Positions 1 through 64,000 of a DNA stretch of 64,000 nt are shown piece by piece; the stretch's first letter is position 1, and every line of letters starts with the position of its first letter. The stretch comes from an uncultured Thermoleophilia bacterium (GTDB taxonomy: Bacteria; Actinomycetota; Thermoleophilia; UBA2241), in NCBI GenBank assembly GCA_963715985.1, contig CAVQSP010000003.1, positions 32,001 through 96,000 of the forward strand, written 5' to 3'. Made by a program: the position numbers and the translations under genes. The notes under the pieces were generated by a model. The model saw nothing but the letters and a program-made list of their open reading frames with translations. It ran no database searches and was not told where the DNA came from.

Positions 1-863
1 GCGGAGGGCGGACGGATCACGGCCCACTACGATTCCATGATCGCGAAACTCATCACCCACGACGCGACCCGCGCAGGAGCCGTTGCCATGATGCGGCGGG
101 CACTCGACCAGTTCGTGGTCCGGGGGGTCGCCACCAACATCGCCTTCCAGGCGGCGCTGCTGCGGCACGAGAGGTTCGTCGCCGGCGACTTCCACACCGG
201 GTTCCTGGCCGAGGAGTACCCGCACGGGTTCAACGCCGCCGACATGCCTCACGTCGACCAGGCGCTGCTCGTGGCCGCCGCCGCTTTCGTGCACCGGGCG
301 CGCATCGACCGGCAGGCCTCGGTCAGCGGCCAGCTGCCAGGGCACGAGCTCAAGGTCGCCGAGGAGTGGACGGTGGTGCTCGATGGGGAGCAGCACCCGG
401 TGACCGTGCGGCCCGTGCGTGGCGGCTACCTGGTGATCGACGATGGCCAGAGCCGCGAGATCGTCTCGAGCTGGCGGCTCGGCGAGCCGCTGCTGTGCGG
501 CGCCTGCAACGGGGAGTCCTTCTGCGTCCAGGTCGAACACATCGGGCAGAGATACCGGCTCACGCACGGGGGCACGCAGTCGGACCTCAGGGTCATGACC
601 GCGCGCACCACCGAACTGCTGGAGCGCATGCCCGAGAAGCCCGAGCGCGACCTCTCGCGGTTCCTGCTGTCCCCCATGCCCGGCCTCGTGACGCTCCTCG
701 AGGTCGCCGAGGGCCAGGCGGTGCGGGTCGGCGACCCGCTCCTTGTGATCGAAGCGATGAAGATGGAGAATATCCTCAGGGCCGACCACGATTGTGTGAT
801 CGACCGGCTCCTGGTCGAGCCGGGCGACAACGTCGCGGTCGGTCAGCGCGTGATGGAGTTCAG

Positions 864-867
<4 letters not shown>
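1..867 (+). CDS. pccA: acetyl/propionyl-CoA carboxylase biotin carboxylase/BCCP subunit, C-terminal part (5'-truncated by window edge)
   Basis: YDSMIAKLI biotin-carboxylase C-terminal motif and biotin attachment motif EAMKMEN; adjacent to methylmalonyl-CoA mutase. Confidence 0.85.
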
Positions 868-3049
<2,182 letters not shown>

Positions 3050-3053
<4 letters not shown>

Positions 3054-4060
3054 GCCCGCCGCCGGCTGGGCCGAAGCTCCCTTCGCCGCACCACGAGCTC
3101 GTCCGGGGAGTGTGCGGCGGGAGCCGCCGCGCGCTGGCCAAGGCCATCACCCTGGTCGAGTCGACGCGCGCGGACGACCTGCGTGCGGCCGACGCCCTGC
3201 TCGACGCCCTGCACCCGCATACGGGGGGGGCGCTTCGCATCGGGCTCTCGGGTGCGCCGGGCGCCGGCAAGTCGACGCTCGTCGAGGCGCTCGGTCTGCA
3301 CATCGTCGCCGAAGGTCACAGGCCGGCCGTGCTGGCGGTCGACCCGTCGTCGTCCCTCTCGGGGGGATCGGTGCTCGGCGACAAGACGCGCATGGAGCGT
3401 CTCTCCCGCGAGGAGGCCGCGTTCATCCGGCCGTCTCCGTCGGCCGGCGCCCCCGGCGGCGTGGCGGCGCGCACGCCCGAGGCCATCGAGGTGTGCGAGG
3501 CAGCCGGGTTCGACGTCGTGATCGTGGAGACCGTGGGAGTCGGCCAGGCCGAGATCGAGGTCGCGGGAATGACCGACGTGTTCGTGCTGCTGGAGCTGCC
3601 GTTCGCCGGCGACGGCCTGCAGGCGATCAAGAGGGGGAGCACGGAGCTGGCCGACCTCGTCGTCTACGCGAAGGCCGATCTCGACGAGGTCGCAGCGGAG
3701 GCGGCGTGCGCGCGCATGAGCGACGCGCTCGGCCTGCTGCACCCTCCGTCGCCTGCTTGGCGGCCGCGCGCCCTGACGGTGAGCGCCCTCACCGGGCGGG
3801 GTATCGCCGAGCTCTGGGCGACGCTGGAAGAAGCCCGGGATTCTCTGGTCGCGGCGGGGGCGGTCACGGCCCGGCGGCGGCGTCAGAGCGTCGCCCGCAT
3901 GTGGCGTCTCATCGACGCCGAACTACGGGCGGGCTTCGCGAGTGACGCCGCCGTGAAGGCCCGGCTCGCCGAGGTCCAGGAGGCGGTCGCGCGCGGCGAG
4001 ATGACTGCGGCGGCGGCGGCGGGCGAACTGCTGCTGCTTGCCGGCCGCCGAGCGCGATAG
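3050..4060 (+). CDS. meaB: methylmalonyl-CoA mutase-associated GTPase MeaB
   Basis: [10 protein letters not shown]-loop, [20 protein letters not shown]; GTG at 3050 overlaps mutase stop; ends in TAG. Confidence 0.92.
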
Positions 4061-4106
4061 CGAGCGCGCGGGGGCCCTCCGGGGCCGTGGCCCGCGGGCA
4101 CCCCGC

Positions 4107-4580
4107 TCAGTCCGCGCGGCCCAGCGCGTCGATGACCGCAGGGGGCGCCTGAACGAGCTCGATGAGCACGCCCTCGCCCCCGATCGGCGACGCCTCGTCG
4201 CCCTTCGGGTGGATGAAGCAGACGTCGTGCCCGGCCGCACCCTTGCGGATGCCTCCCGGCGTGAAGCGCACGCCCCTCGCCCTCAGCCACTCGTAGGCGG
4301 CCGCGAGATCGTCCACCCACAGCCCCATGTGGTTGAGGGCGGGTTCGTCCACGCGAGGCTTCGCCGCGGGGTCAACGGGCTGCATCAGGTCGATCTCACA
4401 GTGCTGCCGTCCGCGGCCCACCGACACGATGTCTTCGTCCACGTTCTCCGCGGTGCACCGGTAGCTGCCGGTGAGCGTCAAGCCGAGGATCTCGATCCAG
4501 AGCCCCGTGAGGCGACCCTTGTCGGGCGCGCCGATCGCGACCTGTTGGATCCCCAGGACCACGAACGGTCGCTCGGGCAT
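4107..4580 (-). CDS. VOC-family protein, probable methylmalonyl-CoA epimerase
   Basis: LGIQQVAIG...[13 protein letters not shown]...CFIHPK...[10 protein letters not shown]; mutase context; start codon uncertain. Confidence 0.8.
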
Positions 4581-4893
4581 CGTCACGCTCCCTTTGCGGG
4601 TCATCTGCGCGCCTGCCGTGGCATCCCTCGCGAGTCGGCCCGGCCGGCCGCGCGCGGACGATTCTATCGCCAAGTGGACGACGCAGGTCCTCCAGCCCGT
4701 GGTTGAGTCCCTCATCCTGCAAGCGGACGGCGGGCAACGGGCTCACGTCCGCCGGTCTGGGGCAGCCGACCCGGGTCGGTGCCGGCGGCGAGCCGATCCC
4801 CTGCCCCGCCTTCGTCGACCGCCTGCGCCTCGTCCTCCCCCCGTGGGGGGACGATTGCGTCCCAGCACACGCCTTCCGGCGCGTGCCTTGTTG

Positions 4894-4941
4894 TTGACAG
4901 ACGTCAGCCCAGTGCCTATGGTGACCACCATACGTGTGGTG
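4894..4941 (+). promoter_or_regulatory. sigma70-type promoter with CACCA-N6-TGGTG operator (amidase gene)
   Basis: TTGACA 4894-4899, 17 nt, TATGGT 4917-4922, then CACCAtacgtgTGGTG 4926-4941. Confidence 0.7.
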
Positions 4942-5077
4942 CAGAGGCGGGCGCAGCTTCGCTGTTGCCGGCCGCCGGCACGACGTTGCAGGACACCACG
5001 ACACATGAACAACGGCGTGCGACCGAGACGTGCTCAGTACGGACGGTCGCCGTCGAAGCCGGCGGGGAGGCGACACC

Positions 5078-6535
5078 ATGTTGGATCCGGTCGAGTACGC
5101 GACGTTCGACGGTCTCGGGCTGGCAGCGCTCGTCGAGAGCGGCGAGGTCTCGGCGGCCGAGACTGCGACCGCCGCGCTCGCCGCGAACGACATCGTCGAC
5201 CGGCAGCTTCGCGCGGTTGTGGAGACCTACGAGGAGGCGCGGCACAGCACTCCCGCGGACCTCGGCGACGGGCCGTTCCGGGGCGTGCCCTTCCTGATCA
5301 AGGACATGGGCCCGCACTTCGGGGGCCTCAAGCTGGAGTTCGGCAGCCGCCTCTGTGAGGGATACACGCCGGCCGAGGACGACTTCTTCGCACGACTCGT
5401 GAAGGAGTCCGGAGTGTCCCTCGTCGGTCGCTCGAACACGCCCGAGTTCTCCATGGCGCTCTGCGCGGACAACCTACTGTACGGGGCCACGTCCAACCCG
5501 TGGCGGGCCGGCTACTCGACCAGCGGGTCGTCCGGCGGCGCGGCGGCTGCGGTCGCCGCCGGCATCGTGCCGGTCGCGCACGGCTCCGATCTGGGCGGGT
5601 CGATCCGCGGCCCGGCCGCCTGGTGCGGCACGGTAGGCCTGCAGCCCTCCCGCGGCCGCGTCTCCTGCGGTCCCGCCGTCGCCGAGTCGGGCAACGGCAT
5701 GTCGCAGAACTTCGTCCTCACGCGGTCCGTCCGTGACACCGCCGCGATGCTGGACTGCCTGGGCCGACCTCAAGCCGGCGACCCGTTCGTCATCCCCCGG
5801 CCCGAGCGGCCCTACCTGGACTACGTCTCGGGCCTGCGCGAGCGCCGGCGCATCGCCTGGTCGGCCGCTCCCCTCATGGACGCGCCTGTCGATCCGGAGG
5901 TCGCGACCGCAGTGGAGCGCGTGGCCGGCGTGTTGCAGGAACTCGGTCACGAGGTCGTCGAGGACGCCCCGGACATCGATCTGCCGGCGCTCGACCGCGC
6001 CCTCTTCGAGGTCTGGTACTTTCGCTTCGACAAACGGCTCGACGAGCTGGCGGCGTCGGTCGGGCGGGCGGTCGGACCCGAGACCGTCGGGCGGGCGACG
6101 CTACGCTTCTACGAGTTCGCGCGCCGCCAGGACCCGGAGCGCTTCTACGCGGCTCTGGACGCGCTCAACTCCGCGCGACGCGCCTTCGGGCCCTTCTTCA
6201 CAGACTACGACGTGTGGCTCTCCCCGACCTGCGCCCAGGTCGCCCAGCCCAACGGGGTGTATGGGATGGACCTCGACCTGCAGCCCGAGGAGTTCCTCCA
6301 GCACGAGCAGCGTCCGTGCCAGTACATGGTCGTGTACAACATGGCCGGCACGCCGGCGATCTCGCTGCCGCTCGAGCAGCACAGCGGCGGGCTCCCCATC
6401 GGCGTCCAGCTGGGCGCGGGTCCCGCACGCGAGCACGTGCTCATCGGGCTGGCGGGGGAGCTGGAGGAGGCGCTCCCGTGGGCGGCAAGAGTGCCGCCCC
6501 TGCACGTCACCAGGCTCCAAGGCGCGACGACCTGA
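5078..6535 (+). CDS. amidase signature family protein
   Basis: GVPFLIKD, GSSGGAAAAVAAG, GSDLGGSIRGPAAWCG; GGGGAGG RBS before ATG 5078. Confidence 0.92.
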   Translation: MLDPVEYATFDGLGLAALVESGEVSAAETATAALAANDIVDRQLRAVVETYEEARHSTPADLGDGPFRGVPFLIKDMGPHFGGLKLEFGSRLCEGYTPAEDDFFARLVKESGVSLVGRSNTPEFSMALCADNLLYGATSNPWRAGYSTSGSSGGAAAAVAAGIVPVAHGSDLGGSIRGPAAWCGTVGLQPSRGRVSCGPAVAESGNGMSQNFVLTRSVRDTAAMLDCLGRPQAGDPFVIPRPERPYLDYVSGLRERRRIAWSAAPLMDAPVDPEVATAVERVAGVLQELGHEVVEDAPDIDLPALDRALFEVWYFRFDKRLDELAASVGRAVGPETVGRATLRFYEFARRQDPERFYAALDALNSARRAFGPFFTDYDVWLSPTCAQVAQPNGVYGMDLDLQPEEFLQHEQRPCQYMVVYNMAGTPAISLPLEQHSGGLPIGVQLGAGPAREHVLIGLAGELEEALPWAARVPPLHVTRLQGATT

Positions 6536-6575
6536 CGCTGCCGGTCGCGAGCGGCCGCCGGCCGGCGGCCGCTCG

Positions 6576-7727
6576 TCATCGGGCGCCCGGGCGACCCAGA
6601 CGCTTGGGCGACCTCAGCCCGTACTCGTCCAAGACGGCGCGCAGCCGTTTACCGTCGAGTGCATGGGCGATGACGCCGTCGCGACCCTCCATGGTCTCCG
6701 CCTGCAGCAACGCGTTCAGGACGGCCTCCGCGGTCACCTCGGCGGCGGCCTGCAGGAGGGCGTCGATGTGCGGCAATGAGACCCACTCGGCGCTCAGACG
6801 AACCGGGCCCCCGACGCCGTAGTCCTGGCGCGGTATGCCCTGATCCGCCGTGCTGAAGGCGAAGAAGATGTCACCGGAGTAGTGGTCGCCGTAGGCGCCG
6901 AGGAACGCCAGTCCAAGGCCGGCCCGCTGCGCCACGCGCCGGAGTTGCGTCGGCAGGAGAGGCGCGTCGGTGGCCAGCACGACGATGATGGAGCCGGCTC
7001 GCACCGGACCACGCTCTTCGGGCAGTACCGGCAGCGGGACCACGCTGTCGTCCAGGATCTGGCCGACGGGGACGCCGTTCACGGCGAAGACCTCGCGCGA
7101 GGAGTGGTTGGCCTGCACGAGCGCGCCTATCGTGAATTGTTCGCCGGGCAGCTCGACGGTACGTGAGGCACTGCCCGTGCCGCCTTTGAAGCCGTGGCAC
7201 ACCATGCCGGTGCCGCCGCCGACGTTGCCTTCAGGCACCGGCCCGTCCGCCGCCCGCGCGAGCGCCTCGACTACGTGCTCGGCGCGCACGTGCTGCCCAC
7301 CGATGTCGTTCAGGACACCGTCCCACGTCTCGGCCACGTGCGGCATGCTCCAGTAGAGCTTGCCCGGGCCGCGCGCCTCGACCTCACGGCGCACGAGGGC
7401 GTCGCGCACGACGCCGACGCTATGCGTGTTGGTGAGGGCGATCGGCGACATCAAGAGGCCGCTCTCACGCACCCACTCGAGGCCGGTGAACTCGCCGTTG
7501 CCATTGAGCGTGTGGCACCCGGCGAACAGCGGCTGCTCGCTGATCTCGCCATCGCGCGGCACCACGACGGTAACGCCGGTGCGCACCGGCCCCCGGCCGA
7601 CCACCAGGGCTCCCGCGCCCTCCACCAGGGTAACGCAGCCGACACGCACACCGGGCACGTCGGTGATGGCGTTCCCGGGCCCCGGAACGCCCAGGCCGAT
7701 CTCGATGCCAAGGTCTCTGGCTCGCAT
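6576..7727 (-). CDS. peptidase S58 / DmpA-BapA family (Ntn-like) aminopeptidase
   Basis: NAITDVPGVRVG, GNVGGGTGM and autoprocessing site G|SIIVVLATDAPL. Confidence 0.88.
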   Translation of the reverse strand: MRARDLGIEIGLGVPGPGNAITDVPGVRVGCVTLVEGAGALVVGRGPVRTGVTVVVPRDGEISEQPLFAGCHTLNGNGEFTGLEWVRESGLLMSPIALTNTHSVGVVRDALVRREVEARGPGKLYWSMPHVAETWDGVLNDIGGQHVRAEHVVEALARAADGPVPEGNVGGGTGMVCHGFKGGTGSASRTVELPGEQFTIGALVQANHSSREVFAVNGVPVGQILDDSVVPLPVLPEERGPVRAGSIIVVLATDAPLLPTQLRRVAQRAGLGLAFLGAYGDHYSGDIFFAFSTADQGIPRQDYGVGGPVRLSAEWVSLPHIDALLQAAAEVTAEAVLNALLQAETMEGRDGVIAHALDGKRLRAVLDEYGLRSPKRLGRPGAR

Positions 7728-7761
7728 CAGGGCCTCCCCGCGCGGATTCGCGCGCGAGCGC

Positions 7762-8992
7762 TCATGAGGCGCCGGCCAGCGTCGCGGCGATCGCGTCGAA
7801 CATGGCGACGTGGTCCAGCCACAGATCGTCGTCGAGCGCCATCGGCAGCGTGGACAGCTTCACGATCACCACCTGCGCCGGCACGTTGACATAGACGAAC
7901 TGGCCGTGGATCCCGGAAGCCATGTAGACGCCCTCGTCGGGGCGGATGACCCACCACTGATTGCGATAGAAGGCGAGAGGATACCGGTCGTGCTGTTCGG
8001 AGCCGGCGAAGGCGGCCAGCGAGTCGGGGCCACCGAGACGCGTGTCGTGGACCCACTCGGCGGGGACGATCTGCCGGTCGTTGAAGAAGCCGCCGTCAAG
8101 ATGCATCTGGCCGAATCGCGCCATGTCGCGCAGTGTCGCGCAGATGCCGCCGTCGACCCACGGTCCCCCGTGGTGGTCGACGGTGATCTCGGCGTCTTCC
8201 TGGGCGCCCAAGGGAGCCCAGACAGCCTCGCTCAGCAGGTCCGCCACCGATGCGTCGGCGGCGCGCGCGAGTACCCATCCCAGCACGTCGGTGAGGATCG
8301 ATCGATACTCGAAGGTGCCCCCGTGTGCGCGGTCGTTCGACAGCGTGGGCACGTACCCGTAGAGACCGGGTGAGACCTGGCCGGGCGGCGGCGGTCCCCA
8401 GTCCGCGACCCAATCGAGCATGCCCGCGTCCGACGACGGATCCTCGTAATCCTCGATGAAGTGCGTGCCCGTACGCATGTCGAGGAGGTGGCGCACCGTC
8501 GCCCCTTCGAAGGAGGTGCCGCGCAACTCCGTGAGCACATCGATGACGAGGTCGTCGGGCGTGAGTTGGCCGCGGCCGATGACGACGCCCGCCAGGGTGC
8601 CGATGACCGATTTGGAGACCGACATGAGCAGGTGGCGTGTCGCGGGCGTCATGGCGTTGAAGTAGCGTTCGGTCGCCACGCGGCCGTGGTGCAGCGCCAG
8701 AAGCCCATCCGTGTAGGTGCGCCCGAGCTGCTCCGGTACGGTCACGACCTCGCCCTGCGTTGTGAGAGACGTGACGGCGTCGAGATCGACGGGAGCGGGT
8801 TCCAGGCTGCTCACGGGTCCGTCCCCACGCCACACCCGTGCCGCCGGCACGAGCTCACCGACGTGCTGGAACGACCAGCGGTGGAACGGAGCCTTCTCCC
8901 AGTTCCAGAATGTGACCTCTTTGTCGGTGGGAGGAGGGGAGCCTTTGCATGAGCCCCAATTCGGCGGCGGTCTGGGGTGCCTCGCTCGTCAT
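7762..8992 (-). CDS. beta-lactamase-fold serine hydrolase, NylB-like (frameshift near 8945)
   Basis: SxxK (MSVSKS), YRSILTDVLG, YRNQWW, GIHGQ; removing one A in CAAAGGC joins the N-terminus MTSEAPQTAAELGLMQ to the main frame. Confidence 0.82.
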
Positions 8993-9117
8993 GATGTCTC
9001 TCCTTTGTCCGGCACGGGTGTCGGCCGACCTCCGTTCTCCCACGAGGTGCGGGCGCGGCGGGCCGGTCGACCGGTGGTGAAGGTCAGTCCAGTCCGTCGC
9101 GGTCGCGGGGCACGTCT

Positions 9118-10221
9118 TCAGGGTCGATCGCTTCGCCGCGCATCACCGCCGCCACCGTCCCAGCCCCTTCTCCGTAGGCCTGCGCCGTGTCCGCGCCCGC
9201 CGACGGGCTCGAACACAGTGTGCCGATCCTCGAACCCTTTGGCGACCGGCAGCGCGTCGAGCGGCAGGTGGCAGGCGCGGCGCGTCCCTCCGTCCGGCGT
9301 TTGCAGCATCTCGGGCGCGGACTGCTCGCAGACGTTCATGCGATAGGCGCAGCGCGGATGGAAGCGGCACCCGGGCGGCGGATCCACGGCGCTGGGCACG
9401 TCGCCGGGCAGCACGCCGAGCGCGCTGCGCTGGTCGGGGTCGGGCGACGGCACGCTCGCAAGCAGCGCGACCGTGTACGGATGACGAGGCCGGCGGAAGA
9501 GCTCGGCGGCCGGCCCCTCCTCGACGATCTTGCCCAGGTACATCACGGCGACCTTGTCGGCCACAGACTCGACCACGGCGAGGTCGTGGGCCACCAGCAG
9601 GTACGACAGACCGAGACGTTCCTTGAGCTCCTGCAACAGGACGAGGATGCGCGCCTGCACCGACACGTCGAGCGCCGACGTGGGCTCGTCCAGCACCACC
9701 ACGTCGGGCTCGAGGGCGATGGCGCGCGCGATGGCGATGCGCTGGCACTGCCCGCCGCTGAACTCATGCGAGCGGCGCCAGAGATGCTGCGTACCCAGAC
9801 CGACCATCTCGAGCAACGCCACGACGCGCTCCTCGAGCTGCTTGCCGCTCATGTGCCCGTGCGCCCGCAGGGGCTCGGCTACGAGGTCGTGAACCGTCAT
9901 CCTCGGATCGAGCGAGGAGTACGGATCCTGGAAGACGATCTGCACACGGCGCTTCATGTCGCGCCGCTCCCGCGCGCTGTGCTCGGTCACGCCGCGGCCT
10001 TCGAAGCAGACGCGGCCGGAGGTCGGCTTGTTCAGCTGCAGCAGCGCCTCCGCGACCGTGGTCTTGCCCGAACCAGACTCGCCGACCAGCGCCAGGGTCT
10101 CGCCGGCCTCGATGCCGAACGAGACGTCGTCGACTGCGTGCACCACCAGCATCGACTTGCGCGACAGGCCGCGGCGGACCTTGAAGTGCACCGTGAGGCC
10201 CTCCACAGACAGCAGGCTCAC
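9118..10221 (-). CDS. oligopeptide/dipeptide ABC transporter ATP-binding protein (DppF/OppF-like)
   Basis: GESGSGKT, FSGGQCQR, LDEPTSALD, C-terminal GCRFHPRC. Confidence 0.92.
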   Translation of the reverse strand: MSLLSVEGLTVHFKVRRGLSRKSMLVVHAVDDVSFGIEAGETLALVGESGSGKTTVAEALLQLNKPTSGRVCFEGRGVTEHSARERRDMKRRVQIVFQDPYSSLDPRMTVHDLVAEPLRAHGHMSGKQLEERVVALLEMVGLGTQHLWRRSHEFSGGQCQRIAIARAIALEPDVVVLDEPTSALDVSVQARILVLLQELKERLGLSYLLVAHDLAVVESVADKVAVMYLGKIVEEGPAAELFRRPRHPYTVALLASVPSPDPDQRSALGVLPGDVPSAVDPPPGCRFHPRCAYRMNVCEQSAPEMLQTPDGGTRRACHLPLDALPVAKGFEDRHTVFEPVGGRGHGAGLRRRGWDGGGGDARRSDRP

Positions 10222-11216
10222 GCCGTCACCGTCAATTGCGTCGCGTCGAGGCGCTCTGCCACGTAGTGGCATGACACCCAGTGTTCGTCCGAGATGGGCG
10301 TCGGCTGCGGCTTCTCGCCGACGCAGCGGTCCATGGCGTGCTTGCAGCGTGGGTGGTAGCGGCAGCCGGACGGCGGATCGATGAGGTCAGGCACCGAGCC
10401 GGGGATGGTCGACAGCTCGCCGGCTTTCTTGCCGTGGGGCAGGCACTCGTAGAGCGCCACGGTGTAGGGGTGTTGCGGGTGTTTCATCACGTCGCTCGTG
10501 CGCCCTTGTTCGACGACGGTTCCGGCGTACATCACCGCGACCCGGTCGGTGGTCTGCGCTGCGACGCCGACGTTGTGCGTGATGAGGATCTGCGCGACTC
10601 CGAGCTCTTGCCGCAGGTCGAGCAGGAGCTGAAGGATCTGCGACTGGATGGTCACGTCGAGAGCCGTCGTCGGCTCGTCGGCGATGAGCAGGGGCGAGCC
10701 ACACGAGATCGCCATGGCCATGCAGGCACGCTGGCGCATGCCGCCGCTCAGCTGGTGCGGATACGAGTCCAGGATGGTGTCCGTCGTCGGCAGCCCTGTG
10801 GCCGCCAGTGCGCGCCTCGTGGCCTCCCGCGCTTCCTTCGCCGGCACGCGTTTGTGCGTGCGGATGACCCGGGTGATCTGCTCGCCGATCGTGAACACAG
10901 GGTTCAGGGATGCGAGTGGGTCCTGAAACACCATGGAGATGACCTTGCCACGGATGAGCTGCATCTCCTCGTCGCTCTTTGCGAGGAGGCTCTCGCCACG
11001 AAAGAGGATGTCGCCGCTGGTGATACGCACCTGCTGCTTGGGCAGGAGGCCGAGCACCGCGAAGCCGGTGACGGTCTTGCCGCACCCGGATTCGCCTACG
11101 AGCCCGAGGATCTCGCGCTCGCGCACGGTCAGGTTGACGCCGTCGAGCGCCTTCACGACGCCGCGCAGACTGACGAACTCAAGGTGCAGATCGCGGATCT
11201 CGAGGAGGTCGCCCAT
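10218..11216 (-). CDS. oligopeptide/dipeptide ABC transporter ATP-binding protein (DppD/OppD-like)
   Basis: GESGCGKT, LSGGMRQR, ADEPTTALDV. Confidence 0.92.
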   Translation of the reverse strand: MGDLLEIRDLHLEFVSLRGVVKALDGVNLTVREREILGLVGESGCGKTVTGFAVLGLLPKQQVRITSGDILFRGESLLAKSDEEMQLIRGKVISMVFQDPLASLNPVFTIGEQITRVIRTHKRVPAKEAREATRRALAATGLPTTDTILDSYPHQLSGGMRQRACMAMAISCGSPLLIADEPTTALDVTIQSQILQLLLDLRQELGVAQILITHNVGVAAQTTDRVAVMYAGTVVEQGRTSDVMKHPQHPYTVALYECLPHGKKAGELSTIPGSVPDLIDPPSGCRYHPRCKHAMDRCVGEKPQPTPISDEHWVSCHYVAERLDATQLTVTA

Positions 11217-11219
11217 CGC

Positions 11220-12140
11220 CTACCGCCGGGTGCGCGGGTCGAGCACGTCGCGCAAGCCGTCGCCGACGAAGTTGAAGGCAAGGACGAGCATGAAGATGGC
11301 GAGGCCGGCAAAGACCGCCATCCACCACTGCGACAGGATGTAGAGACGGCCTTCGGAGATCATGAGTCCCCAGTCCGGGGTGGGAGGCTGGGCGCCGAGG
11401 CCGATGAAGCTGAGCCCCGCAACGGCGAGGATGACGGTGCCGATGTCGAGCGTGAGCTGCACGATCACGGGCCCCATGGCGTTCGGCAGAATGTGGCTCC
11501 AGATGACTTTGTGGCTGCTCACGCCCATGGTCCTGGCGGCCTTCACATACGGGCGCTGGCGCAACGACACGGCGATGCCGCGCACGAGGCGCGCGTACCA
11601 CGGCCACCAGGTGACTACCAGCGCGATGGCGACGTTACGCAGCCCGGGTCCCGAGAGCGCGACCAGCGCCATGGCCAGGATGAGACTGGGGAACGCCAGG
11701 ATGAGGTCGGTGACTCGCATGATGACCTCGTCGATCCAGCCGCCGAAGTAGCCGGCGACGCCGCCCAGAGGCACGCCGATGAGGATGACGCCGACCGCCA
11801 CAGCGGCGGCGACGGTGAGCGAGACGCGCGCGCCGTAGATGACGCGGCTCAGCACGTCGCGCCCCAGGTTGTCGTTGCCGAACGGGTACTCGGCCGACGG
11901 CGGATGCAGCCGCTCCTTCAGGTTCGATTTGCCTTGGCCCTGGTCGGGGTATGGGGCGACGACGGGGGCGAAGATCGCGACCACGACGACGAAGATGATG
12001 AACGCCAGCCCGACCACGGCCAGCTTGTCCTTGAAGAAGATGCGTACGCTGTGCCGCATCTCGCTGAGTCGCGCCTGGTGACGCAGCCGCCAGTCGGCCA
12101 GGAACCCCGACGGTGTCTGTGCCGGTATCGAACTCGCCAC
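11220..12140 (-). CDS. peptide ABC transporter permease (DppC/OppC-like)
   Basis: GNDNLGRDVLSR, YVKAARTMG, HILPN, PDWGLMI; ends in TAG. Confidence 0.92.
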   Translation of the reverse strand: MASSIPAQTPSGFLADWRLRHQARLSEMRHSVRIFFKDKLAVVGLAFIIFVVVVAIFAPVVAPYPDQGQGKSNLKERLHPPSAEYPFGNDNLGRDVLSRVIYGARVSLTVAAAVAVGVILIGVPLGGVAGYFGGWIDEVIMRVTDLILAFPSLILAMALVALSGPGLRNVAIALVVTWWPWYARLVRGIAVSLRQRPYVKAARTMGVSSHKVIWSHILPNAMGPVIVQLTLDIGTVILAVAGLSFIGLGAQPPTPDWGLMISEGRLYILSQWWMAVFAGLAIFMLVLAFNFVGDGLRDVLDPRTRR

Positions 12141-12150
12141 GTAGCCCTCC

Positions 12151-13173
12151 CTAGTTCAATACCACGCGCGGGTCGATCCAGATGAGCATGAGGTCGACTG
12201 CGAGGTTGACGAAGACGTACACGAGTGCGACGAGCAGGGTCACGCCCATGATGGCGGGGTAGTCCAGCGCGAGCATGGCGTCGGTCGCATACCGGCCGAT
12301 GCCTGGCCAGTTGAAGATGAGCTCGATGAAGAACGCGCCGATGATCGAGTAGGCGAACAGCAACCCCGTCACGGTGAGGACGGGAGCGAGCGCGTTCTTC
12401 AGCGCGTAGCGGTACACGATGACGCGCCTGGGCACACCCATGGCGCGAGCCATGCGGATGTGGTCTTGCTCCATCGATTCGAGCATGGCCGATCGCGTCA
12501 TCCGCATCACGACTCCCGTGGGGTAGGCCGCAAGGGCCAGCACCGGCAGCACGAGGTAGCGCAGGCTCTCTGTGAGGGCCGAGAAGTTGCCCGTGATGAG
12601 CGCGTCGACGAGAGGCATGTGCGTCACCGGGTGGATAGGGTTGCTCTGCATCGTCTCGATGCTCAGCATGTTCGCCACCGGGAACAGGTTGAGGATGCGG
12701 AAGAAGAAGACCTGGAAGAGCAGAGCGATGAAGAACGAGGGGAGCGACACGCCGCCCACGGCGAAGATGCGCATCACGAAGTCGATGAACTTGCCCTTGC
12801 GTTCAGCCGTGAGCGCGCCCAGCGCTACGCCGGCGGGGATCGCGATGAGCATCGAGATGATCACGAGCTGCAGGGTCACCGGCAGGAAGAGCATCATGTC
12901 GCCGAGCACCGGGCGCTTCGTGCGGAGCGACGTGCCCCAGTCGCCCTTCACCAGACCGCTCATGTAGCTCAAGTACTGCTCGTAGAGCGGCCGGTCCAGC
13001 TTGAGGATGCGGCGTGCCTCCTCAAGCGCCGGGCCGCGGGCCATGGGCCCGGCGTAGACGACGGCCGGGTCGGTGGGAATGACGCGCGCGACCGCGAAGG
13101 TGATGACCGAGATGCCGAGCACCACGAACGCCACGAGGGCGAGGCGTCTGACGAGATAGTAGCGAATCGTCAA
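12151..13173 (-). CDS. peptide ABC transporter permease (DppB/OppB-like)
   Basis: YLVRRL N-terminus, GDWGTSL, ARAMG, FNWPGIG; TTG start after AGGAGG; ends in TAG. Confidence 0.9.
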   Translation of the reverse strand: MTIRYYLVRRLALVAFVVLGISVITFAVARVIPTDPAVVYAGPMARGPALEEARRILKLDRPLYEQYLSYMSGLVKGDWGTSLRTKRPVLGDMMLFLPVTLQLVIISMLIAIPAGVALGALTAERKGKFIDFVMRIFAVGGVSLPSFFIALLFQVFFFRILNLFPVANMLSIETMQSNPIHPVTHMPLVDALITGNFSALTESLRYLVLPVLALAAYPTGVVMRMTRSAMLESMEQDHIRMARAMGVPRRVIVYRYALKNALAPVLTVTGLLFAYSIIGAFFIELIFNWPGIGRYATDAMLALDYPAIMGVTLLVALVYVFVNLAVDLMLIWIDPRVVLN

Positions 13174-13304
13174 CTCGGCCGGCCTCCTGTTCGGTGTTCT
13201 GTCGCGGGGCGAAGCAGGAATACGGTGAGGTCCGGGCTTCTGCTGCAGTATCGAAGCGAGGCGCGGCGACCGCTCGAGCGGCCGCCGCGCCTCGCACCGA
13301 CTGA

Positions 13305-14927
13305 CTACTTGAGCGTCAGGTAGTAGAACAGCGTGGCGTTGGGGTAGAACGGGTTGGTCACCCACGGGTCGACGTTCAATTTGGAGCTGCAGACGGTGAC
13401 CCGCTGGGTGTCCCAGATGGTCAGCATCGGGGCTTCGTCGTAGATCATCTGCTGCGCCTGGTCGTAGGCCGCCTTGGCGCCCGTGGGGTCGGTGGACTCG
13501 GTGGTCCAGCCAGTCTTGATGAGCTTGTCGAACTCGGGGCTGTACCAGTAGCTCAGGTTCCACACGCCCTTGGACTCAGTGGCGAGGGCAGTGCGCATGC
13601 TGTCGTAGCCGTTCGCAAACGCGGGATACCAGGTCACGGTCCACGCGTCCATGGCGTCCTGCGGGTTGCCGCGAGCGCGCTCGAGGACGGTGGTGAACAG
13701 CTCGCCCTTGACTGTCACGTTCACGCCGATCTCCGCGTAGGATTCCTTCATCAGCGTGGTGCCGGTCTTCATGTAGGGCTCTTCCGTGATGTAGTCGAGC
13801 TCCATGTCGAAGCCGTCCGGGTATCCGGCCTGAGCGAGGAGCTCCTTGGCCTTCTCGAGGTCGTAGGGGTAGGGCTGGATCGCGTCGTTGTGCGGCCAGA
13901 GGCCGACCGGGATCAGGCCGGCTGACGGGGTACCGAAACCGTTGATACACGCCGCGATCATGTCCTCGGTCGGCGTGGCATAGGAGAGCGCCTGGCGGAC
14001 CAGCGGGTCGGACAGTGGTTTCTTCGCGCAGTTCAGGTAGGCGATCATGGTGACGAGGGACCTCCAGGTCTGGACCTGGAGGTCCGGGTTCGCCTTGAGC
14101 GCGTCGATCTGGTCATAAGGGATGACCCCGAGCCAGTCGAGCTGACCGGCCTCGAGCATCTGCTGGCCCGTGTTGGCCTCCGTGATGACCTGCGAGACGA
14201 TGGTCTTGTACTGGTTGTCTTTCCAGCCCCCCCAGTAGTCCGGGTAGGCGCTCATGACGATCTCCTGCTGCGGCTTGTAGCTCTCCAGCATGTAGGGGCC
14301 GGTGCCGGCGTCCTTGCCCTCGTCCCACCACTTCGTCGACTTGCCCTTGGTCGCCGGGCTGAAGATCCAGGCGCCGTACTCCGACGAGGCGATGTCGAGC
14401 AGCGGGATGCTGTCCTTGAGGAAGAACTTCACCGTGTAGTCGTCGACGACCTCGATGCGGTCGAGGTCGCCCCACAGGTAGGCGTAGCCCTGCCCCAGCT
14501 CGATGATCGCGTCGATCGAGTACTTGACGGCGTCGGCGTTGAAGGGAGTGCCGTCGTGGAAGGTCACGCCCTGCCGCAGCGTGAACGTGTACTCGAGACC
14601 GTCGGGCGAGACCTCCCAGGACTCCGCGAGCCCGGGCGCGTAGCGCGCGTCACCCTCGCCGCCCTCGGGCTTCGCCCACACGAGGGGCTCGTACATGTTG
14701 ACCATGAACTGGACCTCGCCCGAGCCGGTCACGCGCGGGTCCCAGGTGGAGACGAGGCCGTCGTCGCTGGCGCGCAGGACGTCGGCCACGGGCATCGCGC
14801 TCGACGACGGGCTCGCGCTGCTGCTGCCGTCGCCACTCTCACCGCAGCCTGTAACGACCACCCCCAGACCAGCAGCGAGCACGGCCACCGCGAGCAGGAC
14901 CGCGATTCCGAGATACTTGCGTGGCAC
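13305..14927 (-). CDS. family-5 (peptide) ABC substrate-binding lipoprotein
   Basis: hydrophobic signal ending in VTGC, YTFTLRQGVTFHDG, GTGPY, DLEKAKELLAQAG; ends in TAG. Confidence 0.92.
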   Translation of the reverse strand: MPRKYLGIAVLLAVAVLAAGLGVVVTGCGESGDGSSSASPSSSAMPVADVLRASDDGLVSTWDPRVTGSGEVQFMVNMYEPLVWAKPEGGEGDARYAPGLAESWEVSPDGLEYTFTLRQGVTFHDGTPFNADAVKYSIDAIIELGQGYAYLWGDLDRIEVVDDYTVKFFLKDSIPLLDIASSEYGAWIFSPATKGKSTKWWDEGKDAGTGPYMLESYKPQQEIVMSAYPDYWGGWKDNQYKTIVSQVITEANTGQQMLEAGQLDWLGVIPYDQIDALKANPDLQVQTWRSLVTMIAYLNCAKKPLSDPLVRQALSYATPTEDMIAACINGFGTPSAGLIPVGLWPHNDAIQPYPYDLEKAKELLAQAGYPDGFDMELDYITEEPYMKTGTTLMKESYAEIGVNVTVKGELFTTVLERARGNPQDAMDAWTVTWYPAFANGYDSMRTALATESKGVWNLSYWYSPEFDKLIKTGWTTESTDPTGAKAAYDQAQQMIYDEAPMLTIWDTQRVTVCSSKLNVDPWVTNPFYPNATLFYYLTLK

Positions 14928-14995
14928 TCACCATCATTGCCGACCTCCGTTCCCCCTGTGTGACGTGCCGGGCGGTGTCGCCCGGCCGCCTTACG

Positions 14996-15059
14996 CACCA
15001 TCCGATGGTGATGCACCATTCGGATGGTGGGAGTGTAGCATCGCGCCGAGGGGAGTCAA
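14996..15059 (-). promoter_or_regulatory. promoter with tandem CACCA-Nn-TGGTG operators (ABC/hydrolase operon)
   Basis: minus strand TTGACT (15059-15054), 16 nt, TGc-TACACT (15037-15032); operator 15014-15029 (N6) and a second copy 14996-15010 (N5). Confidence 0.7.
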
Positions 15060-15377
15060 CGTCGGGCGAGCGAGGAACGTGGCGCCAGGGCATCACCGCC
15101 GGTCTGGGACAGGTTCCTCGACCACGTTCATGAGGCCGGGCGCAGCTGCGGCGCCCTCGGACACGGGCATCGACGATGCCCCCGATCAGGGCGCCTCGCA
15201 TTCTGCCGCCAGGCCGTCCGAACCGGCGACGGGAGCGGATCCCTGACGAAGATCCATCGGTCCGTTGAGGCTTTCGTTCCGCGTCCTGTCTCCTGCGACC
15301 CGCGGATCACCGGCGTGAACGGCAAGGGGGAACGCTACCGGCTCACCGGCCAGCCCAAGTCCCGCACGCTGCGCGGG

Positions 15378-15416
15378 CCCCGTCGCGGGGAGGAAGGCCT
15401 CGCTCCCCGCGAGGGG
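15378..15416. terminator. GC-rich hairpin downstream of tetR
   Basis: CCCCgtCGCGGGGAG...CTCCCCGCGaGGGG inverted repeat; no U-tract. Confidence 0.3.
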
Positions 15417-15476
15417 TCGAACGAGGAGACGGCCACAGGGGCCTGGGTCAAGCGATGTGGGGACGGTCGCGCTGGG

Positions 15477-16136
15477 TCAAACGCCGTCGGCAGCGCGCGA
15501 GCAGGCCCAGGTCGTGAGGATCTGGGCCAACAGGTCGAGGGCGGCGTCCGGGGGAAAGCGCTCGGGGGAGATCATACGCTGCGCGCCGAGGCCGTCGACG
15601 ACGGCGAAAAGGAGCTGGGCGAAGCCTCTGACCTGGTCGTCGTCCAGACCGGGAAGGCTCGAGGCGAACAAGCGCGCGTACACGCGCGTGGCAAATTCGT
15701 ACATCTCCTCGAGGCGGCTGTTGTTGCGCCCGTCGCGCGTCGCTGCCGGGATCAGTTCGAAGAAGGCGACGTACGTCTCCGTGTCTTTGATCATCTCCAG
15801 CTTCGCCTGCATGAAAGCCCGCAGGCTGTCCTTATCGCGGAGAACGGGCTCGGACGGGATGGAGAAGAGCGAAAGAAGACGCCGATTGTTGTCGTAGATC
15901 CAGGAGTCGACGACCAACTCGATGAGCCCGGCCTTGTTGCCGAAGTAGTAGCGGACGGCCGTCTTGTTGAGCTGACACTCGTTGGCGATGTTCTCGATGC
16001 TCAGGTAGCTGTATCCCCTGTCGACGAGCAGTCGGCGCGTCGTTACGACGATTCGCCTTGCTGTATCGGTGAGGGCTTCCAGCGGGTCAGGCATCGGCAG
16101 TTCGACTGCCACATCCATCGGCGGATCGACTGCCAA
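15477..16136 (-). CDS. TetR/AcrR family transcriptional regulator
   Basis: HTH SIENIANECQLNKTAVRYYFGNKAGL; TTG start after GAGGAGG (ATG at 16118 is an alternative). Confidence 0.88.
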   Translation of the reverse strand: MAVDPPMDVAVELPMPDPLEALTDTARRIVVTTRRLLVDRGYSYLSIENIANECQLNKTAVRYYFGNKAGLIELVVDSWIYDNNRRLLSLFSIPSEPVLRDKDSLRAFMQAKLEMIKDTETYVAFFELIPAATRDGRNNSRLEEMYEFATRVYARLFASSLPGLDDDQVRGFAQLLFAVVDGLGAQRMISPERFPPDAALDLLAQILTTWACSRAADGV

Positions 16137-16336
16137 ATCCCCTCCTCGCTTGTGAATCCGCTTCGTGGGCGCCCGCCAGGCGGCAAGACACCGCGTCTTC
16201 CCGTGGCCTTTTTCCAGACTACCAACGGGTGGTGCATCCCGCAACAACGACGGTTCGCGGCGTGAACTTCCGCGCCACCTTCGAGGGATGCAGCGAGGGC
16301 CGTTCGACCGCGGGTACCACGAGGCACCGTGGCCGC

Positions 16337-16383
16337 TTGACTCTCCTCGACAAGGTGCTAGGCTGCCCACCAACCGTGTGGTG
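16337..16383 (+). promoter_or_regulatory. promoter with CACCA-N6-TGGTG operator (mtmB-like operon)
   Basis: TTGACT 16337-16342, 16 nt, TGc-TAGGCT 16359-16364, CACCAaccgtgTGGTG 16368-16383. Confidence 0.7.
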
Positions 16384-16505
16384 TACAGCATCTCAGCCGT
16401 CTGCCGGAGTCGTCGGTCGCAGAGGGGAGACCAGTAGGGCGGCCGGTGTTCTTCGACGATTCGGAGTGTCACGACACTTCGGACGAAGCAGGGGAGGCAC
16501 GCATC

Positions 16506-17876
16506 GTGATCAGGTATCTCGAGGTGGTCGATCGGGCCATGACAGGGCAGTACCGCAAGGAGATGGACTTCACCATGAAGGTGCTGGTCCCGAAGCTCAA
16601 GCAGTTGGTCGTGAAGCACGGCATCAAGTACGACCCCGACATCCCGGTGCCGTATGACGACGATCTTGCCGACCGCGTGTTCCAGGCGGGATTCGAACTG
16701 TATCGGGACGTCGGGCTGTACTGCCCGGACTCGCAGCGCATCATGAGGTTCACGGAGGAGGAGCTGCTGCAGGCGCTCAAGGACTCCCCGGCCGAGACTG
16801 TCCTCGGGGAGGGCAAGCAGCAGCGCACCCTTGCGCCCCGGCAGCCGGACTCGGACGTCCCGCCGTGGTGCTGGCTCGGCGCCCTCGGCGCCGCGGTCTC
16901 CAACGAGGAGTTCTACTCCAGCATCATGGAGGCCTACGCCACCTACCTGCCTCTGGCCGACTCGATCACCGCGCCGAGCCTGGCGAGCTTCAATGGGCGA
17001 ACGGTGCGGACCGGCACTCCCCTGGAGGTGATCGCCGCGATGCGGGTCACCAGCCTGGGAAAGGACGCCCTGCGCCGGGGCAACCGGCCGGGGCTTCCCA
17101 TCATGAACTCCATTGCCACGGCCGGTTCCGACGTCGCGAAGATCGCCGGCAGCTCCTTCGGGCTGCAGACCTGGGACACGTGGGTCGTCGGCCACACCGC
17201 CGAATTCAAGCTCGGCTTCGAGCGACTCAACGAGATCGCCTGGATCATCGGCACCGGGGGAGGACTCATCGCCGAGTGCGCCCCGATCCTCGGCGGCTAC
17301 TGCGGGGGGCCGGAGGGCGTCGCGGTGGCCAATGCAGCCTACCTTCTCAGCGGCATCATCGCGATGCAGGCCGACGCCTTGCTCACCTTCCCGACCCATT
17401 TCAACCTCGGGTGCACCACCGAACGCTCTGTGATCTGGGCGAAGTCGGTGAGCGTGCAGGCCATGACCCGCAACAGCCACTTCCCCGTCTTCGTGGATCA
17501 CTACACCGCCCACGGCCCCATGACGGAGATGTTCTTCTACGAGAATGCCGCCGACGTGATCGCCTCGGTGGTCTCCGGCGGCCATGTCACCGCCACGGGC
17601 TCCGCCAAAGGCACGCACATGGACCACTTCACGCCCATGGAGCCTCGGTTCTCTGGCGAGGTGGCGCACGGCTCCGCGGGCATGACCCGAGAAGAGGCCA
17701 ACGAGATCGTCAAGCGCCTGCTCGAGCGGTACGAGAGCACGCTGGCCCAGGCCTCCCCCGGGCAGACGTACGAAGAGTGCTGGGACACCCGCCGCAAGGA
17801 GCCGAACCCCGAGTACGTCGAGCTCTACGAGTCGGTGACGAAGGACCTCGCGAGTCTGGGGGTCCGGCTCGTCTGA
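16506..17876 (+). CDS. monomethylamine:corrinoid methyltransferase MtmB-family protein, pyrrolysine-free
   Basis: family motifs YDPDIPVPYDDDLADRVFQAG, RPGLPI, GGYCGGPEG, GQTYEECWD; GTG 16506 after GGGGAGG; Met where MtmB has Pyl. Confidence 0.82.
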   Translation: MIRYLEVVDRAMTGQYRKEMDFTMKVLVPKLKQLVVKHGIKYDPDIPVPYDDDLADRVFQAGFELYRDVGLYCPDSQRIMRFTEEELLQALKDSPAETVLGEGKQQRTLAPRQPDSDVPPWCWLGALGAAVSNEEFYSSIMEAYATYLPLADSITAPSLASFNGRTVRTGTPLEVIAAMRVTSLGKDALRRGNRPGLPIMNSIATAGSDVAKIAGSSFGLQTWDTWVVGHTAEFKLGFERLNEIAWIIGTGGGLIAECAPILGGYCGGPEGVAVANAAYLLSGIIAMQADALLTFPTHFNLGCTTERSVIWAKSVSVQAMTRNSHFPVFVDHYTAHGPMTEMFFYENAADVIASVVSGGHVTATGSAKGTHMDHFTPMEPRFSGEVAHGSAGMTREEANEIVKRLLERYESTLAQASPGQTYEECWDTRRKEPNPEYVELYESVTKDLASLGVRLV

Positions 17877-17970
17877 GCCCGGCAGACACGGCGGGGCGCC
17901 GGGCCCGGCTGGCGGGCGCGCCGGGTTCGCGTCCGCGGTGGCGAGCACAACTGGCAAGAGGGAGAGTGCG

Positions 17971-18636
17971 ATGGAACGGCTCTTTGCAGAACTCAAGCAA
18001 GCGGTCATCACCGCTGACGAAGGGCTCGCGAGCGAGGCCGCGAGGCAGGTCGTGGCCCAGAGCGACGATCTTCTCGCTGCCGTTGAGCAGGGTCTGTCAG
18101 CGGGGATGACGGTCATCGGACAGGACTTCGAGAGGGGTGAGTGCTTCCTCCCCGAGCTCATCGGCGCCTCCCAGGCGTTCAACGCCGCCATGAAGGTCCT
18201 GGAGCCGGAGATCGACAAGGCCGGTGGAGACTTGAAGCGCCCCGGCGTCGCGGTGGTGGGCACCGTGGCGGGCGACGTGCACAACATCGGCAAGGACATC
18301 TTCGCCATGCTGCTGAAGGTCCGCGGCTTCGAGGTCCACGACCTCGGCGCGGACGTCTCCATGGGGAGCTACGTGGAGGCGGTGGAGGAGGTCGGTGCGG
18401 ACCTGATCGGAATGTCCGCGCTGCTCACGACCACCATGCCGAGCCAGAAAGAGGTCATCGACATGCTCGGCGAACTGGGCATGCGTGACAGGTATGTCGT
18501 CATGGTCGGCGGCGGTCCGGTGTCCCAGCAATGGGCCGACCAGATCGGTGCGGACGGCTACGCCGACACGGCGGAGGAGGGCGCTGAGCTCGCCCTCAAG
18601 CTGGTCGCCGAGAAGAAGGCGAAGACGACCGCTTGA
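17971..18636 (+). CDS. methyltransferase cognate corrinoid protein (MttC/MtmC-like)
   Basis: FLPELI cap domain, DxHxxG motif GDVHNIGK, MSALLTTTM, VMVGGGPVSQ, IGADGYA. Confidence 0.92.
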   Translation: MERLFAELKQAVITADEGLASEAARQVVAQSDDLLAAVEQGLSAGMTVIGQDFERGECFLPELIGASQAFNAAMKVLEPEIDKAGGDLKRPGVAVVGTVAGDVHNIGKDIFAMLLKVRGFEVHDLGADVSMGSYVEAVEEVGADLIGMSALLTTTMPSQKEVIDMLGELGMRDRYVVMVGGGPVSQQWADQIGADGYADTAEEGAELALKLVAEKKAKTTA

Positions 18637-18697
18637 ACCGAAGGGAATCACGGGGGTCGGGGCGAGGTGCGCCGGCCCTGGAATCTAGGAGGAAGCG

Positions 18698-20056
18698 ATG
18701 ACAATGACTGAGTTTGGGCCCTATCTCAAGGTGAACGAAGGAGGGCAGCTCGAGATCGAAGGGCTCTCGGTGGTCGACCTCGCAGAACAGTACGGCACAC
18801 CGCTCTTCGTCATCTCGGAGAACACCATCCGGGCCCGCATCCGCCGGATGCAGAAGGCGTTCACCGACCACTACCCCAACGAGATGATCATCTGCGTCGG
18901 CATGAAGGCCCAATGGGGCCTGGCCGTGCGCCGGGTCGTGGTCAAGGAGGGGGCCGGCGGCGACGCCTTCGGTCTGGGTGAGCTGACCGTCGCGATGATG
19001 GCCGGCTCTGACCCGAGGAAGATCGTCCTCAACGGGGCGAACAAGGCCGAGGATGCTCTGCGCGCTGCCATCGACACGGGCATCCTGATCCAGGTCGACC
19101 ACGAGGACGAGCTCGAGGCGGTCGAGAGGCTGGCCGGCGAGATGGGCAAGACGGCCCGGGTGTCACTGCGGATCCGCCTGCCGCTCAACGCCATCGAGGA
19201 GGTCGTCTACGTCGACCCGCGCTACCCCGAAGGCATCAGCCCCACCTACTGGGAGCGGACCTTCAAGTTCGGTCTGGACCCCGAGAACTACTTCGCGGAG
19301 GTCGAGCGGGCCCTGGCGCTGAAGAACATCTCCCTTGAAGGCGTCATGTACCACGGCGGTATCCCGCGTCGCGCGGGGTACTTCCGCGAAGAGACCGAGG
19401 AACTGGTCGACATGATCGGCCAGATCAAGGCGAAGTTCGGGTGGTCACCCCAGTACCTCAACATCGGCGGCGGCTTCGTGCCCGAGCGGGTGGGACAGGA
19501 GATCCCCCCGTCGATCGAGGAGTACGCCGAGGTCATCAGCAAGGCCATCGTCTCCAAGTGCGAGGAGCACGGTCTCCCGGTGCCGGTGCTTCTGGCCGAG
19601 CCGGGACGCTACTGCGTGGACAGCGCAGGCATCTGGGTCGTCAAGGTCGGCAGCCTCAAGGACGACCGCAATCTGGCGAAGAAGAAGTGGGTCTACGTAG
19701 ACGGCAACACCAACGAGATGGGCGACCCCTTCGACCCGTACAATCGCGTCCACCACGTCGTCATCGCCAACGACCCGTACCGGGAGGGCACCGAGGTCGT
19801 CGAGATCGCCGGCCAGACGTGCAACGCGGCGGACGTCCTCGTCAAGGACCGCGAGCTTGCCAAGATGCGGGTGGGCGACACCCTCGCCTTCCTCGAGATG
19901 GGAGCCTACAACGAGGGCTTTGCCTGCCAGTCCAACGCCATCCCCAGGTCGGCCACGGTGATGGTGTGCGACGGGCGCGCGGCGGTCGTTCGGCGCAGAG
20001 AGACCGTGTCGGACGTACTCGCTCGCGAGAGCGTGCCGCCATGGCTGATGACCTGA
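18698..20056 (+). CDS. group IV PLP-dependent decarboxylase (diaminopimelate decarboxylase fold), divergent
   Basis: LAEQYGTPLFV, MKAQ (PLP Lys), KFG, LNIGGGF, EPGRY, GAY, VRRRET. Confidence 0.85.
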   Translation: MTMTEFGPYLKVNEGGQLEIEGLSVVDLAEQYGTPLFVISENTIRARIRRMQKAFTDHYPNEMIICVGMKAQWGLAVRRVVVKEGAGGDAFGLGELTVAMMAGSDPRKIVLNGANKAEDALRAAIDTGILIQVDHEDELEAVERLAGEMGKTARVSLRIRLPLNAIEEVVYVDPRYPEGISPTYWERTFKFGLDPENYFAEVERALALKNISLEGVMYHGGIPRRAGYFREETEELVDMIGQIKAKFGWSPQYLNIGGGFVPERVGQEIPPSIEEYAEVISKAIVSKCEEHGLPVPVLLAEPGRYCVDSAGIWVVKVGSLKDDRNLAKKKWVYVDGNTNEMGDPFDPYNRVHHVVIANDPYREGTEVVEIAGQTCNAADVLVKDRELAKMRVGDTLAFLEMGAYNEGFACQSNAIPRSATVMVCDGRAAVVRRRETVSDVLARESVPPWLMT

Positions 20057-20105
20057 ACGGCTCTTCGCACCTTGTGACGCGTCCGGACAAAAGGAGGCGA
20101 CCGGA

Positions 20106-21573
20106 GTGAAACGTAATGTGCATGCGGGACATCGCATGAGCGGCGGCTTGCGCCTCGAAGTATTCACGCCCGACGAGCTCCAGGACATCCATCTGGGGAC
20201 ACTCGATGTGCTCGAGCGGACCGGCGTCTACGTCGAGAGCGAGGAGGCCCAGGAGATCTTCGCGGGGGCCGGCGCGCGGGTCGGGGCCGACGGCGTCGTG
20301 AGGATCCCCGGGTCACGTCGTCGAGGAGGCCATCCGCTCCACGCCGTCGCAGCTTGCGATGTACGGACGGGATCCCAAGCACGACGTCGTCCTCGAGGAC
20401 GGACGCGTCAACTTCCTCAACTTCGGTGAGGCCGTCTTCGTCGCCGATCCCGAGACCGGAGAGCTGCGGCAGACGTTGAAGCAGGACGTCGCCGACATCT
20501 CGCGGGTCATCGACGCGCTGCCCCAGATCGACGCGATCCTGCGGCCGGCCGGCGCCCACGACGTGCCCGAGCCGGTGGGCCCGCTCCACAACGCTGAGGC
20601 GATCTTCACGAACTGCTCCAAACACGCCATCATCGGCCCCCTGACCGGCTACCTGGCGCGGCGCATGCGCGAGATGGCGGCGGCGCTCGTGGGCGGGGCG
20701 GAGCAGCTGCGTGAGCGCCCCATCTTCTCCTACGTGGTCTGTCCGGTCAGCCCTCTCAATCTGCCGAAGGACGTGAGCGACGTCATCGTCGAGGGCGCGC
20801 GCGAGGCGGTGCCGACATCCGTCGTGTCGATGGCGCTGGCGGGGGGCTCCGCGCCTGTGAACCTGGCGGGCGCAGTCATCGTGCACAACGCAGAGGTGCT
20901 CTCCGCCCTCACCCTGGCGCAGCTGACCAGGCGTGGCGCCTCGATGATCTACGGGAGCTCGACGACCGCGCTCGACCTGCGCTACGCGGTCGCCACGGTG
21001 GGCAGCCCCGAGTGCGGGCTCATCAACGCCGCCATCGCCTGCCTCGCGCGTCACTACGGCCTGCCCAGCTGGGTCGCCGGCTTGTAGGGCGACTCCAAAG
21101 TGGTGGACGCGCAGTCCGGCCACGAGAAGACCCTCACCGGTCTGCTGACGGCGTTGGCAGGTGCCAACCTCATCTACGGTGCGGGGATGCTCGACACGGC
21201 CATGACCATCGATTACGGCCAGCTGGTGCTGGACGCCGAGTTCGCCGAGCTCATCAAGTGCTGCGTCAACGGGGTGCCCGTGAACGACGAGACGCTCTCG
21301 CTCGACGTGATCAACGACGTCGGCCCCTTCCACGACTTCCTCAGCCACGCCGACACCCTGCGCCACATGCGCATCCAGTCGCAGCCCATGTTGGTCGACC
21401 GCCGCGTCCGCGAGGAGTGGAGCGCCAACGGGTCGACGGACATCGCCGAGCGCGCCACCGCCAGGGCCCGCGAGATCCTTGCGACGCACGTGCCCACGCC
21501 GCTCCCGGAGGGTGCGGCGGAGGAGATGCGGGCCATCATCAGGAACGCGGAGCGCGAACTCGGGTGCACGTGA
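20106..21573 (+). CDS. mttB: trimethylamine:corrinoid methyltransferase family, pyrrolysine-containing copy 1 (TAG 21085-21087; extra G near 20310)
   Basis: collinear with copies 2-4; VAGL-TAG-GDSKVVDAQSGHEKT stays in frame; about 488 aa after removing one G from CCCCGGGTCAC. Confidence 0.88.
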
Positions 21574-21693
21574 GGGTTGCCGGTGGCGCGGAAGAGGCAC
21601 GCCGGCTTGGAGCAGCGCAGGGCCGGAGGATGAGCCGGGAAGGCTCCTGGAGCACCGGCGATCCGTCTCTCGTCGCCGGGTCAGGGTGAGGCG

Positions 21694-22386
21694 TCAGGCC
21701 GCCGACCCGGCTCCCGGGTGGGTGGCTCGGCCGGCGCCGCCGGCCGACTCGGTGGCCGCGCCCGCGGTCCTTCGCGTCGAGATCCACACGTCGAGGATCG
21801 ACTCGAGCATGTCGTAGGCCTCGCCGGTGTCGAGTTTCTCCGGGTCCATCGCATATTGCACAGCCAGCCCGTCGACCACGGCGATGATCAGCCTCGTGAA
21901 ACCGCGCATCTCGCGCGGTGTCAGGTCGGGGAGGTCGTCCGCGAGGATGCGGCTGTAGGTCTCCATGGCCCACTCGTACAGTGCCGTGATGCGCGCGTTG
22001 TGGCGTTCGTCGCGCAGGATCTCCGGGAGCAACTCGAGGAACGCGAGGTAGAGATCCGTGTTCTCGCTCATCTGCTGCTTGGCCTCGCGGAACGCGTGGA
22101 GCCGCTCCTCGGCCGGTCGCGCGACGAGCCCCGGGAGGACGAGGCCGATGTTCTCGTGGACCCAGGTGTCCACCACCGCCTCCATGAGGCCGGCCTTGTT
22201 CCCGAAGTAGTACCGGATCGCCGTCTTGTCGAGCCCGCAGGCGCTCGAGACACTCTCCAGGGTGAGCGATGGATAGCCCTTCTGGATGAGGAGGCGCAGC
22301 GACTCTTCGACGATCCGCTGTGCGGTCGGGGGCAGCTCGGCGAGAGGATCACGCTGAGCGACTGAGGCTTTGGCTCCCACTCCCAC
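21694..22386 (-). CDS. TetR/AcrR family transcriptional regulator (paralogue of 15477..16136)
   Basis: HTH TLESVSSACGLDKTAIRYYFGNKAGL; GTG start after AAGGAGG. Confidence 0.88.
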   Translation of the reverse strand: MGVGAKASVAQRDPLAELPPTAQRIVEESLRLLIQKGYPSLTLESVSSACGLDKTAIRYYFGNKAGLMEAVVDTWVHENIGLVLPGLVARPAEERLHAFREAKQQMSENTDLYLAFLELLPEILRDERHNARITALYEWAMETYSRILADDLPDLTPREMRGFTRLIIAVVDGLAVQYAMDPEKLDTGEAYDMLESILDVWISTRRTAGAATESAGGAGRATHPGAGSAA

Positions 22387-22453
22387 TCGTCCTCCTTGGC
22401 GGATGGCTGGCACGGGAGCGCCTGATGCCGGAGATCGGCGGGTGCTTCCGCGA

Positions 22454-22500
22454 TTGACACGGTCCCAAGTGATGCTACAGTCTACACCCACCGGTGGGTG
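22454..22500 (+). promoter_or_regulatory. promoter with perfect 16-bp palindromic operator (prpE-mttB operon)
   Basis: TTGACA 22454-22459, 16 nt, TGc-TACAGT 22476-22481, CACCCACCGGTGGGTG 22485-22500. Confidence 0.72.
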
Positions 22501-22553
22501 GCCACCACGCGGTGGACTCAATCGTCTCGCCGCCGCCCGATGCGAGGAGCTAC

Positions 22554-24458
22554 ATGAGTGAAGCATACGAAGCGGCCTACCAGGCGTCCATCCTGCGGCC
22601 GGAGAGCTTCTGGGCCGAGGCCGCCGAGGGCATCGAGTGGACGCGGCGCTGGGACGCGGTCCTCGACCGCAGCGCCGCTCCCGCCCCGCGCTGGTTCGCC
22701 GGCGGCAGCCTCAACACCTGCTACAACGCCATCGACCGTCACGTCCTCGCCGGCAGGGGGGAGGCCGCCGCGGTCATCTACGACAGCCCGGTGACGGGCG
22801 CGAACGCGCGCCTCACCTACGCCGAGCTCCTCGAGGAGGTCTCGCGCTTCGCCGGCGGCCTGCGCGATCTTGGCGTGGAGCGCGGCGACCGTGTCGTCAT
22901 CTACATGCCGATGATCCCGCAGACGCTCGTCGCCATGCTCGCCTGCGCGCGCCTCGGCGCGGTGCACTCCGTGGTCTTCGGCGGTTTCGCCGCGCAGGAG
23001 CTCGCGACCCGCGTCGACGACGCCGAGCCCAAGGTCATCGTGTGGGCCTCGTGTGGGATCGAGGGCAGCCGGGTCATCCCCTACAAGCCGCTGCTCGACC
23101 GCGCCATTGAGCTGGCGCAGCGGCCGCCGGCGGCTACGGTCGTCTTCCAGCGCGAGCAGCAGCTCGCGCCGCTCGTCGACGGCAGGGACCACGACTGGGG
23201 CGAACTGAGGCGGGCCGCGCCGGCCGCCTGCGTCTCCGTCGCGGCCACGGACCCCCTCTACATCCTCTATACGTCGGGGACGACCGGCAAACCGAAGGGC
23301 GTGGTCCGGGACCACGGCGGCCACGCCGTCGCCCTGCTCTGGTCGATGAGGAACCTCTACGACGTCGGCCCCGGCGAGGTCTTTTGGGCCGCCTCCGACA
23401 TGGGTTGGGTGGTCGGCCACTCCTACATCGTCTACGCGCCGCTGCTGGCCGGCGCCACCACCGTCGTCTACGAAGGCAAGCCGGTGGGCACGCCGGACGC
23501 CGGCGCCTTCTGGCGCGTCATCGCCGAGCACCGCGTCAAGGCGCTCTTCACGGCCCCGACCGCGATCCGCGCGATCCGCCGCGAGGACCCGCAGGGCGAG
23601 CTCGTGAAGAGCTACGACACGAGCTCCCTGGAGGCGCTCTACCTGGCCGGGGAGCGTCTCGACCCCGACACCTACCACTGGGCCGGCGAGGTCCTCGGCG
23701 TGCCGGTGGTCGACCACTGGTGGCAGACCGAGACCGGCTGGGCGATCTGCGCCAACTGCCGGGGCCTCGAGGAGCTGCCCATGAAGGCGGGCTCGCCGAC
23801 AAGGCCGGTGCCGGGCTTCGACCTCGTGGTGCTGGATGCGTCCGGCGAGCCGCTGGAGCCGCCGGCGGAAGGCACCCTGGCCTTGCGCCTGCCCTTGCCC
23901 CCCGGCGCGCTGCCGACGCTGTGGCACAACGACGAGGGCTTCGTGACCACCTATCTGGCGCCGTTCCCCGGCTACTACTTCACCGGCGACAGCGGCAGCA
24001 TCGACGCGGACGGCTACGTCTTCGTCATGGGTCGCGTCGACGACATCATCAACGTCGCCGGTCACCGGCTTTCGACGGGGCGCATGGAGGAGGTCCTCGC
24101 CGCCCATCCTGACGTCGCCGAGTGCGCCGTGGTCGGTGCTGCCGACGACCTCAAGGGTCAGATCCCGCTGGGGCTCGTGGTGCTCAAGGAGGGAGCCGCC
24201 CGCGAGCCCGAGGATGTCACCGCCGAGCTCGTGCGTATGGTGCGCGAGCAGGTCGGGCCGGTGGCTGCCTTCAAGCGCGCGCTGGTCGTCCAGCGTCTGC
24301 CCAAGACGCGCTCCGGCAAGATCCTGCGCAGCGCCATCCGCAAGCTCGCCGACGGCGTCGAGTTCGCGACGCCGGCGACCATCGAGGACGCCTCCGTCAT
24401 CGAGGACCTGCGGATCGCCTTGGGTCATGACCAGCGCACGCAATCGCCGACCGGCTGA
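22554..24458 (+). CDS. prpE: propionate--CoA ligase / acyl-CoA synthetase
   Basis: WFAGGSLNTCYNAIDRH, YILYTSGTTGKPKG, DHWWQTETG, LPKTRSGKILR. Confidence 0.85.
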   Translation: MSEAYEAAYQASILRPESFWAEAAEGIEWTRRWDAVLDRSAAPAPRWFAGGSLNTCYNAIDRHVLAGRGEAAAVIYDSPVTGANARLTYAELLEEVSRFAGGLRDLGVERGDRVVIYMPMIPQTLVAMLACARLGAVHSVVFGGFAAQELATRVDDAEPKVIVWASCGIEGSRVIPYKPLLDRAIELAQRPPAATVVFQREQQLAPLVDGRDHDWGELRRAAPAACVSVAATDPLYILYTSGTTGKPKGVVRDHGGHAVALLWSMRNLYDVGPGEVFWAASDMGWVVGHSYIVYAPLLAGATTVVYEGKPVGTPDAGAFWRVIAEHRVKALFTAPTAIRAIRREDPQGELVKSYDTSSLEALYLAGERLDPDTYHWAGEVLGVPVVDHWWQTETGWAICANCRGLEELPMKAGSPTRPVPGFDLVVLDASGEPLEPPAEGTLALRLPLPPGALPTLWHNDEGFVTTYLAPFPGYYFTGDSGSIDADGYVFVMGRVDDIINVAGHRLSTGRMEEVLAAHPDVAECAVVGAADDLKGQIPLGLVVLKEGAAREPEDVTAELVRMVREQVGPVAAFKRALVVQRLPKTRSGKILRSAIRKLADGVEFATPATIEDASVIEDLRIALGHDQRTQSPTG

Positions 24459-24508
24459 CAGGCACGAGCCCGGCCCCCTCACGGGCCCCCGAGGAAGGTA
24501 GGACAGCA

Positions 24509-25981
24509 GTGAAACGCAATCTCCATGCCGGCCGCCGCCGCAGCGGCGGCCTGCGCCTCGACGTCTTCACCGACGACGAGCTCTCCGACATCCATCTGGC
24601 GACGCTGGACGTGCTCGAGCGCACCGGGGTCGGCGTCGAGAGCGAGGAGGCGCAGGAGATCTTCGCCGGGGCCGGCGCCCGCGTGCAGAGCGACGGGATC
24701 GTCAAGATCCCCGGCCACGTCGTCGAGGAGGCGATCGCCAGCACTCCGTCGCGGCTCGTCTGCTACGGGCGCGACCCCAAGCACGACATCGTGCTCGAGG
24801 ACGGGCGCGTCGGCTTCACCAACTTCGGCGAGGGCATCCAGGTCATCGATCCCTACACCGGCGAGCTGCGCCAGACCGGCAAGCAGGACGTCGCCGACTG
24901 CTCGCGGATCATCGACGCACTGCCCGAGATCGACGTCATCGAGCGGCCGCTGGGGGCGCACGACGTGCCGGAGGCCACCGGTCCGCTTCACAACGCCGAC
25001 GCCATCATGACCAACTGCTCGAAGCACGCCTTCATCGGCCCCCTGACCGGCTACCTCGCGAGCCGCATGCGCGAGATGGCAGCCGCCATCGCCGGCGGCG
25101 CCGAGAAGCTGCGCGAGCGGCCGATCCTCTCGTACGTGATCTGTCCGGTGGCGCCGCTCGGGATGATCCGCGACGTCTGCGACATCATCATCGACGGCGC
25201 CCGCAACCACGTGCCTATCACGCCGGTCTCGATCGTCATGGCCGGCGGCTCCTCGCCCATGAACCTGGCGGGCGCCGTGGTCACGACCAACGCCGAGATC
25301 CTGGGCTGCCTGACGCTGGCCCAGCTGACCCGCAAGGGGACGCCGGTCGTGTACGGAAGCTCATCGTCCTCGATGGACCTCCGCTACGCCTCCGCCTCCG
25401 TGGGCAGCCCCGAGTGCGGCCTCATCAACGCCGCCATCGCCTGTATGGCGCGCGCCTACCTCCTGCCCAGCTGGGTCGCGGGGCAGTAGGGCGACTCCAA
25501 AGTGGTGGATGCCCAGTCCGGCCACGAGAAGACCCTCACCGGTCTGCTGACGGCGTTGGCAGGTGCCAACCTCATCTACGGTGCGGGGATGCTCGAGAGC
25601 GGCATGACCATCGATTACGGCCAGCTCGTCATGGACGCCGAGTTCGCGCGTCTCATCAAGTACACGGTCGCCGGCGTGCCGGTCAGCGACGAGACGCTCT
25701 CGCTCGACGTGATCAACGACGTCGGCCCCTTCCACGACTTCCTCAGCCACGCCGACACCCTGCGCCACATGCGCACCCAGAGCCAGCCCACGCTCATCGA
25801 CCGCCGCGTCCGCGAGGAGTGGAGCGCCGACGGTTCGACGACCATCCACGAGCGTGCCACGGCCCGCGCCCGCGAGATCCTCGAGACCCACGTGCCCACG
25901 CCGCTGCCCGAGGGCGCCGCCGCCGAGATGGCCGCCATCATCGCCGACGCAGAGCGGCACCTGGGGGTGACGAAAGCATGA
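24509..25981 (+). CDS. mttB: trimethylamine:corrinoid methyltransferase family, pyrrolysine-containing copy 2 (TAG 25487-25489)
   Basis: 490 aa when TAG codon 327 is read through; VAGQ-O-GDSKVVDAQSGHEKT; GANLIYGAGMLESG. Confidence 0.92.
25376..25972 (+). repeat. ~600-bp direct repeat, apparently identical to 30409..31005 (3' parts of mttB copies 2 and 3)
   Basis: identical by eye; alternative-frame translations in the ORF track also match. Confidence 0.88.
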
Positions 25982-27370
25982 ACGACATGACGCACATCGA
26001 GCCCGACCCTGCTCGGGAGCAGCGCATCCGCGACCTCGACCGCGAGTACGTCCTGCACTCCTGGTCCGTGCAGTCGCAGATCAGGCCGCTGCCTGTGGCC
26101 GGCGCCGACGGGCGCTACTTCTGGGACTACGAGGGCAAGCGCTATCTCGACTTCTCGTCTCAGCTCGTCAACGTCAACATCGGGCATCAGCACGCCAAGG
26201 TGGTCGAGGCGATCGTGGAGCAGGCGCGCACGCTCTGCACGATCGCGCCCTCCGTGGCGAACGAGAAGCGCTCGGAGCTCGCCCGGCTGCTGGCCGAAGT
26301 CACGCCGGGCAACCTCAAAGCGTCCTTCTTCACCAACGGCGGCGCGGAGGCCAACGAGAACGCCATCAAGCTCGCCCGCTGGTACACGGGCAGGCAGAAG
26401 ATCATCGCCCGCTACCGCTCGTACCACGGGGCCACGGCCGGCGCCATCGCGCTGACCGGCGACCCCCGTCGCTGGCCCGCCGAGCCGAGCATCCCGGGCG
26501 TGGTGCGCATGTTCGACCCCTACACCTACCGCTGCTCGGCCGGGCGACGGGGCGAGACCGTGGCCGAGCACGTGGCCGCCTGCCCCGTGTGCGCGGGCGG
26601 CCCTCACCTGGAGGAGATCCTCCAGTACGAGGGGCCGCACACGGTGGCCGCGGTGATCCTCGAAACGGTCACCGGCACCAACGGCATCATCGTCCCGCCG
26701 GACGGTTACCTGCAGTCGATGCGCGAGGTGTGCGACCGCCACGGCGTCCTGCTCATCCTCGACGAGGTCATGGCCGGCTTCGGGCGCACCGGCACGCTGG
26801 TTCGCCTGCGACCACTGGGACGTCATGCCCGACATCATGACGGTAGCCAAGGGCATCAACTCAGGCTACGTACCGCTCGGGGCGATGGTCGTCAGCGAGC
26901 CCATCGCCGAGTGGCTGCAGGACAAGTACCTCGCCGGCGGTCTCACGTACAGCGGGCACCCGCTGGCCTGTGCCTCGGCCGTGGCCTCCATCGAGGCGTT
27001 TCGTGAGGAGGGCATCGTCGAGAACGCCGCGGCGATGGGCGACGTCCTGGCGGTCGAGACGGCGGCGCTGGCCGCCCGGCATCCGTCGGTCGGTGAAGTG
27101 CGCGGCCTGGGCCTCTTCTGGGGTCTCGAGCTGGTGCGCGACCGGGAGACGCGCGAGCCCCTGGTGCCCTTCAACGCTGCCGGCGACGCAGCCGCGCCGA
27201 TGGCGCGCCTGGGGAAGGCGGCCATGGAGCGTGGCCTCCTCCTGATGACTCACTTCAACGTCCTCGTGATCTGCCCGCCTCTCACCATCACGCGCGAAGA
27301 GCTCGCGGAGGGTCTGGCCGTGATAGACGAGGTTCTCACGCTCTCCGACCTGGAGTGCGCCCAGCCATGA
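25978..27370 (+). CDS. class III PLP aminotransferase (omega-amine / beta-alanine type; frameshift near 26794)
   Basis: YLDFSSQLVNVNIGH, FTNGGAEANE, SYHG, LILDEVMAGFGRTG, TVAKGINSGYVPLG, LTYSGHPLAC. Confidence 0.88.
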
Positions 27371-27434
27371 CCGCCCACTCCGCGCGACGAGGGATCAGCA
27401 CAGCACGGGCCCTGGCCCCGACGAAAGGATCGAC

Positions 27435-28934
27435 ATGAGCGTCGCACCCCCTGTGACTTTCAACCTCCTGGAGCCGCCGAAGCAGCACTACGGCGTGCTG
27501 CGCAACTTCATCGGTGGCAAGTGGGTGGACGTCGAGACCGACCGCGTCGTCGACGTGGACGACCCCGCAAGCGGCAAGGTCATCGCCCAGGTCCCCATCA
27601 GCACCACAGACCAGGTCAACGACGCCATCCAGGCAGCCCAGGACGGCTACCAGACCTGGCGCCGGACGCCCCCGGGGGACCGCGGCCGCTTCATGTTCGA
27701 GATCCGTGCGGCGATGCAGCGGCACGCGGAGGAGCTGTCCCGCCTGGTCACTCAAGAGAACGGCAAGGTCATCGCCGAGGGCCGCGGCGAGGCTATGCGG
27801 ACGATCGAAGCGGTCGAGACCGCCGCCGCCATCACGAGCCTCATGGGCGGCTATCAGCTCGAGGACGGCGCCGCCCGCAACATCGACGAGATGGTCGTGC
27901 GCCAGCCGCTCGGCGTCTGCGCCTGCATCACGCCGTTCAACTTCCCGATCATGATGACCGGCTTCTGGTGGCCTTACGCCATAGCCGCCGGCAACACCTT
28001 CGTGGTGAATCAGTCGAAACAAACGCCTATCACCATCACGCGCGTCTTCGAGATCATCGAGGAAGTGGGCCTTCCCGCCGGCGTCATGAACCTCGTGCAG
28101 GGCGACCGCACCGCCTCCGCGGCCTTCATGGACTCTCCGCAGATCAAGGCGGTCGGCTTCATCGGTTCGACCCCGGTCGCCAAGGAGATCTACCGCCGGG
28201 CCGGCGAGACCGGCAAGCGCTGCGTGGCCAACGGCGGCGCCAAGAACTTCGCCGTGTTCATGCCGGACGCCGACGTCGACCGCAACATGGGCAACCTGAT
28301 CACGAGCTTCTTCGGCTGCACGGGTCAGCGCTGCCTGGCCACCGCGGTGGTGCTGGCGGTCGGCGACGTCTACGACGAGCTCGTCGAGAAGTTCGTGGCC
28401 GCGACGCGGGCACTCAAGGTCGGCCCCGGGCTCGACGAGAGCGTCCACATCGGCCCCGTCATCTCGGCAGCGGCAAACGCCCGCATCCGCGACTACATCC
28501 AGAGCGGCATCGATCAAGGCGCCGAGCTTCTGGTGGACGGGCGCGACGTCGAAGTTCCGGGCTATGAGGGCGGCCACTATGTCGGGCCCACCATCTTCGA
28601 CAACTGCACCCCGGACATGACGATCTGTCAGGACGAGATATTCGGCCCCGTGGCGGCGATCGTGCGCGTCAAGGACCTCGACGAGGCGCTCGCCATCACC
28701 AACGCCTCCCCTTACGGCAATCAGGCCGTGATCTACACGAGCAACGGGGGCCATGCGCGCCGCTTCTGGTACGAGGTCGAGGCCGGAAACATCGGCGTGA
28801 ACATCGGCGTGGCCGCTCCGGTGGCGTATTACCCGTTCGCCGGCATGAAGGACTCACACTACGGCAACGGCTACGCGATGCGCGATTCGTTCGACCTGTT
28901 CACCGAGAAGAAAGTCGTCATCACCCGCTGGTAG
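27435..28934 (+). CDS. mmsA: CoA-acylating (methyl)malonate-semialdehyde dehydrogenase
   Basis: ITPFNFP, GGAKN, GQRCLA, EIFGPV, GVNIGVAAPVAYYPF, family C-terminus KVVITRW; ends in TAG. Confidence 0.85.
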   Translation: MSVAPPVTFNLLEPPKQHYGVLRNFIGGKWVDVETDRVVDVDDPASGKVIAQVPISTTDQVNDAIQAAQDGYQTWRRTPPGDRGRFMFEIRAAMQRHAEELSRLVTQENGKVIAEGRGEAMRTIEAVETAAAITSLMGGYQLEDGAARNIDEMVVRQPLGVCACITPFNFPIMMTGFWWPYAIAAGNTFVVNQSKQTPITITRVFEIIEEVGLPAGVMNLVQGDRTASAAFMDSPQIKAVGFIGSTPVAKEIYRRAGETGKRCVANGGAKNFAVFMPDADVDRNMGNLITSFFGCTGQRCLATAVVLAVGDVYDELVEKFVAATRALKVGPGLDESVHIGPVISAAANARIRDYIQSGIDQGAELLVDGRDVEVPGYEGGHYVGPTIFDNCTPDMTICQDEIFGPVAAIVRVKDLDEALAITNASPYGNQAVIYTSNGGHARRFWYEVEAGNIGVNIGVAAPVAYYPFAGMKDSHYGNGYAMRDSFDLFTEKKVVITRW

Positions 28935-28991
28935 GACTGGGCGCCGTTCGCCGGCGCCCGATCTCCGCGAGCGCGAGCTGGAGGAGTTTGG

Positions 28992-29348
28992 ATGGACAAG
29001 GACGCGATCCTCATCAAGAGCGGCGACGTCGCCCCCATCGTGCCGCCGAAGCACAGGAACACGGACACCTGGGTCATGGTGCGTCCGGCCACGACGGGCA
29101 ACACGCAGTGCGAGTTCTTCGTCACGGAGATGCGGCAGGGCGGCGGCGCCGACTGGGACACCCACCCGGGCTGCGAGCACATCTACTTCGTGATGGCCGG
29201 CCGCGCCAAGATGTGGGTGGAGGAAGAAGAGTTCGATCTGGAGCCCGGTGACTGTCTCCTGATGCGCGAGGGCGTCCGCCACAAGGTCGATGTGGTCGGC
29301 AGCGAGACCTTTCGCATCGGGGTGGTCTTCGCGCCGGGGCGCGTGTGA
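28992..29348 (+). CDS. cupin domain protein
   Basis: THPGCEHIYFVMAG and LEPGDCLLMREGVRH cupin motifs; GGAGG RBS. Confidence 0.82.
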   Translation: MDKDAILIKSGDVAPIVPPKHRNTDTWVMVRPATTGNTQCEFFVTEMRQGGGADWDTHPGCEHIYFVMAGRAKMWVEEEEFDLEPGDCLLMREGVRHKVDVVGSETFRIGVVFAPGRV

Positions 29349-29541
29349 AGAGCTGCCGACAGACGCGATGCGCGCGCCGGGCGCTGAGCAAGGGAGCGGG
29401 CGGGACCGCTTGCGAACCGGACGTAACGGTGGTGAGCTTGAGCGAAGCGCGGCAAGGTCCACCGCCGCGGTCGGGCGCTTCAAGCAGCTCACGGGTATGG
29501 CCACCGTCGTCTGACGGGGCTCCGAGGAAGCGAGGACAGCA

Positions 29542-31014
29542 GTGAAACGCAATCTCCATGCCGGCCGCCGCCGCAGCGGCGGCCTGCGCCTCGACGTGTT
29601 CACCGACGACGAGCTCTCCGACATCCATCTCGGCACCCTCGACGTGCTCGAGCGCACCGGGGTCTACGTCGAGAGCGAGGAGGCCCAGGAGATCTTCGCC
29701 GGGGCCGGCGCCCGCGTCGGCGCGGACGGGGTCGTGAGGATCCCCGGCCACGTCGTCGAGGAGGCGATCGCCAGCACGCCCTCGCGGCTCGTCTGCTACG
29801 GCCGCGACCCCAAGCACGACGTCGTGCTCGAGGACGGGCGCGTGGGCTTCACCAACTTCGGCGAGGGCATCAACGTCGTCGACCCCTACACCGGCGAGCT
29901 GCGCCAGACCGTGAAGCAGGACGTCGCCGACTGCTCGCGGATCATCGACGCACTGCCCGAGATCGACGTCATCGAGCGGCCTCTGGGGGCGCACGACGTG
30001 CCCCAGGAGACGCAGCCTCTGCACAACGCCGAGGCGATCCTCACAAGCTGCTCGAAGCACGCCTTCATCGGCCCCATGACCGGCTACCTCGCGAGCCGCA
30101 TGCGCGAGATGGCGGCCGCCATCGCCGGCGGCGCCGAGAAGCTGCGCGAGCGGCCGATCCTCTCGTACATCACGTGTCCCATCAGCCCCCTCAAGATGGT
30201 GCAGGACGTCTGCGACATCGTCATGGAGGGCGCCCGCTCCGGCGTTCCCGTCAACGTCGTGTCCATGGCCATGGCCGGGGCGTCGTCCCCGGTGAACCTG
30301 GCCGGGACGTGCGTGTCACACAACGCCGAAGTGCTCTCCTGCCTCACGCTCGCCCAGCTCACGCAGAAGGGCGCGCCCATGGTCTACGGCAGTTCGACCA
30401 CGGGCATCGACCTCCGCTACGCCTCCGCCTCCGTGGGCAGCCCCGAGTGCGGCCTCATCAACGCCGCCATCGCCTGTATGGCGCGCGCCTACCTCCTGCC
30501 CAGCTGGGTCGCGGGGCAGTAGGGCGACTCCAAAGTGGTGGATGCCCAGTCCGGCCACGAGAAGACCCTCACCGGTCTGCTGACGGCGTTGGCAGGTGCC
30601 AACCTCATCTACGGTGCGGGGATGCTCGAGAGCGGCATGACCATCGATTACGGCCAGCTCGTCATGGACGCCGAGTTCGCGCGTCTCATCAAGTACACGG
30701 TCGCCGGCGTGCCGGTCAGCGACGAGACGCTCTCGCTCGACGTGATCAACGACGTCGGCCCCTTCCACGACTTCCTCAGCCACGCCGACACCCTGCGCCA
30801 CATGCGCACCCAGAGCCAGCCCACGCTCATCGACCGCCGCGTCCGCGAGGAGTGGAGCGCCGACGGTTCGACGACCATCCACGAGCGTGCCACGGCCCGC
30901 GCCCGCGAGATCCTCGAGACCCACGTGCCCACGCCGCTGCCCGAGGGCGCCGCCGCCGAGATGGCCGCCATCATCGCCGACGCAGAGCGGCACCTGGGGG
31001 TGACGGGGACATGA
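29542..31014 (+). CDS. mttB: trimethylamine:corrinoid methyltransferase family, pyrrolysine-containing copy 3 (TAG 30520-30522)
   Basis: 490 aa with read-through of TAG codon 327; same motif as copy 2. Confidence 0.92.
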
Positions 31015-31039
31015 CAGGGCGCCGCGGGAGGCAGGAGAC

Positions 31040-32506
31040 GTGAGGCGCAACGCCGCCACGGAGCGCCGGCCTCTCGTCGGCGTGAGCATGCAGGTGCTGA
31101 GCCAGGACGGCATCGACGACATCCACCTCGCGACGCTCGAGGTCCTGGCGCAGGCAGGAGTGTTCGTCGAATCCGACGATGCCCTGGATGTGCTGGCCGA
31201 CGGCGGCTGCCGGGTGGACAAGGCGACGAAGATGGTGCGCATACCGCCCCACGTCGTCGAGGACGCGGTTCGCTCGGCGCCCCCGACGCTCGTCCTGCAC
31301 GGACGAGACCGCGCACGCGACGTGGTCGTCGAGCGGGGGCGGGGTGTCTTCACGAGCTTCGGCGAGGGCATCTTCGTCATCGACCCCTTCACCGGCGAGC
31401 GCCGCGAGCCGCGCAAGGATGATGTCGCGGCCTCCGCCGCCGCGGTCGATGCCCTCGATGAGCTCGGCATCTGCAACCGTGCGCTCGGCGCCCACGACGT
31501 CCCCCAGGCGGTCGCCGCCCTGCATACGGCCGACGCGATCCTGCGCAACACGACCAAGCACGTCTTTCTCGGCCCGCAGCGCGGCTTCCTCGCGGAGAGT
31601 ATCGTGGGTCTGCAGGCGGTCATCCTGGGGTCCGCGGACGCCGTCCGCGAGCGTCCCCTGGTCACCTTCACCGCGTGCCCCGTGAGCCCACTCAAGCTGG
31701 CCCGTGACTGCTGCGAGGTCATCCTGGTGGCCGCTCGCAGCGGTGTCGGCGTCAACGTGGCCTCCATGGCCATGGCCGGCGGCTCATCGCCGATCACACT
31801 CGCCGGCACGCTGGTGACGCACAATGCCGAGGTGCTGGCCGGCATCACGCTCGCCCAGCTCGCCGAGCGGGGCGCGCCGGTGATCTACGGCAGCGTGAGC
31901 ACCGGCATGGACCTGCGCCTGGCGTCGGCGAGCGTCGGCTCACCCGAGCTCGCCCTCATCACCGCCGCGGTGGCGCAGCTGGCCCAGCACTACCGCCTGC
32001 CGAGCTTCGTCGCCGGCGGCCTCGGCGACAGCAAGCTCCCCGATGCGCAGTCCGGGCACGAGAAGACGCTGACCGCCACATTCGCGGCGCTGGCAGGCGC
32101 GAACGTGATCGCCGGCGCCGGCATCATGGAGTCGGGGCTCACCTTCGACTTCGGCCAGCTGGTCATGGACGCCGAGTTCGTCGGCATGATCGGGCACTGC
32201 GCGGCCGGCATCCGCGTCGACGACGAGACGCTGGCCGTCGACGACATCTGCGCCGTCGGCTCGTTCGGCGACTACCTCAGTCTCGAGGCGACGATGCACC
32301 ACATGCGCGAGCAGAGCCAGCCGCGTCACATCGACCGCCGCGTGCGGGAGGACTGGCTGGCGCTGGGCGGCACCGACCTCCATCAGCGTGCCCTGGCCGA
32401 AGCGCGGCGCATCCTCCGAGAGTACCGGCCGGAGCCGCTCCCCGACGACATACAGGCGCAGATGACGAGCCTGGTGACGGAGACGGAGACCCGCCGTGGG
32501 CTGTGA
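31040..32506 (+). CDS. MttB-family methyltransferase copy 4, pyrrolysine-free (Leu at Pyl site)
   Basis: uninterrupted 488 aa; VAGG-L-GDSKLPDAQSGHEKT aligns with the TAG site of copies 1-3. Confidence 0.9.
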   Translation: MRRNAATERRPLVGVSMQVLSQDGIDDIHLATLEVLAQAGVFVESDDALDVLADGGCRVDKATKMVRIPPHVVEDAVRSAPPTLVLHGRDRARDVVVERGRGVFTSFGEGIFVIDPFTGERREPRKDDVAASAAAVDALDELGICNRALGAHDVPQAVAALHTADAILRNTTKHVFLGPQRGFLAESIVGLQAVILGSADAVRERPLVTFTACPVSPLKLARDCCEVILVAARSGVGVNVASMAMAGGSSPITLAGTLVTHNAEVLAGITLAQLAERGAPVIYGSVSTGMDLRLASASVGSPELALITAAVAQLAQHYRLPSFVAGGLGDSKLPDAQSGHEKTLTATFAALAGANVIAGAGIMESGLTFDFGQLVMDAEFVGMIGHCAAGIRVDDETLAVDDICAVGSFGDYLSLEATMHHMREQSQPRHIDRRVREDWLALGGTDLHQRALAEARRILREYRPEPLPDDIQAQMTSLVTETETRRGL

Positions 32507-32560
32507 CCGGCAGGTCTGCCGGCAGGCCTTCCCAGCGCACGACAGAAAGCGAGCGCGATC

Positions 32561-33772
32561 ATGACGACTCTAGACGACGTGGTGCGGCGACAGACGATCG
32601 TCGACGCGAGGAGGTTCGATCTCGAGGGCGCCGGCCCCACGATGATGGCGGTGGTCACGACCGGCAACGGCGGCCTGGACAAGCTCGACTATCGCGAGGT
32701 GCCCGTTCCCAAGCCCGCGGCAGGCGAGGTCCTGCTGCAGGTCCTCGCGGCCGGGGTCAACAACACCGAGATCAACACCCGTCTCGGCTGGTACTCGTCG
32801 AGTGTCACCGACAGCACCGAGAGCACGGCGGAAGCCGAGGAGCGGGAGGCGAAGCAGAAGGCCGACGGCGGATGGAGCGAGCCGACGCCGTTCCCGTTCA
32901 TCCAGGGCACCGACTGCTGCGGGCGCGTGGTCGAGGTCGCGCCGGGCGGGGACGAGAGCATGCTCGGGCGGCGCGCGCTCGTACGCGCCTGTATGCGCCC
33001 GCTCGGGTTCGGGTCCAAGGAGAACATCTGGATGGCGTCCGACTTCGACGGCGCGTTCGCCCAGTTCGTCAAGGTCCCCGCGTCGGAGGTCTTCCCCGTG
33101 GACTGCGACTGGAGCGACGTGGAGCTGGCCACCATCCCGTGCTCCTACGGGGCCGCCGAGAACATGGTGCACCGCGCCGCCCCGGTGGAAGGCGAGCACG
33201 TCCTCGTCACCGGCGCCTCGGGTGGTGTCGGGTCCGCGGCGGTGCAGCTGGCGAAGCGCCGCGGAGCCACCGTCATCGCCGACGACTCCTACCGCTTCGC
33301 GCGCCTCCGGCCGGACACCACGCCCGGCGACCGGGAGCGTCGCGAGGAGTGGCTGCAGCAGCTGCACGCCATCGGCGCTGACCGCGTCATCGAGACCGGC
33401 GAGGACATCGCCGACCTCCTCGGCGAGAAGAGCGTGGACGTCGTCATCGACAACGTGGCCGGGCCGTCGTTCGACGGCCTTCTGAGGGCGCTGAAGCGCG
33501 GCGGGCGGTACGCATCCTCGGGTGCGATCGCCGGTCCGCTGGTGACGCTCGACAAGCGCACGTTCTACCTCAAGGACCTCACGCTGATCGGCTGCACTGC
33601 GTGGGACGAGCCGGTCTTCCCGAACCTCGTCTCCTACATCGAGCGCGGCGAGATACGGCCGCTCGTGGCCAAGACGTTTCCGCTCGGCCGCATCGCCGAC
33701 GCGCAGCGCGAGTTCCTCGAGAAGCGGCATCTCGGCAACTTCGTGCTGATCCCTCCCGGGATGGACGAGTGA
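32561..33772 (+). CDS. medium-chain dehydrogenase/reductase (alcohol dehydrogenase / quinone oxidoreductase-like)
   Basis: VLAAGVNNTEINTR, IQGTDCCG, VLVTGASGGVGSAAVQLAK. Confidence 0.85.
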   Translation: MTTLDDVVRRQTIVDARRFDLEGAGPTMMAVVTTGNGGLDKLDYREVPVPKPAAGEVLLQVLAAGVNNTEINTRLGWYSSSVTDSTESTAEAEEREAKQKADGGWSEPTPFPFIQGTDCCGRVVEVAPGGDESMLGRRALVRACMRPLGFGSKENIWMASDFDGAFAQFVKVPASEVFPVDCDWSDVELATIPCSYGAAENMVHRAAPVEGEHVLVTGASGGVGSAAVQLAKRRGATVIADDSYRFARLRPDTTPGDRERREEWLQQLHAIGADRVIETGEDIADLLGEKSVDVVIDNVAGPSFDGLLRALKRGGRYASSGAIAGPLVTLDKRTFYLKDLTLIGCTAWDEPVFPNLVSYIERGEIRPLVAKTFPLGRIADAQREFLEKRHLGNFVLIPPGMDE

Positions 33773-34230
33773 CGCGCCGGACCGCGAGCTCGCGCCGACA
33801 CGGTCTGGCACAGGCCTGAGGAGAAGCGACGGACTTCTACACGGGAAGTGTGCTGAGGCTCGACCTCACGAGGCTCGAGGCCTCGGTCGAGCCGCTGGCC
33901 CACGGATCGGCGGCCTGACATGTCGCGAGGCGTCGCGACGAACGACCGGAGGTGGCCGGCACGGCACAGGGTCTGGCCGAGCGCCGTCGGCCCGCATATG
34001 CAGCGGTCAGAATCAGCCTTGAGAGAGGATCATGTCTGGGAGGATGCCTTTGGCAGAATGACAGCGCGCCATGGCGCGTCCGCCGTGCTGACTAGCCGGT
34101 CGAGTCTCTCTTGCTAGCATGCGGGAGGGGTTGTATGTTGCCGGGAAGTCGGCTGGGGGCGGTGTGGCGGCGCGAGATGCCGCGACCGCGTGTGTCGTTT
34201 CGCAGGACGAGTCTAGGGGGAATCGCGAAC

Positions 34231-35920
34231 ATGGCCAGTGAACAGTACCGCAGAGAGTACGCACAACACCTGGTGGAGATGGTCAACAAGGGCAAGATGA
34301 CGCGGCGCCAGCTGCTCATCAGGGCCTCCGTCTTCGGCTTCTCGGCGACGGTCGCCAGCCAGCTGCTGGCCGCCTGCGGCGGCAGCAGCAGCGGCGGCGA
34401 GACCACGTCGGCCTCGCCGACGGCCTCGGCGGGCCCCGAGCCCGTCATGGGCGGCACCCTCAAGGTCATCATCTCGCCGTCGATCACCGACATCGACCCG
34501 GTCACCATCTACGACCAGGGTGGCATCACGCTCATCTCGCAGTTCTGCGAGTACCTCATCAACCTCAAGGACGACATGTCGCTGGAGGGCCGGCTGGCGG
34601 AGAGCTGGTCGCCGAACGACACGGGCGACGTCTGGACCTTCAAGCTGCGCCAAGGCATCAAGTTCAACGACGGCAGCCCCTTCGAGGCTCCGGATGTCGT
34701 CTCCACGATGGACCGCCTCGTCGATCCCAAGAGCGGATCGGCCGCCCAGGCCGCCCTGCTCGGTATCCTCTCCGTCGGCGGCACGAAGGCAGTGGACCAG
34801 TACACGGTCGACTTCAATCTCGACAAGCCGTTCGCGGACTTCCCGTACATGGTGTGCACCTCCTCGTACAACACCGTGATGCTGCCGCGCAACTACAAGG
34901 GCGACTGGGTCAAGAACCCCGTGGGCACCGGTCCCTGGCTGCTCAAGGAATACGTGGCCAAGCAGAAGTGCACCGCCACCAAGAAGCCCGACTACTGGCG
35001 CAAGGACGCGGAGGGCCGGCAGCTGCCCTTCATGGACGAGATCGACTGGGTCATGATCGCGGACGAGTCGGCCTCCACGCTGCAGCTGCAATCGGGAACC
35101 GCCGACGTGCAGGCCCAGACCGTCTTCCAGGGCGCGCAGGCGCTGTGGACCGACCCCAACCTCAGGGTCGACATCTACCCGTCTCCCGGCATCCGCGAGC
35201 TCCAGATGAACACCCTGAAGGATCCCTTCACAGACAAGAGAGTGCGCCAGGCAGTCGCGCTCAGCCTCGATCGTGAAGCCATCAACCAGGCGCTCTTCGA
35301 CGGCAAGAGCATCATCGGCAACGACACCTTCTTCCAGACGCCGCCCTACCCCAACCAGCCGCCCACGAGTCGCGCGCACGCAGGACCACGCGAAGGCCAA
35401 GCAGCTCCTCGCGGATGCCGGATACCCAGACGGGCTCAAGGTCACACTGACCGCCGAGGACTACCTCGAGGTCCCGCAGTACGCGCAGCTCATCCAGGCG
35501 CAGTGCAAGCCGGCCGGCATCGACGTCAAGATCGACCCGATCCCCTACGAGCAGTGGTACGCGGGCGCCAACGACGTCACGCCCTGGCTCAACGTGCCTT
35601 TCGGCATCACCGAGTGGGGCCCGCGCCCGACCCCCGGCGTGTTCGTGCAGGCCATGCTCCTGCCTGATAGCGCCTGGAGCTCCTCGCACTGGAACAACCC
35701 GGAGTTCGCGAGCACCTTCGAGCAGTACATGTCCACGACCGACGAGGCATCGCGGCTCGATCTGGCCACCAAGCTGTCGGCCATCCAGCAGGACGACACG
35801 CCCATCATCGTGGCCTTCTACATCACGCAGCTGCGTGCCCAGAAGAAGACCGTGTACGGCATCACGGGCCCCGGCGCCTTCTACTGCGACGTGTCCGGGG
35901 CGTTCATCGCGACGGCGTGA
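34231..35920 (+). CDS. family-5 ABC substrate-binding lipoprotein with twin-arginine signal (frameshift near 35370)
   Basis: MTRRQLL...LLAAC, WTFKLRQGIKFNDG, PVGTGPW; C-terminal third continues in +1 frame (QDHAKAKQLLADAG). Confidence 0.85.
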
Positions 35921-36275
35921 CGAAAGCAGACTGACCACGAAGTCGACCTGACGCAGGGTCCCCGGGAGGTCGCACTCCACGTACCGCCGGCCGCCGCACG
36001 CGGCCCGACGTCGCCCCCCGTGTCGGTGCGCGTGTCCGCACTTGCCGAGGTGCCGTCCGGCGGGGTGGAGCGCTACAGCCGGGGGCCCTGCGCCACTCAG
36101 GGCGGCCTGCCTTGATCTCCGTCGGGCCGGCCGCCCGCGCCGCCGCCTTCACGGGCTCGCGTCTGCGCAGCCGTCAATCGCATCTCTGGCGGTCGTAGGA
36201 GTGTTCGCATCATTTTTGTGCTGCCAACACCCGTCACCACAGAACATCTGCACACGTGAGCAGTCGGCATCGGCT

Positions 36276-36323
36276 AATTGACCGGTCAGTTTACTTGCCA
36301 TCCTACGGCGACGTGTGTATGGT
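36276..36323 (+). promoter_or_regulatory. palindrome AAtTGACCGGTCAgTT upstream of a TTGCCA-17-TATGGT promoter
   Basis: palindrome 36276-36291; -35 at 36295-36300; -10 at 36318-36323. Confidence 0.5.
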
Positions 36324-36409
36324 GACGCGAGGTGGGGGCATCCGATGCGGTACGGCACCGCATCGGCCTCGAGTTCGCATGAGACGTAGGTCACGGGGAG
36401 GCACTTCAA

Positions 36410-38108
36410 ATGGCTAGCGATAAGCACACTACTGACGACACCGAGCACCTGATCGAGATGGTGCGCAAGGGCAAGATGACGCGGCGCCAGCTGGTCACGC
36501 GCGCGGCCGCTCTCGGCCTCGGGGCGACGGCCGTCGGCCAGCTCCTCGCGGCTTGCGGCGGCACCAGCAGCGGCGGCGGTGCTTCGGCCTCGTCGGCGCC
36601 GAGCGGCAGCGCCGCCCCTGCGCCCGTGATGGGCGGCACGCTCATCGGCATCATCCCGCCGTCGATCACCGAGCTCGATCCGGTGACGATCTACGACCAG
36701 GGCGGCATCGTCCTCGTCCAGCAGATCTGCGAGTACCTCATCGCGCTCGACAACCAGAACGGCCTCAAGCCCAGCCTGGCCGAGAGCTGGTCGGGCAACG
36801 CAGACGCCTCGGTGTGGACGTTCAAGCTGCGCCAGGGCGTGACGTTCAACGACGGCAGCCCCTTCGAGGCCGAGGACGTCGTGGCCAGCATCGAGCGGGT
36901 CGTCGATCCCAAGAGCGGCTCGGGCGCCCTCGCGGCACTCGCCGGCATCCTCTCGCCGGGCGGCACCAAGGCCGTCGATACGGCCACCGTGGAGTTCACC
37001 CTCGACAAGCCGTTCGCGGACTTCCCGTACCTGGTGTGCCAGTCCTCGTACAACACGGTCATGCTTCCGAGAGCGTATGCGGGCGACTTCCCGAAGAGTC
37101 CGGTCGGCACCGGCCCCTGGCTGCTCGACTCGTACGTGTCCAAGCAGAAGGCCGTCATGGTCAAGAACCCCACGTACTGGGGCAAGGACGCCGCCGGCAA
37201 TCAGCTTCCGTACCTCGATTCGGTCACCTGGGTCATGGTGCAGGACGAGTCGGCCGCCAACCTGCAGCTGCAGTCCGGCGCCGTCGACTTCCAGCCGCAG
37301 ACGGTGTTCCAGGGCTCACAGGCGCTGTTCGCCGACCCGAACCTGCGCGTCGACATCTATCCGGGCTCCGGTATCCGCGAGGTCGCGTTCAACCTCGAGA
37401 AGGAGCCTTGGAAGTCGGCCCCCAAGGAGCTCCGTCAGGCCGTCGCCTACTGCCTCGACCGCGACGCCATCAACAAGGCCCTCTACGACGGCCGCAGCCT
37501 CCTCGGCGTCGACACGTTCTGGGAGCCGACGGTGTTCCCGGGCAGCCCCACTCCGCCTGAGCCGGGCGCAGGACTACACCAAGGCCAAGGAGCTGCTCTC
37601 GACGGCCGGTTTCGCCGACGGCATCGACATCGAGCTCACGGTCGCCAAGTACCTCGAGAACCCACAGCTGGCCCAGCTCATCCAGCAGCAGTGCAAGGAA
37701 GCCGGCATCAACGTCAAGATCAACCAGATCAGCTACGACGCCTTCTACGCCGGCGGCGAGAACGACACCCCGTGGCTCAACGCGCCGATGGTCATCGTCG
37801 AGTGGGGCAGCCGGCCCACGCCGGGCGTGTTCGCGCAGGCCATGCTCATGCCGGGCGTGCCGTGGAGCTCGTCCCACTGGGACAACGCCGACTTCGCGTC
37901 CAACTTCGACCAGTACATGGCGACCACCGACGAGGCCAAGCGTACCGAGCTCGCCACCACCCTGTCGCAGATCCAGCAGGACGATACGCCGATCATGGTG
38001 CCGTTCTTCATCACGCAGCTGCGCACGCAGAAGAAGGACGTGTACGGCATCCAGGGCCCCGGCAACTTCTACTGCATCATGTCCGAAGCGTTCAAGGCCG
38101 CCGGGTGA
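36410..38108 (+). CDS. second family-5 ABC substrate-binding lipoprotein with twin-arginine signal (frameshift near 37560)
   Basis: close paralogue of 34231..35920; continues in +1 frame (RAQDYTKAKELL). Confidence 0.85.
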
Positions 38109-38147
38109 GGCTCTGACACTCCGGTCGAACTGAGGTAGGGCCCCGGG

Positions 38148-39095
38148 ATGCTCCGTCTCATCGGTCGCCGACTGCTCCTCATGGTGCCGACGCTGATCCT
38201 CGCGTCGATCCTGATCTTCGCGCTCGCGGAGGTGCTGCCCGGCGACGTGGGACGCTCCATCCTGGGGCCCTACGCCACGCAGGAACAGGTCGAGATCCTC
38301 AACGAGCAGCTGGGCGCCGACAAGCCCCTCTACGAGCGCTACCTGACGTGGGCCGGCAACTTCGTCACCGGCGACTGGGGCGACTCCCTGCTGCTCAAGG
38401 TGCCCGTCTTCCCCACGGTCATGAAGGCCCTCGGCAACTCGCTCGTGCTGGCCGCCTTCGCCCTCATCATCATCGTGCCCACGTCGATCCTGCTGGGGGT
38501 GTGGGCGGGCCTCCGACGAGACAGCCTCCTCGACCGCAGCATCACCATCTCCACCCTCTCCATGACGGTCATCCCCGAGTTCGTCTCCGGCGTCGTCCTC
38601 CTGTACGTGTTCGCCGTGTGGCTCAAGTGGCTGCCGGTGACGGCCATGCCGCCCGACGGCTCGCCCTTCTACGAGCGCCTCTACTACCTCATCCTCCCGG
38701 CCATCCCGCTGATGTTCCTCGAGCTCGGCTACATCGCCCGCATGGCCCGCGTCGGCACCGTGCAGGTGCTCGCGATGCCCTACATCCGCACCGCCGTGCT
38801 CAAGGGCCTGCCGCGCCGGCGCGTCGTCTTCGGGCACGTGCTGCGCAACGCCATGGTGCCCACGGTCACCGTCATCGGCAGCCAGGTCGGCTGGCTGATC
38901 GGCGGCCTCGTCGTCATCGAGACGCTCTTCGTCTACCCCGGCATCGGCAAGCTCATGGTCGACGCCGCGCAGACCCACGACCTGCCCATGCTCGAGGCGG
39001 CGGTGCTCATGGTCGCCATCATCTACATGGTCTCCAACCTCGTCGCCGACATCATCGTCGCCCTGCTCAACCCGCGCATCAGGATGGGAGGCTGA
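38148..39095 (+). CDS. peptide ABC transporter permease (DppB-like)
   Basis: GDWGDSL, YIRTAVLKGL, HVLRNA, YPGIG. Confidence 0.92.
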   Translation: MLRLIGRRLLLMVPTLILASILIFALAEVLPGDVGRSILGPYATQEQVEILNEQLGADKPLYERYLTWAGNFVTGDWGDSLLLKVPVFPTVMKALGNSLVLAAFALIIIVPTSILLGVWAGLRRDSLLDRSITISTLSMTVIPEFVSGVVLLYVFAVWLKWLPVTAMPPDGSPFYERLYYLILPAIPLMFLELGYIARMARVGTVQVLAMPYIRTAVLKGLPRRRVVFGHVLRNAMVPTVTVIGSQVGWLIGGLVVIETLFVYPGIGKLMVDAAQTHDLPMLEAAVLMVAIIYMVSNLVADIIVALLNPRIRMGG

Positions 39096-39096
39096 G

Positions 39097-40114
39097 ATGA
39101 GCGACGAGCGCGAGACGCCCTTCGGCCCCGATCCCGACCTGCGCCAGGAGGGCATGCAGCTCGGCGCCGACCCGGAGATGATGGAGCTGCGCGCCGACGC
39201 GGCTGCCACCATGGTCGCCGAGCTGGCGGGCGAGGGCGGCCCGCAGCCCAAGGCCCTGCAGGCCGACGCCGCGGCGGCTGCCGAGCAGGCCCGCCAGCGC
39301 CGCTACCTCATGCGCGCGCTGCTGCGCAGCCCCACGTTCATGGTCGGCCTCATCATCGTGCTCTTCTGGGTCTTCATGGCCGCCTTCTCGACGTTCATCA
39401 CGCAGGACCCCTTCGCGCAGGACGCGATGGCCTCCCTGCAGTCGCCGAGCCCGGCGCACTGGTTCGGCACCGACGACCTCGGTCGCGACGTCTTCGCACG
39501 CACCATGGCGGGGGCGCGCACCGTGCTCATCATCGCCCCGCTCGCCACCGTGCTTGCCCTGCTCTGGGGCGGCATCATCGGCCTCATCGCCGGCTTCTGG
39601 CGCGGGCTCACCGACGAGATCATCATGCGCCTCGTCGACGTGCTTGCTGGCGCTGCCCATCATCATCACCTCGATCCTCATCCTCTCCCTGCTCGGCAAG
39701 GGCACGGGGATCATCATCGTCACCATCGGCGCCCTCTTCACGCCCGTGGTCAGCCGCACCGTGCGTGCGGCGGTGATCGGCGAGCGCGAGCGCGAGTACG
39801 TGATGGCGGCACGCCTGCGCGGCGAGCGCTCGGCCTTCGTGATGAGCCGCGAGATCCTCCCCAACATCACGCAGCCCATCATCGTCGAGGGCACCGTGCG
39901 CCTCGGCTACGCGGTGTTCACGGCCGCCACGCTCTCGTTCCTCGGCTTCGGCCTCGCCCCGCCCTCGGCCGACTGGGGCCTCACCATCGCCACCGAGCGC
40001 GTCTTCCTGCAGATCGCCCCGTGGACGGTCCTCTTCCCCGCTGCGGCCCTCGCCTTGTTGGTGGTGGCAGTGAACCTCATCACCGACGGTCTCGGGAGGG
40101 TGTGGAGCAAATGA
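39097..40114 (+). CDS. peptide ABC transporter permease (DppC-like; frameshift near 39643)
   Basis: HWFGTDDLGRD in frame 1; YVMAARLRG, EILPN, DWG in +1 frame. Confidence 0.85.
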
Positions 40115-42278
40115 GCGCCGTGGAACGAACAGACGCAGGCGGCCGCCCTCGACGTGCGCGACCTCGAGGTCACCTTCCACCGCCGCGGCCGCGACCTGCC
40201 GGTGCTCAAGGGCGTCACCCTGAAGATCGCCGCCGGCCAGGCCTACGGCCTCGTCGGCGAGTCGGGCTGCGGCAAGACCACGCTGGCCATGGCGGCGATG
40301 CGCTACCTCGCCACCAACGGCACGCTGGACAACGGCAGCGTGGCCGTCGACGGCCAGGACGTGAGCACGCTCAGCGAAGAGGCGCTGCGCAAGTGGCGCG
40401 GCGGCAAGGTCTCCATGGTCTACCAGGACCCGACGCAGGCCCTCTCCCCCGCCATGCGCATCGGCGACCAGCTCGCCGAGGTCTTCCACTTCCACGAGGG
40501 CCTCGACAAGCAGGCGGCCCTGGAGCGCGCCCGCGAGAGCCTGCGCCGCGTGGCCATCCCCGATCCCGACGCCACCCTGCGGCGCTACCCGTTCGAGCTC
40601 TCCGGCGGCCAGCAGCAGCGCGTCGTCATCGCCATGGCGCTCTCGGTCAACCCGCGCCTGCTCATCCTCGACGAGCCCACCACCGGCCTCGACGCCACGG
40701 TGGAGGCCGAGATCCTCGACCTCATCGAGGAGCTGCGCGGGCGCATCAACGCCGCCATCCTCCTCATCACCCACAACCTCGGCCTCGTGCGCCCGGCTCT
40801 GCGAGCGCGTCGGCGTGCTCTACGCCGGGCGCCTCGTCGAGGAGGGTCCCGCCCGCGACATCTTCACCGACCCGCGCCACCCCTACACGATGGGCCTGCT
40901 GCGATGCGTGCCGCGCTTCGGCATGAACAAGACCGACGCCGCCCTGCAGACCATCCCCGGCACGCTGCCCGCCCTCGGCGAGCCCCTCGAGGGCTGCGTC
41001 TACTCGGCGCGCTGCCCCATGGCCAAGCCCGTCTGCACGCGCCGCGAACCGGATCTCTACGCCTGGCCCGGCGACGGCGGCGCCAAGGGCGCCGCCGAGG
41101 CGGAGGCCCTCCCGCCCGACCCGGCCGCCTACTCGCCCAACCACGCCAAGCCCGTGGGCGAGAGCGAGCGCCACGCGCGCTGCTACTTCTCCGCCCAGGT
41201 CGAGCAGATGCCCGTCATGGTGCCGGTGCTCGCCAAGAGCCTCGAGGAGCGCGGCGGCAAGGACGACGTGCTCGGCATCGACGACGTGCAGCGCACCTTC
41301 AAGGACGGGCGCAAGCGGCTCACCGCCGTGCACCACGTCTCCCTCGCCCTCAAGCGCGGCGAGACCTTCGGCCTCGTCGGCGAGTCGGGCTCCGGCAAGA
41401 CCACGCTGGCCAAGTGCGTCACCGGTCTCCTCGCCCCCGACTCCGGCACCATCACCTTCGAGGGCGGCGTGCTGCGCCCCACCTCGGGCAAGCGTTCGCA
41501 GGACGCCCTGCGCGCCATCCAGATGGTCTTCCAGAACCCGGACTCGACGCTGAACCCGGCGTGGAGCACGCGCGCCATCCTCACGCGCGCCGTGCGCAAG
41601 CTGGCCGGCGCCCACGGCGGCGACGTGCGCGCCAAGGTCGACTCGATCTCGGCCGGCGTCCGCGTCGAGCCGCGCTTCCTGCTGCAGCGGCCCACCGAGC
41701 TCTCCGGCGGCCAGAAGCAGCGCATCGCCATCGCCCGTGCCTTCGCCGGCGACCCCACGCTCGTCGTCTGCGACGAACCCGCCTCGGCCCTCGACGTCTC
41801 CGTGCAGGCCAGCATCCTCAACCTGCTGGTCGAGCTGCAGACCAAGGAGCAGGTCTCCTACGTGTTCATCAGCCACGACCTCGCGGTGGTGCGCTACATC
41901 AGCGACCGCATCGGCGTGATGTACCTGGCCGAGCTCATCGAGGTCGGCTCGTCCGAAGAGGTCTTCAACCCGCCGCATCACCCGTACACGGAGGCGTTGC
42001 TCTCCTCCATCCCCACGCTGGACTTCGACAACCCGAGCCAGCGCATCCCGCTGCGCGGCACCATGCCGAGCCTCACCGATCCGCCCTCAGGCTGCCGCTT
42101 CCACACGCGCTGCCACCGCACGCTCGGGGAGCTCTGCGAGCAGCAGGTCCCGCCGGAGCAGGAGGCGGGCGACGGGCACATCTACGCCTGCCACATCCCG
42201 CCGGACGAGCTCTTGCGGCTGCAGACCGAGGGTGCACCGGTCGCCGCGCATCAGCTGGACCCTGTAGCCGAAGACTAG
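40111..42278 (+). CDS. fused double ABC ATPase (DppD+DppF; frameshifts near 40123 and 40790)
   Basis: two Walker A (GESGCGKT, GESGSGKT), two LSGGQ, two Cys-rich C-terminal motifs; ends in TAG. Confidence 0.85.
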
Positions 42279-43171
42279 CCCCAGGCGGGCTCGCACGGCG
42301 GACACAGCGCCAGTGCGTTCCACGAGTCGTACGCCAGCCCTATCGCCGCATGCCGCTTGTAGGGCAGCGACGGCCGATCCGGGATCGAGCCGCAGATCGC
42401 CGCGACGCACCCATCGGCGAGGATGTGGGCCGACTCCTCGTCCGCGGGCCGGCCTTCCAGCAGCGCCTCGACCTCGGTGGCACGGAACGCGACACCACCG
42501 ACCGCGCCCAGCGCCAGGCGTACATCGGCCAGCGTCCCGGAGGCGGCATCAAAGCGTACTACCAGCGCCGCGCTCAGACGCGCGACACTCACGGCGGTGC
42601 GCGATCCGATCTTGGTGAATGCCGTACGGTACTCGGCACCGAGCGCCGGGAACGCGAACTCCACGATGGCTTGATCGTGCGCGAGGCTCGTGCGGTTCGG
42701 GCCGAGCAGCACCTCACCGATCGGCCGGGTGAGCGTGACACCTGCGCCGTCGACCGTCGTGACCTCGGCACCCAGTGCCGTGAGCGCCGTGGCGCTGTCC
42801 GCGCACGGGGACGCGTTGGCGATGTTGCCGCCCACGGTGCCCGCGTTGCGGATCTGCACTGAGCCCACCTGCGCGGCCGCCAGCGCCAGGCACAGCGCGT
42901 GCTGACGGAGCAATGGGTCGCGCTGGAGGTCTGTGAACGTGGTGAGCGCGCCGACCCGCAGCGTGCCGCCGTCGAGCCGTACGCCGGCGAAGCCGCGCAG
43001 GCCTGTGAGATCCACGAGCAGGTCGGGCTCGTGACCGGGCCGGCGGATGTCGCGCACCAGGTCGGTGCCGCCGGCGAGCAGTCGCGTCCGCGGAGTCGCA
43101 CGGGAGAGGGCGGCGACCAGGTCGTCCCTGGTGGCCGGCGTCAGGATGTCCGTCGCGGGCATCTCACGCAC
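42275..43171 (-). CDS. xanthine dehydrogenase-family FAD-binding subunit
   Basis: LAGGTDL, QIRNAGTVGGNIANASPCAD; ends in TAG. Confidence 0.9.
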   Translation of the reverse strand: MREMPATDILTPATRDDLVAALSRATPRTRLLAGGTDLVRDIRRPGHEPDLLVDLTGLRGFAGVRLDGGTLRVGALTTFTDLQRDPLLRQHALCLALAAAQVGSVQIRNAGTVGGNIANASPCADSATALTALGAEVTTVDGAGVTLTRPIGEVLLGPNRTSLAHDQAIVEFAFPALGAEYRTAFTKIGSRTAVSVARLSAALVVRFDAASGTLADVRLALGAVGGVAFRATEVEALLEGRPADEESAHILADGCVAAICGSIPDRPSLPYKRHAAIGLAYDSWNALALCPPCEPAWG

Positions 43172-43760
43172 CTCCCTCCGGCCGCAGGTCGCGGTCGGCG
43201 ATCTGCTCCGCGACCTCCAGGACGATGGCCAGCGTCTCTGGGTCGGTCTGCGGCTCGGCGGCCAGCTCCTCGGCGTCGCCCGGCATCTCCATGAGCGGCG
43301 TGGCTTCCTGGCCGCTCGCCGCCTTCACCGCGGCGACGATGGCAGAGTAGCCGGTGCACCGGCACAGGTTGCCGGCGAGGGCGACGCGGATGTCCTGATC
43401 CGACGGCACTGGGTTCTCCATGAGCAAGGCCTTCGCGGACATCAACATGCCGGGCGTGCAGTACCCGCACTGCACCGCACCGTATTCGACGAACTTCTGC
43501 TGCAGCAGGTCCAGCTCGCCGTCCTCTGCCAGACCCTCCACCGTGACGATCTCCTTGCCGCGCGCCTGCACGGCGAGCATGATGCAGGAGGCGACCGCCC
43601 TGCCGTCCACGAGGACGGTGCAAGCGCCGCACTCGCCCTCGGCGCACCCCTCCTTGGTACCGGTGAATCCCAGGCGGTCGCGCAGGACGTCCAGCAAGCG
43701 CGCCGTGGGTGGCGCGTCGACCTCGTACAGCGTGCCGTTCACCATCAACAGCAGCTCCAT
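43164..43760 (-). CDS. xanthine dehydrogenase-family 2Fe-2S subunit
   Basis: GTKEGCAEGECGACTV, QCGYCTPG, GNLCRCTGY. Confidence 0.92.
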   Translation of the reverse strand: MELLLMVNGTLYEVDAPPTARLLDVLRDRLGFTGTKEGCAEGECGACTVLVDGRAVASCIMLAVQARGKEIVTVEGLAEDGELDLLQQKFVEYGAVQCGYCTPGMLMSAKALLMENPVPSDQDIRVALAGNLCRCTGYSAIVAAVKAASGQEATPLMEMPGDAEELAAEPQTDPETLAIVLEVAEQIADRDLRPEGGA

Positions 43761-46042
43761 CACGCCACCTCTGCCTTGGCGGCCAGTGCCGCGACGATAC
43801 GCTCCGGGATGAGCGGCAAGTCCGACAGCTGCGTGCCGAGGGCGCTGTTCACGGCGTTGACGACCGCGGCCGCGGTGGGGACCGTGGCGATCTCGCCGAC
43901 GCTCTTGGCACCGAATGGGCCGTCGTCGCCCTCGTGCTCCACGAGCAGCACCTGGACGTCCGGCATGTCGGGTGCATTGACGATGTGGTAGTTCTTGAAC
44001 CCGTCGACACCACTGCGGCCTGCCGCATCCACGTCCACGTGCTCGTACAGCGCGTAGCCGATGCCCATCTGCACGGCGCCCTGGAACTGAGCCTCGCACA
44101 TGCCGCGGTTGATGGCGCGCCCCACGTCACCGACGGCCAGAAAGTCGGTGACCGCGGTCAGCCCCGTGGCGCAGTCCACCTCCACCTCCGCGAACTGTAC
44201 CGAGTAGGAGGCGGGGTTGGAGACCGCGTAGTAGGTGAGAGACGCGGAGATCTCCGGCAGGTGCCGCATCCCGCTGAGCACGGCGATGTCACGGTACGCG
44301 ATGGCGCGCTCGCCGTCGCCGCGCACGCGCACCGCCCCATCCTCCGTGTAGAGGCGCTCCACCGGCACCTGAAGCACATCCGCGGCAGCAGTCAGGATCC
44401 TGACCCTGACCTTCTCGGCCGTGTCGCGGGCGCAGGCGCCGACCACGTAGGTCATCCGGCTCCCGTACGTGCCGTAGTCGAACGGCGTCGTGGCCGTGTC
44501 GGCCTCGCCCGCGGCGATGAGATCCGGGTGGATGCCCAGCACCTCCGCGACGATGACCTTCATGGTGGTGACGACGCCGCAGCCGGGGTCGTGCAGGCTG
44601 GCGCTGAGCTCGAAGGTGCCGTCTTCGTTCATCTTCAGACCCATGTTGCTGGCCTCGGGGAAGGCGCCGAACATGCCGTTCTTGTGGGCGCCGCAGGCGA
44701 CCCCCACGCCGCGCCGGTAACGGCCCCGCCCCGCGGGGCGGGCCCGGCGCGCCGCCCAGTCGAAGGCCACGGCGCCGCGCTCCAGGCACTCGCGCACGCG
44801 CGCGTCGCCGAGCGACAGCCCGGTCACGAGATCCGTGTCGAAGGGCTCGAGCAGGTTCTTGAGCCGGAACTCGACCGGGTCCAGCCGCAGAGCAGCGGCC
44901 ACCCGGTCCATGTGGATCTCGGTGGCGGCGGCGATCTCCGGGGCGCCCCAGCCCCGCGCAGCGCCGCCGACCGGCGTGTTGGTGAGGACGGCCCGGCTAA
45001 GGTGGTGGTAGTGCGACACGCGGTACAGCTTGGTGACCTTCTTGCACATGTGGATCGAGTAGTCGGGCGTGCTTGACGCATACGCGCCTGAGTCCAGGGT
45101 GGACGCTGCCTCGAAGTCCAGCAGCTCCCCCTCGCGCGTGCAGGCGGTGCGGATCGTGGTGGCCGTGGCCGGACGCACCATCGTGGCGACGATGCACTCC
45201 TCGCGGTCCAGGAGCAGCTTCACGGCGCGCCGCGTCTCGCGCGCGAGAAAGGCGACCACCGGCTCGATGATGTACTCGGTCTTGCCGCCGAACGACCCGC
45301 CCATGGGCACCTTGATGACGCGCACACGGTGGTACTCCATGTGTAGCAACTCGGCGATGACGGTCCGCGCCGCATACGCGCCCTGGCTGGTCGTCCACAC
45401 CGTCATGCCCTTCGTGCTGTGGCCCTGGGCGATGCACACGTGCGGCTCCAGCGCCGCGTGGTGCACCCGCGGCGTGGTGGTGGTCGAGGACACGATGACC
45501 GCGCCGGAGACGTCGCGGCGTTCGCCCTTCTCGACCTCGTACTCGTACGCCACGTTACCGGAGGGGTGGATGGGGACGTCGTCCCGCCTGAGCGCGTCCT
45601 CCACCGTGAGCAGCGCCGGGAGCTCCTCGTACTCCACCTCGATGAGGGCCGCCCCCGCCTCGGCCGCCGCCCTCGACGCGGCGACGACCGCCGCCACGCG
45701 GTCGCCGACGAAGCGTACGTGCTCGCTGAACAGCGTCTCATCGTGCGTCGCGAGGTCCTGCCCGGGGTGGATGCGCGCCCGGCAGAACGTGTCCATCGGT
45801 GAATTGAAGCACGTGAAGACCTTGATGACGCCGGGCAGCGCCTCGGCGCGTGCCGTGTCGATACGCTTCACGATCCCATGCGGAATGGCGCTCAGCACGA
45901 GCTTGGCGTGGAGCATCCCCGGCAGCGCGAAGTCGCTGCCGTAGACGAGCTCGCCCGTCACCTTCTGAGCCACGTCATGAACGGGGTAGCTCCCGCCCAC
46001 GTACTTCAGATCCTCAACCAACCTCTCCGTCCTCCTGGTCAT
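43760..46042 (-). CDS. xanthine dehydrogenase-family molybdopterin-binding subunit
   Basis: KVTG, GGSFGGK, RGWGAPE, YGSR, GAKSVGE. Confidence 0.9.
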   Translation of the reverse strand: MTRRTERLVEDLKYVGGSYPVHDVAQKVTGELVYGSDFALPGMLHAKLVLSAIPHGIVKRIDTARAEALPGVIKVFTCFNSPMDTFCRARIHPGQDLATHDETLFSEHVRFVGDRVAAVVAASRAAAEAGAALIEVEYEELPALLTVEDALRRDDVPIHPSGNVAYEYEVEKGERRDVSGAVIVSSTTTTPRVHHAALEPHVCIAQGHSTKGMTVWTTSQGAYAARTVIAELLHMEYHRVRVIKVPMGGSFGGKTEYIIEPVVAFLARETRRAVKLLLDREECIVATMVRPATATTIRTACTREGELLDFEAASTLDSGAYASSTPDYSIHMCKKVTKLYRVSHYHHLSRAVLTNTPVGGAARGWGAPEIAAATEIHMDRVAAALRLDPVEFRLKNLLEPFDTDLVTGLSLGDARVRECLERGAVAFDWAARRARPAGRGRYRRGVGVACGAHKNGMFGAFPEASNMGLKMNEDGTFELSASLHDPGCGVVTTMKVIVAEVLGIHPDLIAAGEADTATTPFDYGTYGSRMTYVVGACARDTAEKVRVRILTAAADVLQVPVERLYTEDGAVRVRGDGERAIAYRDIAVLSGMRHLPEISASLTYYAVSNPASYSVQFAEVEVDCATGLTAVTDFLAVGDVGRAINRGMCEAQFQGAVQMGIGYALYEHVDVDAAGRSGVDGFKNYHIVNAPDMPDVQVLLVEHEGDDGPFGAKSVGEIATVPTAAAVVNAVNSALGTQLSDLPLIPERIVAALAAKAEVA

Positions 46043-46196
46043 GACGTGGCCGCTCGCTCCGCCCGCGAGAGCGTCCGTCCCGGGGCAGGCAAGGTCGAGC
46101 CCCTCGCTCTCGCCATGGACTCCGCCGGGCGCCTGTGCTCGTCACGGAGCCTTCTTCAGGGTCGCCGTCACCGGTGGTGCGGTCGGAACGCCGGCA

Positions 46197-47834
46197 TCAG
46201 ACGAGGTTGCCGGGCGGCCGGTCTTCGGGCCGGCTCGCGTCGAACCAGCGCTGGTACTCTACCCGACATCGCTGCGCCGTGGGCGCCGCGCAGGCGCCGC
46301 CCTCGGAGGTGCAGAGCAGCTCCGGCGGCAGGGCGCGGCCGACGGCGTCGGCCACGTCGATGGCCTCGTGCAAGGGCAACACGGCCTCGTGGCCGGCCAG
46401 CGCCATATCGGCGAACACGTGCGCCATACAGGTGGACGCCATGATGCGGCTGCGGCACGGCTGGCTGAGGCCGCCGGGCATGGGGTCGCAGGGCATGCCC
46501 GTGAACGCCTGCAGGGCCAGCGACGCCGCGTTCTCGGCGGCCTCCGGCGAGCCGCCGATCATCTCCACGACGGCGGCGGCGGCCATGGCGCCGCAGATGC
46601 CGGCCTCGCCGGTGCAGCCGAGCACCTCGCCCGTCGGCTCGGTGCGCGTGTAGGCGATGGCGCCAACGCCGGCGGCCACGAACAGCCCGTGCAGGAGGTC
46701 GTCGGCCGTGAGGCCGCGGGCCTCCTGCACGGCGCTGAGGGCGGCGTACACGTAGCCACCTCCGCCGCCCATCGGTCCGGGCACGTTCTCCACGCCCGGC
46801 ACGCCGGCGCCGGCGCCGTACGCGTACTTGATCGTCGCCGCGGTGACGCCGTCGGTGATGCGCGCCGGCGTGACCGCGTGCCGCTCCCAGCGGCCGGCGA
46901 AGTCGGGCTTGAACGGGCTCGCCGGCACGGTCACATCCTCCTCGTACACGGCTCTCGTCTGGCGGCGCATGAGGACGGCAAGCTCGCCCATGCGGTCGGT
47001 CACCCACGCGGCCGGCCAGCCCGAGGCGTCCACCTCGTACTGCACGGCGACCTCCCACAGCGCGAGGCCGCGCTCCTCCGCGAGCTCGCGCCAGCGGGTC
47101 ATGGAGTCGAACAGCTGTGGCTTGCGGTCGGCCTGGCTCACCACCGGCAGCAGCGGGCGCAGCAGCGACAGGCGGCAGGCCAGCCCGTCGCCGTCGAGCA
47201 CCTTGCGCAGGTCCGCGAGCAGGGGCTCGACGGGGAGCGCGAACGTGTACATCACGCCGCGGCCCTCCACGCGCAGCGTCTGCGCGTCCACCAGCTCCGG
47301 CAGTTCGGCGCGCAGCCGCTCCAGCTGCTCCTCCACCAGGCTCTCCTGCGGATCCTGGACGAGGAGGACGAAGGCGTCGCCGAGCGTGCGCACGGGGAAG
47401 CCGTCCACGGTGACCGTCTCCACCATGCCGCCACCGGTGGAGTTGCCCACCAGATCGACCATGAGCCCGTCGCGGCCGGTGAGCACGAACTTCACCGCGT
47501 TGGGGTGATCGCTCTCCGCGAGGTGCGTGAACGCGAACGAGACCTCCACCCCGGCCTCCTCGGCCAGCTCGAAGCTGCGGAAGAGCCGCTCGTCGTCGGG
47601 CAGCAGGCCGAGGACGCCGGCCACCATGGCCCTGTCCTCGGCCATGATGCCGAAGGTGCCGGCGAAGGAGCCCTGCTCGTCCATCTCGATGCGCATCCGC
47701 GCGACCGGCTCGCCCAGCAGGTCGCCGGCGAGGCGCCCGAGCCGGCAGGGCCCGGCAGTGTGCGAGCTGGACCCCGGCTGCATCACCGGGCCGAACACGT
47801 CGTTGAAGAACTCCGGGTAGGCGGCGATGGTCAC
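46197..47834 (-). CDS. Fe-S L-serine dehydratase-like protein, fused beta+alpha
   Basis: GPVMQPGSSSHTAG, HPNA, STGGG, three Cys motifs GCTGE / MPCDP / QPC. Confidence 0.8.
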   Translation of the reverse strand: MTIAAYPEFFNDVFGPVMQPGSSSHTAGPCRLGRLAGDLLGEPVARMRIEMDEQGSFAGTFGIMAEDRAMVAGVLGLLPDDERLFRSFELAEEAGVEVSFAFTHLAESDHPNAVKFVLTGRDGLMVDLVGNSTGGGMVETVTVDGFPVRTLGDAFVLLVQDPQESLVEEQLERLRAELPELVDAQTLRVEGRGVMYTFALPVEPLLADLRKVLDGDGLACRLSLLRPLLPVVSQADRKPQLFDSMTRWRELAEERGLALWEVAVQYEVDASGWPAAWVTDRMGELAVLMRRQTRAVYEEDVTVPASPFKPDFAGRWERHAVTPARITDGVTAATIKYAYGAGAGVPGVENVPGPMGGGGGYVYAALSAVQEARGLTADDLLHGLFVAAGVGAIAYTRTEPTGEVLGCTGEAGICGAMAAAAVVEMIGGSPEAAENAASLALQAFTGMPCDPMPGGLSQPCRSRIMASTCMAHVFADMALAGHEAVLPLHEAIDVADAVGRALPPELLCTSEGGACAAPTAQRCRVEYQRWFDASRPEDRPPGNLV

Positions 47835-47857
47835 GGCTCAGTCCTCCGTCAGCGTGT

Positions 47858-48986
47858 TCACGAGTGATGGTACCTCTCGTCGCGCCGGTACAGCTCCGCG
47901 GCGCGCGCCACGGCGTCGCGGTCGAGATCGACGCCCAGGCCCGGTGCCTCGAAGGGCCCGATCTTGCCGGCGACCGGCTCGAGGTCGGGGCTGAGCACCA
48001 GGTCCTCGTCGAGCAGCTGATGCATGATCTGGTTGCCGTCGGTGAGGTTGGCGGTGCGCAGGCCCAGATGGTGCTGCGCGGCGTCGGTGATGCTGCTCAC
48101 GCCCTGGCCGTGCAGGCACACGGAGACGCCGGCCGCCTCGGCGACGGCGGCGGCCTTGCCGAAGGCGAGCAGGCCGCCGGTCTCGTGCAGCGAGAGCACG
48201 ACCGCGTCGGCGGCGCGCTGCCGGCAGATCTCGTACACGTCGGACGGCGTGAAGACCGCCTGGTCGGCGGCGATCGGCACGCCGACCGACTCCCTGACCT
48301 GGCGCATGGCGGCGATGCTCAGCAGCGACGTGGGCTGCTCGATCCAGTCGGGCTCGAAGCGCTCGAGGCGGCGGATCATGTGGATGGCCTCGGCCACGCT
48401 CCAGGCGCAGTTGGCGTCCAGGCGCAGGCGGCGGTCGCCGATGACTTCCCGCACGGCCGCCGTGTTGCGCAGGTCGGCGGCCTCGCCGCGCCCGACCTTC
48501 ATGTAGATGACGCCGTAGCCGGCGGCCGCGAGTCGCTCCGCGTGCGCGGCGAGCTCCTCCGCCGTGTCGCCCTGCACGAAGCCGAAGTAGTCCACGTCGT
48601 CGCGCACGGCGCCGCCGAGGAGCTGGTGCACCGGCCGCCCGGCGGCCTTGCCGAGGATGTCCCACAAGGCCATCTCGAGGCCGGCGAGCACGAAGTCGGC
48701 GTGCCACGGCGTGTGGTTGAAACTGCCCAGAAAGCGTGCCCGCGTGACCAGGCGTTCGACGTCCCACGCGGGCTCGCCGACGAACAGCGGCGTGACACCC
48801 TGCGAGCTCCGCGACCACGCCCTCGGCGGGAAACGCGGCGACGGACTCACCGACGCCCACGATGCCCTCGTCGGTCTCGACCTCCACGAGCACGACGGCG
48901 CAGCCGTAGTCCACGCGGCCGGCCCAGTGGTAGGGCTCACGGAAGCGCAGCGCAAGCGGCGTGGTCGAGATGCGCGTGATCAGCAT
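47858..48986 (-). CDS. mandelate racemase / muconate lactonizing enzyme family (frameshift near 48803)
   Basis: ETDEGIVGVGE, EMALWDILGKAAGRPVHQLLGG, LDAN, IEQP, PGLGVDLD. Confidence 0.85.
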
Positions 48987-49238
48987 GACGCTCCCCGGGT
49001 GCGGCTGGTCGCGGTCGGCAGAGCCTCCCGCGAACGGGTCGTCTTCCAGTCTCGCGCCGGGTGGCCCAGCCCGCAACGCCCGCAGGACCGCGTCTCGCAT
49101 TCCGGACGGTCTCTGCGCGCCGGAAGGAAAACAGGGTCCAGCACGCTGGACCGACCGCCACGAGCGTTGACCCGCGACGCAACGCGCCGCCATCATTCCC
49201 CGCGTAGCACAGGCATGCTGAAAGGACCGCTGACACCC

Positions 49239-50357
49239 ATGGCGACCAACGACATCACCTGCTCCTTCAAGGACTCGGCTCTAGGCCTCGACTACTACTG
49301 GCCGGGAACGAGCATCCGCGAGGCCTGCGAGCGCTTCGACCTGCGCCCGGACCAGGTGGTCAAGATGGCGTCCAACGAGTGCGCCTACGGACCGTCGCCG
49401 CGAGCCATCGAGGCGGCCGCCGCGGCGCTCGCTACGAGTTCGATCTACCCGTCGTCCAAGTACGACTACTCCGCGCTCACCCGCGCCTTCGCGGGCTACG
49501 CCGGGGTCGACGCCTCGATGATCGCGCCGGCGCCGGGCTCGGAGACCATGGTGCGCTACCTGACGCTGGTCTTTCTCGGCCACGACACCGAGGTCGTGGT
49601 CTCGTCGCAGAGCTACGACGGCCACCAGATCGCTTCGTGCATCGCCGGCGCCACGGTGCGCTCGGTCCCGCCCGTGGACTACCGCTACGACGTGGACGGC
49701 CTCATCGCCGCGGTCAACGAGCGCACGCGCATCATCTGGGTGTGCAATCCGGACAACCCCTCGGGGACGGCGCTGACCGCGGCCGAGGCCCGCCGCCTGA
49801 TCGCGGCAGTGCCGCCCTCAGTGGCGGTCGTGTTCGACGAGGCGTACCACGAGTTCGTCGACGACCCCGACTACGGCGACGGCCAGGACCTGCTGCTGGC
49901 GGGCCACCGCAACGTGGTCGTCCTCCGCACGCTCTCCAAGGCGTTCGGCCTCGCTGCCCTGCGCCTGGGCTACGCCATCGCCGACCCCGAGCTCTGCACG
50001 ATCGTCGACAACATCCGCGAGCCGTTCTACATCGCCGGCCCATCCTGCGCGGCGGGCATCGCCGCCGTGACCGAGGACGTCGAGTGGTCACGCCGCGTGT
50101 GCGCCGAGACCGTCTCCGAGCGGGCGCGCGTGCAGGCCGCGCTCGCCGGCCTCGGCCTCGGCGTGGTGCCGAGCCAGGCCAACTTCGTGCTCGTGGACAC
50201 CGGCAAGGACGGCACCGGACTGTACGAGCGCCTCATGCGCCACGGCATCATCGTGCGCCTGGGCAGCATCTGGGGCTACGACACGCACGTGCGCATCACC
50301 ATCGGCACGCCGGAGCAGAACGACCGCCTGCTGGCGGCTGTGGCGGCGGAGATCTGA
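49239..50357 (+). CDS. hisC: histidinol-phosphate aminotransferase family (class I/II PLP)
   Basis: KMASNE, CNPDNPSG, FDEAYHEF, RTLSKAFGLAALRLGY, SQANF, RITIGT. Confidence 0.8.
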   Translation: MATNDITCSFKDSALGLDYYWPGTSIREACERFDLRPDQVVKMASNECAYGPSPRAIEAAAAALATSSIYPSSKYDYSALTRAFAGYAGVDASMIAPAPGSETMVRYLTLVFLGHDTEVVVSSQSYDGHQIASCIAGATVRSVPPVDYRYDVDGLIAAVNERTRIIWVCNPDNPSGTALTAAEARRLIAAVPPSVAVVFDEAYHEFVDDPDYGDGQDLLLAGHRNVVVLRTLSKAFGLAALRLGYAIADPELCTIVDNIREPFYIAGPSCAAGIAAVTEDVEWSRRVCAETVSERARVQAALAGLGLGVVPSQANFVLVDTGKDGTGLYERLMRHGIIVRLGSIWGYDTHVRITIGTPEQNDRLLAAVAAEI

Positions 50358-50569
50358 CAGCGGCCCGGCTGCCGCCGGCCGGTCCGTGGCACGCAACGCG
50401 GCAGGTCCTCCGAAGAGGTCCGCGATGCTCTGCGGAGCAGCTGTTCCGATTCGCGGTTTCGAGAGACAATGCCAGCGGACGTACGCTCATGTGAAAGGGC
50501 GCATCGCACCATGTTGTGTGGCTCGTCGAGCGTGCCCCGCGCATCCACGTTCCTGAGAGGTGAGTCCTG

Positions 50570-51383
50570 ATGTTCGGCTTCATCTTCATCGGCGGCTGGG
50601 GCGACGTGAAGAAGCAACTCGTCGGCAACGTTGGGCTGCACACCTGCCCGGTCTGCCACGAGGTCTCCCGCTGGGACATCTTCCAGATCGACAAGCGGGC
50701 CACCGTCTACTTCATGCCGGTGTTCAAGTACTCGTCGAGGAAGGTAGTGGTCTGCTCTCACTGCGGGAACGGGGCGGAGGTGAGTGACCTGGACGTCGCG
50801 AACCTGCGGGCCCAGGGACAGACCACAGTGCCCGGCAGTGCGGCCCCGCGATCGGCGGCACCCGCTGCGCCGGCGCCGCAGCCCGCGCCCCCCGCCCAAC
50901 CCGGCCCGCCGCCGCGACCTCCGCTCCAGTCGGCGCCACCAGCGGGACAGCCCGGCAGACCCGCACCACAGCCCGGGGCGCCCTCGCGCCCGGCGCCCCA
51001 GTTCGGTGTGGCCCCACCGGGCACGGATCCTGCTCTCGCCAAGTGGGTCCGCACCCTGCAGGGGATCCTCGTCAAGACAGGCTACGCGGTCCAGGACGTG
51101 CGGTGGGGCGAACAGCCCTACGGCGTGCAGTGCCGCGTCTCGGCGGCCTTTCTTCTGAACGGCACGAGCTACCTCATCAGCGCGCACAAGACGACGAAGC
51201 TGGCCGAGCGGTACGCCCAGGCCCTGGAGGACGACCCGTCGATACAGCAGGCCGCGCAGGCCGGGACGCACCTCATGAGGGTGATGGAGAAGCGGGTGCT
51301 CCGCGTCCACGACGCGCGCGGCGTCGACGCCGGCGATGCTGGAGCGCTGGGTCAAGACGGTCGGCTGGTACCCGCTACCCTAG
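50570..51383 (+). CDS. zinc-ribbon protein with Pro/Ala-rich linker (probable frameshift near 51331)
   Basis: CPVC...YFMPVF...CSHC; removing one base gives a stop at 51381-51383 and avoids overlap with the convergent gene. Confidence 0.65.
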
Positions 51384-51441
51384 CTGGGGCCGGCGCAGGC
51401 GCCGGCGGGGCGGCGCGGCGCCGGCCGCCACAACGCCGGCG

Positions 51442-52884
51442 CTACTGCACCAGCTTCTCGTCAGCACGCCGCACAACGGCGTCCAGATCGCGCTTGACGT
51501 CGTCAGGCAGGTCGAGCGGCGCAAGAGTGCCGCGCAGCTCCCGGTACTTCTCCACGGCGCGGTCGTACAGGTCCGGCTCACCCGCCGTCTGCCACGTGTC
51601 CAGCGGGTCGGCGATGAAGATGTCCTGGCGCACGGCCTCACGGCAGTGCTTGAGCGTGTGCTTGGCGCGGAGGTAGTGGCCGCCGGCGCCGGCGTCGAGG
51701 ATCGCCTGCACGCCCAGCGTGTCGTCGTCCACCTGCACGCCGGCCACGTAGCGGCGCAGCAGCGCCGTCATGCGGTCGTCGATGATCAGCTGCACGGGGC
51801 TGGCCAGCGTGGAGCCGCCGAGGCGGCCGGCGCCGTAGGCCACGTCCGCGCCGGCCATCGTGTTCAGCGTCGCGTTCACGCTCTTGGCCAGCAGGGTCTG
51901 GCCGTCCGAGACGTACGAGTCGGTCCAGAGCGAGGCCATGAGCACCGGTACGTGGAAGGCCTCGCGCATGAACTGCGCGGCCGCGGCCTGCGCGAGCGCC
52001 GTCTCCACCGAGGCGATGTTCGAGTTGCCCGTCGCCATGTCCAGCGTCGAGTTGTAGCCACAGGCGAGGATCGGGTGGCCCGGCGCCAGCACCTGCGTCA
52101 TCACGATCATGGCCAGCACCTCGACGCCCACCAGCAGAGCGCCGCCCGCCGGGGTGATGGGGCCCGTGCCGCCGCCGAGAACAAGGCTGCAGGGAGCGAC
52201 CGGGATGCCGTACTTGCAGCACAGCGTGATGGTCTCGAGGTCCATGTCCTTGAAGACCAGCGGCGAGAGCGACGTCGGGTCGAACCAGGCGAGCGGCCGG
52301 TCGCGCAGGGCCTCCTCGCTGCCGGCGCGCGCCAGCAGCAGCTCGAAGAGGTAGGGAACGCTCTCCATGCAGTAGGCGAGCAGGTTCAGGGGCTTGGACG
52401 TGTTCTGCAGCTGCACGGCCAGGGCGTGGATGTCGGCCGTCTCGGGCGGCACGTCCATCGGCGTCTGGATGGCGCAGGCGTCGATGTTGGGCAGTGCCTC
52501 GATCAGCTGGCACCACTCGGCGAAGAGCTCTTCGGTGTTGTCGCGGAACGCACCCGTCTCGGGGTCGAGGTAGAGCATGGACTGGATGCAGCTGGACGTG
52601 TAGAAGGAGCGGTCCGGATGCGGCAGGGTGAGGTCGTGGGCCGCGTCTCCCCCCTTGGCGACGAACTCGCGCGGAGCCGAGGCGAGGGCGGACTCGATGA
52701 GGTCCGCCGGGAACTTGACCATGCGCGTGGCGTCGTCAACCTCGCAGCCGGCGTCGCGCAGCCACCCAAGTGCGCCCTCGTGGTCCACCTTCACTCCGTG
52801 CCCGGAGAGGATCTCCACGCACTTCTCGTAGACGGTGGCGACTTCAGTGCTGGTCAGCGGCTGGATGCTGAGGGTGCCGGACAT
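51442..52884 (-). CDS. MttB-superfamily methyltransferase, pyrrolysine-free, distant from copies 1-4
   Basis: ILSGHGVKVDH, SPL, GGTGPITPAG, LDMATG, TDSYVSDGQ (Trp at Pyl-equivalent site), GGHYLRAKHT; ends in TAG. Confidence 0.85.
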   Translation of the reverse strand: MSGTLSIQPLTSTEVATVYEKCVEILSGHGVKVDHEGALGWLRDAGCEVDDATRMVKFPADLIESALASAPREFVAKGGDAAHDLTLPHPDRSFYTSSCIQSMLYLDPETGAFRDNTEELFAEWCQLIEALPNIDACAIQTPMDVPPETADIHALAVQLQNTSKPLNLLAYCMESVPYLFELLLARAGSEEALRDRPLAWFDPTSLSPLVFKDMDLETITLCCKYGIPVAPCSLVLGGGTGPITPAGGALLVGVEVLAMIVMTQVLAPGHPILACGYNSTLDMATGNSNIASVETALAQAAAAQFMREAFHVPVLMASLWTDSYVSDGQTLLAKSVNATLNTMAGADVAYGAGRLGGSTLASPVQLIIDDRMTALLRRYVAGVQVDDDTLGVQAILDAGAGGHYLRAKHTLKHCREAVRQDIFIADPLDTWQTAGEPDLYDRAVEKYRELRGTLAPLDLPDDVKRDLDAVVRRADEKLVQ

Positions 52885-53127
52885 GGGGGACCTCCTCGGA
52901 GGAGTGAAGACGACAAGAGCGGCGGCCGCCGGCCGACCTCAGGGGGGCGGGTCTCGCCAAGCGGCCGCCGCCGCGCGCCAAGACTAGGCGCCGCCGCCTG
53001 GGCGTTCAAGGCTCTGGACCCGCCGGTCCCACATGCTGGAGACGAGAAGGGGGCGGGATCACCTTGCGGAGACCCGCGGGACGCCCTCAGTGACCGGCCG
53101 GAATGGTGCTGGTGGCCGGGGCGCACG

Positions 53128-54702
53128 TCAGTCCGCCAGCGCCACCAGCAGGTCGCCGCCTTTGACCAGCTCCAGAGCCGCGGCGATGTCCACGTCCAGA
53201 GGCCGGTCTTCCTCCAGCACCGGCACGCGTTCGCGCAGCACGGCGCGAGCACGCGCCGTGCGTGACCCCTGCGGTCGGCCGCGCAGGTCCACACCCTGGC
53301 AGGCGCAGAGAAGCTCGATGGCCAGCACGGTCTGGGCGTTCTCGATGATCTCGCGGGCGTGGCGGGCGGCGATGGCGCCCATGCTGACGTGGTCCTCCTG
53401 GTTGGCCGACGTCGGGATCGAATCCACGCTGGCCGGGTGGGCGAGCACCTTGTTCTCGCTGACCAGCGCCGCGGCCGTGTACTGGGCCACCATGAAGCCG
53501 TCGTTCAGGCCCCCGTCACGCGTCAGGAAGCCGGGAAGGCCGGCGCTCAAGGCCGGGTTCACCAGCCGTTCGGTGCGGCGTTCCGAGATGCTCGCCAGCT
53601 CGGCCACGGCGATGCCGAGGAAGTCCATGGCGAGCGCGAGCGGCTGGCCGTGGAAGTTGCCGCCGCTGAGGACGTCGCCGGCGATCGGCGACGCGGCGTC
53701 AGCAGCGCCGGCTTCGATGCCCACGGCGTCGTCAACGGGGAACACCAGTGGGTTGTCGGTGACGGAGCCGGTCTCGGTCTCCACGACGCCGCGCACGTAG
53801 GCGACGGCGTCGCGCGAGGCGCCGTGCACCTGCGGCATGCAGCGGAGGGCGTAGGCGTCCTGGACGCGCCCGTGGGACGCCTGCTGCACGGCTGGACTGT
53901 CCGCCAGCAGCTTGCGCAGGTTGGCGGCCGTCGTGATCTGGCCGGGGTGCGGACGCGCCTCGTGCAGGCGTGCGTCGAAGGCGTCGGGAACGGCCTCGAG
54001 GGCCTCGGCCGTGAGGGCGCCGATCACGTCGGCCGTGTCGGCGAGGCGCGCGGCATCGCAGACGGCCAGCGCCCCCAGCGCCGCCATGGCCTGCGTGCCG
54101 TTGCAGAGCGAGAGGCCCTCCTTGGCGGCGAGCCGGACGGGCTCGATGCCCGCCGCCTGCAGAGCCTCCTTCCCGTACATAGTACGGTCGCTGGTCTCCG
54201 CTGCATGCGCCAAGGTCGCGCGGCCGCCGCCCATGAGCACCAGGGCGATGTGAGCGAGTGGGGCGAGGTCGCCGGAGGCGCCCACCGAGCCTTTGCTCGG
54301 CACCACCGGCAGCACGCCCCGCTCGAGCATCGCCACGAGCGTGTCCACGATGACCGGCCGCACTCCCGAGAGTCCGGCCGCCAGGGAGTTGGCGCGCAGC
54401 AGCAGCATGGCGCGCACGACCTCGGCCGGGAACGGCTCGCCGACGCCGGTGCAGCAGCTGGTCACGAGGTGCTCCTGCAGCCGCTCGACGTCGGCGTCGG
54501 CGATGCGCACGTCGGCGAGCCGACCGAAGCCCGTGTTCACGCCGTACACCGGGTCGCCGCGCCGCAGCTTGTCCTCGATCACGGCGCGGCTGCGCGCCAT
54601 GCTCGAGTACGCCTCGAGCGCGACCGTCACGGAAGCGCCTTCGCGCGCGACGCGCGCGACGTCCTCCACGCTCAGGCTGCTGCCGTCTATGCGCACGGTC
54701 AT
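53128..54702 (-). CDS. hutH: MIO-dependent ammonia-lyase, histidine ammonia-lyase family (variant)
   Basis: YGVNTGFG, GSVGASGDLAPL (MIO), KEGL, QDAYALRC, GGNFHG, NQEDHVSMG. Confidence 0.85.
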   Translation of the reverse strand: MTVRIDGSSLSVEDVARVAREGASVTVALEAYSSMARSRAVIEDKLRRGDPVYGVNTGFGRLADVRIADADVERLQEHLVTSCCTGVGEPFPAEVVRAMLLLRANSLAAGLSGVRPVIVDTLVAMLERGVLPVVPSKGSVGASGDLAPLAHIALVLMGGGRATLAHAAETSDRTMYGKEALQAAGIEPVRLAAKEGLSLCNGTQAMAALGALAVCDAARLADTADVIGALTAEALEAVPDAFDARLHEARPHPGQITTAANLRKLLADSPAVQQASHGRVQDAYALRCMPQVHGASRDAVAYVRGVVETETGSVTDNPLVFPVDDAVGIEAGAADAASPIAGDVLSGGNFHGQPLALAMDFLGIAVAELASISERRTERLVNPALSAGLPGFLTRDGGLNDGFMVAQYTAAALVSENKVLAHPASVDSIPTSANQEDHVSMGAIAARHAREIIENAQTVLAIELLCACQGVDLRGRPQGSRTARARAVLRERVPVLEEDRPLDVDIAAALELVKGGDLLVALAD

Positions 54703-54931
54703 CCCGTCGCTCCGCTACGCCCAACCACCGAGGGGCGCGGGGACTGTCCGCCCCCGACCGAGCGCCGGTCAGACCCGGGACCCACCCGGGATGAGGTTCG
54801 GATCGGCGCTTTCAATGGACCGTACGTCTGACAGCATCGTTGCTTGAACACGCGATGCGGACCATGCCTTCCGCCGGCGACCTGGCCACGCCGACGCTGC
54901 CCCAGCGACGCCCCTTGGGCGACCCCCCACC

Positions 54932-55816
54932 TCACACGTTCATCTCGATGGTCTGCGTCATCGAGAAGTCGTGGATCTGCAGGTAGTACCGCACGACCTC
55001 CTCGAGGGCGCCGAGCGGCACCGGACCCACGAGCTCGGCGCTCGCCACTGTCACGCCGTAGCGGGCGGCCTCGGCCTTGATGGCCTCCATCACACGAGGG
55101 ATGGGCGTCTGCGTGTAGTTGGTCAGATTCATGGAGACCTGCGTCATGCCGGTGCCGGTGAGGTCCAGGCCGATGGCGCGCACGTAGCGAAAGCCGCCGT
55201 TGAGGTTGCGGACTGCGTGGGCGATCTTCGTCGCGATGTCGAGCTCGTCGGTACGCAGGTTCACGTTGAAGGCCACGAGGGGGAAGCGCGCCGCGACCTG
55301 CGTGGCTCCCGACTTGGGCACAAACTCCGCCGGTCCTTCATCCGGTCTCCAGAACGGATCCGCGAGCTTCTCCGGCAGCGCCTCGTATTCGCCCTTGCGC
55401 ACGTCGACGAGGTTCCTGCGCTCGGGGCGCGTGGCCGCGTCCTCGTAGTAATACACCGGCACACCGAGGCCGCCCAGGAAGGCGCCGAACTCGCGGGCGA
55501 CGGCCACGGCCTCCTCTGTGGTCGTCTCCCCCACGGGGATGAACGGCACGGTGTCGAGGGCGCCGTGGCGCGGGTGGCTGCCGCTGTGCGTGGTCATGTC
55601 GACCATCTCGAGGACGGCGGCGGCGAACTTCTTGGTCGCCTCGAGCACGGCCTGCGGCTCGCCGAGGTACGAGTACACGGAGCGGTTGTGGTCCTTGTCC
55701 GCGGAGAGGTCGATGAGCTTGACGCCGGGCTGCGCCTTGATGAGCTCGACGAGCTTGTCGACCTTGGCCTGGTCGCGGCCCTCGCTCACGTTGGGCACGC
55801 ACATGAGGATCTTCAT
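54932..55816 (-). CDS. glutamate formiminotransferase
   Basis: CVPNVSEGRD, DKDHNRSV, HPRHGALD, LVAFNVNL, QVSMNL. Confidence 0.9.
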   Translation of the reverse strand: MKILMCVPNVSEGRDQAKVDKLVELIKAQPGVKLIDLSADKDHNRSVYSYLGEPQAVLEATKKFAAAVLEMVDMTTHSGSHPRHGALDTVPFIPVGETTTEEAVAVAREFGAFLGGLGVPVYYYEDAATRPERRNLVDVRKGEYEALPEKLADPFWRPDEGPAEFVPKSGATQVAARFPLVAFNVNLRTDELDIATKIAHAVRNLNGGFRYVRAIGLDLTGTGMTQVSMNLTNYTQTPIPRVMEAIKAEAARYGVTVASAELVGPVPLGALEEVVRYYLQIHDFSMTQTIEMNV

Positions 55817-56469
55817 GATGACTCCTTGGGGGGCGAGGCGGAGGCGGACGCCGGCGGAGCCTCCGCGCGGAGGCGCAGCTCCGCGGCTTCGGCGAGCAGG
55901 GCCCGGGCCTCCGGCACGTCGTCCATGCCGGCCACGTTGACGTCGATGTTGGCGGCGGCGCCGAGCACGCCGACCTCGGCGAGCCGCAGGGCCACCGCGA
56001 GATCTGAGGCGGCCGAGTCGTTGGAGCGGCCGCTGAGCTCGCGGCACAGGTCCAGCACCTTGGCGGCGCGGCGCGCGTTGTCGCGCGGCACCGTGGCGGC
56101 GGCGATGAGGGCGCCCTGGATGGCCGCCTGCCGCGCCGCCTTCTCGGCCTCGTCGCCCTTGGGCAGCGAGTACGCGGCCTTGATGAGCGAGTAGGCGGCC
56201 GCGTCGGCGGCGGCGCCCTCGGCGAGCGCGTCGCGCAGCTCCTCGGCCTCGGCCGCGCAGGCGCGGTAGCGCTCGTCGCCGAGCTCCAGGCCCTTGCCCA
56301 CGGAGAGGCGGGCCACCATACCCATCAGGCCCGCCGCCATGGCGCCGGAGAGGGCGGCGGCGGAGCCGCCGCCCGTTGTGGCGTCGCCGGCGTCCAGGAT
56401 GAGCGCCAGGACGCCGTGCAGCTCGTCGCTCACGTGCGGCCGTGCGCCGCCGTCGTCCTGCGCAGCCAT
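55813..56469 (-). CDS. formiminotetrahydrofolate cyclodeaminase family
   Basis: GGGSAAALSGAMAAGL, AYSLPK, SDLAVA, NIDVN. Confidence 0.85.
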   Translation of the reverse strand: MAAQDDGGARPHVSDELHGVLALILDAGDATTGGGSAAALSGAMAAGLMGMVARLSVGKGLELGDERYRACAAEAEELRDALAEGAAADAAAYSLIKAAYSLPKGDEAEKAARQAAIQGALIAAATVPRDNARRAAKVLDLCRELSGRSNDSAASDLAVALRLAEVGVLGAAANIDVNVAGMDDVPEARALLAEAAELRLRAEAPPASASASPPKESS

Positions 56470-57749
56470 CAGTCGCCCGCCCGGTGGCGCTCGACGACCA
56501 GCTCGCCGCGCTTGTAGACGCGCTCCACCACGTTGCCTCCCAGCCTGTAGATGGCGTGCTCGTACTGCGGCACGTCCCAGATCTGCACGTCGGCAAGCTT
56601 ACCCGCTGCCAGCACTCCTCGGTCATCGAGGGCGAGGGCGCGGGCGCCGCCGGCGGTGGCCGCCCACACGGCCTCCGCCGGGCTCATGCGGTAGAGCCGG
56701 CAGGCGAGCGCCATGACGAACTGCTGCGACTCTGCCCAGCAGCCGGGGCAGATGTCCGTGGCCAGGGCGAGCGTCATGCCGGCGGCGATGAGGGTGCGGG
56801 CGTCGAACGGGCGCGGGTGACGCACGGCGAAGTCGAGGGCAGGCATGATGACACCGACCACGCCGGCCGCAGCCATCTTCTCCATCACCTCGGGCGGCGT
56901 GAAGTTGAGGTGGTCGGCCGAGACCATGCGCATCTCGGCGGCCACATCGGTGCCGCCGATGTACGAGTAGGCGTCGGCGTGGATCTTGGGCTCCATGCCG
57001 GCGGCGCGGCACGCCTCCAGGATGCGCCGTGACTCCTCCGCCGTGTAGTAGCCGTCGTCGCACCACACGTCGGCGAACTCGGCGAGACCCTCTTGCGCGA
57101 TCAGAGGGGTCATCTCCTCACAGAGGATGTCGATGTAGCGGTCCCGCGCCACCTCGGGCGGGAAGCCGTGCGCCCCGAGGAACGTGGAGAGCACGTCGAC
57201 CGGCGAGGCGGCGTCGAGCGCCCTGTTGACGCGCAGCAGCTCGAGCTCCGTCTCGGTGGCGAGGCCGTAGCCGCTCTTGCTCTCGACCGTGGTGGTGCCG
57301 GCGGCGAGCATCCCGCTGAGGCGCACCGCGGACTGGGCGAGAAGCTCCAGCGAGGTCGCCTCGCGCGTGCGCGACACCGTCTCCATGGGGCCGACGCCGA
57401 TGCCGCGCGCGCGGATGGCGTCCATGTCGGAGGTCGTCATCTTGGCGGCGTACTCGTCCACGCGGGAGCCGCCGAACACGAGGTGCGTGTGGCTGTCCAC
57501 GAAGCCCGGCGCCACCACCTTGCCGCGCGCGTCCACGACCTCGGCGGCGGAGCAGTCCGCGGCCGCCTCGACGGCCGCGCGGCCGCCGGCCGCCAGGATG
57601 GTCTCGCCGGCGATGGCCAGCCAGCCGCCGGCGACGACGCCCGCGTCGTACTCGTCGCCGGCGCACGTGACCAGCTGCGCTGCGTCGGCGATCACCAGGT
57701 CGGCGCGCGGACGCCGGCCGCCACCAGCCGTCGTCTCGCCCTCAGACAT
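56469..57749 (-). CDS. hutI: imidazolonepropionase-like amidohydrolase (variant)
   Basis: PGFVDSHTH, GTTTVESKSGYG, LGAH, KIHAD, SADHL, ALATD. Confidence 0.82.
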   Translation of the reverse strand: MSEGETTAGGGRRPRADLVIADAAQLVTCAGDEYDAGVVAGGWLAIAGETILAAGGRAAVEAAADCSAAEVVDARGKVVAPGFVDSHTHLVFGGSRVDEYAAKMTTSDMDAIRARGIGVGPMETVSRTREATSLELLAQSAVRLSGMLAAGTTTVESKSGYGLATETELELLRVNRALDAASPVDVLSTFLGAHGFPPEVARDRYIDILCEEMTPLIAQEGLAEFADVWCDDGYYTAEESRRILEACRAAGMEPKIHADAYSYIGGTDVAAEMRMVSADHLNFTPPEVMEKMAAAGVVGVIMPALDFAVRHPRPFDARTLIAAGMTLALATDICPGCWAESQQFVMALACRLYRMSPAEAVWAATAGGARALALDDRGVLAAGKLADVQIWDVPQYEHAIYRLGGNVVERVYKRGELVVERHRAGD

Positions 57750-57781
57750 CGTCACCCTCGCCGTTGACGATCGCTGGGCCG

Positions 57782-59503
57782 TCAGCCCTCGAGGTCCCGC
57801 GGCCCGAACGTCGCCTTGCGCGTCCACCAGAGCGGCACCTTGATGCTCTCGTCGGTGAGCGGACCCGCCCGTTGGCCACGTCCCTGGCGGCCTCGTAGCC
57901 GGCCTGGGCGTGACGGATCACGCCGATGCCGGAGTCCACCGTCAGCGACACGGAGAGTCGCAGGTCGGCCTCCTCGGTGCCGTCGGCGATCATCGTGACG
58001 CCGGTGTGCACGGCCTCGCCCATCGAGTAGTTCGCCTGGCCGGCGATGAGGTCGGCCATGCCGCAGGAGTTCAGAAGGCCGTTGAGCACCGGCCAGTCGC
58101 TGATGAGGTCGCCGCCGTCCGCCATGTTCTCGGACTCGAACGTCGGGTTCACGATGGAGCCGGAGTCGAGGTTGTCGCGGGAGAAGGCCACCGGCCCCTT
58201 GACCTCGCCCTTGCGGATCAGGTCGTTGACGGCCAGGCCGAACTTCTTGCGCTGGCCGAAGCCCAGGTAGCAGATGCGCGCCGGCAGCGCCTCGATCGGG
58301 ATGTGCTCGCGGGCCAGCTTGATCCAGCGCGTCACCAGCAGGTCGTCGGCGAACAGCTCGAGGCAGAGGTCGTCGAGGCGCGCCAGGTCGCTCGCCTCGC
58401 CGCTCACGCAGGTCCAGCGGAACGGGCCCCGGCCCTCGCAGAACAGCGGGCGGATGTACTCGCTGACGAAGCCGGGGATCGTCATGGCCTCCGCCTCGGG
58501 CATGCCGGCGTCGCGGCACTCCTTGCGGATGCTGGTGCCGTACTCGAACGTGGGCACGCCGGCGGCGAAGAACTTGTTCATCGTGCGCAGCTGGCTCATC
58601 ATGCTCTCCCGCGCGCGCCGCAGGTACTCCTCACGGTTCTCGACGCGCAGCACAGCGGCCTCGTCCGGAGTGAGGCCCGCCGGGATGTACGAGATGGGGT
58701 CGTGGCACGGGCACATCTCAGTGACGATGTCCGGCCGGAAGCCCTTGTCGTAGGCCTCCTGGAACAGCTCCGCCGCGTTGCCCACCACGGCGATGCCGAG
58801 CGGCTTGCCCTCGGCGGCCGTCTTCTTCGCCAGCTCGATGGCCTCGTCCAGCGAGCCGACCTTGCACGTCGATGAACTTCTTCTCGATGCGGCGGTCGAT
58901 GACGCGTTGGTCGGCGTCCACCACGATGCCCACGCCGCCGTGCATCGTCATGGCGCGCGTCTGGTTGCCGCCCATGCCGCCGGCGCCGGCGGTGAGCAGG
59001 ATGCGGCCCACGAGCGAGTCGTCGTAGCACTTGCGGGCGATGGCCGAGAACGTCTCGAAGGTCCCCTGGATCACGCCCTGCGTGCCGATGTACTCCCACG
59101 GGCCGGCCGTGTACTGGGCGAACATCGTGAGGTTCTTGTCCTGCAGGTCGTAGAAGATGGGCCAGGTGGCCTTCATGATGTTGGTGTTGGCCATCACCAC
59201 GCGCGGCGCCAGCCGGTGCGTCTGGAACACGGCCACCGGCATGCCGGACTGCACCACGAGGGTCTCCTCATCGCCCAGCTCCTTGAGCGCCGCGACGATG
59301 GCGTGGTACGACTCCCAGTTGCGCGCGCACTTGCCGATGCCGCCGTAGATGACGAGCTCCTCCGGCTTCTCGGCGTTCTCCATGTTGTTCTCGAGCATGC
59401 GCAGGATCGTCTCCTGCTTCCAGCCTTTGCAGCGCAGCGTGGGGCCGCGCTGGGCCTTCACGGAGTAGAGGATCTCGGGCTTGGGTGTCTGGGAGTCGGC
59501 CAT
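57782..59503 (-). CDS. hutU: urocanate hydratase-family protein (variant; compensating indels near 58865 and 57868)
   Basis: ELVIYGGIGKCARNW, YIGTQG, GGMGGNQ, YIRPLFCEGRGPFRW, RHAQAGY. Confidence 0.85.
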
Positions 59504-59631
59504 TGGTCTCAATCCCTTTCTGAGCGTCGGCGTTCGCGCGGGCCCGCAGAGAGGGCGCGGCCACGGGGGCGCGAGCGGGCACGCCTACACTGATGGGGCC
59601 GCGCCCACGGCGCAACGAGGCATCGCCGTGT

Positions 59632-59645
59632 TCCCATATGTGGGA
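59632..59645. promoter_or_regulatory. TCCCA-TATG-TGGGA palindrome between hutU-like gene and IclR regulator
   Basis: inverted repeat in the divergent intergenic region; candidate IclR operator. Confidence 0.45.
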
Positions 59646-59758
59646 CTGGATTTCCGCGGCGCGACAGACGACGGAGCCTGCCGAGTCGCGTATCATGGTC
59701 TTGCCGGGTGCGGGCGGACCGCCCCGAGTGCGACATGTGCAGGCTGCGGGAGGCTGTT

Positions 59759-60640
59759 TTGACGACGCGACCAGTGGACGACGACGAGCTGACGGGCGGC
59801 GGCGTACCCGCGCGTTCGGCGGCCCGCGCGTTCGACATTCTGGAATACCTCAGCCGGCGCACGCAGCCGGCCTCGTCCGGCACCATCGGTCTGGAGTGCG
59901 GCATCCCCAAGTCCAGCCTGCACAACCTGCTGAACCTGATGAAGAAGCGCCGCCTCGTCACGCACCACCCCCACGACAAGACGTGGAGCCTGGGCCCGCG
60001 CCTGTTCGAACTGACGCCGGAGGCGCCGCTGCTGGTGCACGCTCTCGCCGTGCTGCGCGCCTTCGCCGCGAGCCCCACCGGGCTCACCCTGCGGGAGATG
60101 GGGCTGCGCGCCGAGCTGCCGCAGGCCGTGGTGAGGCGCGTCGTCCCGGTGATGGAGGAGGCCGACCTGCTGTGGGCCCAGCCCGACGGCAGCTACCGGC
60201 TGGGCCTCGAGCTCTTCAGCCTCGCCGCCCAGGTCGCCTGGGTGGACCGCCTGCGGGTGCTGGCGCGGCCGGTGCTCACGCAGCTCCGCGACTCCACCCG
60301 CGAGACGGCCAACCTGGCGGTGATGGACGGCGATCTCGCGATCTACGTGGAGCAGGTGGAGAGCCGCCAGGCGCTGCGGTACGGCGGCTGGCTGGGGCGC
60401 CGCATCTCCCTCGAGGGCACGGCGCTCGGGGCGGCCCTGCGCGATCCGTCCCAGGTGCACATGGCCGACGGCGCCGTGGAAGAGGGTGTCATGGCCATAG
60501 CCTGCGGCGTGGAGGGCACGTTCCCGCCGGCGGCCGTGAGCCTGCTCGCCCCCAGCTGGCGCATCGAGCGCTGGGGCACGGAGTCGGCCGGCCGCCTGGT
60601 GGCTGCCGCCGCGCGACAGCTGGCAGACCTGCTGGCCTGA
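59759..60640 (+). CDS. IclR family regulator with two tandem HTH domains
   Basis: RAFDILEYL...IPKSSLHNLL...WSLGPRL, second unit ALAVLRAF...YRLGLEL, then LRDSTRETANLA, TALG; start codon uncertain. Confidence 0.82.
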   Translation: MTTRPVDDDELTGGGVPARSAARAFDILEYLSRRTQPASSGTIGLECGIPKSSLHNLLNLMKKRRLVTHHPHDKTWSLGPRLFELTPEAPLLVHALAVLRAFAASPTGLTLREMGLRAELPQAVVRRVVPVMEEADLLWAQPDGSYRLGLELFSLAAQVAWVDRLRVLARPVLTQLRDSTRETANLAVMDGDLAIYVEQVESRQALRYGGWLGRRISLEGTALGAALRDPSQVHMADGAVEEGVMAIACGVEGTFPPAAVSLLAPSWRIERWGTESAGRLVAAAARQLADLLA

Positions 60641-60757
60641 CGCCGCCGGCTCGGCGCCACACCCGCCGCCCCGCGCCCGCGCCGCCCGCGCACACGCCGC
60701 CCGCCCCGCGCCGCCCGCGCCGCCCGCGCACCCGCGCCGCCCCCGCGCCCGCGCCGC
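60641..60757. repeat. low-complexity C/G-rich tandem repeat
   Basis: reiterated CGCCGCCCGCG / CCCGCGC units. Confidence 0.6.
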
Positions 60758-60803
60758 GATTGCCACCCTCGTCAGTCGCGCAGTCTGGCTCTACGATGCG
60801 GAC

Positions 60804-61259
60804 GTGGCAGGTCCAGACGCATACCTCATTGAGAGCACACCTCTCATCGTCCCCATCTCGGAGCTTCGCCTCGACGCCGCCGGCGTGTTGCGACAGGCAT
60901 CAGGCTCCAGCAGACCCGTCTACGTGACGCAGCGCGGCCGCCTCACCGCCGTCCTGCTGGCGCGCCCGATGTACGAGCGTCTCATCCGCGAGCACGAGAT
61001 CCTGTGCCGGATGGTGCGGGGCGACCTCGACGTGGTCCCTGAGCCCGGCGCGGCGCTCGAGGAGGTCCTGCGACGCGGAGAGCGCGCCCTCGCGGAGGAG
61101 CGCCTCGCCACGGCGCGTGAGCTGGCGGCCGAGGCGCGCCGCCTGGAGGATCGTGAGCGCGAGCCTCCCGAGCGTCAGGCGGAATGCACACTGGAGGCGT
61201 TCTTCGAAGAGTTCGGCATCGAACCCACGTGGCCGGGCGGAACCGCCTCCGGGACGTGA
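60804..61259 (+). CDS. Phd/YefM family antitoxin-like protein
   Basis: IVPISELR...RPVYVTQRGRLTAVLL...YERL matches the Phd/YefM N-terminal pattern. Confidence 0.7.
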   Translation: MAGPDAYLIESTPLIVPISELRLDAAGVLRQASGSSRPVYVTQRGRLTAVLLARPMYERLIREHEILCRMVRGDLDVVPEPGAALEEVLRRGERALAEERLATARELAAEARRLEDREREPPERQAECTLEAFFEEFGIEPTWPGGTASGT

Positions 61260-61420
61260 CTCGCAAAGGCGTCCGACGCGCCTCAGCCGCTGCCCCGCCG
61301 GTACGCGCGTACGGCCCGCCGGAGGGCATTGTCCGAACCGCGATTTCAAGCAAGAACACCGTTGCACGTACGCTCAGTTGAAACAGCGGGTTCGAATGTC
61401 CGTCGCGGCCGGGGGGGCGC

Positions 61421-61520
61421 AGGCCCGGGCGGGAGCACGCAGGCCCGGGCGGGAGCACGCAGGTTCGGGCCGGGGGCGCGGGTTCGGGCCAGGGGGCGCA
61501 GGGTCGAGCGGAGGCGTTCA
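61421..61520. repeat. 20-nt tandem repeat (AGGCCCGGGCGGGAGCACGC x2 plus degenerate copies)
   Basis: exact copies at 61421-61440 and 61441-61460, then decaying units. Confidence 0.65.
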
Positions 61521-61522
61521 GG

Positions 61523-62921
61523 TCAGGCCGTGATGCGGGTCGCCAGCCGCTCGAAGAACTCCGCCTGGAGCCGCAGGTCGTCGACGGCGATGCGTTCGTC
61601 CACGCCGTGCAGCCGCCGGGCCACCTCGCGGAAGTCCTCGCGTACGTAGGGGCAGAATCCGTAGGCGACCGCCGCCGGGAAGGCTTCGCGCACATGCGCC
61701 GAGTCCGTGAACCACGAGCCGAGCTCACCGATCACGCGGGAGCCGGGCACCACCTCGTTCAGCGTGGCGGCGATGGCGTCGCGTAGCGGACCCGCAGGGG
61801 TCGAGCGATTGCCGGACACGATGTCGCAGGAGAGCAGTGACCACTCGGCCGTGACGCCGGACAGGGCGCGCTCGAGCTCGCGGCGGACGTCCTCCTCCGT
61901 CTGCTCCGGCAGGATGCGGCAGTCTACGTGCACCTCCGCCGCCGGCGGGATGACGTTGACGGCGTCACCCTGCGTGCGCACCACGGTGGCGACGAACGTG
62001 AGGCCCAGCAGCGGCTCGATGAGGGCGGCCAGCCCGGCGTCGCCGGCCGCCAGCTCGCGCACCGCGCGCTGCGCCGTCGCGGGGTCCTTGAGGCGCTCGC
62101 GCAGGGCGCCGTCCTCGACGGTCAGGTCGATGAGCTCCCCGGGGATCGACGCCTCATCGACCTCGGGCTCGTAGGCGTCGAGCGCGGCCAGGACCGCGGC
62201 CAGGCCGCTCACCGCATTGCCCTGGTGCAGCGGCATGGAGCCGTGGGCGGCGCGACCCGTCACGCGGATCTTCGTGTTGGCGTAGCCCTTCTCGCCGGTG
62301 TGGAGTATGAACAGCGGGCCGGCGGGGGCGTGCGGCATGCTCCAGCCGCCCTCGTTCACCGTGAAGTCCGCGCGCAGCAGGTCCGGGTGGTGCGCGAGCA
62401 GCCAGCGTGCCCCACAGCGCACACCGGTCTCCTCGTCCGCGGTGGCCGCGAAGACGAGGTCGCCGCGAAGCGGCGACCCGGCGGCGGCGCGGCGCGCCAG
62501 ACGGACGAAGGCGACCGCCTGCGCGGCCAGCTGGTGCTTCATGTCCACGGCGCCGCGTCCCCACACGTAGCCGTCGCGGACGCGGCCGGAGAAGGGCGGC
62601 TCCTGCCAGCCCCGCCCGTCGGCCGGCACGACGTCGAGGTGCCCGAGCAGGAGCAGTGAGCGCCCGCCGCCGCTGCCGCGCAGGCGGGCGACGCAGTTGC
62701 CGACCTCGGGGGCCTCGCCGACGGTCGTGGCCTCCACTCCGTGGGCGGCGAAGAACTCCGTCAGCACCGCGAGCGCCGGGCGCACGTCGCCCGGCGGGTT
62801 GCTGGTGTCGGCGCGGATGAGCCGGGCCAGCAGGTCGACGACCTCGGCCGGGTCGCCGTCGGGGCGGGGCGGGTCGCGGGGCGGAGGCGTCCGGGGACCC
62901 GGCGGCGCGCGGGTCGTCCAC
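61523..62921 (-). CDS. M20/M25/M40 metallopeptidase (probable frameshift near the 5' end)
   Basis: LLGHLDVVP, WGRGAVDMK, ADEE, NEGG, AHGSMP, HGVDER; nearest start (GTG 62921) is one frame off. Confidence 0.85.
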
Positions 62922-62936
62922 GGCGGCTCGCGCGGC

Positions 62937-63569
62937 TCAGCCGCCGCGCGCGAGCTCCTGGACGGCCGGCCAGACACGCTCCATGATGCCGGCCGTCTCG
63001 GCGGTGATCTCGGCGGCGCGCGCCAGCAGGGCGTCACGCGCCGCCTCGTCCTTGAGCGACGGCACGTTGATCTCCACGTTGAGCACGCCGCCGGCCACGC
63101 CGGTCGCAGCCATCTGGGCCGCGACACCGAGGTCGCTGGCCGCCGCGCTGTTGAAGCCGCCGCAGACCGTCTCGATGATCCGCAGGACCTCGAGGCACTC
63201 CTCGGCGGTGGCCAGCGGCACGTCGGCCGCGTTGCGGATGGCCACCTGGATCTGCGCAGACCGCGCCGCCTTCTCGTCGTCGGTCTGCTTGGGCAGCCGG
63301 TACGCCGCGACGACGTCCAGATAGGCGTCGGTGTCGCGGTCGACGGCCGCCATCAGCGCGGCGCGCAGCTCTTCGACACGCGCCAGCGCCTGCTCCAGGC
63401 CGGCCTGCCCGTCCTCGAGGCCGGCCCGGCCCAGACTCAGCCGGCAGACCATGGCCACGAGGCCGGCGGCCATGCCGCCGGCGGCCGCGGCCACGCTGCC
63501 GCCGCCAGGGGCCGGGGAGTCCGTCGCCAGCTCGGCGGCGAACCCCGACAGTGTCAGTTCAGTGAGCAT
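62937..63569 (-). CDS. second formiminotetrahydrofolate cyclodeaminase-family protein
   Basis: SPAPGGGSVAA, AYRLPK, SDLGVA, LNVEIN. Confidence 0.88.
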   Translation of the reverse strand: MLTELTLSGFAAELATDSPAPGGGSVAAAAGGMAAGLVAMVCRLSLGRAGLEDGQAGLEQALARVEELRAALMAAVDRDTDAYLDVVAAYRLPKQTDDEKAARSAQIQVAIRNAADVPLATAEECLEVLRIIETVCGGFNSAAASDLGVAAQMAATGVAGGVLNVEINVPSLKDEAARDALLARAAEITAETAGIMERVWPAVQELARGG

Positions 63570-63610
63570 GTGCTCCTCCGCATCGATTCAGGTTGACCGT
63601 GGGCGCGGGC

Positions 63611-64000
63611 TCACCCCACCACCGGCAGGCAGTCGCCGCCGTAGGGCAGCAGCCCGATGGTCCCGTCCGGGACCATCTCGATGGCGCGATCCACGGCGGC
63701 CTGCAGGTCCGGGTGGCGTTCGTACCCGAGCAGGGCGACGTCGTCGTCGGCCAGACCGTCGCTCACCAGCAGGATCCTGGCCTTCTCGCGGATCTTGGCG
63801 TTGTCCACGCCGAGGTCGGCGGCGATGAGGTCGGCCGCGGGGTCGGACGGGTCGGCGGCCTTGATCAGCTCGATCCCTTCCGCGAACGACGTCCTCAGCC
63901 AGTCGCGCAGCTTGGGATGGTTGTGTTCGAGGCCCTCCGGGCACGGCGTGCAGAACACGATCACGCCGCCCTCCTTGACCGCGAAGTACGCGGCGATGAG
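63611..64000 (-). CDS. LarA (nickel-pincer lactate racemase) family protein, C-terminal part
   Basis: AVKEGGVIVFCTPCPEG and C-terminal LPYGG; runs off the window edge. Confidence 0.6.
   Translation of the reverse strand, partial: LIAAYFAVKEGGVIVFCTPCPEGLEHNHPKLRDWLRTSFAEGIELIKAADPSDPAADLIAADLGVDNAKIREKARILLVSDGLADDDVALLGYERHPDLQAAVDRAIEMVPDGTIGLLPYGGDCLPVVG

Follow-up and report, generated by a model that had tools for sequence, protein, structure and literature searches.

In the window, a 64,000-nucleotide stretch from an uncultured Thermoleophilia bacterium, three paralogous genes of the MttB family carry an in-frame amber codon at the pyrrolysine (Pyl) site. On the sequence evidence presented here, it is very likely that paralogues P2 and P3, and probably also P1, encode Pyl-dependent trimethylamine:corrinoid methyltransferases in which UAG is read by a bacterial-type Pyl system of the same genome. 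Decoding would proceed via pylT (CUA anticodon), a synthetase split into PylSn and PylSc, and PylB, PylC and PylD, with Pyl-tRNA competing with termination at UAG. By analogy with the Methanosarcina barkeri enzyme, the amine would add to the Pyl imine, with Tyr364 aiding activation. The methyl group would then pass to the Co(I) of a corrinoid protein, of which one is encoded in the window, and from there probably to tetrahydrofolate via a pterin-binding methyltransferase, while a RamA-like activase would keep the cobalt reduced.

The amber codon in the MttB paralogues

An initial annotation had placed three TAG codons in this region, each as codon 327 of an otherwise collinear MttB of about 490 residues whose frame continues for about 160 codons, and had described an uninterrupted fourth paralogue (P4) with Leu at the Pyl site. 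All three TAG codons were present (Table 1), 161 further codons follow in frame in P1 and 163 in P2 and P3, and P4 was found as described. P2 and P3 are frames of 490 codons in which TAG codon 327 is the sole internal stop. The description failed for P1, where a one-base insertion that had been overlooked breaks the frame after codon 68. The motif AG[L/Q]-TAG-GDSKVVDAQSGHEKT was correct in P1 to P3, and a check against the MttB family profile PF06253 returned matches of 255-310 bits (cut-off 25) for all four paralogues, those of P2 and P3 spanning model positions 30-497 of 500.

The TAG codons of P1, P2 and P3 fall into one common alignment column, and the one in P3, residue 327, lines up with the X (Pyl334) of M. 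barkeri MttB (7XCL) within YVAGSXSDAKVPDDQAGHEKT. Gly110 and Tyr364 of the M. barkeri enzyme, which the available text of PMC9842639 gives as fully conserved across Pyl-MttB, are kept in P1-P3 as G107 and Y357. Tyr occupies the Tyr364 column in 10/10 TAG-bearing MttB genes of the genome versus 1/4 of the non-Pyl paralogues examined, and Gly occupies the Gly110 column in six of the eight copies aligned there (D and A in the other two). At two further positions the agreement was incomplete: the Met249 column has Met in P1 and P3 and Ile in P2, and the Thr111 column has Glu in every copy. Both residues line the MttB active site, and Met249 shifts in the M. barkeri complex, making room for the substrate. 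Because the same available text of PMC9842639 calls neither of them invariant, these mismatches weaken the identity of the pocket and not the membership in the family.

At the genome level, TAG occupies the Pyl column in 10 MttB genes, and 11 MtbB and 2 MtmB genes carry one TAG each, which amounts to about 23 TAG-bearing methyltransferase genes. Among the 31 genomes of the genus, 30 had a match at E≤1e-100, and TAG was found in 136 of the 141 homologue matches, with 47-97% identity and an alignment that runs across it. A column shared by 10 MttB genes, together with the TAG in 136/141 genus matches, makes this pattern far beyond chance. The P2 orthologue in the closest genome, G043, has a stop at the same codon, and the P3 orthologue pair gave a dN/dS of 0.064 before the TAG and 0.10 after it. 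Judged from these ratios, the sequence past the TAG is under purifying selection. GC3 downstream of the TAG is 0.92-0.94 in P1-P3.

Matches to PYLIS_3 (Rfam RF02510, the mttB pyrrolysine insertion sequence) start exactly at the three TAGs with 73.9-77.6 bits (gathering score 38). It should be noted that P4, which has no TAG, also matches RF02510, at 56.7 bits, that single-sequence RNA folds 3' of the TAG were unremarkable (z values of −1.21 and −0.66), and that conserved coding sequence alone may account for the RF02510 match. None of the contigs listed from metagenome runs spans the P2 TAG (25487-25489). RNA-library contigs of run X17 lie 3' of it on 25552-25683 and 25754-25950, in a stretch without any difference between P2 and P3; contigs of this kind are no evidence of transcription.

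Table 1. Coordinates and properties of features in the window, given as positions of the whole stretch.
Feature	Position	Strand	Properties
Non-Pyl homologue of monomethylamine methyltransferase MtmB	16446-17876	+	PF05369 300.7 bits, no internal stop
Corrinoid (B12-binding) protein, candidate methyl acceptor	17938-18636	+	PF02607 + PF02310; TIGR02370 203.7 bits at C3:49992-50579
PLP-dependent Orn/DAP/Arg-type decarboxylase	18698-20056	+	PF02784 + PF00278
MttB paralogue 1 (P1)	20106-21573	+	TAG 21085-21087; PF06253 255 bits for 20320-21573
TetR/BetI-type regulator	21694-22566	-	PF00440 + PF13977
Acetyl-CoA-synthetase-like AMP-forming ligase	22494-24458	+	PF16177 + PF00501 + PF13193
MttB paralogue 2 (P2)	24509-25981	+	TAG 25487-25489 (codon 327); PF06253 296 bits
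Central cassette of P2, codons 211-289	25139-25375	+	escapes homogenisation; contains Met249-equivalent
Gene-conversion tract in P2	25376-25972	+	597 nt identical to 30409-31005 of P3, spans TAG
Class-III aminotransferase, two frames	26086-27370	+	two ORFs match consecutive parts of PF00202; one-base indel at 26794/26795
Aldehyde dehydrogenase	27435-28934	+	PF00171 469 bits
Cupin-domain protein	28992-29348	+	PF07883
MttB paralogue 3 (P3)	29542-31014	+	TAG 30520-30522 (codon 327); PF06253 308 bits
Central cassette of P3	30172-30408		counterpart of P2 cassette
Gene-conversion tract in P3	30409-31005	+	partner of 25376-25972
MttB paralogue 4 (P4), non-Pyl	31040-32506	+	Leu at Pyl column, Ala at Tyr364 column; PF06253 309.5 bits
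Zn-dependent alcohol dehydrogenase family protein	32561-33772	+	PF08240 + PF00107

Pyrrolysine genes and the use of UAG

The initial annotation had proposed that this high-GC bacterium reads UAG as Pyl and that a search of the genome for pyl genes would bear on this. In the metagenome-assembled genome (88.8% complete, 7.29% contamination), pylT, pylSn, pylSc, pylC and pylD were recovered intact on contig C13, and pylB was present there but split. The gene for tRNA-Pyl(CUA) was detected by ARAGORN at C13:555126-555198 (73 nt); its anticodon stem has six positions with one C.A mismatch, and a tRNA-Pyl gene was also found in the loci of 17/33 relatives. PylSn (TIGR03912, 124.6 bits, cut-off 51) is encoded by a gene separate from that for PylSc (TIGR02367, 316.5 bits, cut-off 178), which lies about 2.7 kb away on the opposite strand, the two being separated by genes for a radical-SAM protein and a corrinoid protein. 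The matches for pylC and pylD reached 317.9 bits (cut-off 248) and 199.5 bits (cut-off 150), respectively. A one-base indel divides pylB into two frames with 303.8 and 125.8 bits, both short of the 348-bit cut-off. The same contig carries a TAG-MttB (C13:306720), a TAG-MtbB (C13:312530) and a heme-copper oxidase gene. Of 55 genomes sampled from the family, 51 have PylSc, and in four genomes (G007, G013, G024 and G002) it shares a contig with a TAG-MttB. Together with the position of the TAG in the Pyl334 column, the pyl genes on C13 support the proposed reading of UAG.

UAG is at the same time a common stop in this genome. TAG makes up 17.2-19.8% of stops (six filters, n between 1531 and 2875); antisense ORFs, 77% of which have TAG as their stop, could have inflated such a tally, but a GC1>GC2 filter left it unchanged. 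Since release factor RF1 is present (479.7 bits) and TAG still terminates 17-20% of genes, UAG is ambiguous here. Backup stops after TAG were not enriched, the next in-frame TGA/TAA following at a median of 104 codons versus 69 after TGA, a measure that is weak at 70% GC. In a non-Pyl member of the class, G030, TAG accounts for 26.6-32.3% of stops (400 kb sampled, 76.5% GC) versus the 17-20% found here; as this is one genome with a different GC content, the comparison is at most a hint of TAG depletion. Coding signal on both sides of a TAG was observed at 47 sites, 7 of them within known methyltransferases. From the remaining 40 sites, 20 were picked by eye for having no obvious start just after the TAG; 17 of these resemble two adjacent genes sharing a frame, and in the other 3 (AcnX, a multiheme cytochrome and a GltD-like reductase) a single protein spans the TAG. 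AcnX and the multiheme cytochrome were rejected as conserved Pyl sites, their relatives having sense codons at these positions.

These data bear on the alternative that the TAGs are true stops, or are read through by a standard amino acid, which would yield fragments of 326 residues or full-length proteins lacking Pyl, for example as a consequence of a broken pylB. The split pylB, which if real would leave the strain unable to make Pyl, the frequent use of TAG as a stop and the presence of RF1 would fit this alternative. We nevertheless regard it as very improbable: the TAG is kept in 136/141 homologue matches that diverge to 47% identity, the part downstream of it is under purifying selection, Tyr at the Tyr364 column accompanies it in all ten MttB genes, and the remaining pyl genes are intact. 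Moreover, pylB is intact in 3/5 relatives, the remaining two have it split elsewhere in the gene, and breaks at such differing places point to assembly errors.

The frameshift in P1 and the mosaic structure of P2 and P3

The first 68 codons of P1 lie in frame 20106 and the remainder in frame 20107. DNA alignment with the other three paralogues placed a single additional base within CCCCGGGTCAC (about 20308-20313), which is why the start of P1 (20106) and its TAG are in different frames. An indel error of the assembly is in our judgment the most likely, though by no means certain, cause. The insertion sits where a CCCC run meets a GGG run, and the bin containing it (20000-20316) has a read depth below 0.6. 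This view is based on the other one-base indels of the assembly: that in the aminotransferase gene is absent from G043, which has an intact 461-aa frame, and from the contigs of metagenome runs X1 and X3, which are one base shorter at 26794/26795, and pylB is, as stated above, intact in three of the five relatives.

Alternatively, the frameshift could be genuine and P1 a recently gained additional copy that is decaying as a pseudogene, so that P2 and P3 alone would be functional. In addition to the broken frame, this would agree with the lack of a P1 orthologue in G043, and the dN/dS of 0.40 between P1 and P3 downstream of the TAG, versus 0.10 for the P3 orthologue pair, fits some relaxation. 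On the other hand, P1 has no further stops or indels across 1.25 kb, its GC3 is 0.94, it keeps Gly110, Met249, the TAG and Tyr364, and its insertion lies at a homopolymer junction in an assembly whose other one-base indels hit genes that are intact elsewhere. Furthermore, a piece of P1 including its TAG recurs at 99% identity in two other metagenome runs; contigs from X1 and X2, 517 nt in length and covering 20625-21141, show 4 differences, and the 3 listed avoid 21085-21087. Decay of P1 is thus the less probable explanation, albeit one that deserves to be kept in mind.

P2 and P3 share an identical tract that spans the TAG, and their two orthologues in G043 share an identical run of 595 nt with the same start. 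The central cassettes, in contrast, are only 62-76% identical between paralogues (dS 1.19, dN 0.315, dN/dS 0.26-0.32), and between orthologues their dN/dS is 0.02-0.07. As judged from this pattern, P2 and P3 are homogenised at both ends by gene conversion, and an old central active-site cassette is protected. This concerted evolution of P2 and P3, sparing the cassette, is new here.

Such a pattern could mean that the paralogues have diversified, with P2, P3 and others of the ten-gene set still using Pyl and demethylating different tertiary amines according to a substrate pocket set by the cassette. The retention of the old cassette between homogenised ends would suit this idea, as would the Ile of P2 in place of the Met of P3 at the residue that moves for the substrate in M. 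barkeri (PMC9842639, available text). Likewise, the neighbours are an acetyl-CoA-synthetase-like ligase, an aminotransferase, aldehyde and alcohol dehydrogenases, a cupin, a PLP decarboxylase and BetI-type repressors, with no trimethylamine permease. Because P1-P3 sit among genes of amine and aldehyde catabolism and not beside a dedicated mttC or permease, the substrate may not be trimethylamine. We consider diversification doubtful, however, as Gly110, Pyl and Tyr364 are kept, P3 scores 389-392 bits against the trimethylamine enzyme, the cassette dN/dS between paralogues gives no sign of positive selection, and P2 and P3 could instead differ in regulation or corrinoid partner. Similarly speculative is a Pyl toolkit common to a whole soil and wetland family of Thermoleophilia that would also encode a heme-copper oxidase. 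Each genome would then hold about two dozen UAG methyltransferase genes, including substrate-diversified MttB enzymes whose Pyl and dimerisation modules are kept identical by conversion while the central cassette (Met249 versus Ile) is protected. If true, Pyl chemistry would act on tertiary amines beyond trimethylamine, inside operons for amine and aldehyde catabolism. In any case, the P2/P3 mosaic is a ready-made experiment on substrate choice in Pyl enzymes.

Comparison with known pyrrolysine systems

The preferred reading of P2, P3 and probably P1 as Pyl-dependent MttB has several implications. Gene callers using translation table 11 would split about 23 genes here and the many TAG homologues of the relatives, so that too little methylamine use is counted for Actinomycetota of soils and wetlands. 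The lineage and methylotrophic methanogens would be competitors for tri-, di- and monomethylamine. To our knowledge, the Pyl users in culture are anaerobes. A clade that uses Pyl, keeps RF1 together with an ambiguous UAG and possesses an aerobic-type terminal oxidase would offer a useful natural setting in which to study how cells cope with a codon of dual meaning. Its PylRS/tRNA pair, which comes from an actinobacterium with 70% GC, might also appeal to those who engineer the genetic code.

The closest enzyme is M. barkeri MttB (PDB 7XCL, 7XCM and 7XCN; PMC9842639, available text), which P3 matches with 389 bits (7XCL) and 392 bits (7XCM). The likeness comprises the full-length alignment, the Pyl334 column, the motif AGxO.D.K..D.Q.GHEKT, Gly110 and Tyr364. 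The present genes differ in their bacterial host with 70% GC, in the Glu at Thr111 in all copies and the Ile at Met249 in P2, and in having no mttC or mttP directly beside them. The methyl acceptor is probably tetrahydrofolate instead of coenzyme M, as no MtrH-type methyltransferase matched at E≤1e-10 in this 88.8% complete genome and three Pterin_bind matches were present, one adjoining one of two RamA-like genes. TIGR02370 gave 22 corrinoid-protein matches in the genome, several of which are fragments. The non-Pyl glycine betaine methyltransferase MtgB of Desulfitobacterium hafniense (PDB 2QNE) belongs to the same PF06253 fold family and is likely the model for P4 and many non-Pyl copies of the genome. 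P3 scores only 235 bits against it, and P1-P3 carry the TAG and Tyr364, for which MtgB has no need.

Bacteria with a split PylSn and PylSc include D. hafniense, Acetohalobium arabaticum and Bilophila wadsworthia. The present system resembles theirs in the separate pylSn and pylSc genes, the clustering of pylB, pylC, pylD and pylT, the frequent use of UAG as a stop and the retained RF1. It differs in its host (Actinomycetota, class Thermoleophilia), the placement of pylSc relative to pylSn, the large set of TAG-bearing methyltransferases and the heme-copper oxidase gene on the pyl contig.

Literature searches returned only an unrelated soil survey for pyrrolysine and Thermoleophilia, and nothing on this clade for pylSn/pylSc in metagenome-assembled genomes; a preprint (10.1101/2024.09.30.615893) makes no mention of Actinobacter*, Actinomycet* or Thermoleophil*. 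Nonetheless, the rarity suggested by the initial annotation has to be toned down, since Pyl in Actinobacteria is already known from brief mentions in the available parts of two papers. PMC9630628 counts 81 bacterial Pyl genomes and reports PylRS in "two Actinobacteria", and PMC10805028 describes Actinobacteriota genomes from a peatland (a thawing permafrost mire) that express Pyl-encoding mttB and mtbB. The latter genomes belong to the phylum of the present bacterium, and their mttB and mtbB genes, families that also carry the TAG here, were identified from being cut short at the amber codon. Pyl was inferred there from truncation alone, in a main text that, as far as available, is without pylS or pylT, whereas the present analysis provides the full machinery, the alignment of the site, the distribution across the family and the usage of stop codons.

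MttB paralogues in the window and their TAG codons

The initial annotation had described three collinear MttB paralogues (P1 to P3) with an in-frame TAG at codon 327 and a fourth, uninterrupted one (P4) with Leu at that site. In a profile search against the MttB family PF06253, the alignment that it had proposed, P1-P4 all matched at 255-310 bits, and the Leu of P4 was indeed seen in the TAG column. The description holds for P2 and P3, which have clean frames, and only partly for P1: its TAG (21085-21087) is present, but the start at 20106 lies in a different frame, because CCCCGGGTCAC (about 20308-20313) holds one base more than the corresponding stretch of P2, P3 and P4, an insertion that moves the reading frame past codon 68. 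We regard this frameshift as a likely assembly error because one-base indels also split a class-III aminotransferase (26794/26795) and pylB (G000:C13:552640-552690). At the aminotransferase indel the frame is intact (461 aa) in the closest relative genome, G043, and contigs of the metagenome runs X1 and X3 are one base shorter; of five relatives, three have an intact pylB and two a split one, the breaks lying at two positions other than the one seen here, a pattern that fits consensus indel errors better than decay. That P1 is instead a pseudogene stays a live alternative because position 20312 is without read coverage, G043 has no P1 orthologue, and P1 and P3 differ downstream of the TAG with a dN/dS of 0.40. 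Contigs of 517 nt from two other metagenome runs (X1, X2) span 20625-21141 with four differences, of which three are listed, none at the TAG. GC3 downstream of the TAG is 0.92-0.94.

The window corresponds to positions 32001-96000 of contig C3. The genome (4.35 Mb, 22 contigs, 70% GC, completeness 88.8%, contamination 7.29%) commonly shows one-base frame breaks. Further candidates lie at 35273-38108 and 54932-58788 (two SBP_bac_5 fragments of a peptide ABC cluster, overlapping FTCD ORFs and a partly matched urocanase), and many MttB and MtbB matches genome-wide are fragments in adjacent frames. Between and after the paralogues we found genes for a BetI-type TetR repressor, an ACS-like ligase, the aminotransferase, an aldehyde dehydrogenase, a cupin and a Zn-alcohol dehydrogenase. 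Methylmalonyl-CoA mutase and MeaB represent another B12-dependent pathway of the window.

Positions of features in the window (bare numbers) and in the source genome G000 (C, contigs; L, loci cut from genomes)
Feature	Position	Strand	Remarks
End of propionyl-CoA carboxylase biotin subunit, then methylmalonyl-CoA mutase with B12-binding domain and MeaB GTPase	366-4060	+	
Non-Pyl MtmB homologue	16446-17876	+	upstream of P1; 300.7 bits, stop-free
Corrinoid protein	17938-18636	+	after MtmB homologue, upstream of P1
PLP decarboxylase			upstream of P1
P2	24509-25981		490-codon MttB, TAG at codon 327, otherwise stop-free (TAG-read-through translation)
P3	29542-31014		490-codon MttB, TAG at codon 327, otherwise stop-free (TAG-read-through translation)
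P4	31040-32506		uninterrupted MttB, Leu in TAG column (translation and alignment)
Non-Pyl MttB-family gene	51442-52884	-	adjoins histidine-utilisation genes
Histidine-utilisation genes	53128-58788	-	histidine ammonia-lyase, formiminotransferase-cyclodeaminase, amidohydrolase, urocanase
AcnX (aconitase X, PF04412)	G000:C3:97346-98821	-	just outside window (L078, L098)
Multiheme cytochrome c	G000:C11:79945-81735	+	L079, L104
GltD-like pyridine-nucleotide-disulphide oxidoreductase	G000:C20:284381-286582	+	L081
pylB	C13		upstream of pylC; two frames via one-base indel, 303.8 and 125.8 bits
pylC	C13 (L003)		317.9 bits, over curated cut-off
pylD	C13 (L003)		199.5 bits, over curated cut-off
tRNA-Pyl(CUA)	C13		70 nt downstream of pylD; 73 nt
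PylSn	C13		separate gene; 124.6 bits
Radical-SAM and corrinoid-protein genes	L003:7243-9042 = G000:C13:557242-559041		between PylSn and PylSc
PylSc	C13	opposite	316.5 bits
Heme-copper oxidase subunit I	G000:C13:213624-214964		536 bits; same 676-kb contig as pyl cluster
tRNA-Sec	C13:139538-139635		same 676-kb contig as pyl cluster

The TAG occupies the pyrrolysine (Pyl) site of MttB, as had been proposed. In a search of solved structures, P3 residues 2-483 aligned with Methanosarcina barkeri MttB (392 bits to 7XCM, 389 to 7XCL) and just at 235 bits with 2QNE, the non-Pyl glycine betaine enzyme MtgB; residue 327 aligned to the X (Pyl334) in YVAGSXSDAKVPDDQAGHEKT of 7XCL. Genome-wide, PF06253 gave 89 matches, many of them fragments, and in ten MttB genes the TAG falls in one identical alignment column within AGxO[GSAT]D[SGA]K. 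With P3 as query, 30 of 31 genus genomes (source genome included) had a match at E<=1e-100, and 136 of 141 among the matches listed carried a TAG, at 47-97% identity and aligned across the stop; four of the 136 have an additional TGA and one has two TAGs. P4, its orthologue and a partial match are among the five without a stop. Between P3 and its G043 orthologue, the stretch before the TAG has a dN/dS of 0.064 (46 synonymous, 10 non-synonymous differences) and the stretch after it one of 0.10 (16.5 and 5.5). Judged from these comparisons, the TAG pattern is far beyond chance and the stretch past the TAG appears to be translated. The Rfam model PYLIS_3 matched at all three TAG sites with 74-78 bits, each match beginning at the TAG itself, and it also matched the TAG-less P4 (56.7 bits); single-sequence folds were unremarkable (z -1.21, -0.66). 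We read the PYLIS_3 match as probably conserved coding sequence and as no evidence for an insertion element.

Concerted evolution of P2 and P3

A run of 597 nt covering the TAG is identical in P2 (25376-25972) and P3 (30409-31005). G043 represents another species and was assembled independently; its orthologous pair shares an identical run of 595 nt with the same start, and the first 450 nt are identical too. The same stretches are not identical between the two genomes (90-100% per 90-nt window), and the pair has therefore been homogenised by gene conversion in each genome. Codons 211-289 escaped this process: P2 and P3 show 62-76% identity there (dS 1.19, dN 0.315), and the orthologues are under strong purifying selection (dN/dS 0.07 and 0.02). 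The cassette is part of the TIM barrel and includes the equivalent of Met249; the homogenised part holds Pyl and Tyr364 as well as the C-terminal dimerisation loop. According to passages of PMC9842639, the M. barkeri site is surrounded by Gly110, Thr111, Met249, Pyl334 and Tyr364, of which Gly110 and Tyr364 are fully conserved in Pyl-MttB. Both are retained in P1-P3; Thr111, in contrast, is replaced by Glu in all three, and Met249 is retained in P1 and P3, P2 having Ile instead. Tyr stands in the Tyr364 column in 10/10 TAG-bearing MttB genes and in one of four non-Pyl paralogues examined (P4 has Ala). The escape of the cassette from gene conversion suggests that P2 and P3 may have different pockets and perhaps act on different substrates. 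The concerted evolution of the pair with a protected cassette is new here.

Pyrrolysine machinery and the wider set of TAG-bearing genes

The search for pylT, pylSn/pylSc, pylC and pylD called for by the initial annotation located all of them on contig C13; pylB is there as well, though readable only in two frames. Of the two predicted ORFs between PylSn and PylSc, the radical-SAM gene has weak B12-binding (HpnJ-like) matches and the corrinoid gene matches TIGR02370 at 173 bits; because they overlap, one of the two starts or both must be misplaced. Contig C13 also holds one TAG-MttB and one TAG-MtbB gene, and four relatives (G002, G007, G013, G024) carry PylSc and a TAG-MttB on one contig. Binning contamination as the source of this co-occurrence was ruled out because of this linkage. 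From genes, site, conservation and machinery, we judge that the TAG-bearing MttB genes of this Thermoleophilia genome are real and that decoding of UAG as Pyl in this high-GC bacterium, as originally suggested, is the right interpretation.

Besides the ten MttB genes, 11 MtbB genes (eight contiguous, three frameshift-split) and two MtmB genes have one TAG, counted by stops inside the gene and not by alignment column. The context is TGCGACGGCTTG-TAG-GTGGG in two of the MtbB genes (C11:41852, C13:312530) and GACGGCTTG-TAG-GTGGGC in a third (C4:33570). A further five MtmB homologues are non-Pyl; they account for six match rows, as one gene is read in two frames. Potential partners comprise corrinoid proteins (22 matches, including several fragments), two RamA-like activases and three pterin-binding methyltransferase matches, one adjoining RamA; MtrH had no match in the genome. 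Near-identical MttB and corrinoid matches with the same 27-nt TAG context occur at G000:C3:6889-9588 and C9:167967-170411, and contigs C6 and C19 have a Thr-Tyr-Met tRNA set in common; these are probably redundant contigs or strain duplicates, consistent with the 7.29% contamination.

In-frame TAGs were also seen outside the methyltransferases. The AcnX gene has one within a single domain match of 396 bits. At the aligned site, five homologues from three relatives in the genus are stop-free, and four of these have Glu. This TAG is specific to the genome and lies in a variable linker, and may reflect an error, a nonsense mutation or UAG tolerated via Pyl read-through. In the multiheme cytochrome c, the TAG directly follows a CxxCH and further CxxCH motifs lie downstream; homologues in 28/40 genus genomes align across the site, stop-free except for two partial matches, and four inspected have GAG, AGC or CAG. 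It is a second genome-specific TAG at a variable position. In the GltD-like gene, which has an apparent frameshift upstream, the TAG lies inside one Pyr_redox_2 match (AIGQ-TAG-LD).

Distribution and UAG usage compared with known pyrrolysine bacteria

PylSc relatives in public genomes (68-79% identity) were labelled uncultured Thermoleophilia at 29 of 33 loci; three of the others are labelled Actinomycetes or Actinomycetota and one Deltaproteobacteria. Within the class, PylSc was present in 61/301 sampled genomes (source genome included); without the source genome, it occurred in 51/55 genomes of family f1, 9/55 of f4 and 0/190 of ten other families. The trait thus characterises a sizeable clade and is not confined to a single genome. 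It is barely described in print for this clade: a passage of PMC9630628 counts 81 bacterial PylRS genomes, including 'two Actinobacteria', a count repeated in PMC11764691, and parts of PMC10805028 report mttB and mtbB expression in some Actinobacteriota MAGs, the genes being taken as Pyl-encoding from amber-codon truncation, with no mention of pylS or pylT in the main text. Our literature search for pyrrolysine in Thermoleophilia found nothing relevant. Four aspects merit follow-up: the large size of the Pyl gene set, the occurrence of the trait across the family, the oxidase gene and the mosaic structure of P2 and P3.

RF1 is present (479.7 bits). With composition (high GC3, GC1>GC2) as a proxy for genes and six filter settings (n 1531-2875), TAG ended 17.2-19.8% of ORFs, TGA 77-79% and TAA 3%. 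Backup stops following TAG showed no excess in this genome. A non-Pyl genome of the class (400 kb sampled) had 26.6-32.3% TAG, only a hint of depletion because this is a single comparison genome of higher GC. Since TAG still terminates this share of ORFs, UAG is ambiguous and not reassigned, the same as reported for other Pyl bacteria.

Follow-up and report, generated by a model that had tools for sequence, protein, structure and literature searches.

Introduction

How bacteria break down N-tau-methylhistidine has reportedly been described by Beliaeva, Atac and Seebeck, in work said to have appeared in ACS Chem Biol in 2022. A second group of histidine-derivative enzymes, the MIO-less trimethylammonia-lyases, has the missing Ala-Ser-Gly triad as its defining trait (10.64898/2026.04.22.720169, in excerpt). 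Outside histidine catabolism, the known non-pyrrolysine members of the MttB superfamily are described in the excerpted text of PMC13080624 as all acting on quaternary amines; neither the introduction of that paper nor the literature we searched ties any characterised member of the superfamily to histidine compounds. Our search, which covered an open-access library only, returned nothing that links MttB to histidine, hercynine, ergothioneine or hut.

Here we describe a locus within a window of 64,000 nucleotides from an uncultured Thermoleophilia bacterium (GenBank assembly GCA_963715985.1, contig CAVQSP010000003.1). From sequence comparison, we hold with moderate confidence that its genes make up a paralogous operon of histidine utilisation whose substrate is a histidine methylated on a ring nitrogen, N-tau(tele)-methylhistidine being the likeliest; that an MttB gene would have been added to this operon, probably for harvest of the methyl group; and that the breaks in the urocanase gene are errors of assembly. 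The enzyme set itself is widespread and has a name in databases already; the novelty lies in the link to an MttB gene in a soil and wetland actinobacterial lineage.

Organization of the locus

Six genes lie together on the minus strand: a urocanase paralogue of the N(tele)-methylurocanate hydratase type (57782..59503), a HutI paralogue of the imidazolonepropionase family (56469..57749), a formiminotetrahydrofolate cyclodeaminase (FTCD_C; 55813..56469), the glutamate formimidoyltransferase FtcD (54932..55816), an MIO-type ammonia-lyase of the histidase family (53128..54702) and a non-pyrrolysine methyltransferase of the MttB superfamily, which we call MttB-A (51442..52884). The start of the HutI paralogue (ATG 57749) was placed by aligning an orthologue. 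The ATG of the cyclodeaminase gene overlaps the hutI stop codon (ATGA), and the ATG of FtcD overlaps the stop codon of the cyclodeaminase gene. Because gaps of 229 nt and 243 nt precede the lyase and MttB genes, respectively, these two genes may be transcribed separately from the rest of the operon.

An IclR-family regulator (59594..60640, plus strand, given as open-frame limits with the start not set; Pfam HTH_IclR and IclR_C) is divergent from the operon, and IclR genes also stand at the head of a sister cluster in the genus that includes the canonical hutU. The upstream neighbour, an M20-family metallohydrolase (61523..62887, minus strand; Pfam Peptidase_M20 and M20_dimer), is conserved beside the operon among congeners. 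In G007, L037 and L118 its orthologue, 56-59% identical, adjoins the urocanase gene on the upstream side; in L036 the orthologue is about 6.7 kb upstream, and two MttB genes intervene. The metallohydrolase possibly supplies the pathway as a dipeptidase or deacylase.

Substitutions in the lyase, HutI and urocanase paralogues

The lyase scored 655 bits against the HutH model TIGR01225 (cut-off 539). It keeps the MIO triad Ala142-Ser143-Gly144 (GASGDL begins at residue 141), together with the equivalents of Tyr53, Asn195, Gln277, Tyr280, Arg283, Phe329 and Glu414, and its substrate should therefore carry a primary alpha-amine. A betaine lyase of the MIO-less, ergothionase type is excluded by the presence of the triad. 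The initial annotation had remarked on the retained MIO, on LVTSCC at 54451-54459 and on the loss of the imidazole-binding His, all of which alignment to histidases confirmed: Ser82-Cys83-Cys84 (codons at 54459-54451) takes the place of S-H-A/S in the P. putida and T. cruzi enzymes. The residue replaced by Cys83, His83, is the ligand of imidazole N-tau, as its equivalent is described in an excerpt of 10.1101/2025.08.13.670108, and the N-pi ligand, Glu414, is unchanged. Loss of His83 is not needed for use of N-tau-methylhistidine, because canonical histidase is reported to accept that substrate (PMC11432326, in excerpt).

Partner lyases with 45% identity or more are readable at position 83 in 53 cases, with Cys in 33, Asp in 18, Ser in 1 and His in 1, so that Cys or Asp accounts for 51 of 53. 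In the 120 nearest lyase homologues, nearly every sequence above about 60% identity carries Cys83, and S-H-A/S prevails below that level. Ahead of GGNFHG the lyase also carries about 17 extra residues, an insertion specific to the lineage; only 6 of 121 aligned lyases fill all 23 columns around it.

The HutI paralogue scored 369.8 bits on TIGR01224 (cut-off 298) and retains the metal ligands (HxH, H249 and D324) in DSHTHL, KIH and TD. It has KIHADAYS and LATDICPGCW where B. subtilis HutI has KIHADEID and LATDFNPGSS. HADA and TDICPG had been recognised at the outset; alignment to 2bb0 adds Y102M to E252A, N326C and S329C (B. subtilis numbering), four positions that we take to be pocket residues. 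Across the partner HutI proteins of related loci, E252 is substituted wherever it is readable, and N326 is replaced by Cys in all except L055. Both folate enzymes score above their cut-offs: FtcD scored 387.6 bits on TIGR02024 (cut-off 221) and is 81% identical to its G007 orthologue, and the cyclodeaminase scored 136.9 bits on PF04961 (cut-off 24.5) and is 53-58% identical in congeners.

All three domains of urocanase are present (Pfam Urocanase_N, the Rossmann domain Urocanase, and Urocanase_C), and the HutU model TIGR01228 is matched over its full length in two frames (positions 2-206 at 263.9 bits and 207-537 at 361.8 bits). The canonical HutU pocket motifs GQMTAGSWIY, RDHLD..SP.RETE and HHGGGVG are absent, and AQYTAGPWEY, RDNLD..NPTFESE and GQ--ANYSMG are found instead, the first and last of these as the initial annotation had read them. 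Aligned with solved urocanases, the window's protein reads FAQYTAGPWEYIG, TEMCPCHDP, FSRDNLDSGSIVNPTFESE and GQ--ANYSMG at sites where the solved enzymes read GQMTAGSWIYIG, TDQTSAHDP, GRDHLDSGSVASPNRETE and HHGGGVGMG. The alignment retains equivalents of Tyr52, Thr133, Arg362 and Asp443, presumably the catalytic residues of urocanase, in a numbering that fits the alignment for Arg362 and Asp443 only.

A tblastn search for relatives of the variant urocanase (E <= 1e-3, one genome per species) returned 339 loci, and the system is to that extent less novel than had been assumed. We kept 75 loci for a check of signatures. These come from Actinomycetota, Bacillota, Chloroflexota, Desulfobacterota, Spirochaetota and others, at 68-93% identity; all 75 carry YTA[GA]PWEYIG, and both SRDNLDSGSIVNPTFESE and NYSMGEAVH are present in 74 of the 74 that are readable. 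With signatures invariant in 75 loci of many phyla, and with HutI and the lyase changing in step, the urocanase changes are, on this comparative evidence, not chance. One protein, P0093 (UniRef100_A0A5C0SBK3), carries the name N(tele)-methylurocanate hydratase in UniProt/UniRef. It is 77% identical to the intact orthologue that we used as query and has all six signature patterns, as do 110 of the 120 nearest homologues. Catabolism of a modified histidine, as initially proposed, thus gains support from a conserved urocanase clade with one member so named.

Canonical hut genes are encoded elsewhere in the genome, a possibility that the initial annotation had suggested checking: hutH and hutU are both on one other contig, and hutI-ftcD on another. 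The canonical hutU scored 964 bits and has the GQMTAGSWIY, RDHLD and HHGG motifs, hutH carries S-H-A, and hutI carries TDYNPGS and adjoins a second ftcD. Directly upstream of canonical hutU are a corrinoid protein and a sister paralogue of the MttB gene, MttB-B (58-60%). In the genus, the sister cluster also holds an MIO-less lyase whose best PDB match is the ergothionase 6s7j.

The MttB gene and its linkage to the operon

MttB-A matches PF06253 at 217 bits over model positions 31-496 of 500, and TIGR02369 at 332 bits, below the cut-off of 525. As the initial annotation had it, this is a pyrrolysine-free homologue in the same orientation as the operon; it has no internal stop, and a Trp aligns with the pyrrolysine of M. 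barkeri MttB (alignment to 7xcl). It was not assigned as the trimethylamine methyltransferase MttB proper, given the score under the TIGR02369 cut-off and the lack of an in-frame UAG for pyrrolysine. Nor was it assigned to the MtgB type: Y97, R312, H348 and F356, which bind glycine betaine in MtgB (PMC13080624, in excerpt), align to S, L, Y and S in a low-identity pairwise alignment (to 9yce) whose single positions are uncertain.

The MttB gene is adjacent to the variant operon in four of four congeners retrieved and in four of four metagenome contigs having sufficient flank. Of 54 congeneric genomes, the 7 that encode MttB-A (79-81% identical) are exactly those that encode the variant urocanase, and the two genes share a contig. 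The congeners that show this linkage are kin, and hence not independent cases. Beyond them, MttB-A had zero matches at E <= 1e-110 in 400 other genomes of a phylum-wide sample, and a metagenome scan with it found 6 loci only, all of them close relatives. The co-occurrence with mttB that had been put forward for study in other genomes therefore exists among congeners, but no MttB lies within the flank of 64 of the 75 variant loci, and most variant operons in other phyla are without it. Because of these 64 loci, we conclude that MttB is not essential to the pathway.

It is rather unlikely, in our estimate, that the operon is as we describe it and MttB is merely a neighbour by descent that acts on an unrelated methylated amine. 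The genome is certainly crowded with such genes, having 89 MttB-matching stretches, and some adjacency is expected by chance for that reason; the many loci without MttB, the 243-nt gap ahead of the gene and the close kinship of all genomes carrying MttB-A fit such a reading as well. Against it, the adjacency outlasts rearrangement, for in L040 and L042 the genes run MttB, corrinoid protein, Cys-lyase and are placed upstream of the urocanase gene. The nearest paralogue, MttB-B, is likewise beside hut genes. In two other phyla, moreover, an unrelated, non-orthologous MttB (25-29% identical) comes right after the lyase, in the Syntrophomonadaceae locus L088 and the Anaerolineae locus L081, whose genomes hold 15 and 6 MttB matches only. 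The Anaerolineae locus additionally encodes a URO-D-type methyltransferase.

Corrinoid demethylation, the remaining part of the initial proposal, is thus favoured by conserved linkage and weakened by the absence of MttB from most variant loci; that no quaternary amine occurs among the expected intermediates of the pathway also counts against a role for MttB. We tentatively suggest, as a possibility somewhat on the doubtful side, that MttB-A, MttB-B and the unrelated MttB proteins encoded after the Cys-lyase in Bacillota and Chloroflexota are corrinoid-dependent demethylases of histidine-derived N-methyl cations. Candidate cations for a hut-linked MttB are a methylimidazolium, methylformimidoyl-glutamate and a more highly methylated histidine.

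Proposed pathway and alternative readings

The operon is most likely of a known kind, an N-tau-methylhistidine operon ending in FtcD and cyclodeaminase, because its urocanase resembles the named hydratase, its lyase has lost the N-tau-binding His and a canonical hut set is present elsewhere. From the gene content, motifs, conservation and linkage described above, we infer the following substrate, reactions and role for MttB. The MIO lyase, with Cys for the N-tau-binding His83, would release ammonia to give N-tau-methylurocanate, which the urocanase paralogue would hydrate to N-methyl-imidazolone propionate. The HutI paralogue would open the ring to yield N-(methylformimidoyl)glutamate, and FtcD and the cyclodeaminase would pass the one-carbon unit to tetrahydrofolate, giving glutamate, methenyl-THF and methylamine, or ammonia in place of methylamine if the methyl group had already been removed. 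The folate one-carbon capture predicted initially follows from the presence of these last two genes. The non-pyrrolysine MttB homologue would be an add-on of this lineage, sporadic in other anaerobes, and with a corrinoid protein, which is encoded elsewhere in the source genome and right beside MttB in L040 and L042, it probably harvests a pathway-linked N-methyl group. The methyl group could come from a precursor with more methyl groups, from the substrate methylimidazolium or from the cationic methylformimidoyl intermediate.

A different modified histidine, such as N-pi-methylhistidine, a 2-thio or S-methyl derivative or another N-tau-substituted form, strikes us as an improbable substrate. 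The UniProt name on a single homologue may be automatic, and dedicated lyases exist for several histidine derivatives (10.64898/2026.04.22.720169, in excerpt). The retained MIO, with the primary alpha-amine that it implies, and the change of the N-tau ligand in a lyase that keeps the N-pi ligand nevertheless argue for N-tau-methylhistidine. The hydratase was also rejected as a thiourocanate type, since the two pieces of the broken gene scored 312+242 bits on the thiourocanate model NF058530 (cut-off 930) and 340+261 bits on the S-methyl-thiourocanate hydratase model NF058531 (cut-off 880), far below either threshold. Two solved chains deposited simply as urocanate hydratase, 7ned and 8q9u, which we take to be of the thiourocanate type, differ at both N-part signatures, having TAAAWQY or TAACWQY and no YGG.

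We also wish to draw attention to two frame changes in the urocanase gene, near 58864 and near 57860-57865, which the initial annotation did not mention and which split the gene in this assembly into three frame segments (59527-58862, 58866-57865 and 57859-57785). The first break is one extra base: five of five public contigs covering the site, from 3 runs, are one base shorter at 58864 or 58867, run X2 having no cover at the indel site. Orthologues of the gene are intact, with open frames of 574-627 aa. Judged from these sequences, the breaks are errors of assembly rather than gene decay, the contig comparison applying to the first break only, and a pseudogene was rejected in view of the intact orthologues and the public contigs without the extra base at that site. 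An ordinary or decaying hut operon, with neutrally drifting substitutions and frameshifts that mark a pseudogene, would account for the two breaks and for scores above the HutH, HutI and FtcD cut-offs, but it is very improbable and already largely refuted by signatures invariant across phyla, the separate canonical set, the intact orthologues and the lack of the extra base in every contig covering the first break.

Significance and comparison with known systems

Nearly all annotations of variant Hut enzymes call them plain histidine or urocanate enzymes, and the signatures listed above would separate them. What is new here is that MttB-type, B12-dependent methyltransferases are repeatedly wired to the catabolism of histidine derivatives, which offers a concrete, testable substrate lead in a superfamily with thousands of non-pyrrolysine members that lack a known substrate. 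If histidine-derived N-methyl cations are indeed demethylated, the MttB superfamily would gain a new class of substrate. Anaerobes could then use the methyl group of methylhistidine in methylotrophic energy metabolism, with the carbon skeleton passing to glutamate and the carbon of the ring to folate, and in wetland and soil bacteria the turnover of methylated histidines would be tied to the anaerobic metabolism of methyl groups.

In comparison with canonical Hut (HutH, HutU, HutI and the FtcD branch of anaerobes), the locus shares the four folds, the order of the chemistry, the catalytic residues and MIO, but its three ring-handling enzymes differ in substrate-pocket residues, and they coexist with a separate canonical set. 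Ergothioneine and histidine-betaine catabolism (ergothionase; Shewanella SO_3057, SO_3299 and Swoo_3913; thiourocanate hydratases) likewise uses HAL and urocanase paralogues retuned for modified histidines; the window's lyase, in contrast, retains Ala-Ser-Gly, and its hydratase falls below both thiourocanate models. With the MttB superfamily (the pyrrolysine-containing trimethylamine enzyme MttB, MtgB, MtpB, MtcB, MtyB and the phosphocholine enzyme) MttB-A shares a full-length PF06253 match, and in L040, L042 and the sister cluster a corrinoid protein stands beside its orthologue or paralogue, but MttB-A has Trp for pyrrolysine and, in the pairwise alignment, none of the four glycine-betaine-binding residues of MtgB. 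A further comparison is with N-tau-methylhistidine degradation, as represented by UniRef100_A0A5C0SBK3, in which the urocanase is 77% identical with identical signatures and lyase and HutI paralogues are encoded alongside. The Neobacillus loci differ: an M20-type hydrolase separates hutI from the lyase there, FtcD is not a neighbour and the flank contains no MttB; the route in the window would end in FtcD and cyclodeaminase, and to it the MttB gene is added.

Gene content of the operon

Six co-oriented genes occupy 51442-59512 on the minus strand of the window, in DNA of about 70% G+C. The first encodes the urocanase homologue and the second the HutI homologue (TIGR01224, 369.8 bits). The cyclodeaminase gene (PF04961; 55813-56469) comes next, its ATG overlapping the stop codon of hutI, and an ATGA overlap joins it in turn to the gene for FtcD (TIGR02024, 387.6 bits; 54932-55816). 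The last two genes encode a MIO-type ammonia-lyase (TIGR01225, 655 bits; 53128-54702) and an MttB-superfamily protein (PF06253; 51442-52884). Folate one-carbon capture, as first proposed, follows from the presence of FtcD and the cyclodeaminase. An IclR regulator gene diverges from the operon (59594-60640, plus strand), and an M20 hydrolase gene and a second FTCD_C gene lie farther upstream. The two FTCD_C genes (62937-63569 and 55813-56469) fall inside 8 kb; the operon copy scores much lower, at 137 bits against 196 bits for the other, and congeners share only 53-58% identity in it, compared with about 90% in their urocanase.

Three other MttB genes of the window (20302-21573, 24431-25981 and 29515-31014) are interrupted at the pyrrolysine position (Pfam model positions ~337 to 341), each by a single in-frame TAG; across the genome, 11 MttB matches contain one TAG. 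Because PylS (316 bits) and PylD (199 bits) are also encoded, on contig 13 (554252-560053), this Thermoleophilia-like genome appears to encode pyrrolysine. A homologue of MtmB (monomethylamine methyltransferase) that has no internal stop precedes a corrinoid protein at 16362-18636; MtmB homologues of the non-pyrrolysine kind have reportedly been connected with the use of tetramethylammonium and choline (PMC13044021, 2026).

Frame breaks in the urocanase gene

In this assembly the urocanase gene is interrupted, which the initial annotation overlooked: its alignment with an intact orthologue falls into three frame segments (59527-58862, 58866-57865 and 57859-57785). In four congeneric genomes the orthologue is 86-90% identical and has open frames of 574-627 amino acids. 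The first break is covered by contigs from three public wetland/soil runs (X1, X3 and X5; X2 has no cover there), all of which have one base fewer than the window (X1, 1/1; X3, 1/1; X5, 3/3, the base missing at 58864 in two contigs and at 58867 in one). The X1 contig spans the whole 501-base comparison stretch with just two further differences.

Both breaks are likely to be assembly artefacts: the first, since the covering contigs lack the base, reflects an error of the consensus or, at most, a lesion confined to one strain, and the second is probably an error of the same type, because other genes of this draft (22 contigs, 88.8% complete) are also split between adjacent frames. Such genes include an SBP_bac_5 gene (34096-35920) and, in other parts of the source genome, several for MttB and lyases, a pattern consistent with single-base indels being a common error of this assembly.

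Active-site changes in three enzymes

The lyase had been described as keeping its MIO triad and losing the imidazole-binding His. Alignment to solved histidases agrees: Ala142-Ser143-Gly144 is retained, as are the equivalents of Tyr53, Asn195, Gln277, Tyr280, Arg283, Phe329 and Glu414, and Ser82-Cys83-Cys84 (54459-54451, the LVTSCC motif) replaces S-H-A/S, so that Cys83 stands for His83. An insertion of ~17 residues (VDDAVGIEAGAADAASPIAGD; residues ~325-341) directly precedes the GGNFHG active-site loop; all 23 columns around it are filled in only 6 of 121 aligned sequences, query included.

The altered urocanase motifs were likewise found as quoted. Relative to solved urocanases, GQMTAGSWIYIG becomes FAQYTAGPWEYIG, TDQTSAHDP becomes TEMCPCHDP, GRDHLDSGSVASPNRETE becomes FSRDNLDSGSIVNPTFESE and HHGGGVGMG becomes GQ--ANYSMG. 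Equivalents of Tyr52, Thr133, Arg362 and Asp443, which we take to be the catalytic residues, are retained (numbering counted for Arg362 and Asp443 only). In HutI, the HADA and TDICPG changes correspond to E252A and N326C relative to B. subtilis HutI, with S329C and Y102M in addition; the HxH, His249 and Asp324 equivalents remain.

Conservation of the variant family

With the intact urocanase orthologue as query, homologues 76-93% identical were found in Thermoleophilia MAGs, Brevibacillus, Scopulibacillus, Virgibacillus, Crassaminicella, Sporosarcina and others. One-genome-per-species data held 339 stretches encoding relatives, from which 75 distinct loci were retained for signature and neighbour counts. 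YTA[GA]PWEYIG is present in 75/75 loci, and SRDNLDSGSIVNPTFESE and NYSMGEAVH each in 74/74 readable ones. A HutI-like gene is close by in 69 of the 75; E252 is replaced wherever readable, and N326 is Cys everywhere except in one locus (L055). In the 53 partner lyases of 45% identity or more in which position 83 could be read, 33 have Cys there and 18, from Neobacillus and its relatives, have Asp, while Ser and His occur once each. When the lyase was aligned with its 120 nearest homologues (121 rows), positions 82-84 read SCC in 44 (query included), SCV in 28 and canonical SH[AS] in 37, with Cys83 in nearly all homologues above ~60% identity. These correlated changes indicate that three successive imidazole-ring enzymes are altered in step and, judged by these comparisons, the variant urocanase is a large conserved family rather than a local oddity.

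Loci of Neobacillus, which is aerobic, carry two copies of the variant urocanase (in Neobacillus cucumis, L099, 9995-11716 and 18816-20537). They have an M20-type hydrolase gene between hutI and the Asp83 lyase gene, and no FtcD gene adjoins; genes for a sigma-54 activator and an ABC transporter lie close by. In three actinobacterial loci (L065, L077 and L078) the variant urocanase and HutI genes adjoin that of a very divergent lyase (33-36% identical) without the Ala-Ser-Gly triad (GQS-DL, G-QADL and GQA-DL).

Predicted substrate

Catabolism of a modified histidine, as the initial annotation proposed, is supported by comparison, and our best reading is a paralogous pathway for N-tau-methylhistidine. 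This reading draws on several observations. One urocanase homologue, from Crassaminicella thermophila (UniRef100_A0A5C0SBK3), is 77% identical, bears the UniRef name N(tele)-methylurocanate hydratase and has all six signature patterns, which also occur together in 110 of the 120 nearest homologues. The variant urocanase falls far short of the cut-offs of the thiourocanate and S-methyl-thiourocanate hydratase models, and the solved chains 7ned and 8q9u, presumably of the thiourocanate type, differ from the variant urocanase in both N-part signatures. A separate canonical set was sought and found in the source genome: hutU (964 bits, canonical motifs) and hutH (S-H-A) on contig 12, and, on contig 14, hutI (427 bits, TDYNPGS) with a second ftcD after it. 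For histidine-betaine lyase, a preprint describes a His and a Glu equivalent to His83/Glu414 as binding imidazole N-tau/N-pi (10.1101/2025.08.13.670108); the operon lyase has lost the N-tau ligand and retained Glu414. MIO-less relatives are described as requiring a trimethylammonium group (10.64898/2026.04.22.720169), and since the operon lyase has MIO, its substrate should bear a primary alpha-amine.

The individual reactions are predicted ones and would include methylamine release at the cyclodeaminase step. Bacterial N-tau-methylhistidine degradation has reportedly been described by Beliaeva et al. in 2022. HAL accepts N-tau-methylhistidine, according to PMC11432326.

Linkage to MttB

The operon's MttB homologue is Pyl-free and in the same orientation, as first noted: it has no internal stop, and Trp occupies the pyrrolysine position of M. 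barkeri MttB. It and its orthologues (MttB-A, 79-81% identical) co-occur with the variant urocanase in the same 7 of 54 genomes of the genus, on the same contigs; these genomes are kin, which makes the count weak as statistics. The four congeners compared share the order urocanase, hutI, cyclodeaminase, ftcD, (lyase), mttB, except that one of them lacks the lyase gene in the cluster, and the MttB-A gene is adjacent in 4/4 metagenome contigs having enough flank. More distant actinobacterial MAGs (L040 and L042; MttB 64-65% identical) have MttB, corrinoid protein, Cys-lyase, urocanase, hutI, cyclodeaminase and ftcD.

Outside the lineage the link is sporadic, with any MttB gene within the flank in 11/75 variant loci. 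A Syntrophomonadaceae locus (L088) has urocanase, hutI, cyclodeaminase, ftcD, lyase (S-C-V) and MttB; an Anaerolineae locus (L081) has urocanase, hutI, lyase, MttB and then a URO-D-family methyltransferase. Their MttB proteins share only 25-29% identity with MttB-A. Because MttB matches are few in these genomes (15 and 6, in 2.2 and 2.4 Mb, respectively), we estimate the chance of an immediate neighbour at roughly 1 in 150 to 1 in 400 in each.

MttB-A has a sister paralogue, MttB-B (58-60% identical). Seven genomes yielded both this gene and the canonical-type urocanase, and in 6 of them the two lie within ~3 kb of each other. In the source genome (contig 12, L111 14383-19998) and a congener, G007 (C1:240000-259999, L112 6957-13295), genes for IclR, MttB-B and a corrinoid protein stand in this order before hutU, and 2-oxoacid:ferredoxin oxidoreductase and succinyl-CoA-synthetase-like genes come after it. 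In G007, hutU is also followed by a MIO-less lyase (GSLGAADL for GSVGASGDL), whose best solved relative is ergothionase, and an arginase-family gene is among those after the lyase. This cluster looks like a route for a histidine betaine. Elsewhere on contig 12 of the source genome (L111 1497-9746), the gene for the canonical S-H-A histidase is immediately followed, on its downstream side, by four or five tandem MttB paralogues, several of them frame-split.

The corrinoid demethylation first proposed is partly supported, through the conserved, recurrent MttB linkage, and MttB may act at a step linked to this pathway. The methyl group could come from a precursor that bears more of them, from the substrate or methylurocanate by way of its protonated methylimidazole, or from the methylformimidoyl-glutamate cation, which would become the normal FtcD substrate once demethylated; the methylamine by-product is the least likely candidate donor. 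We found no paper on an MttB-hut gene link in the open-access literature searched.

Characterised non-pyrrolysine MttB members, as listed in PMC13080624, act on glycine betaine, proline betaine, carnitine, gamma-butyrobetaine or phosphocholine; the operon MttB differs from MtgB in that, in pairwise alignment, the four betaine-binding residues of the latter are not retained. The enzyme set for modified histidine is of an already named, widespread kind, and the coupling of MttB to hut genes is genuine, recurs across lineages and is described in none of the open-access papers searched.
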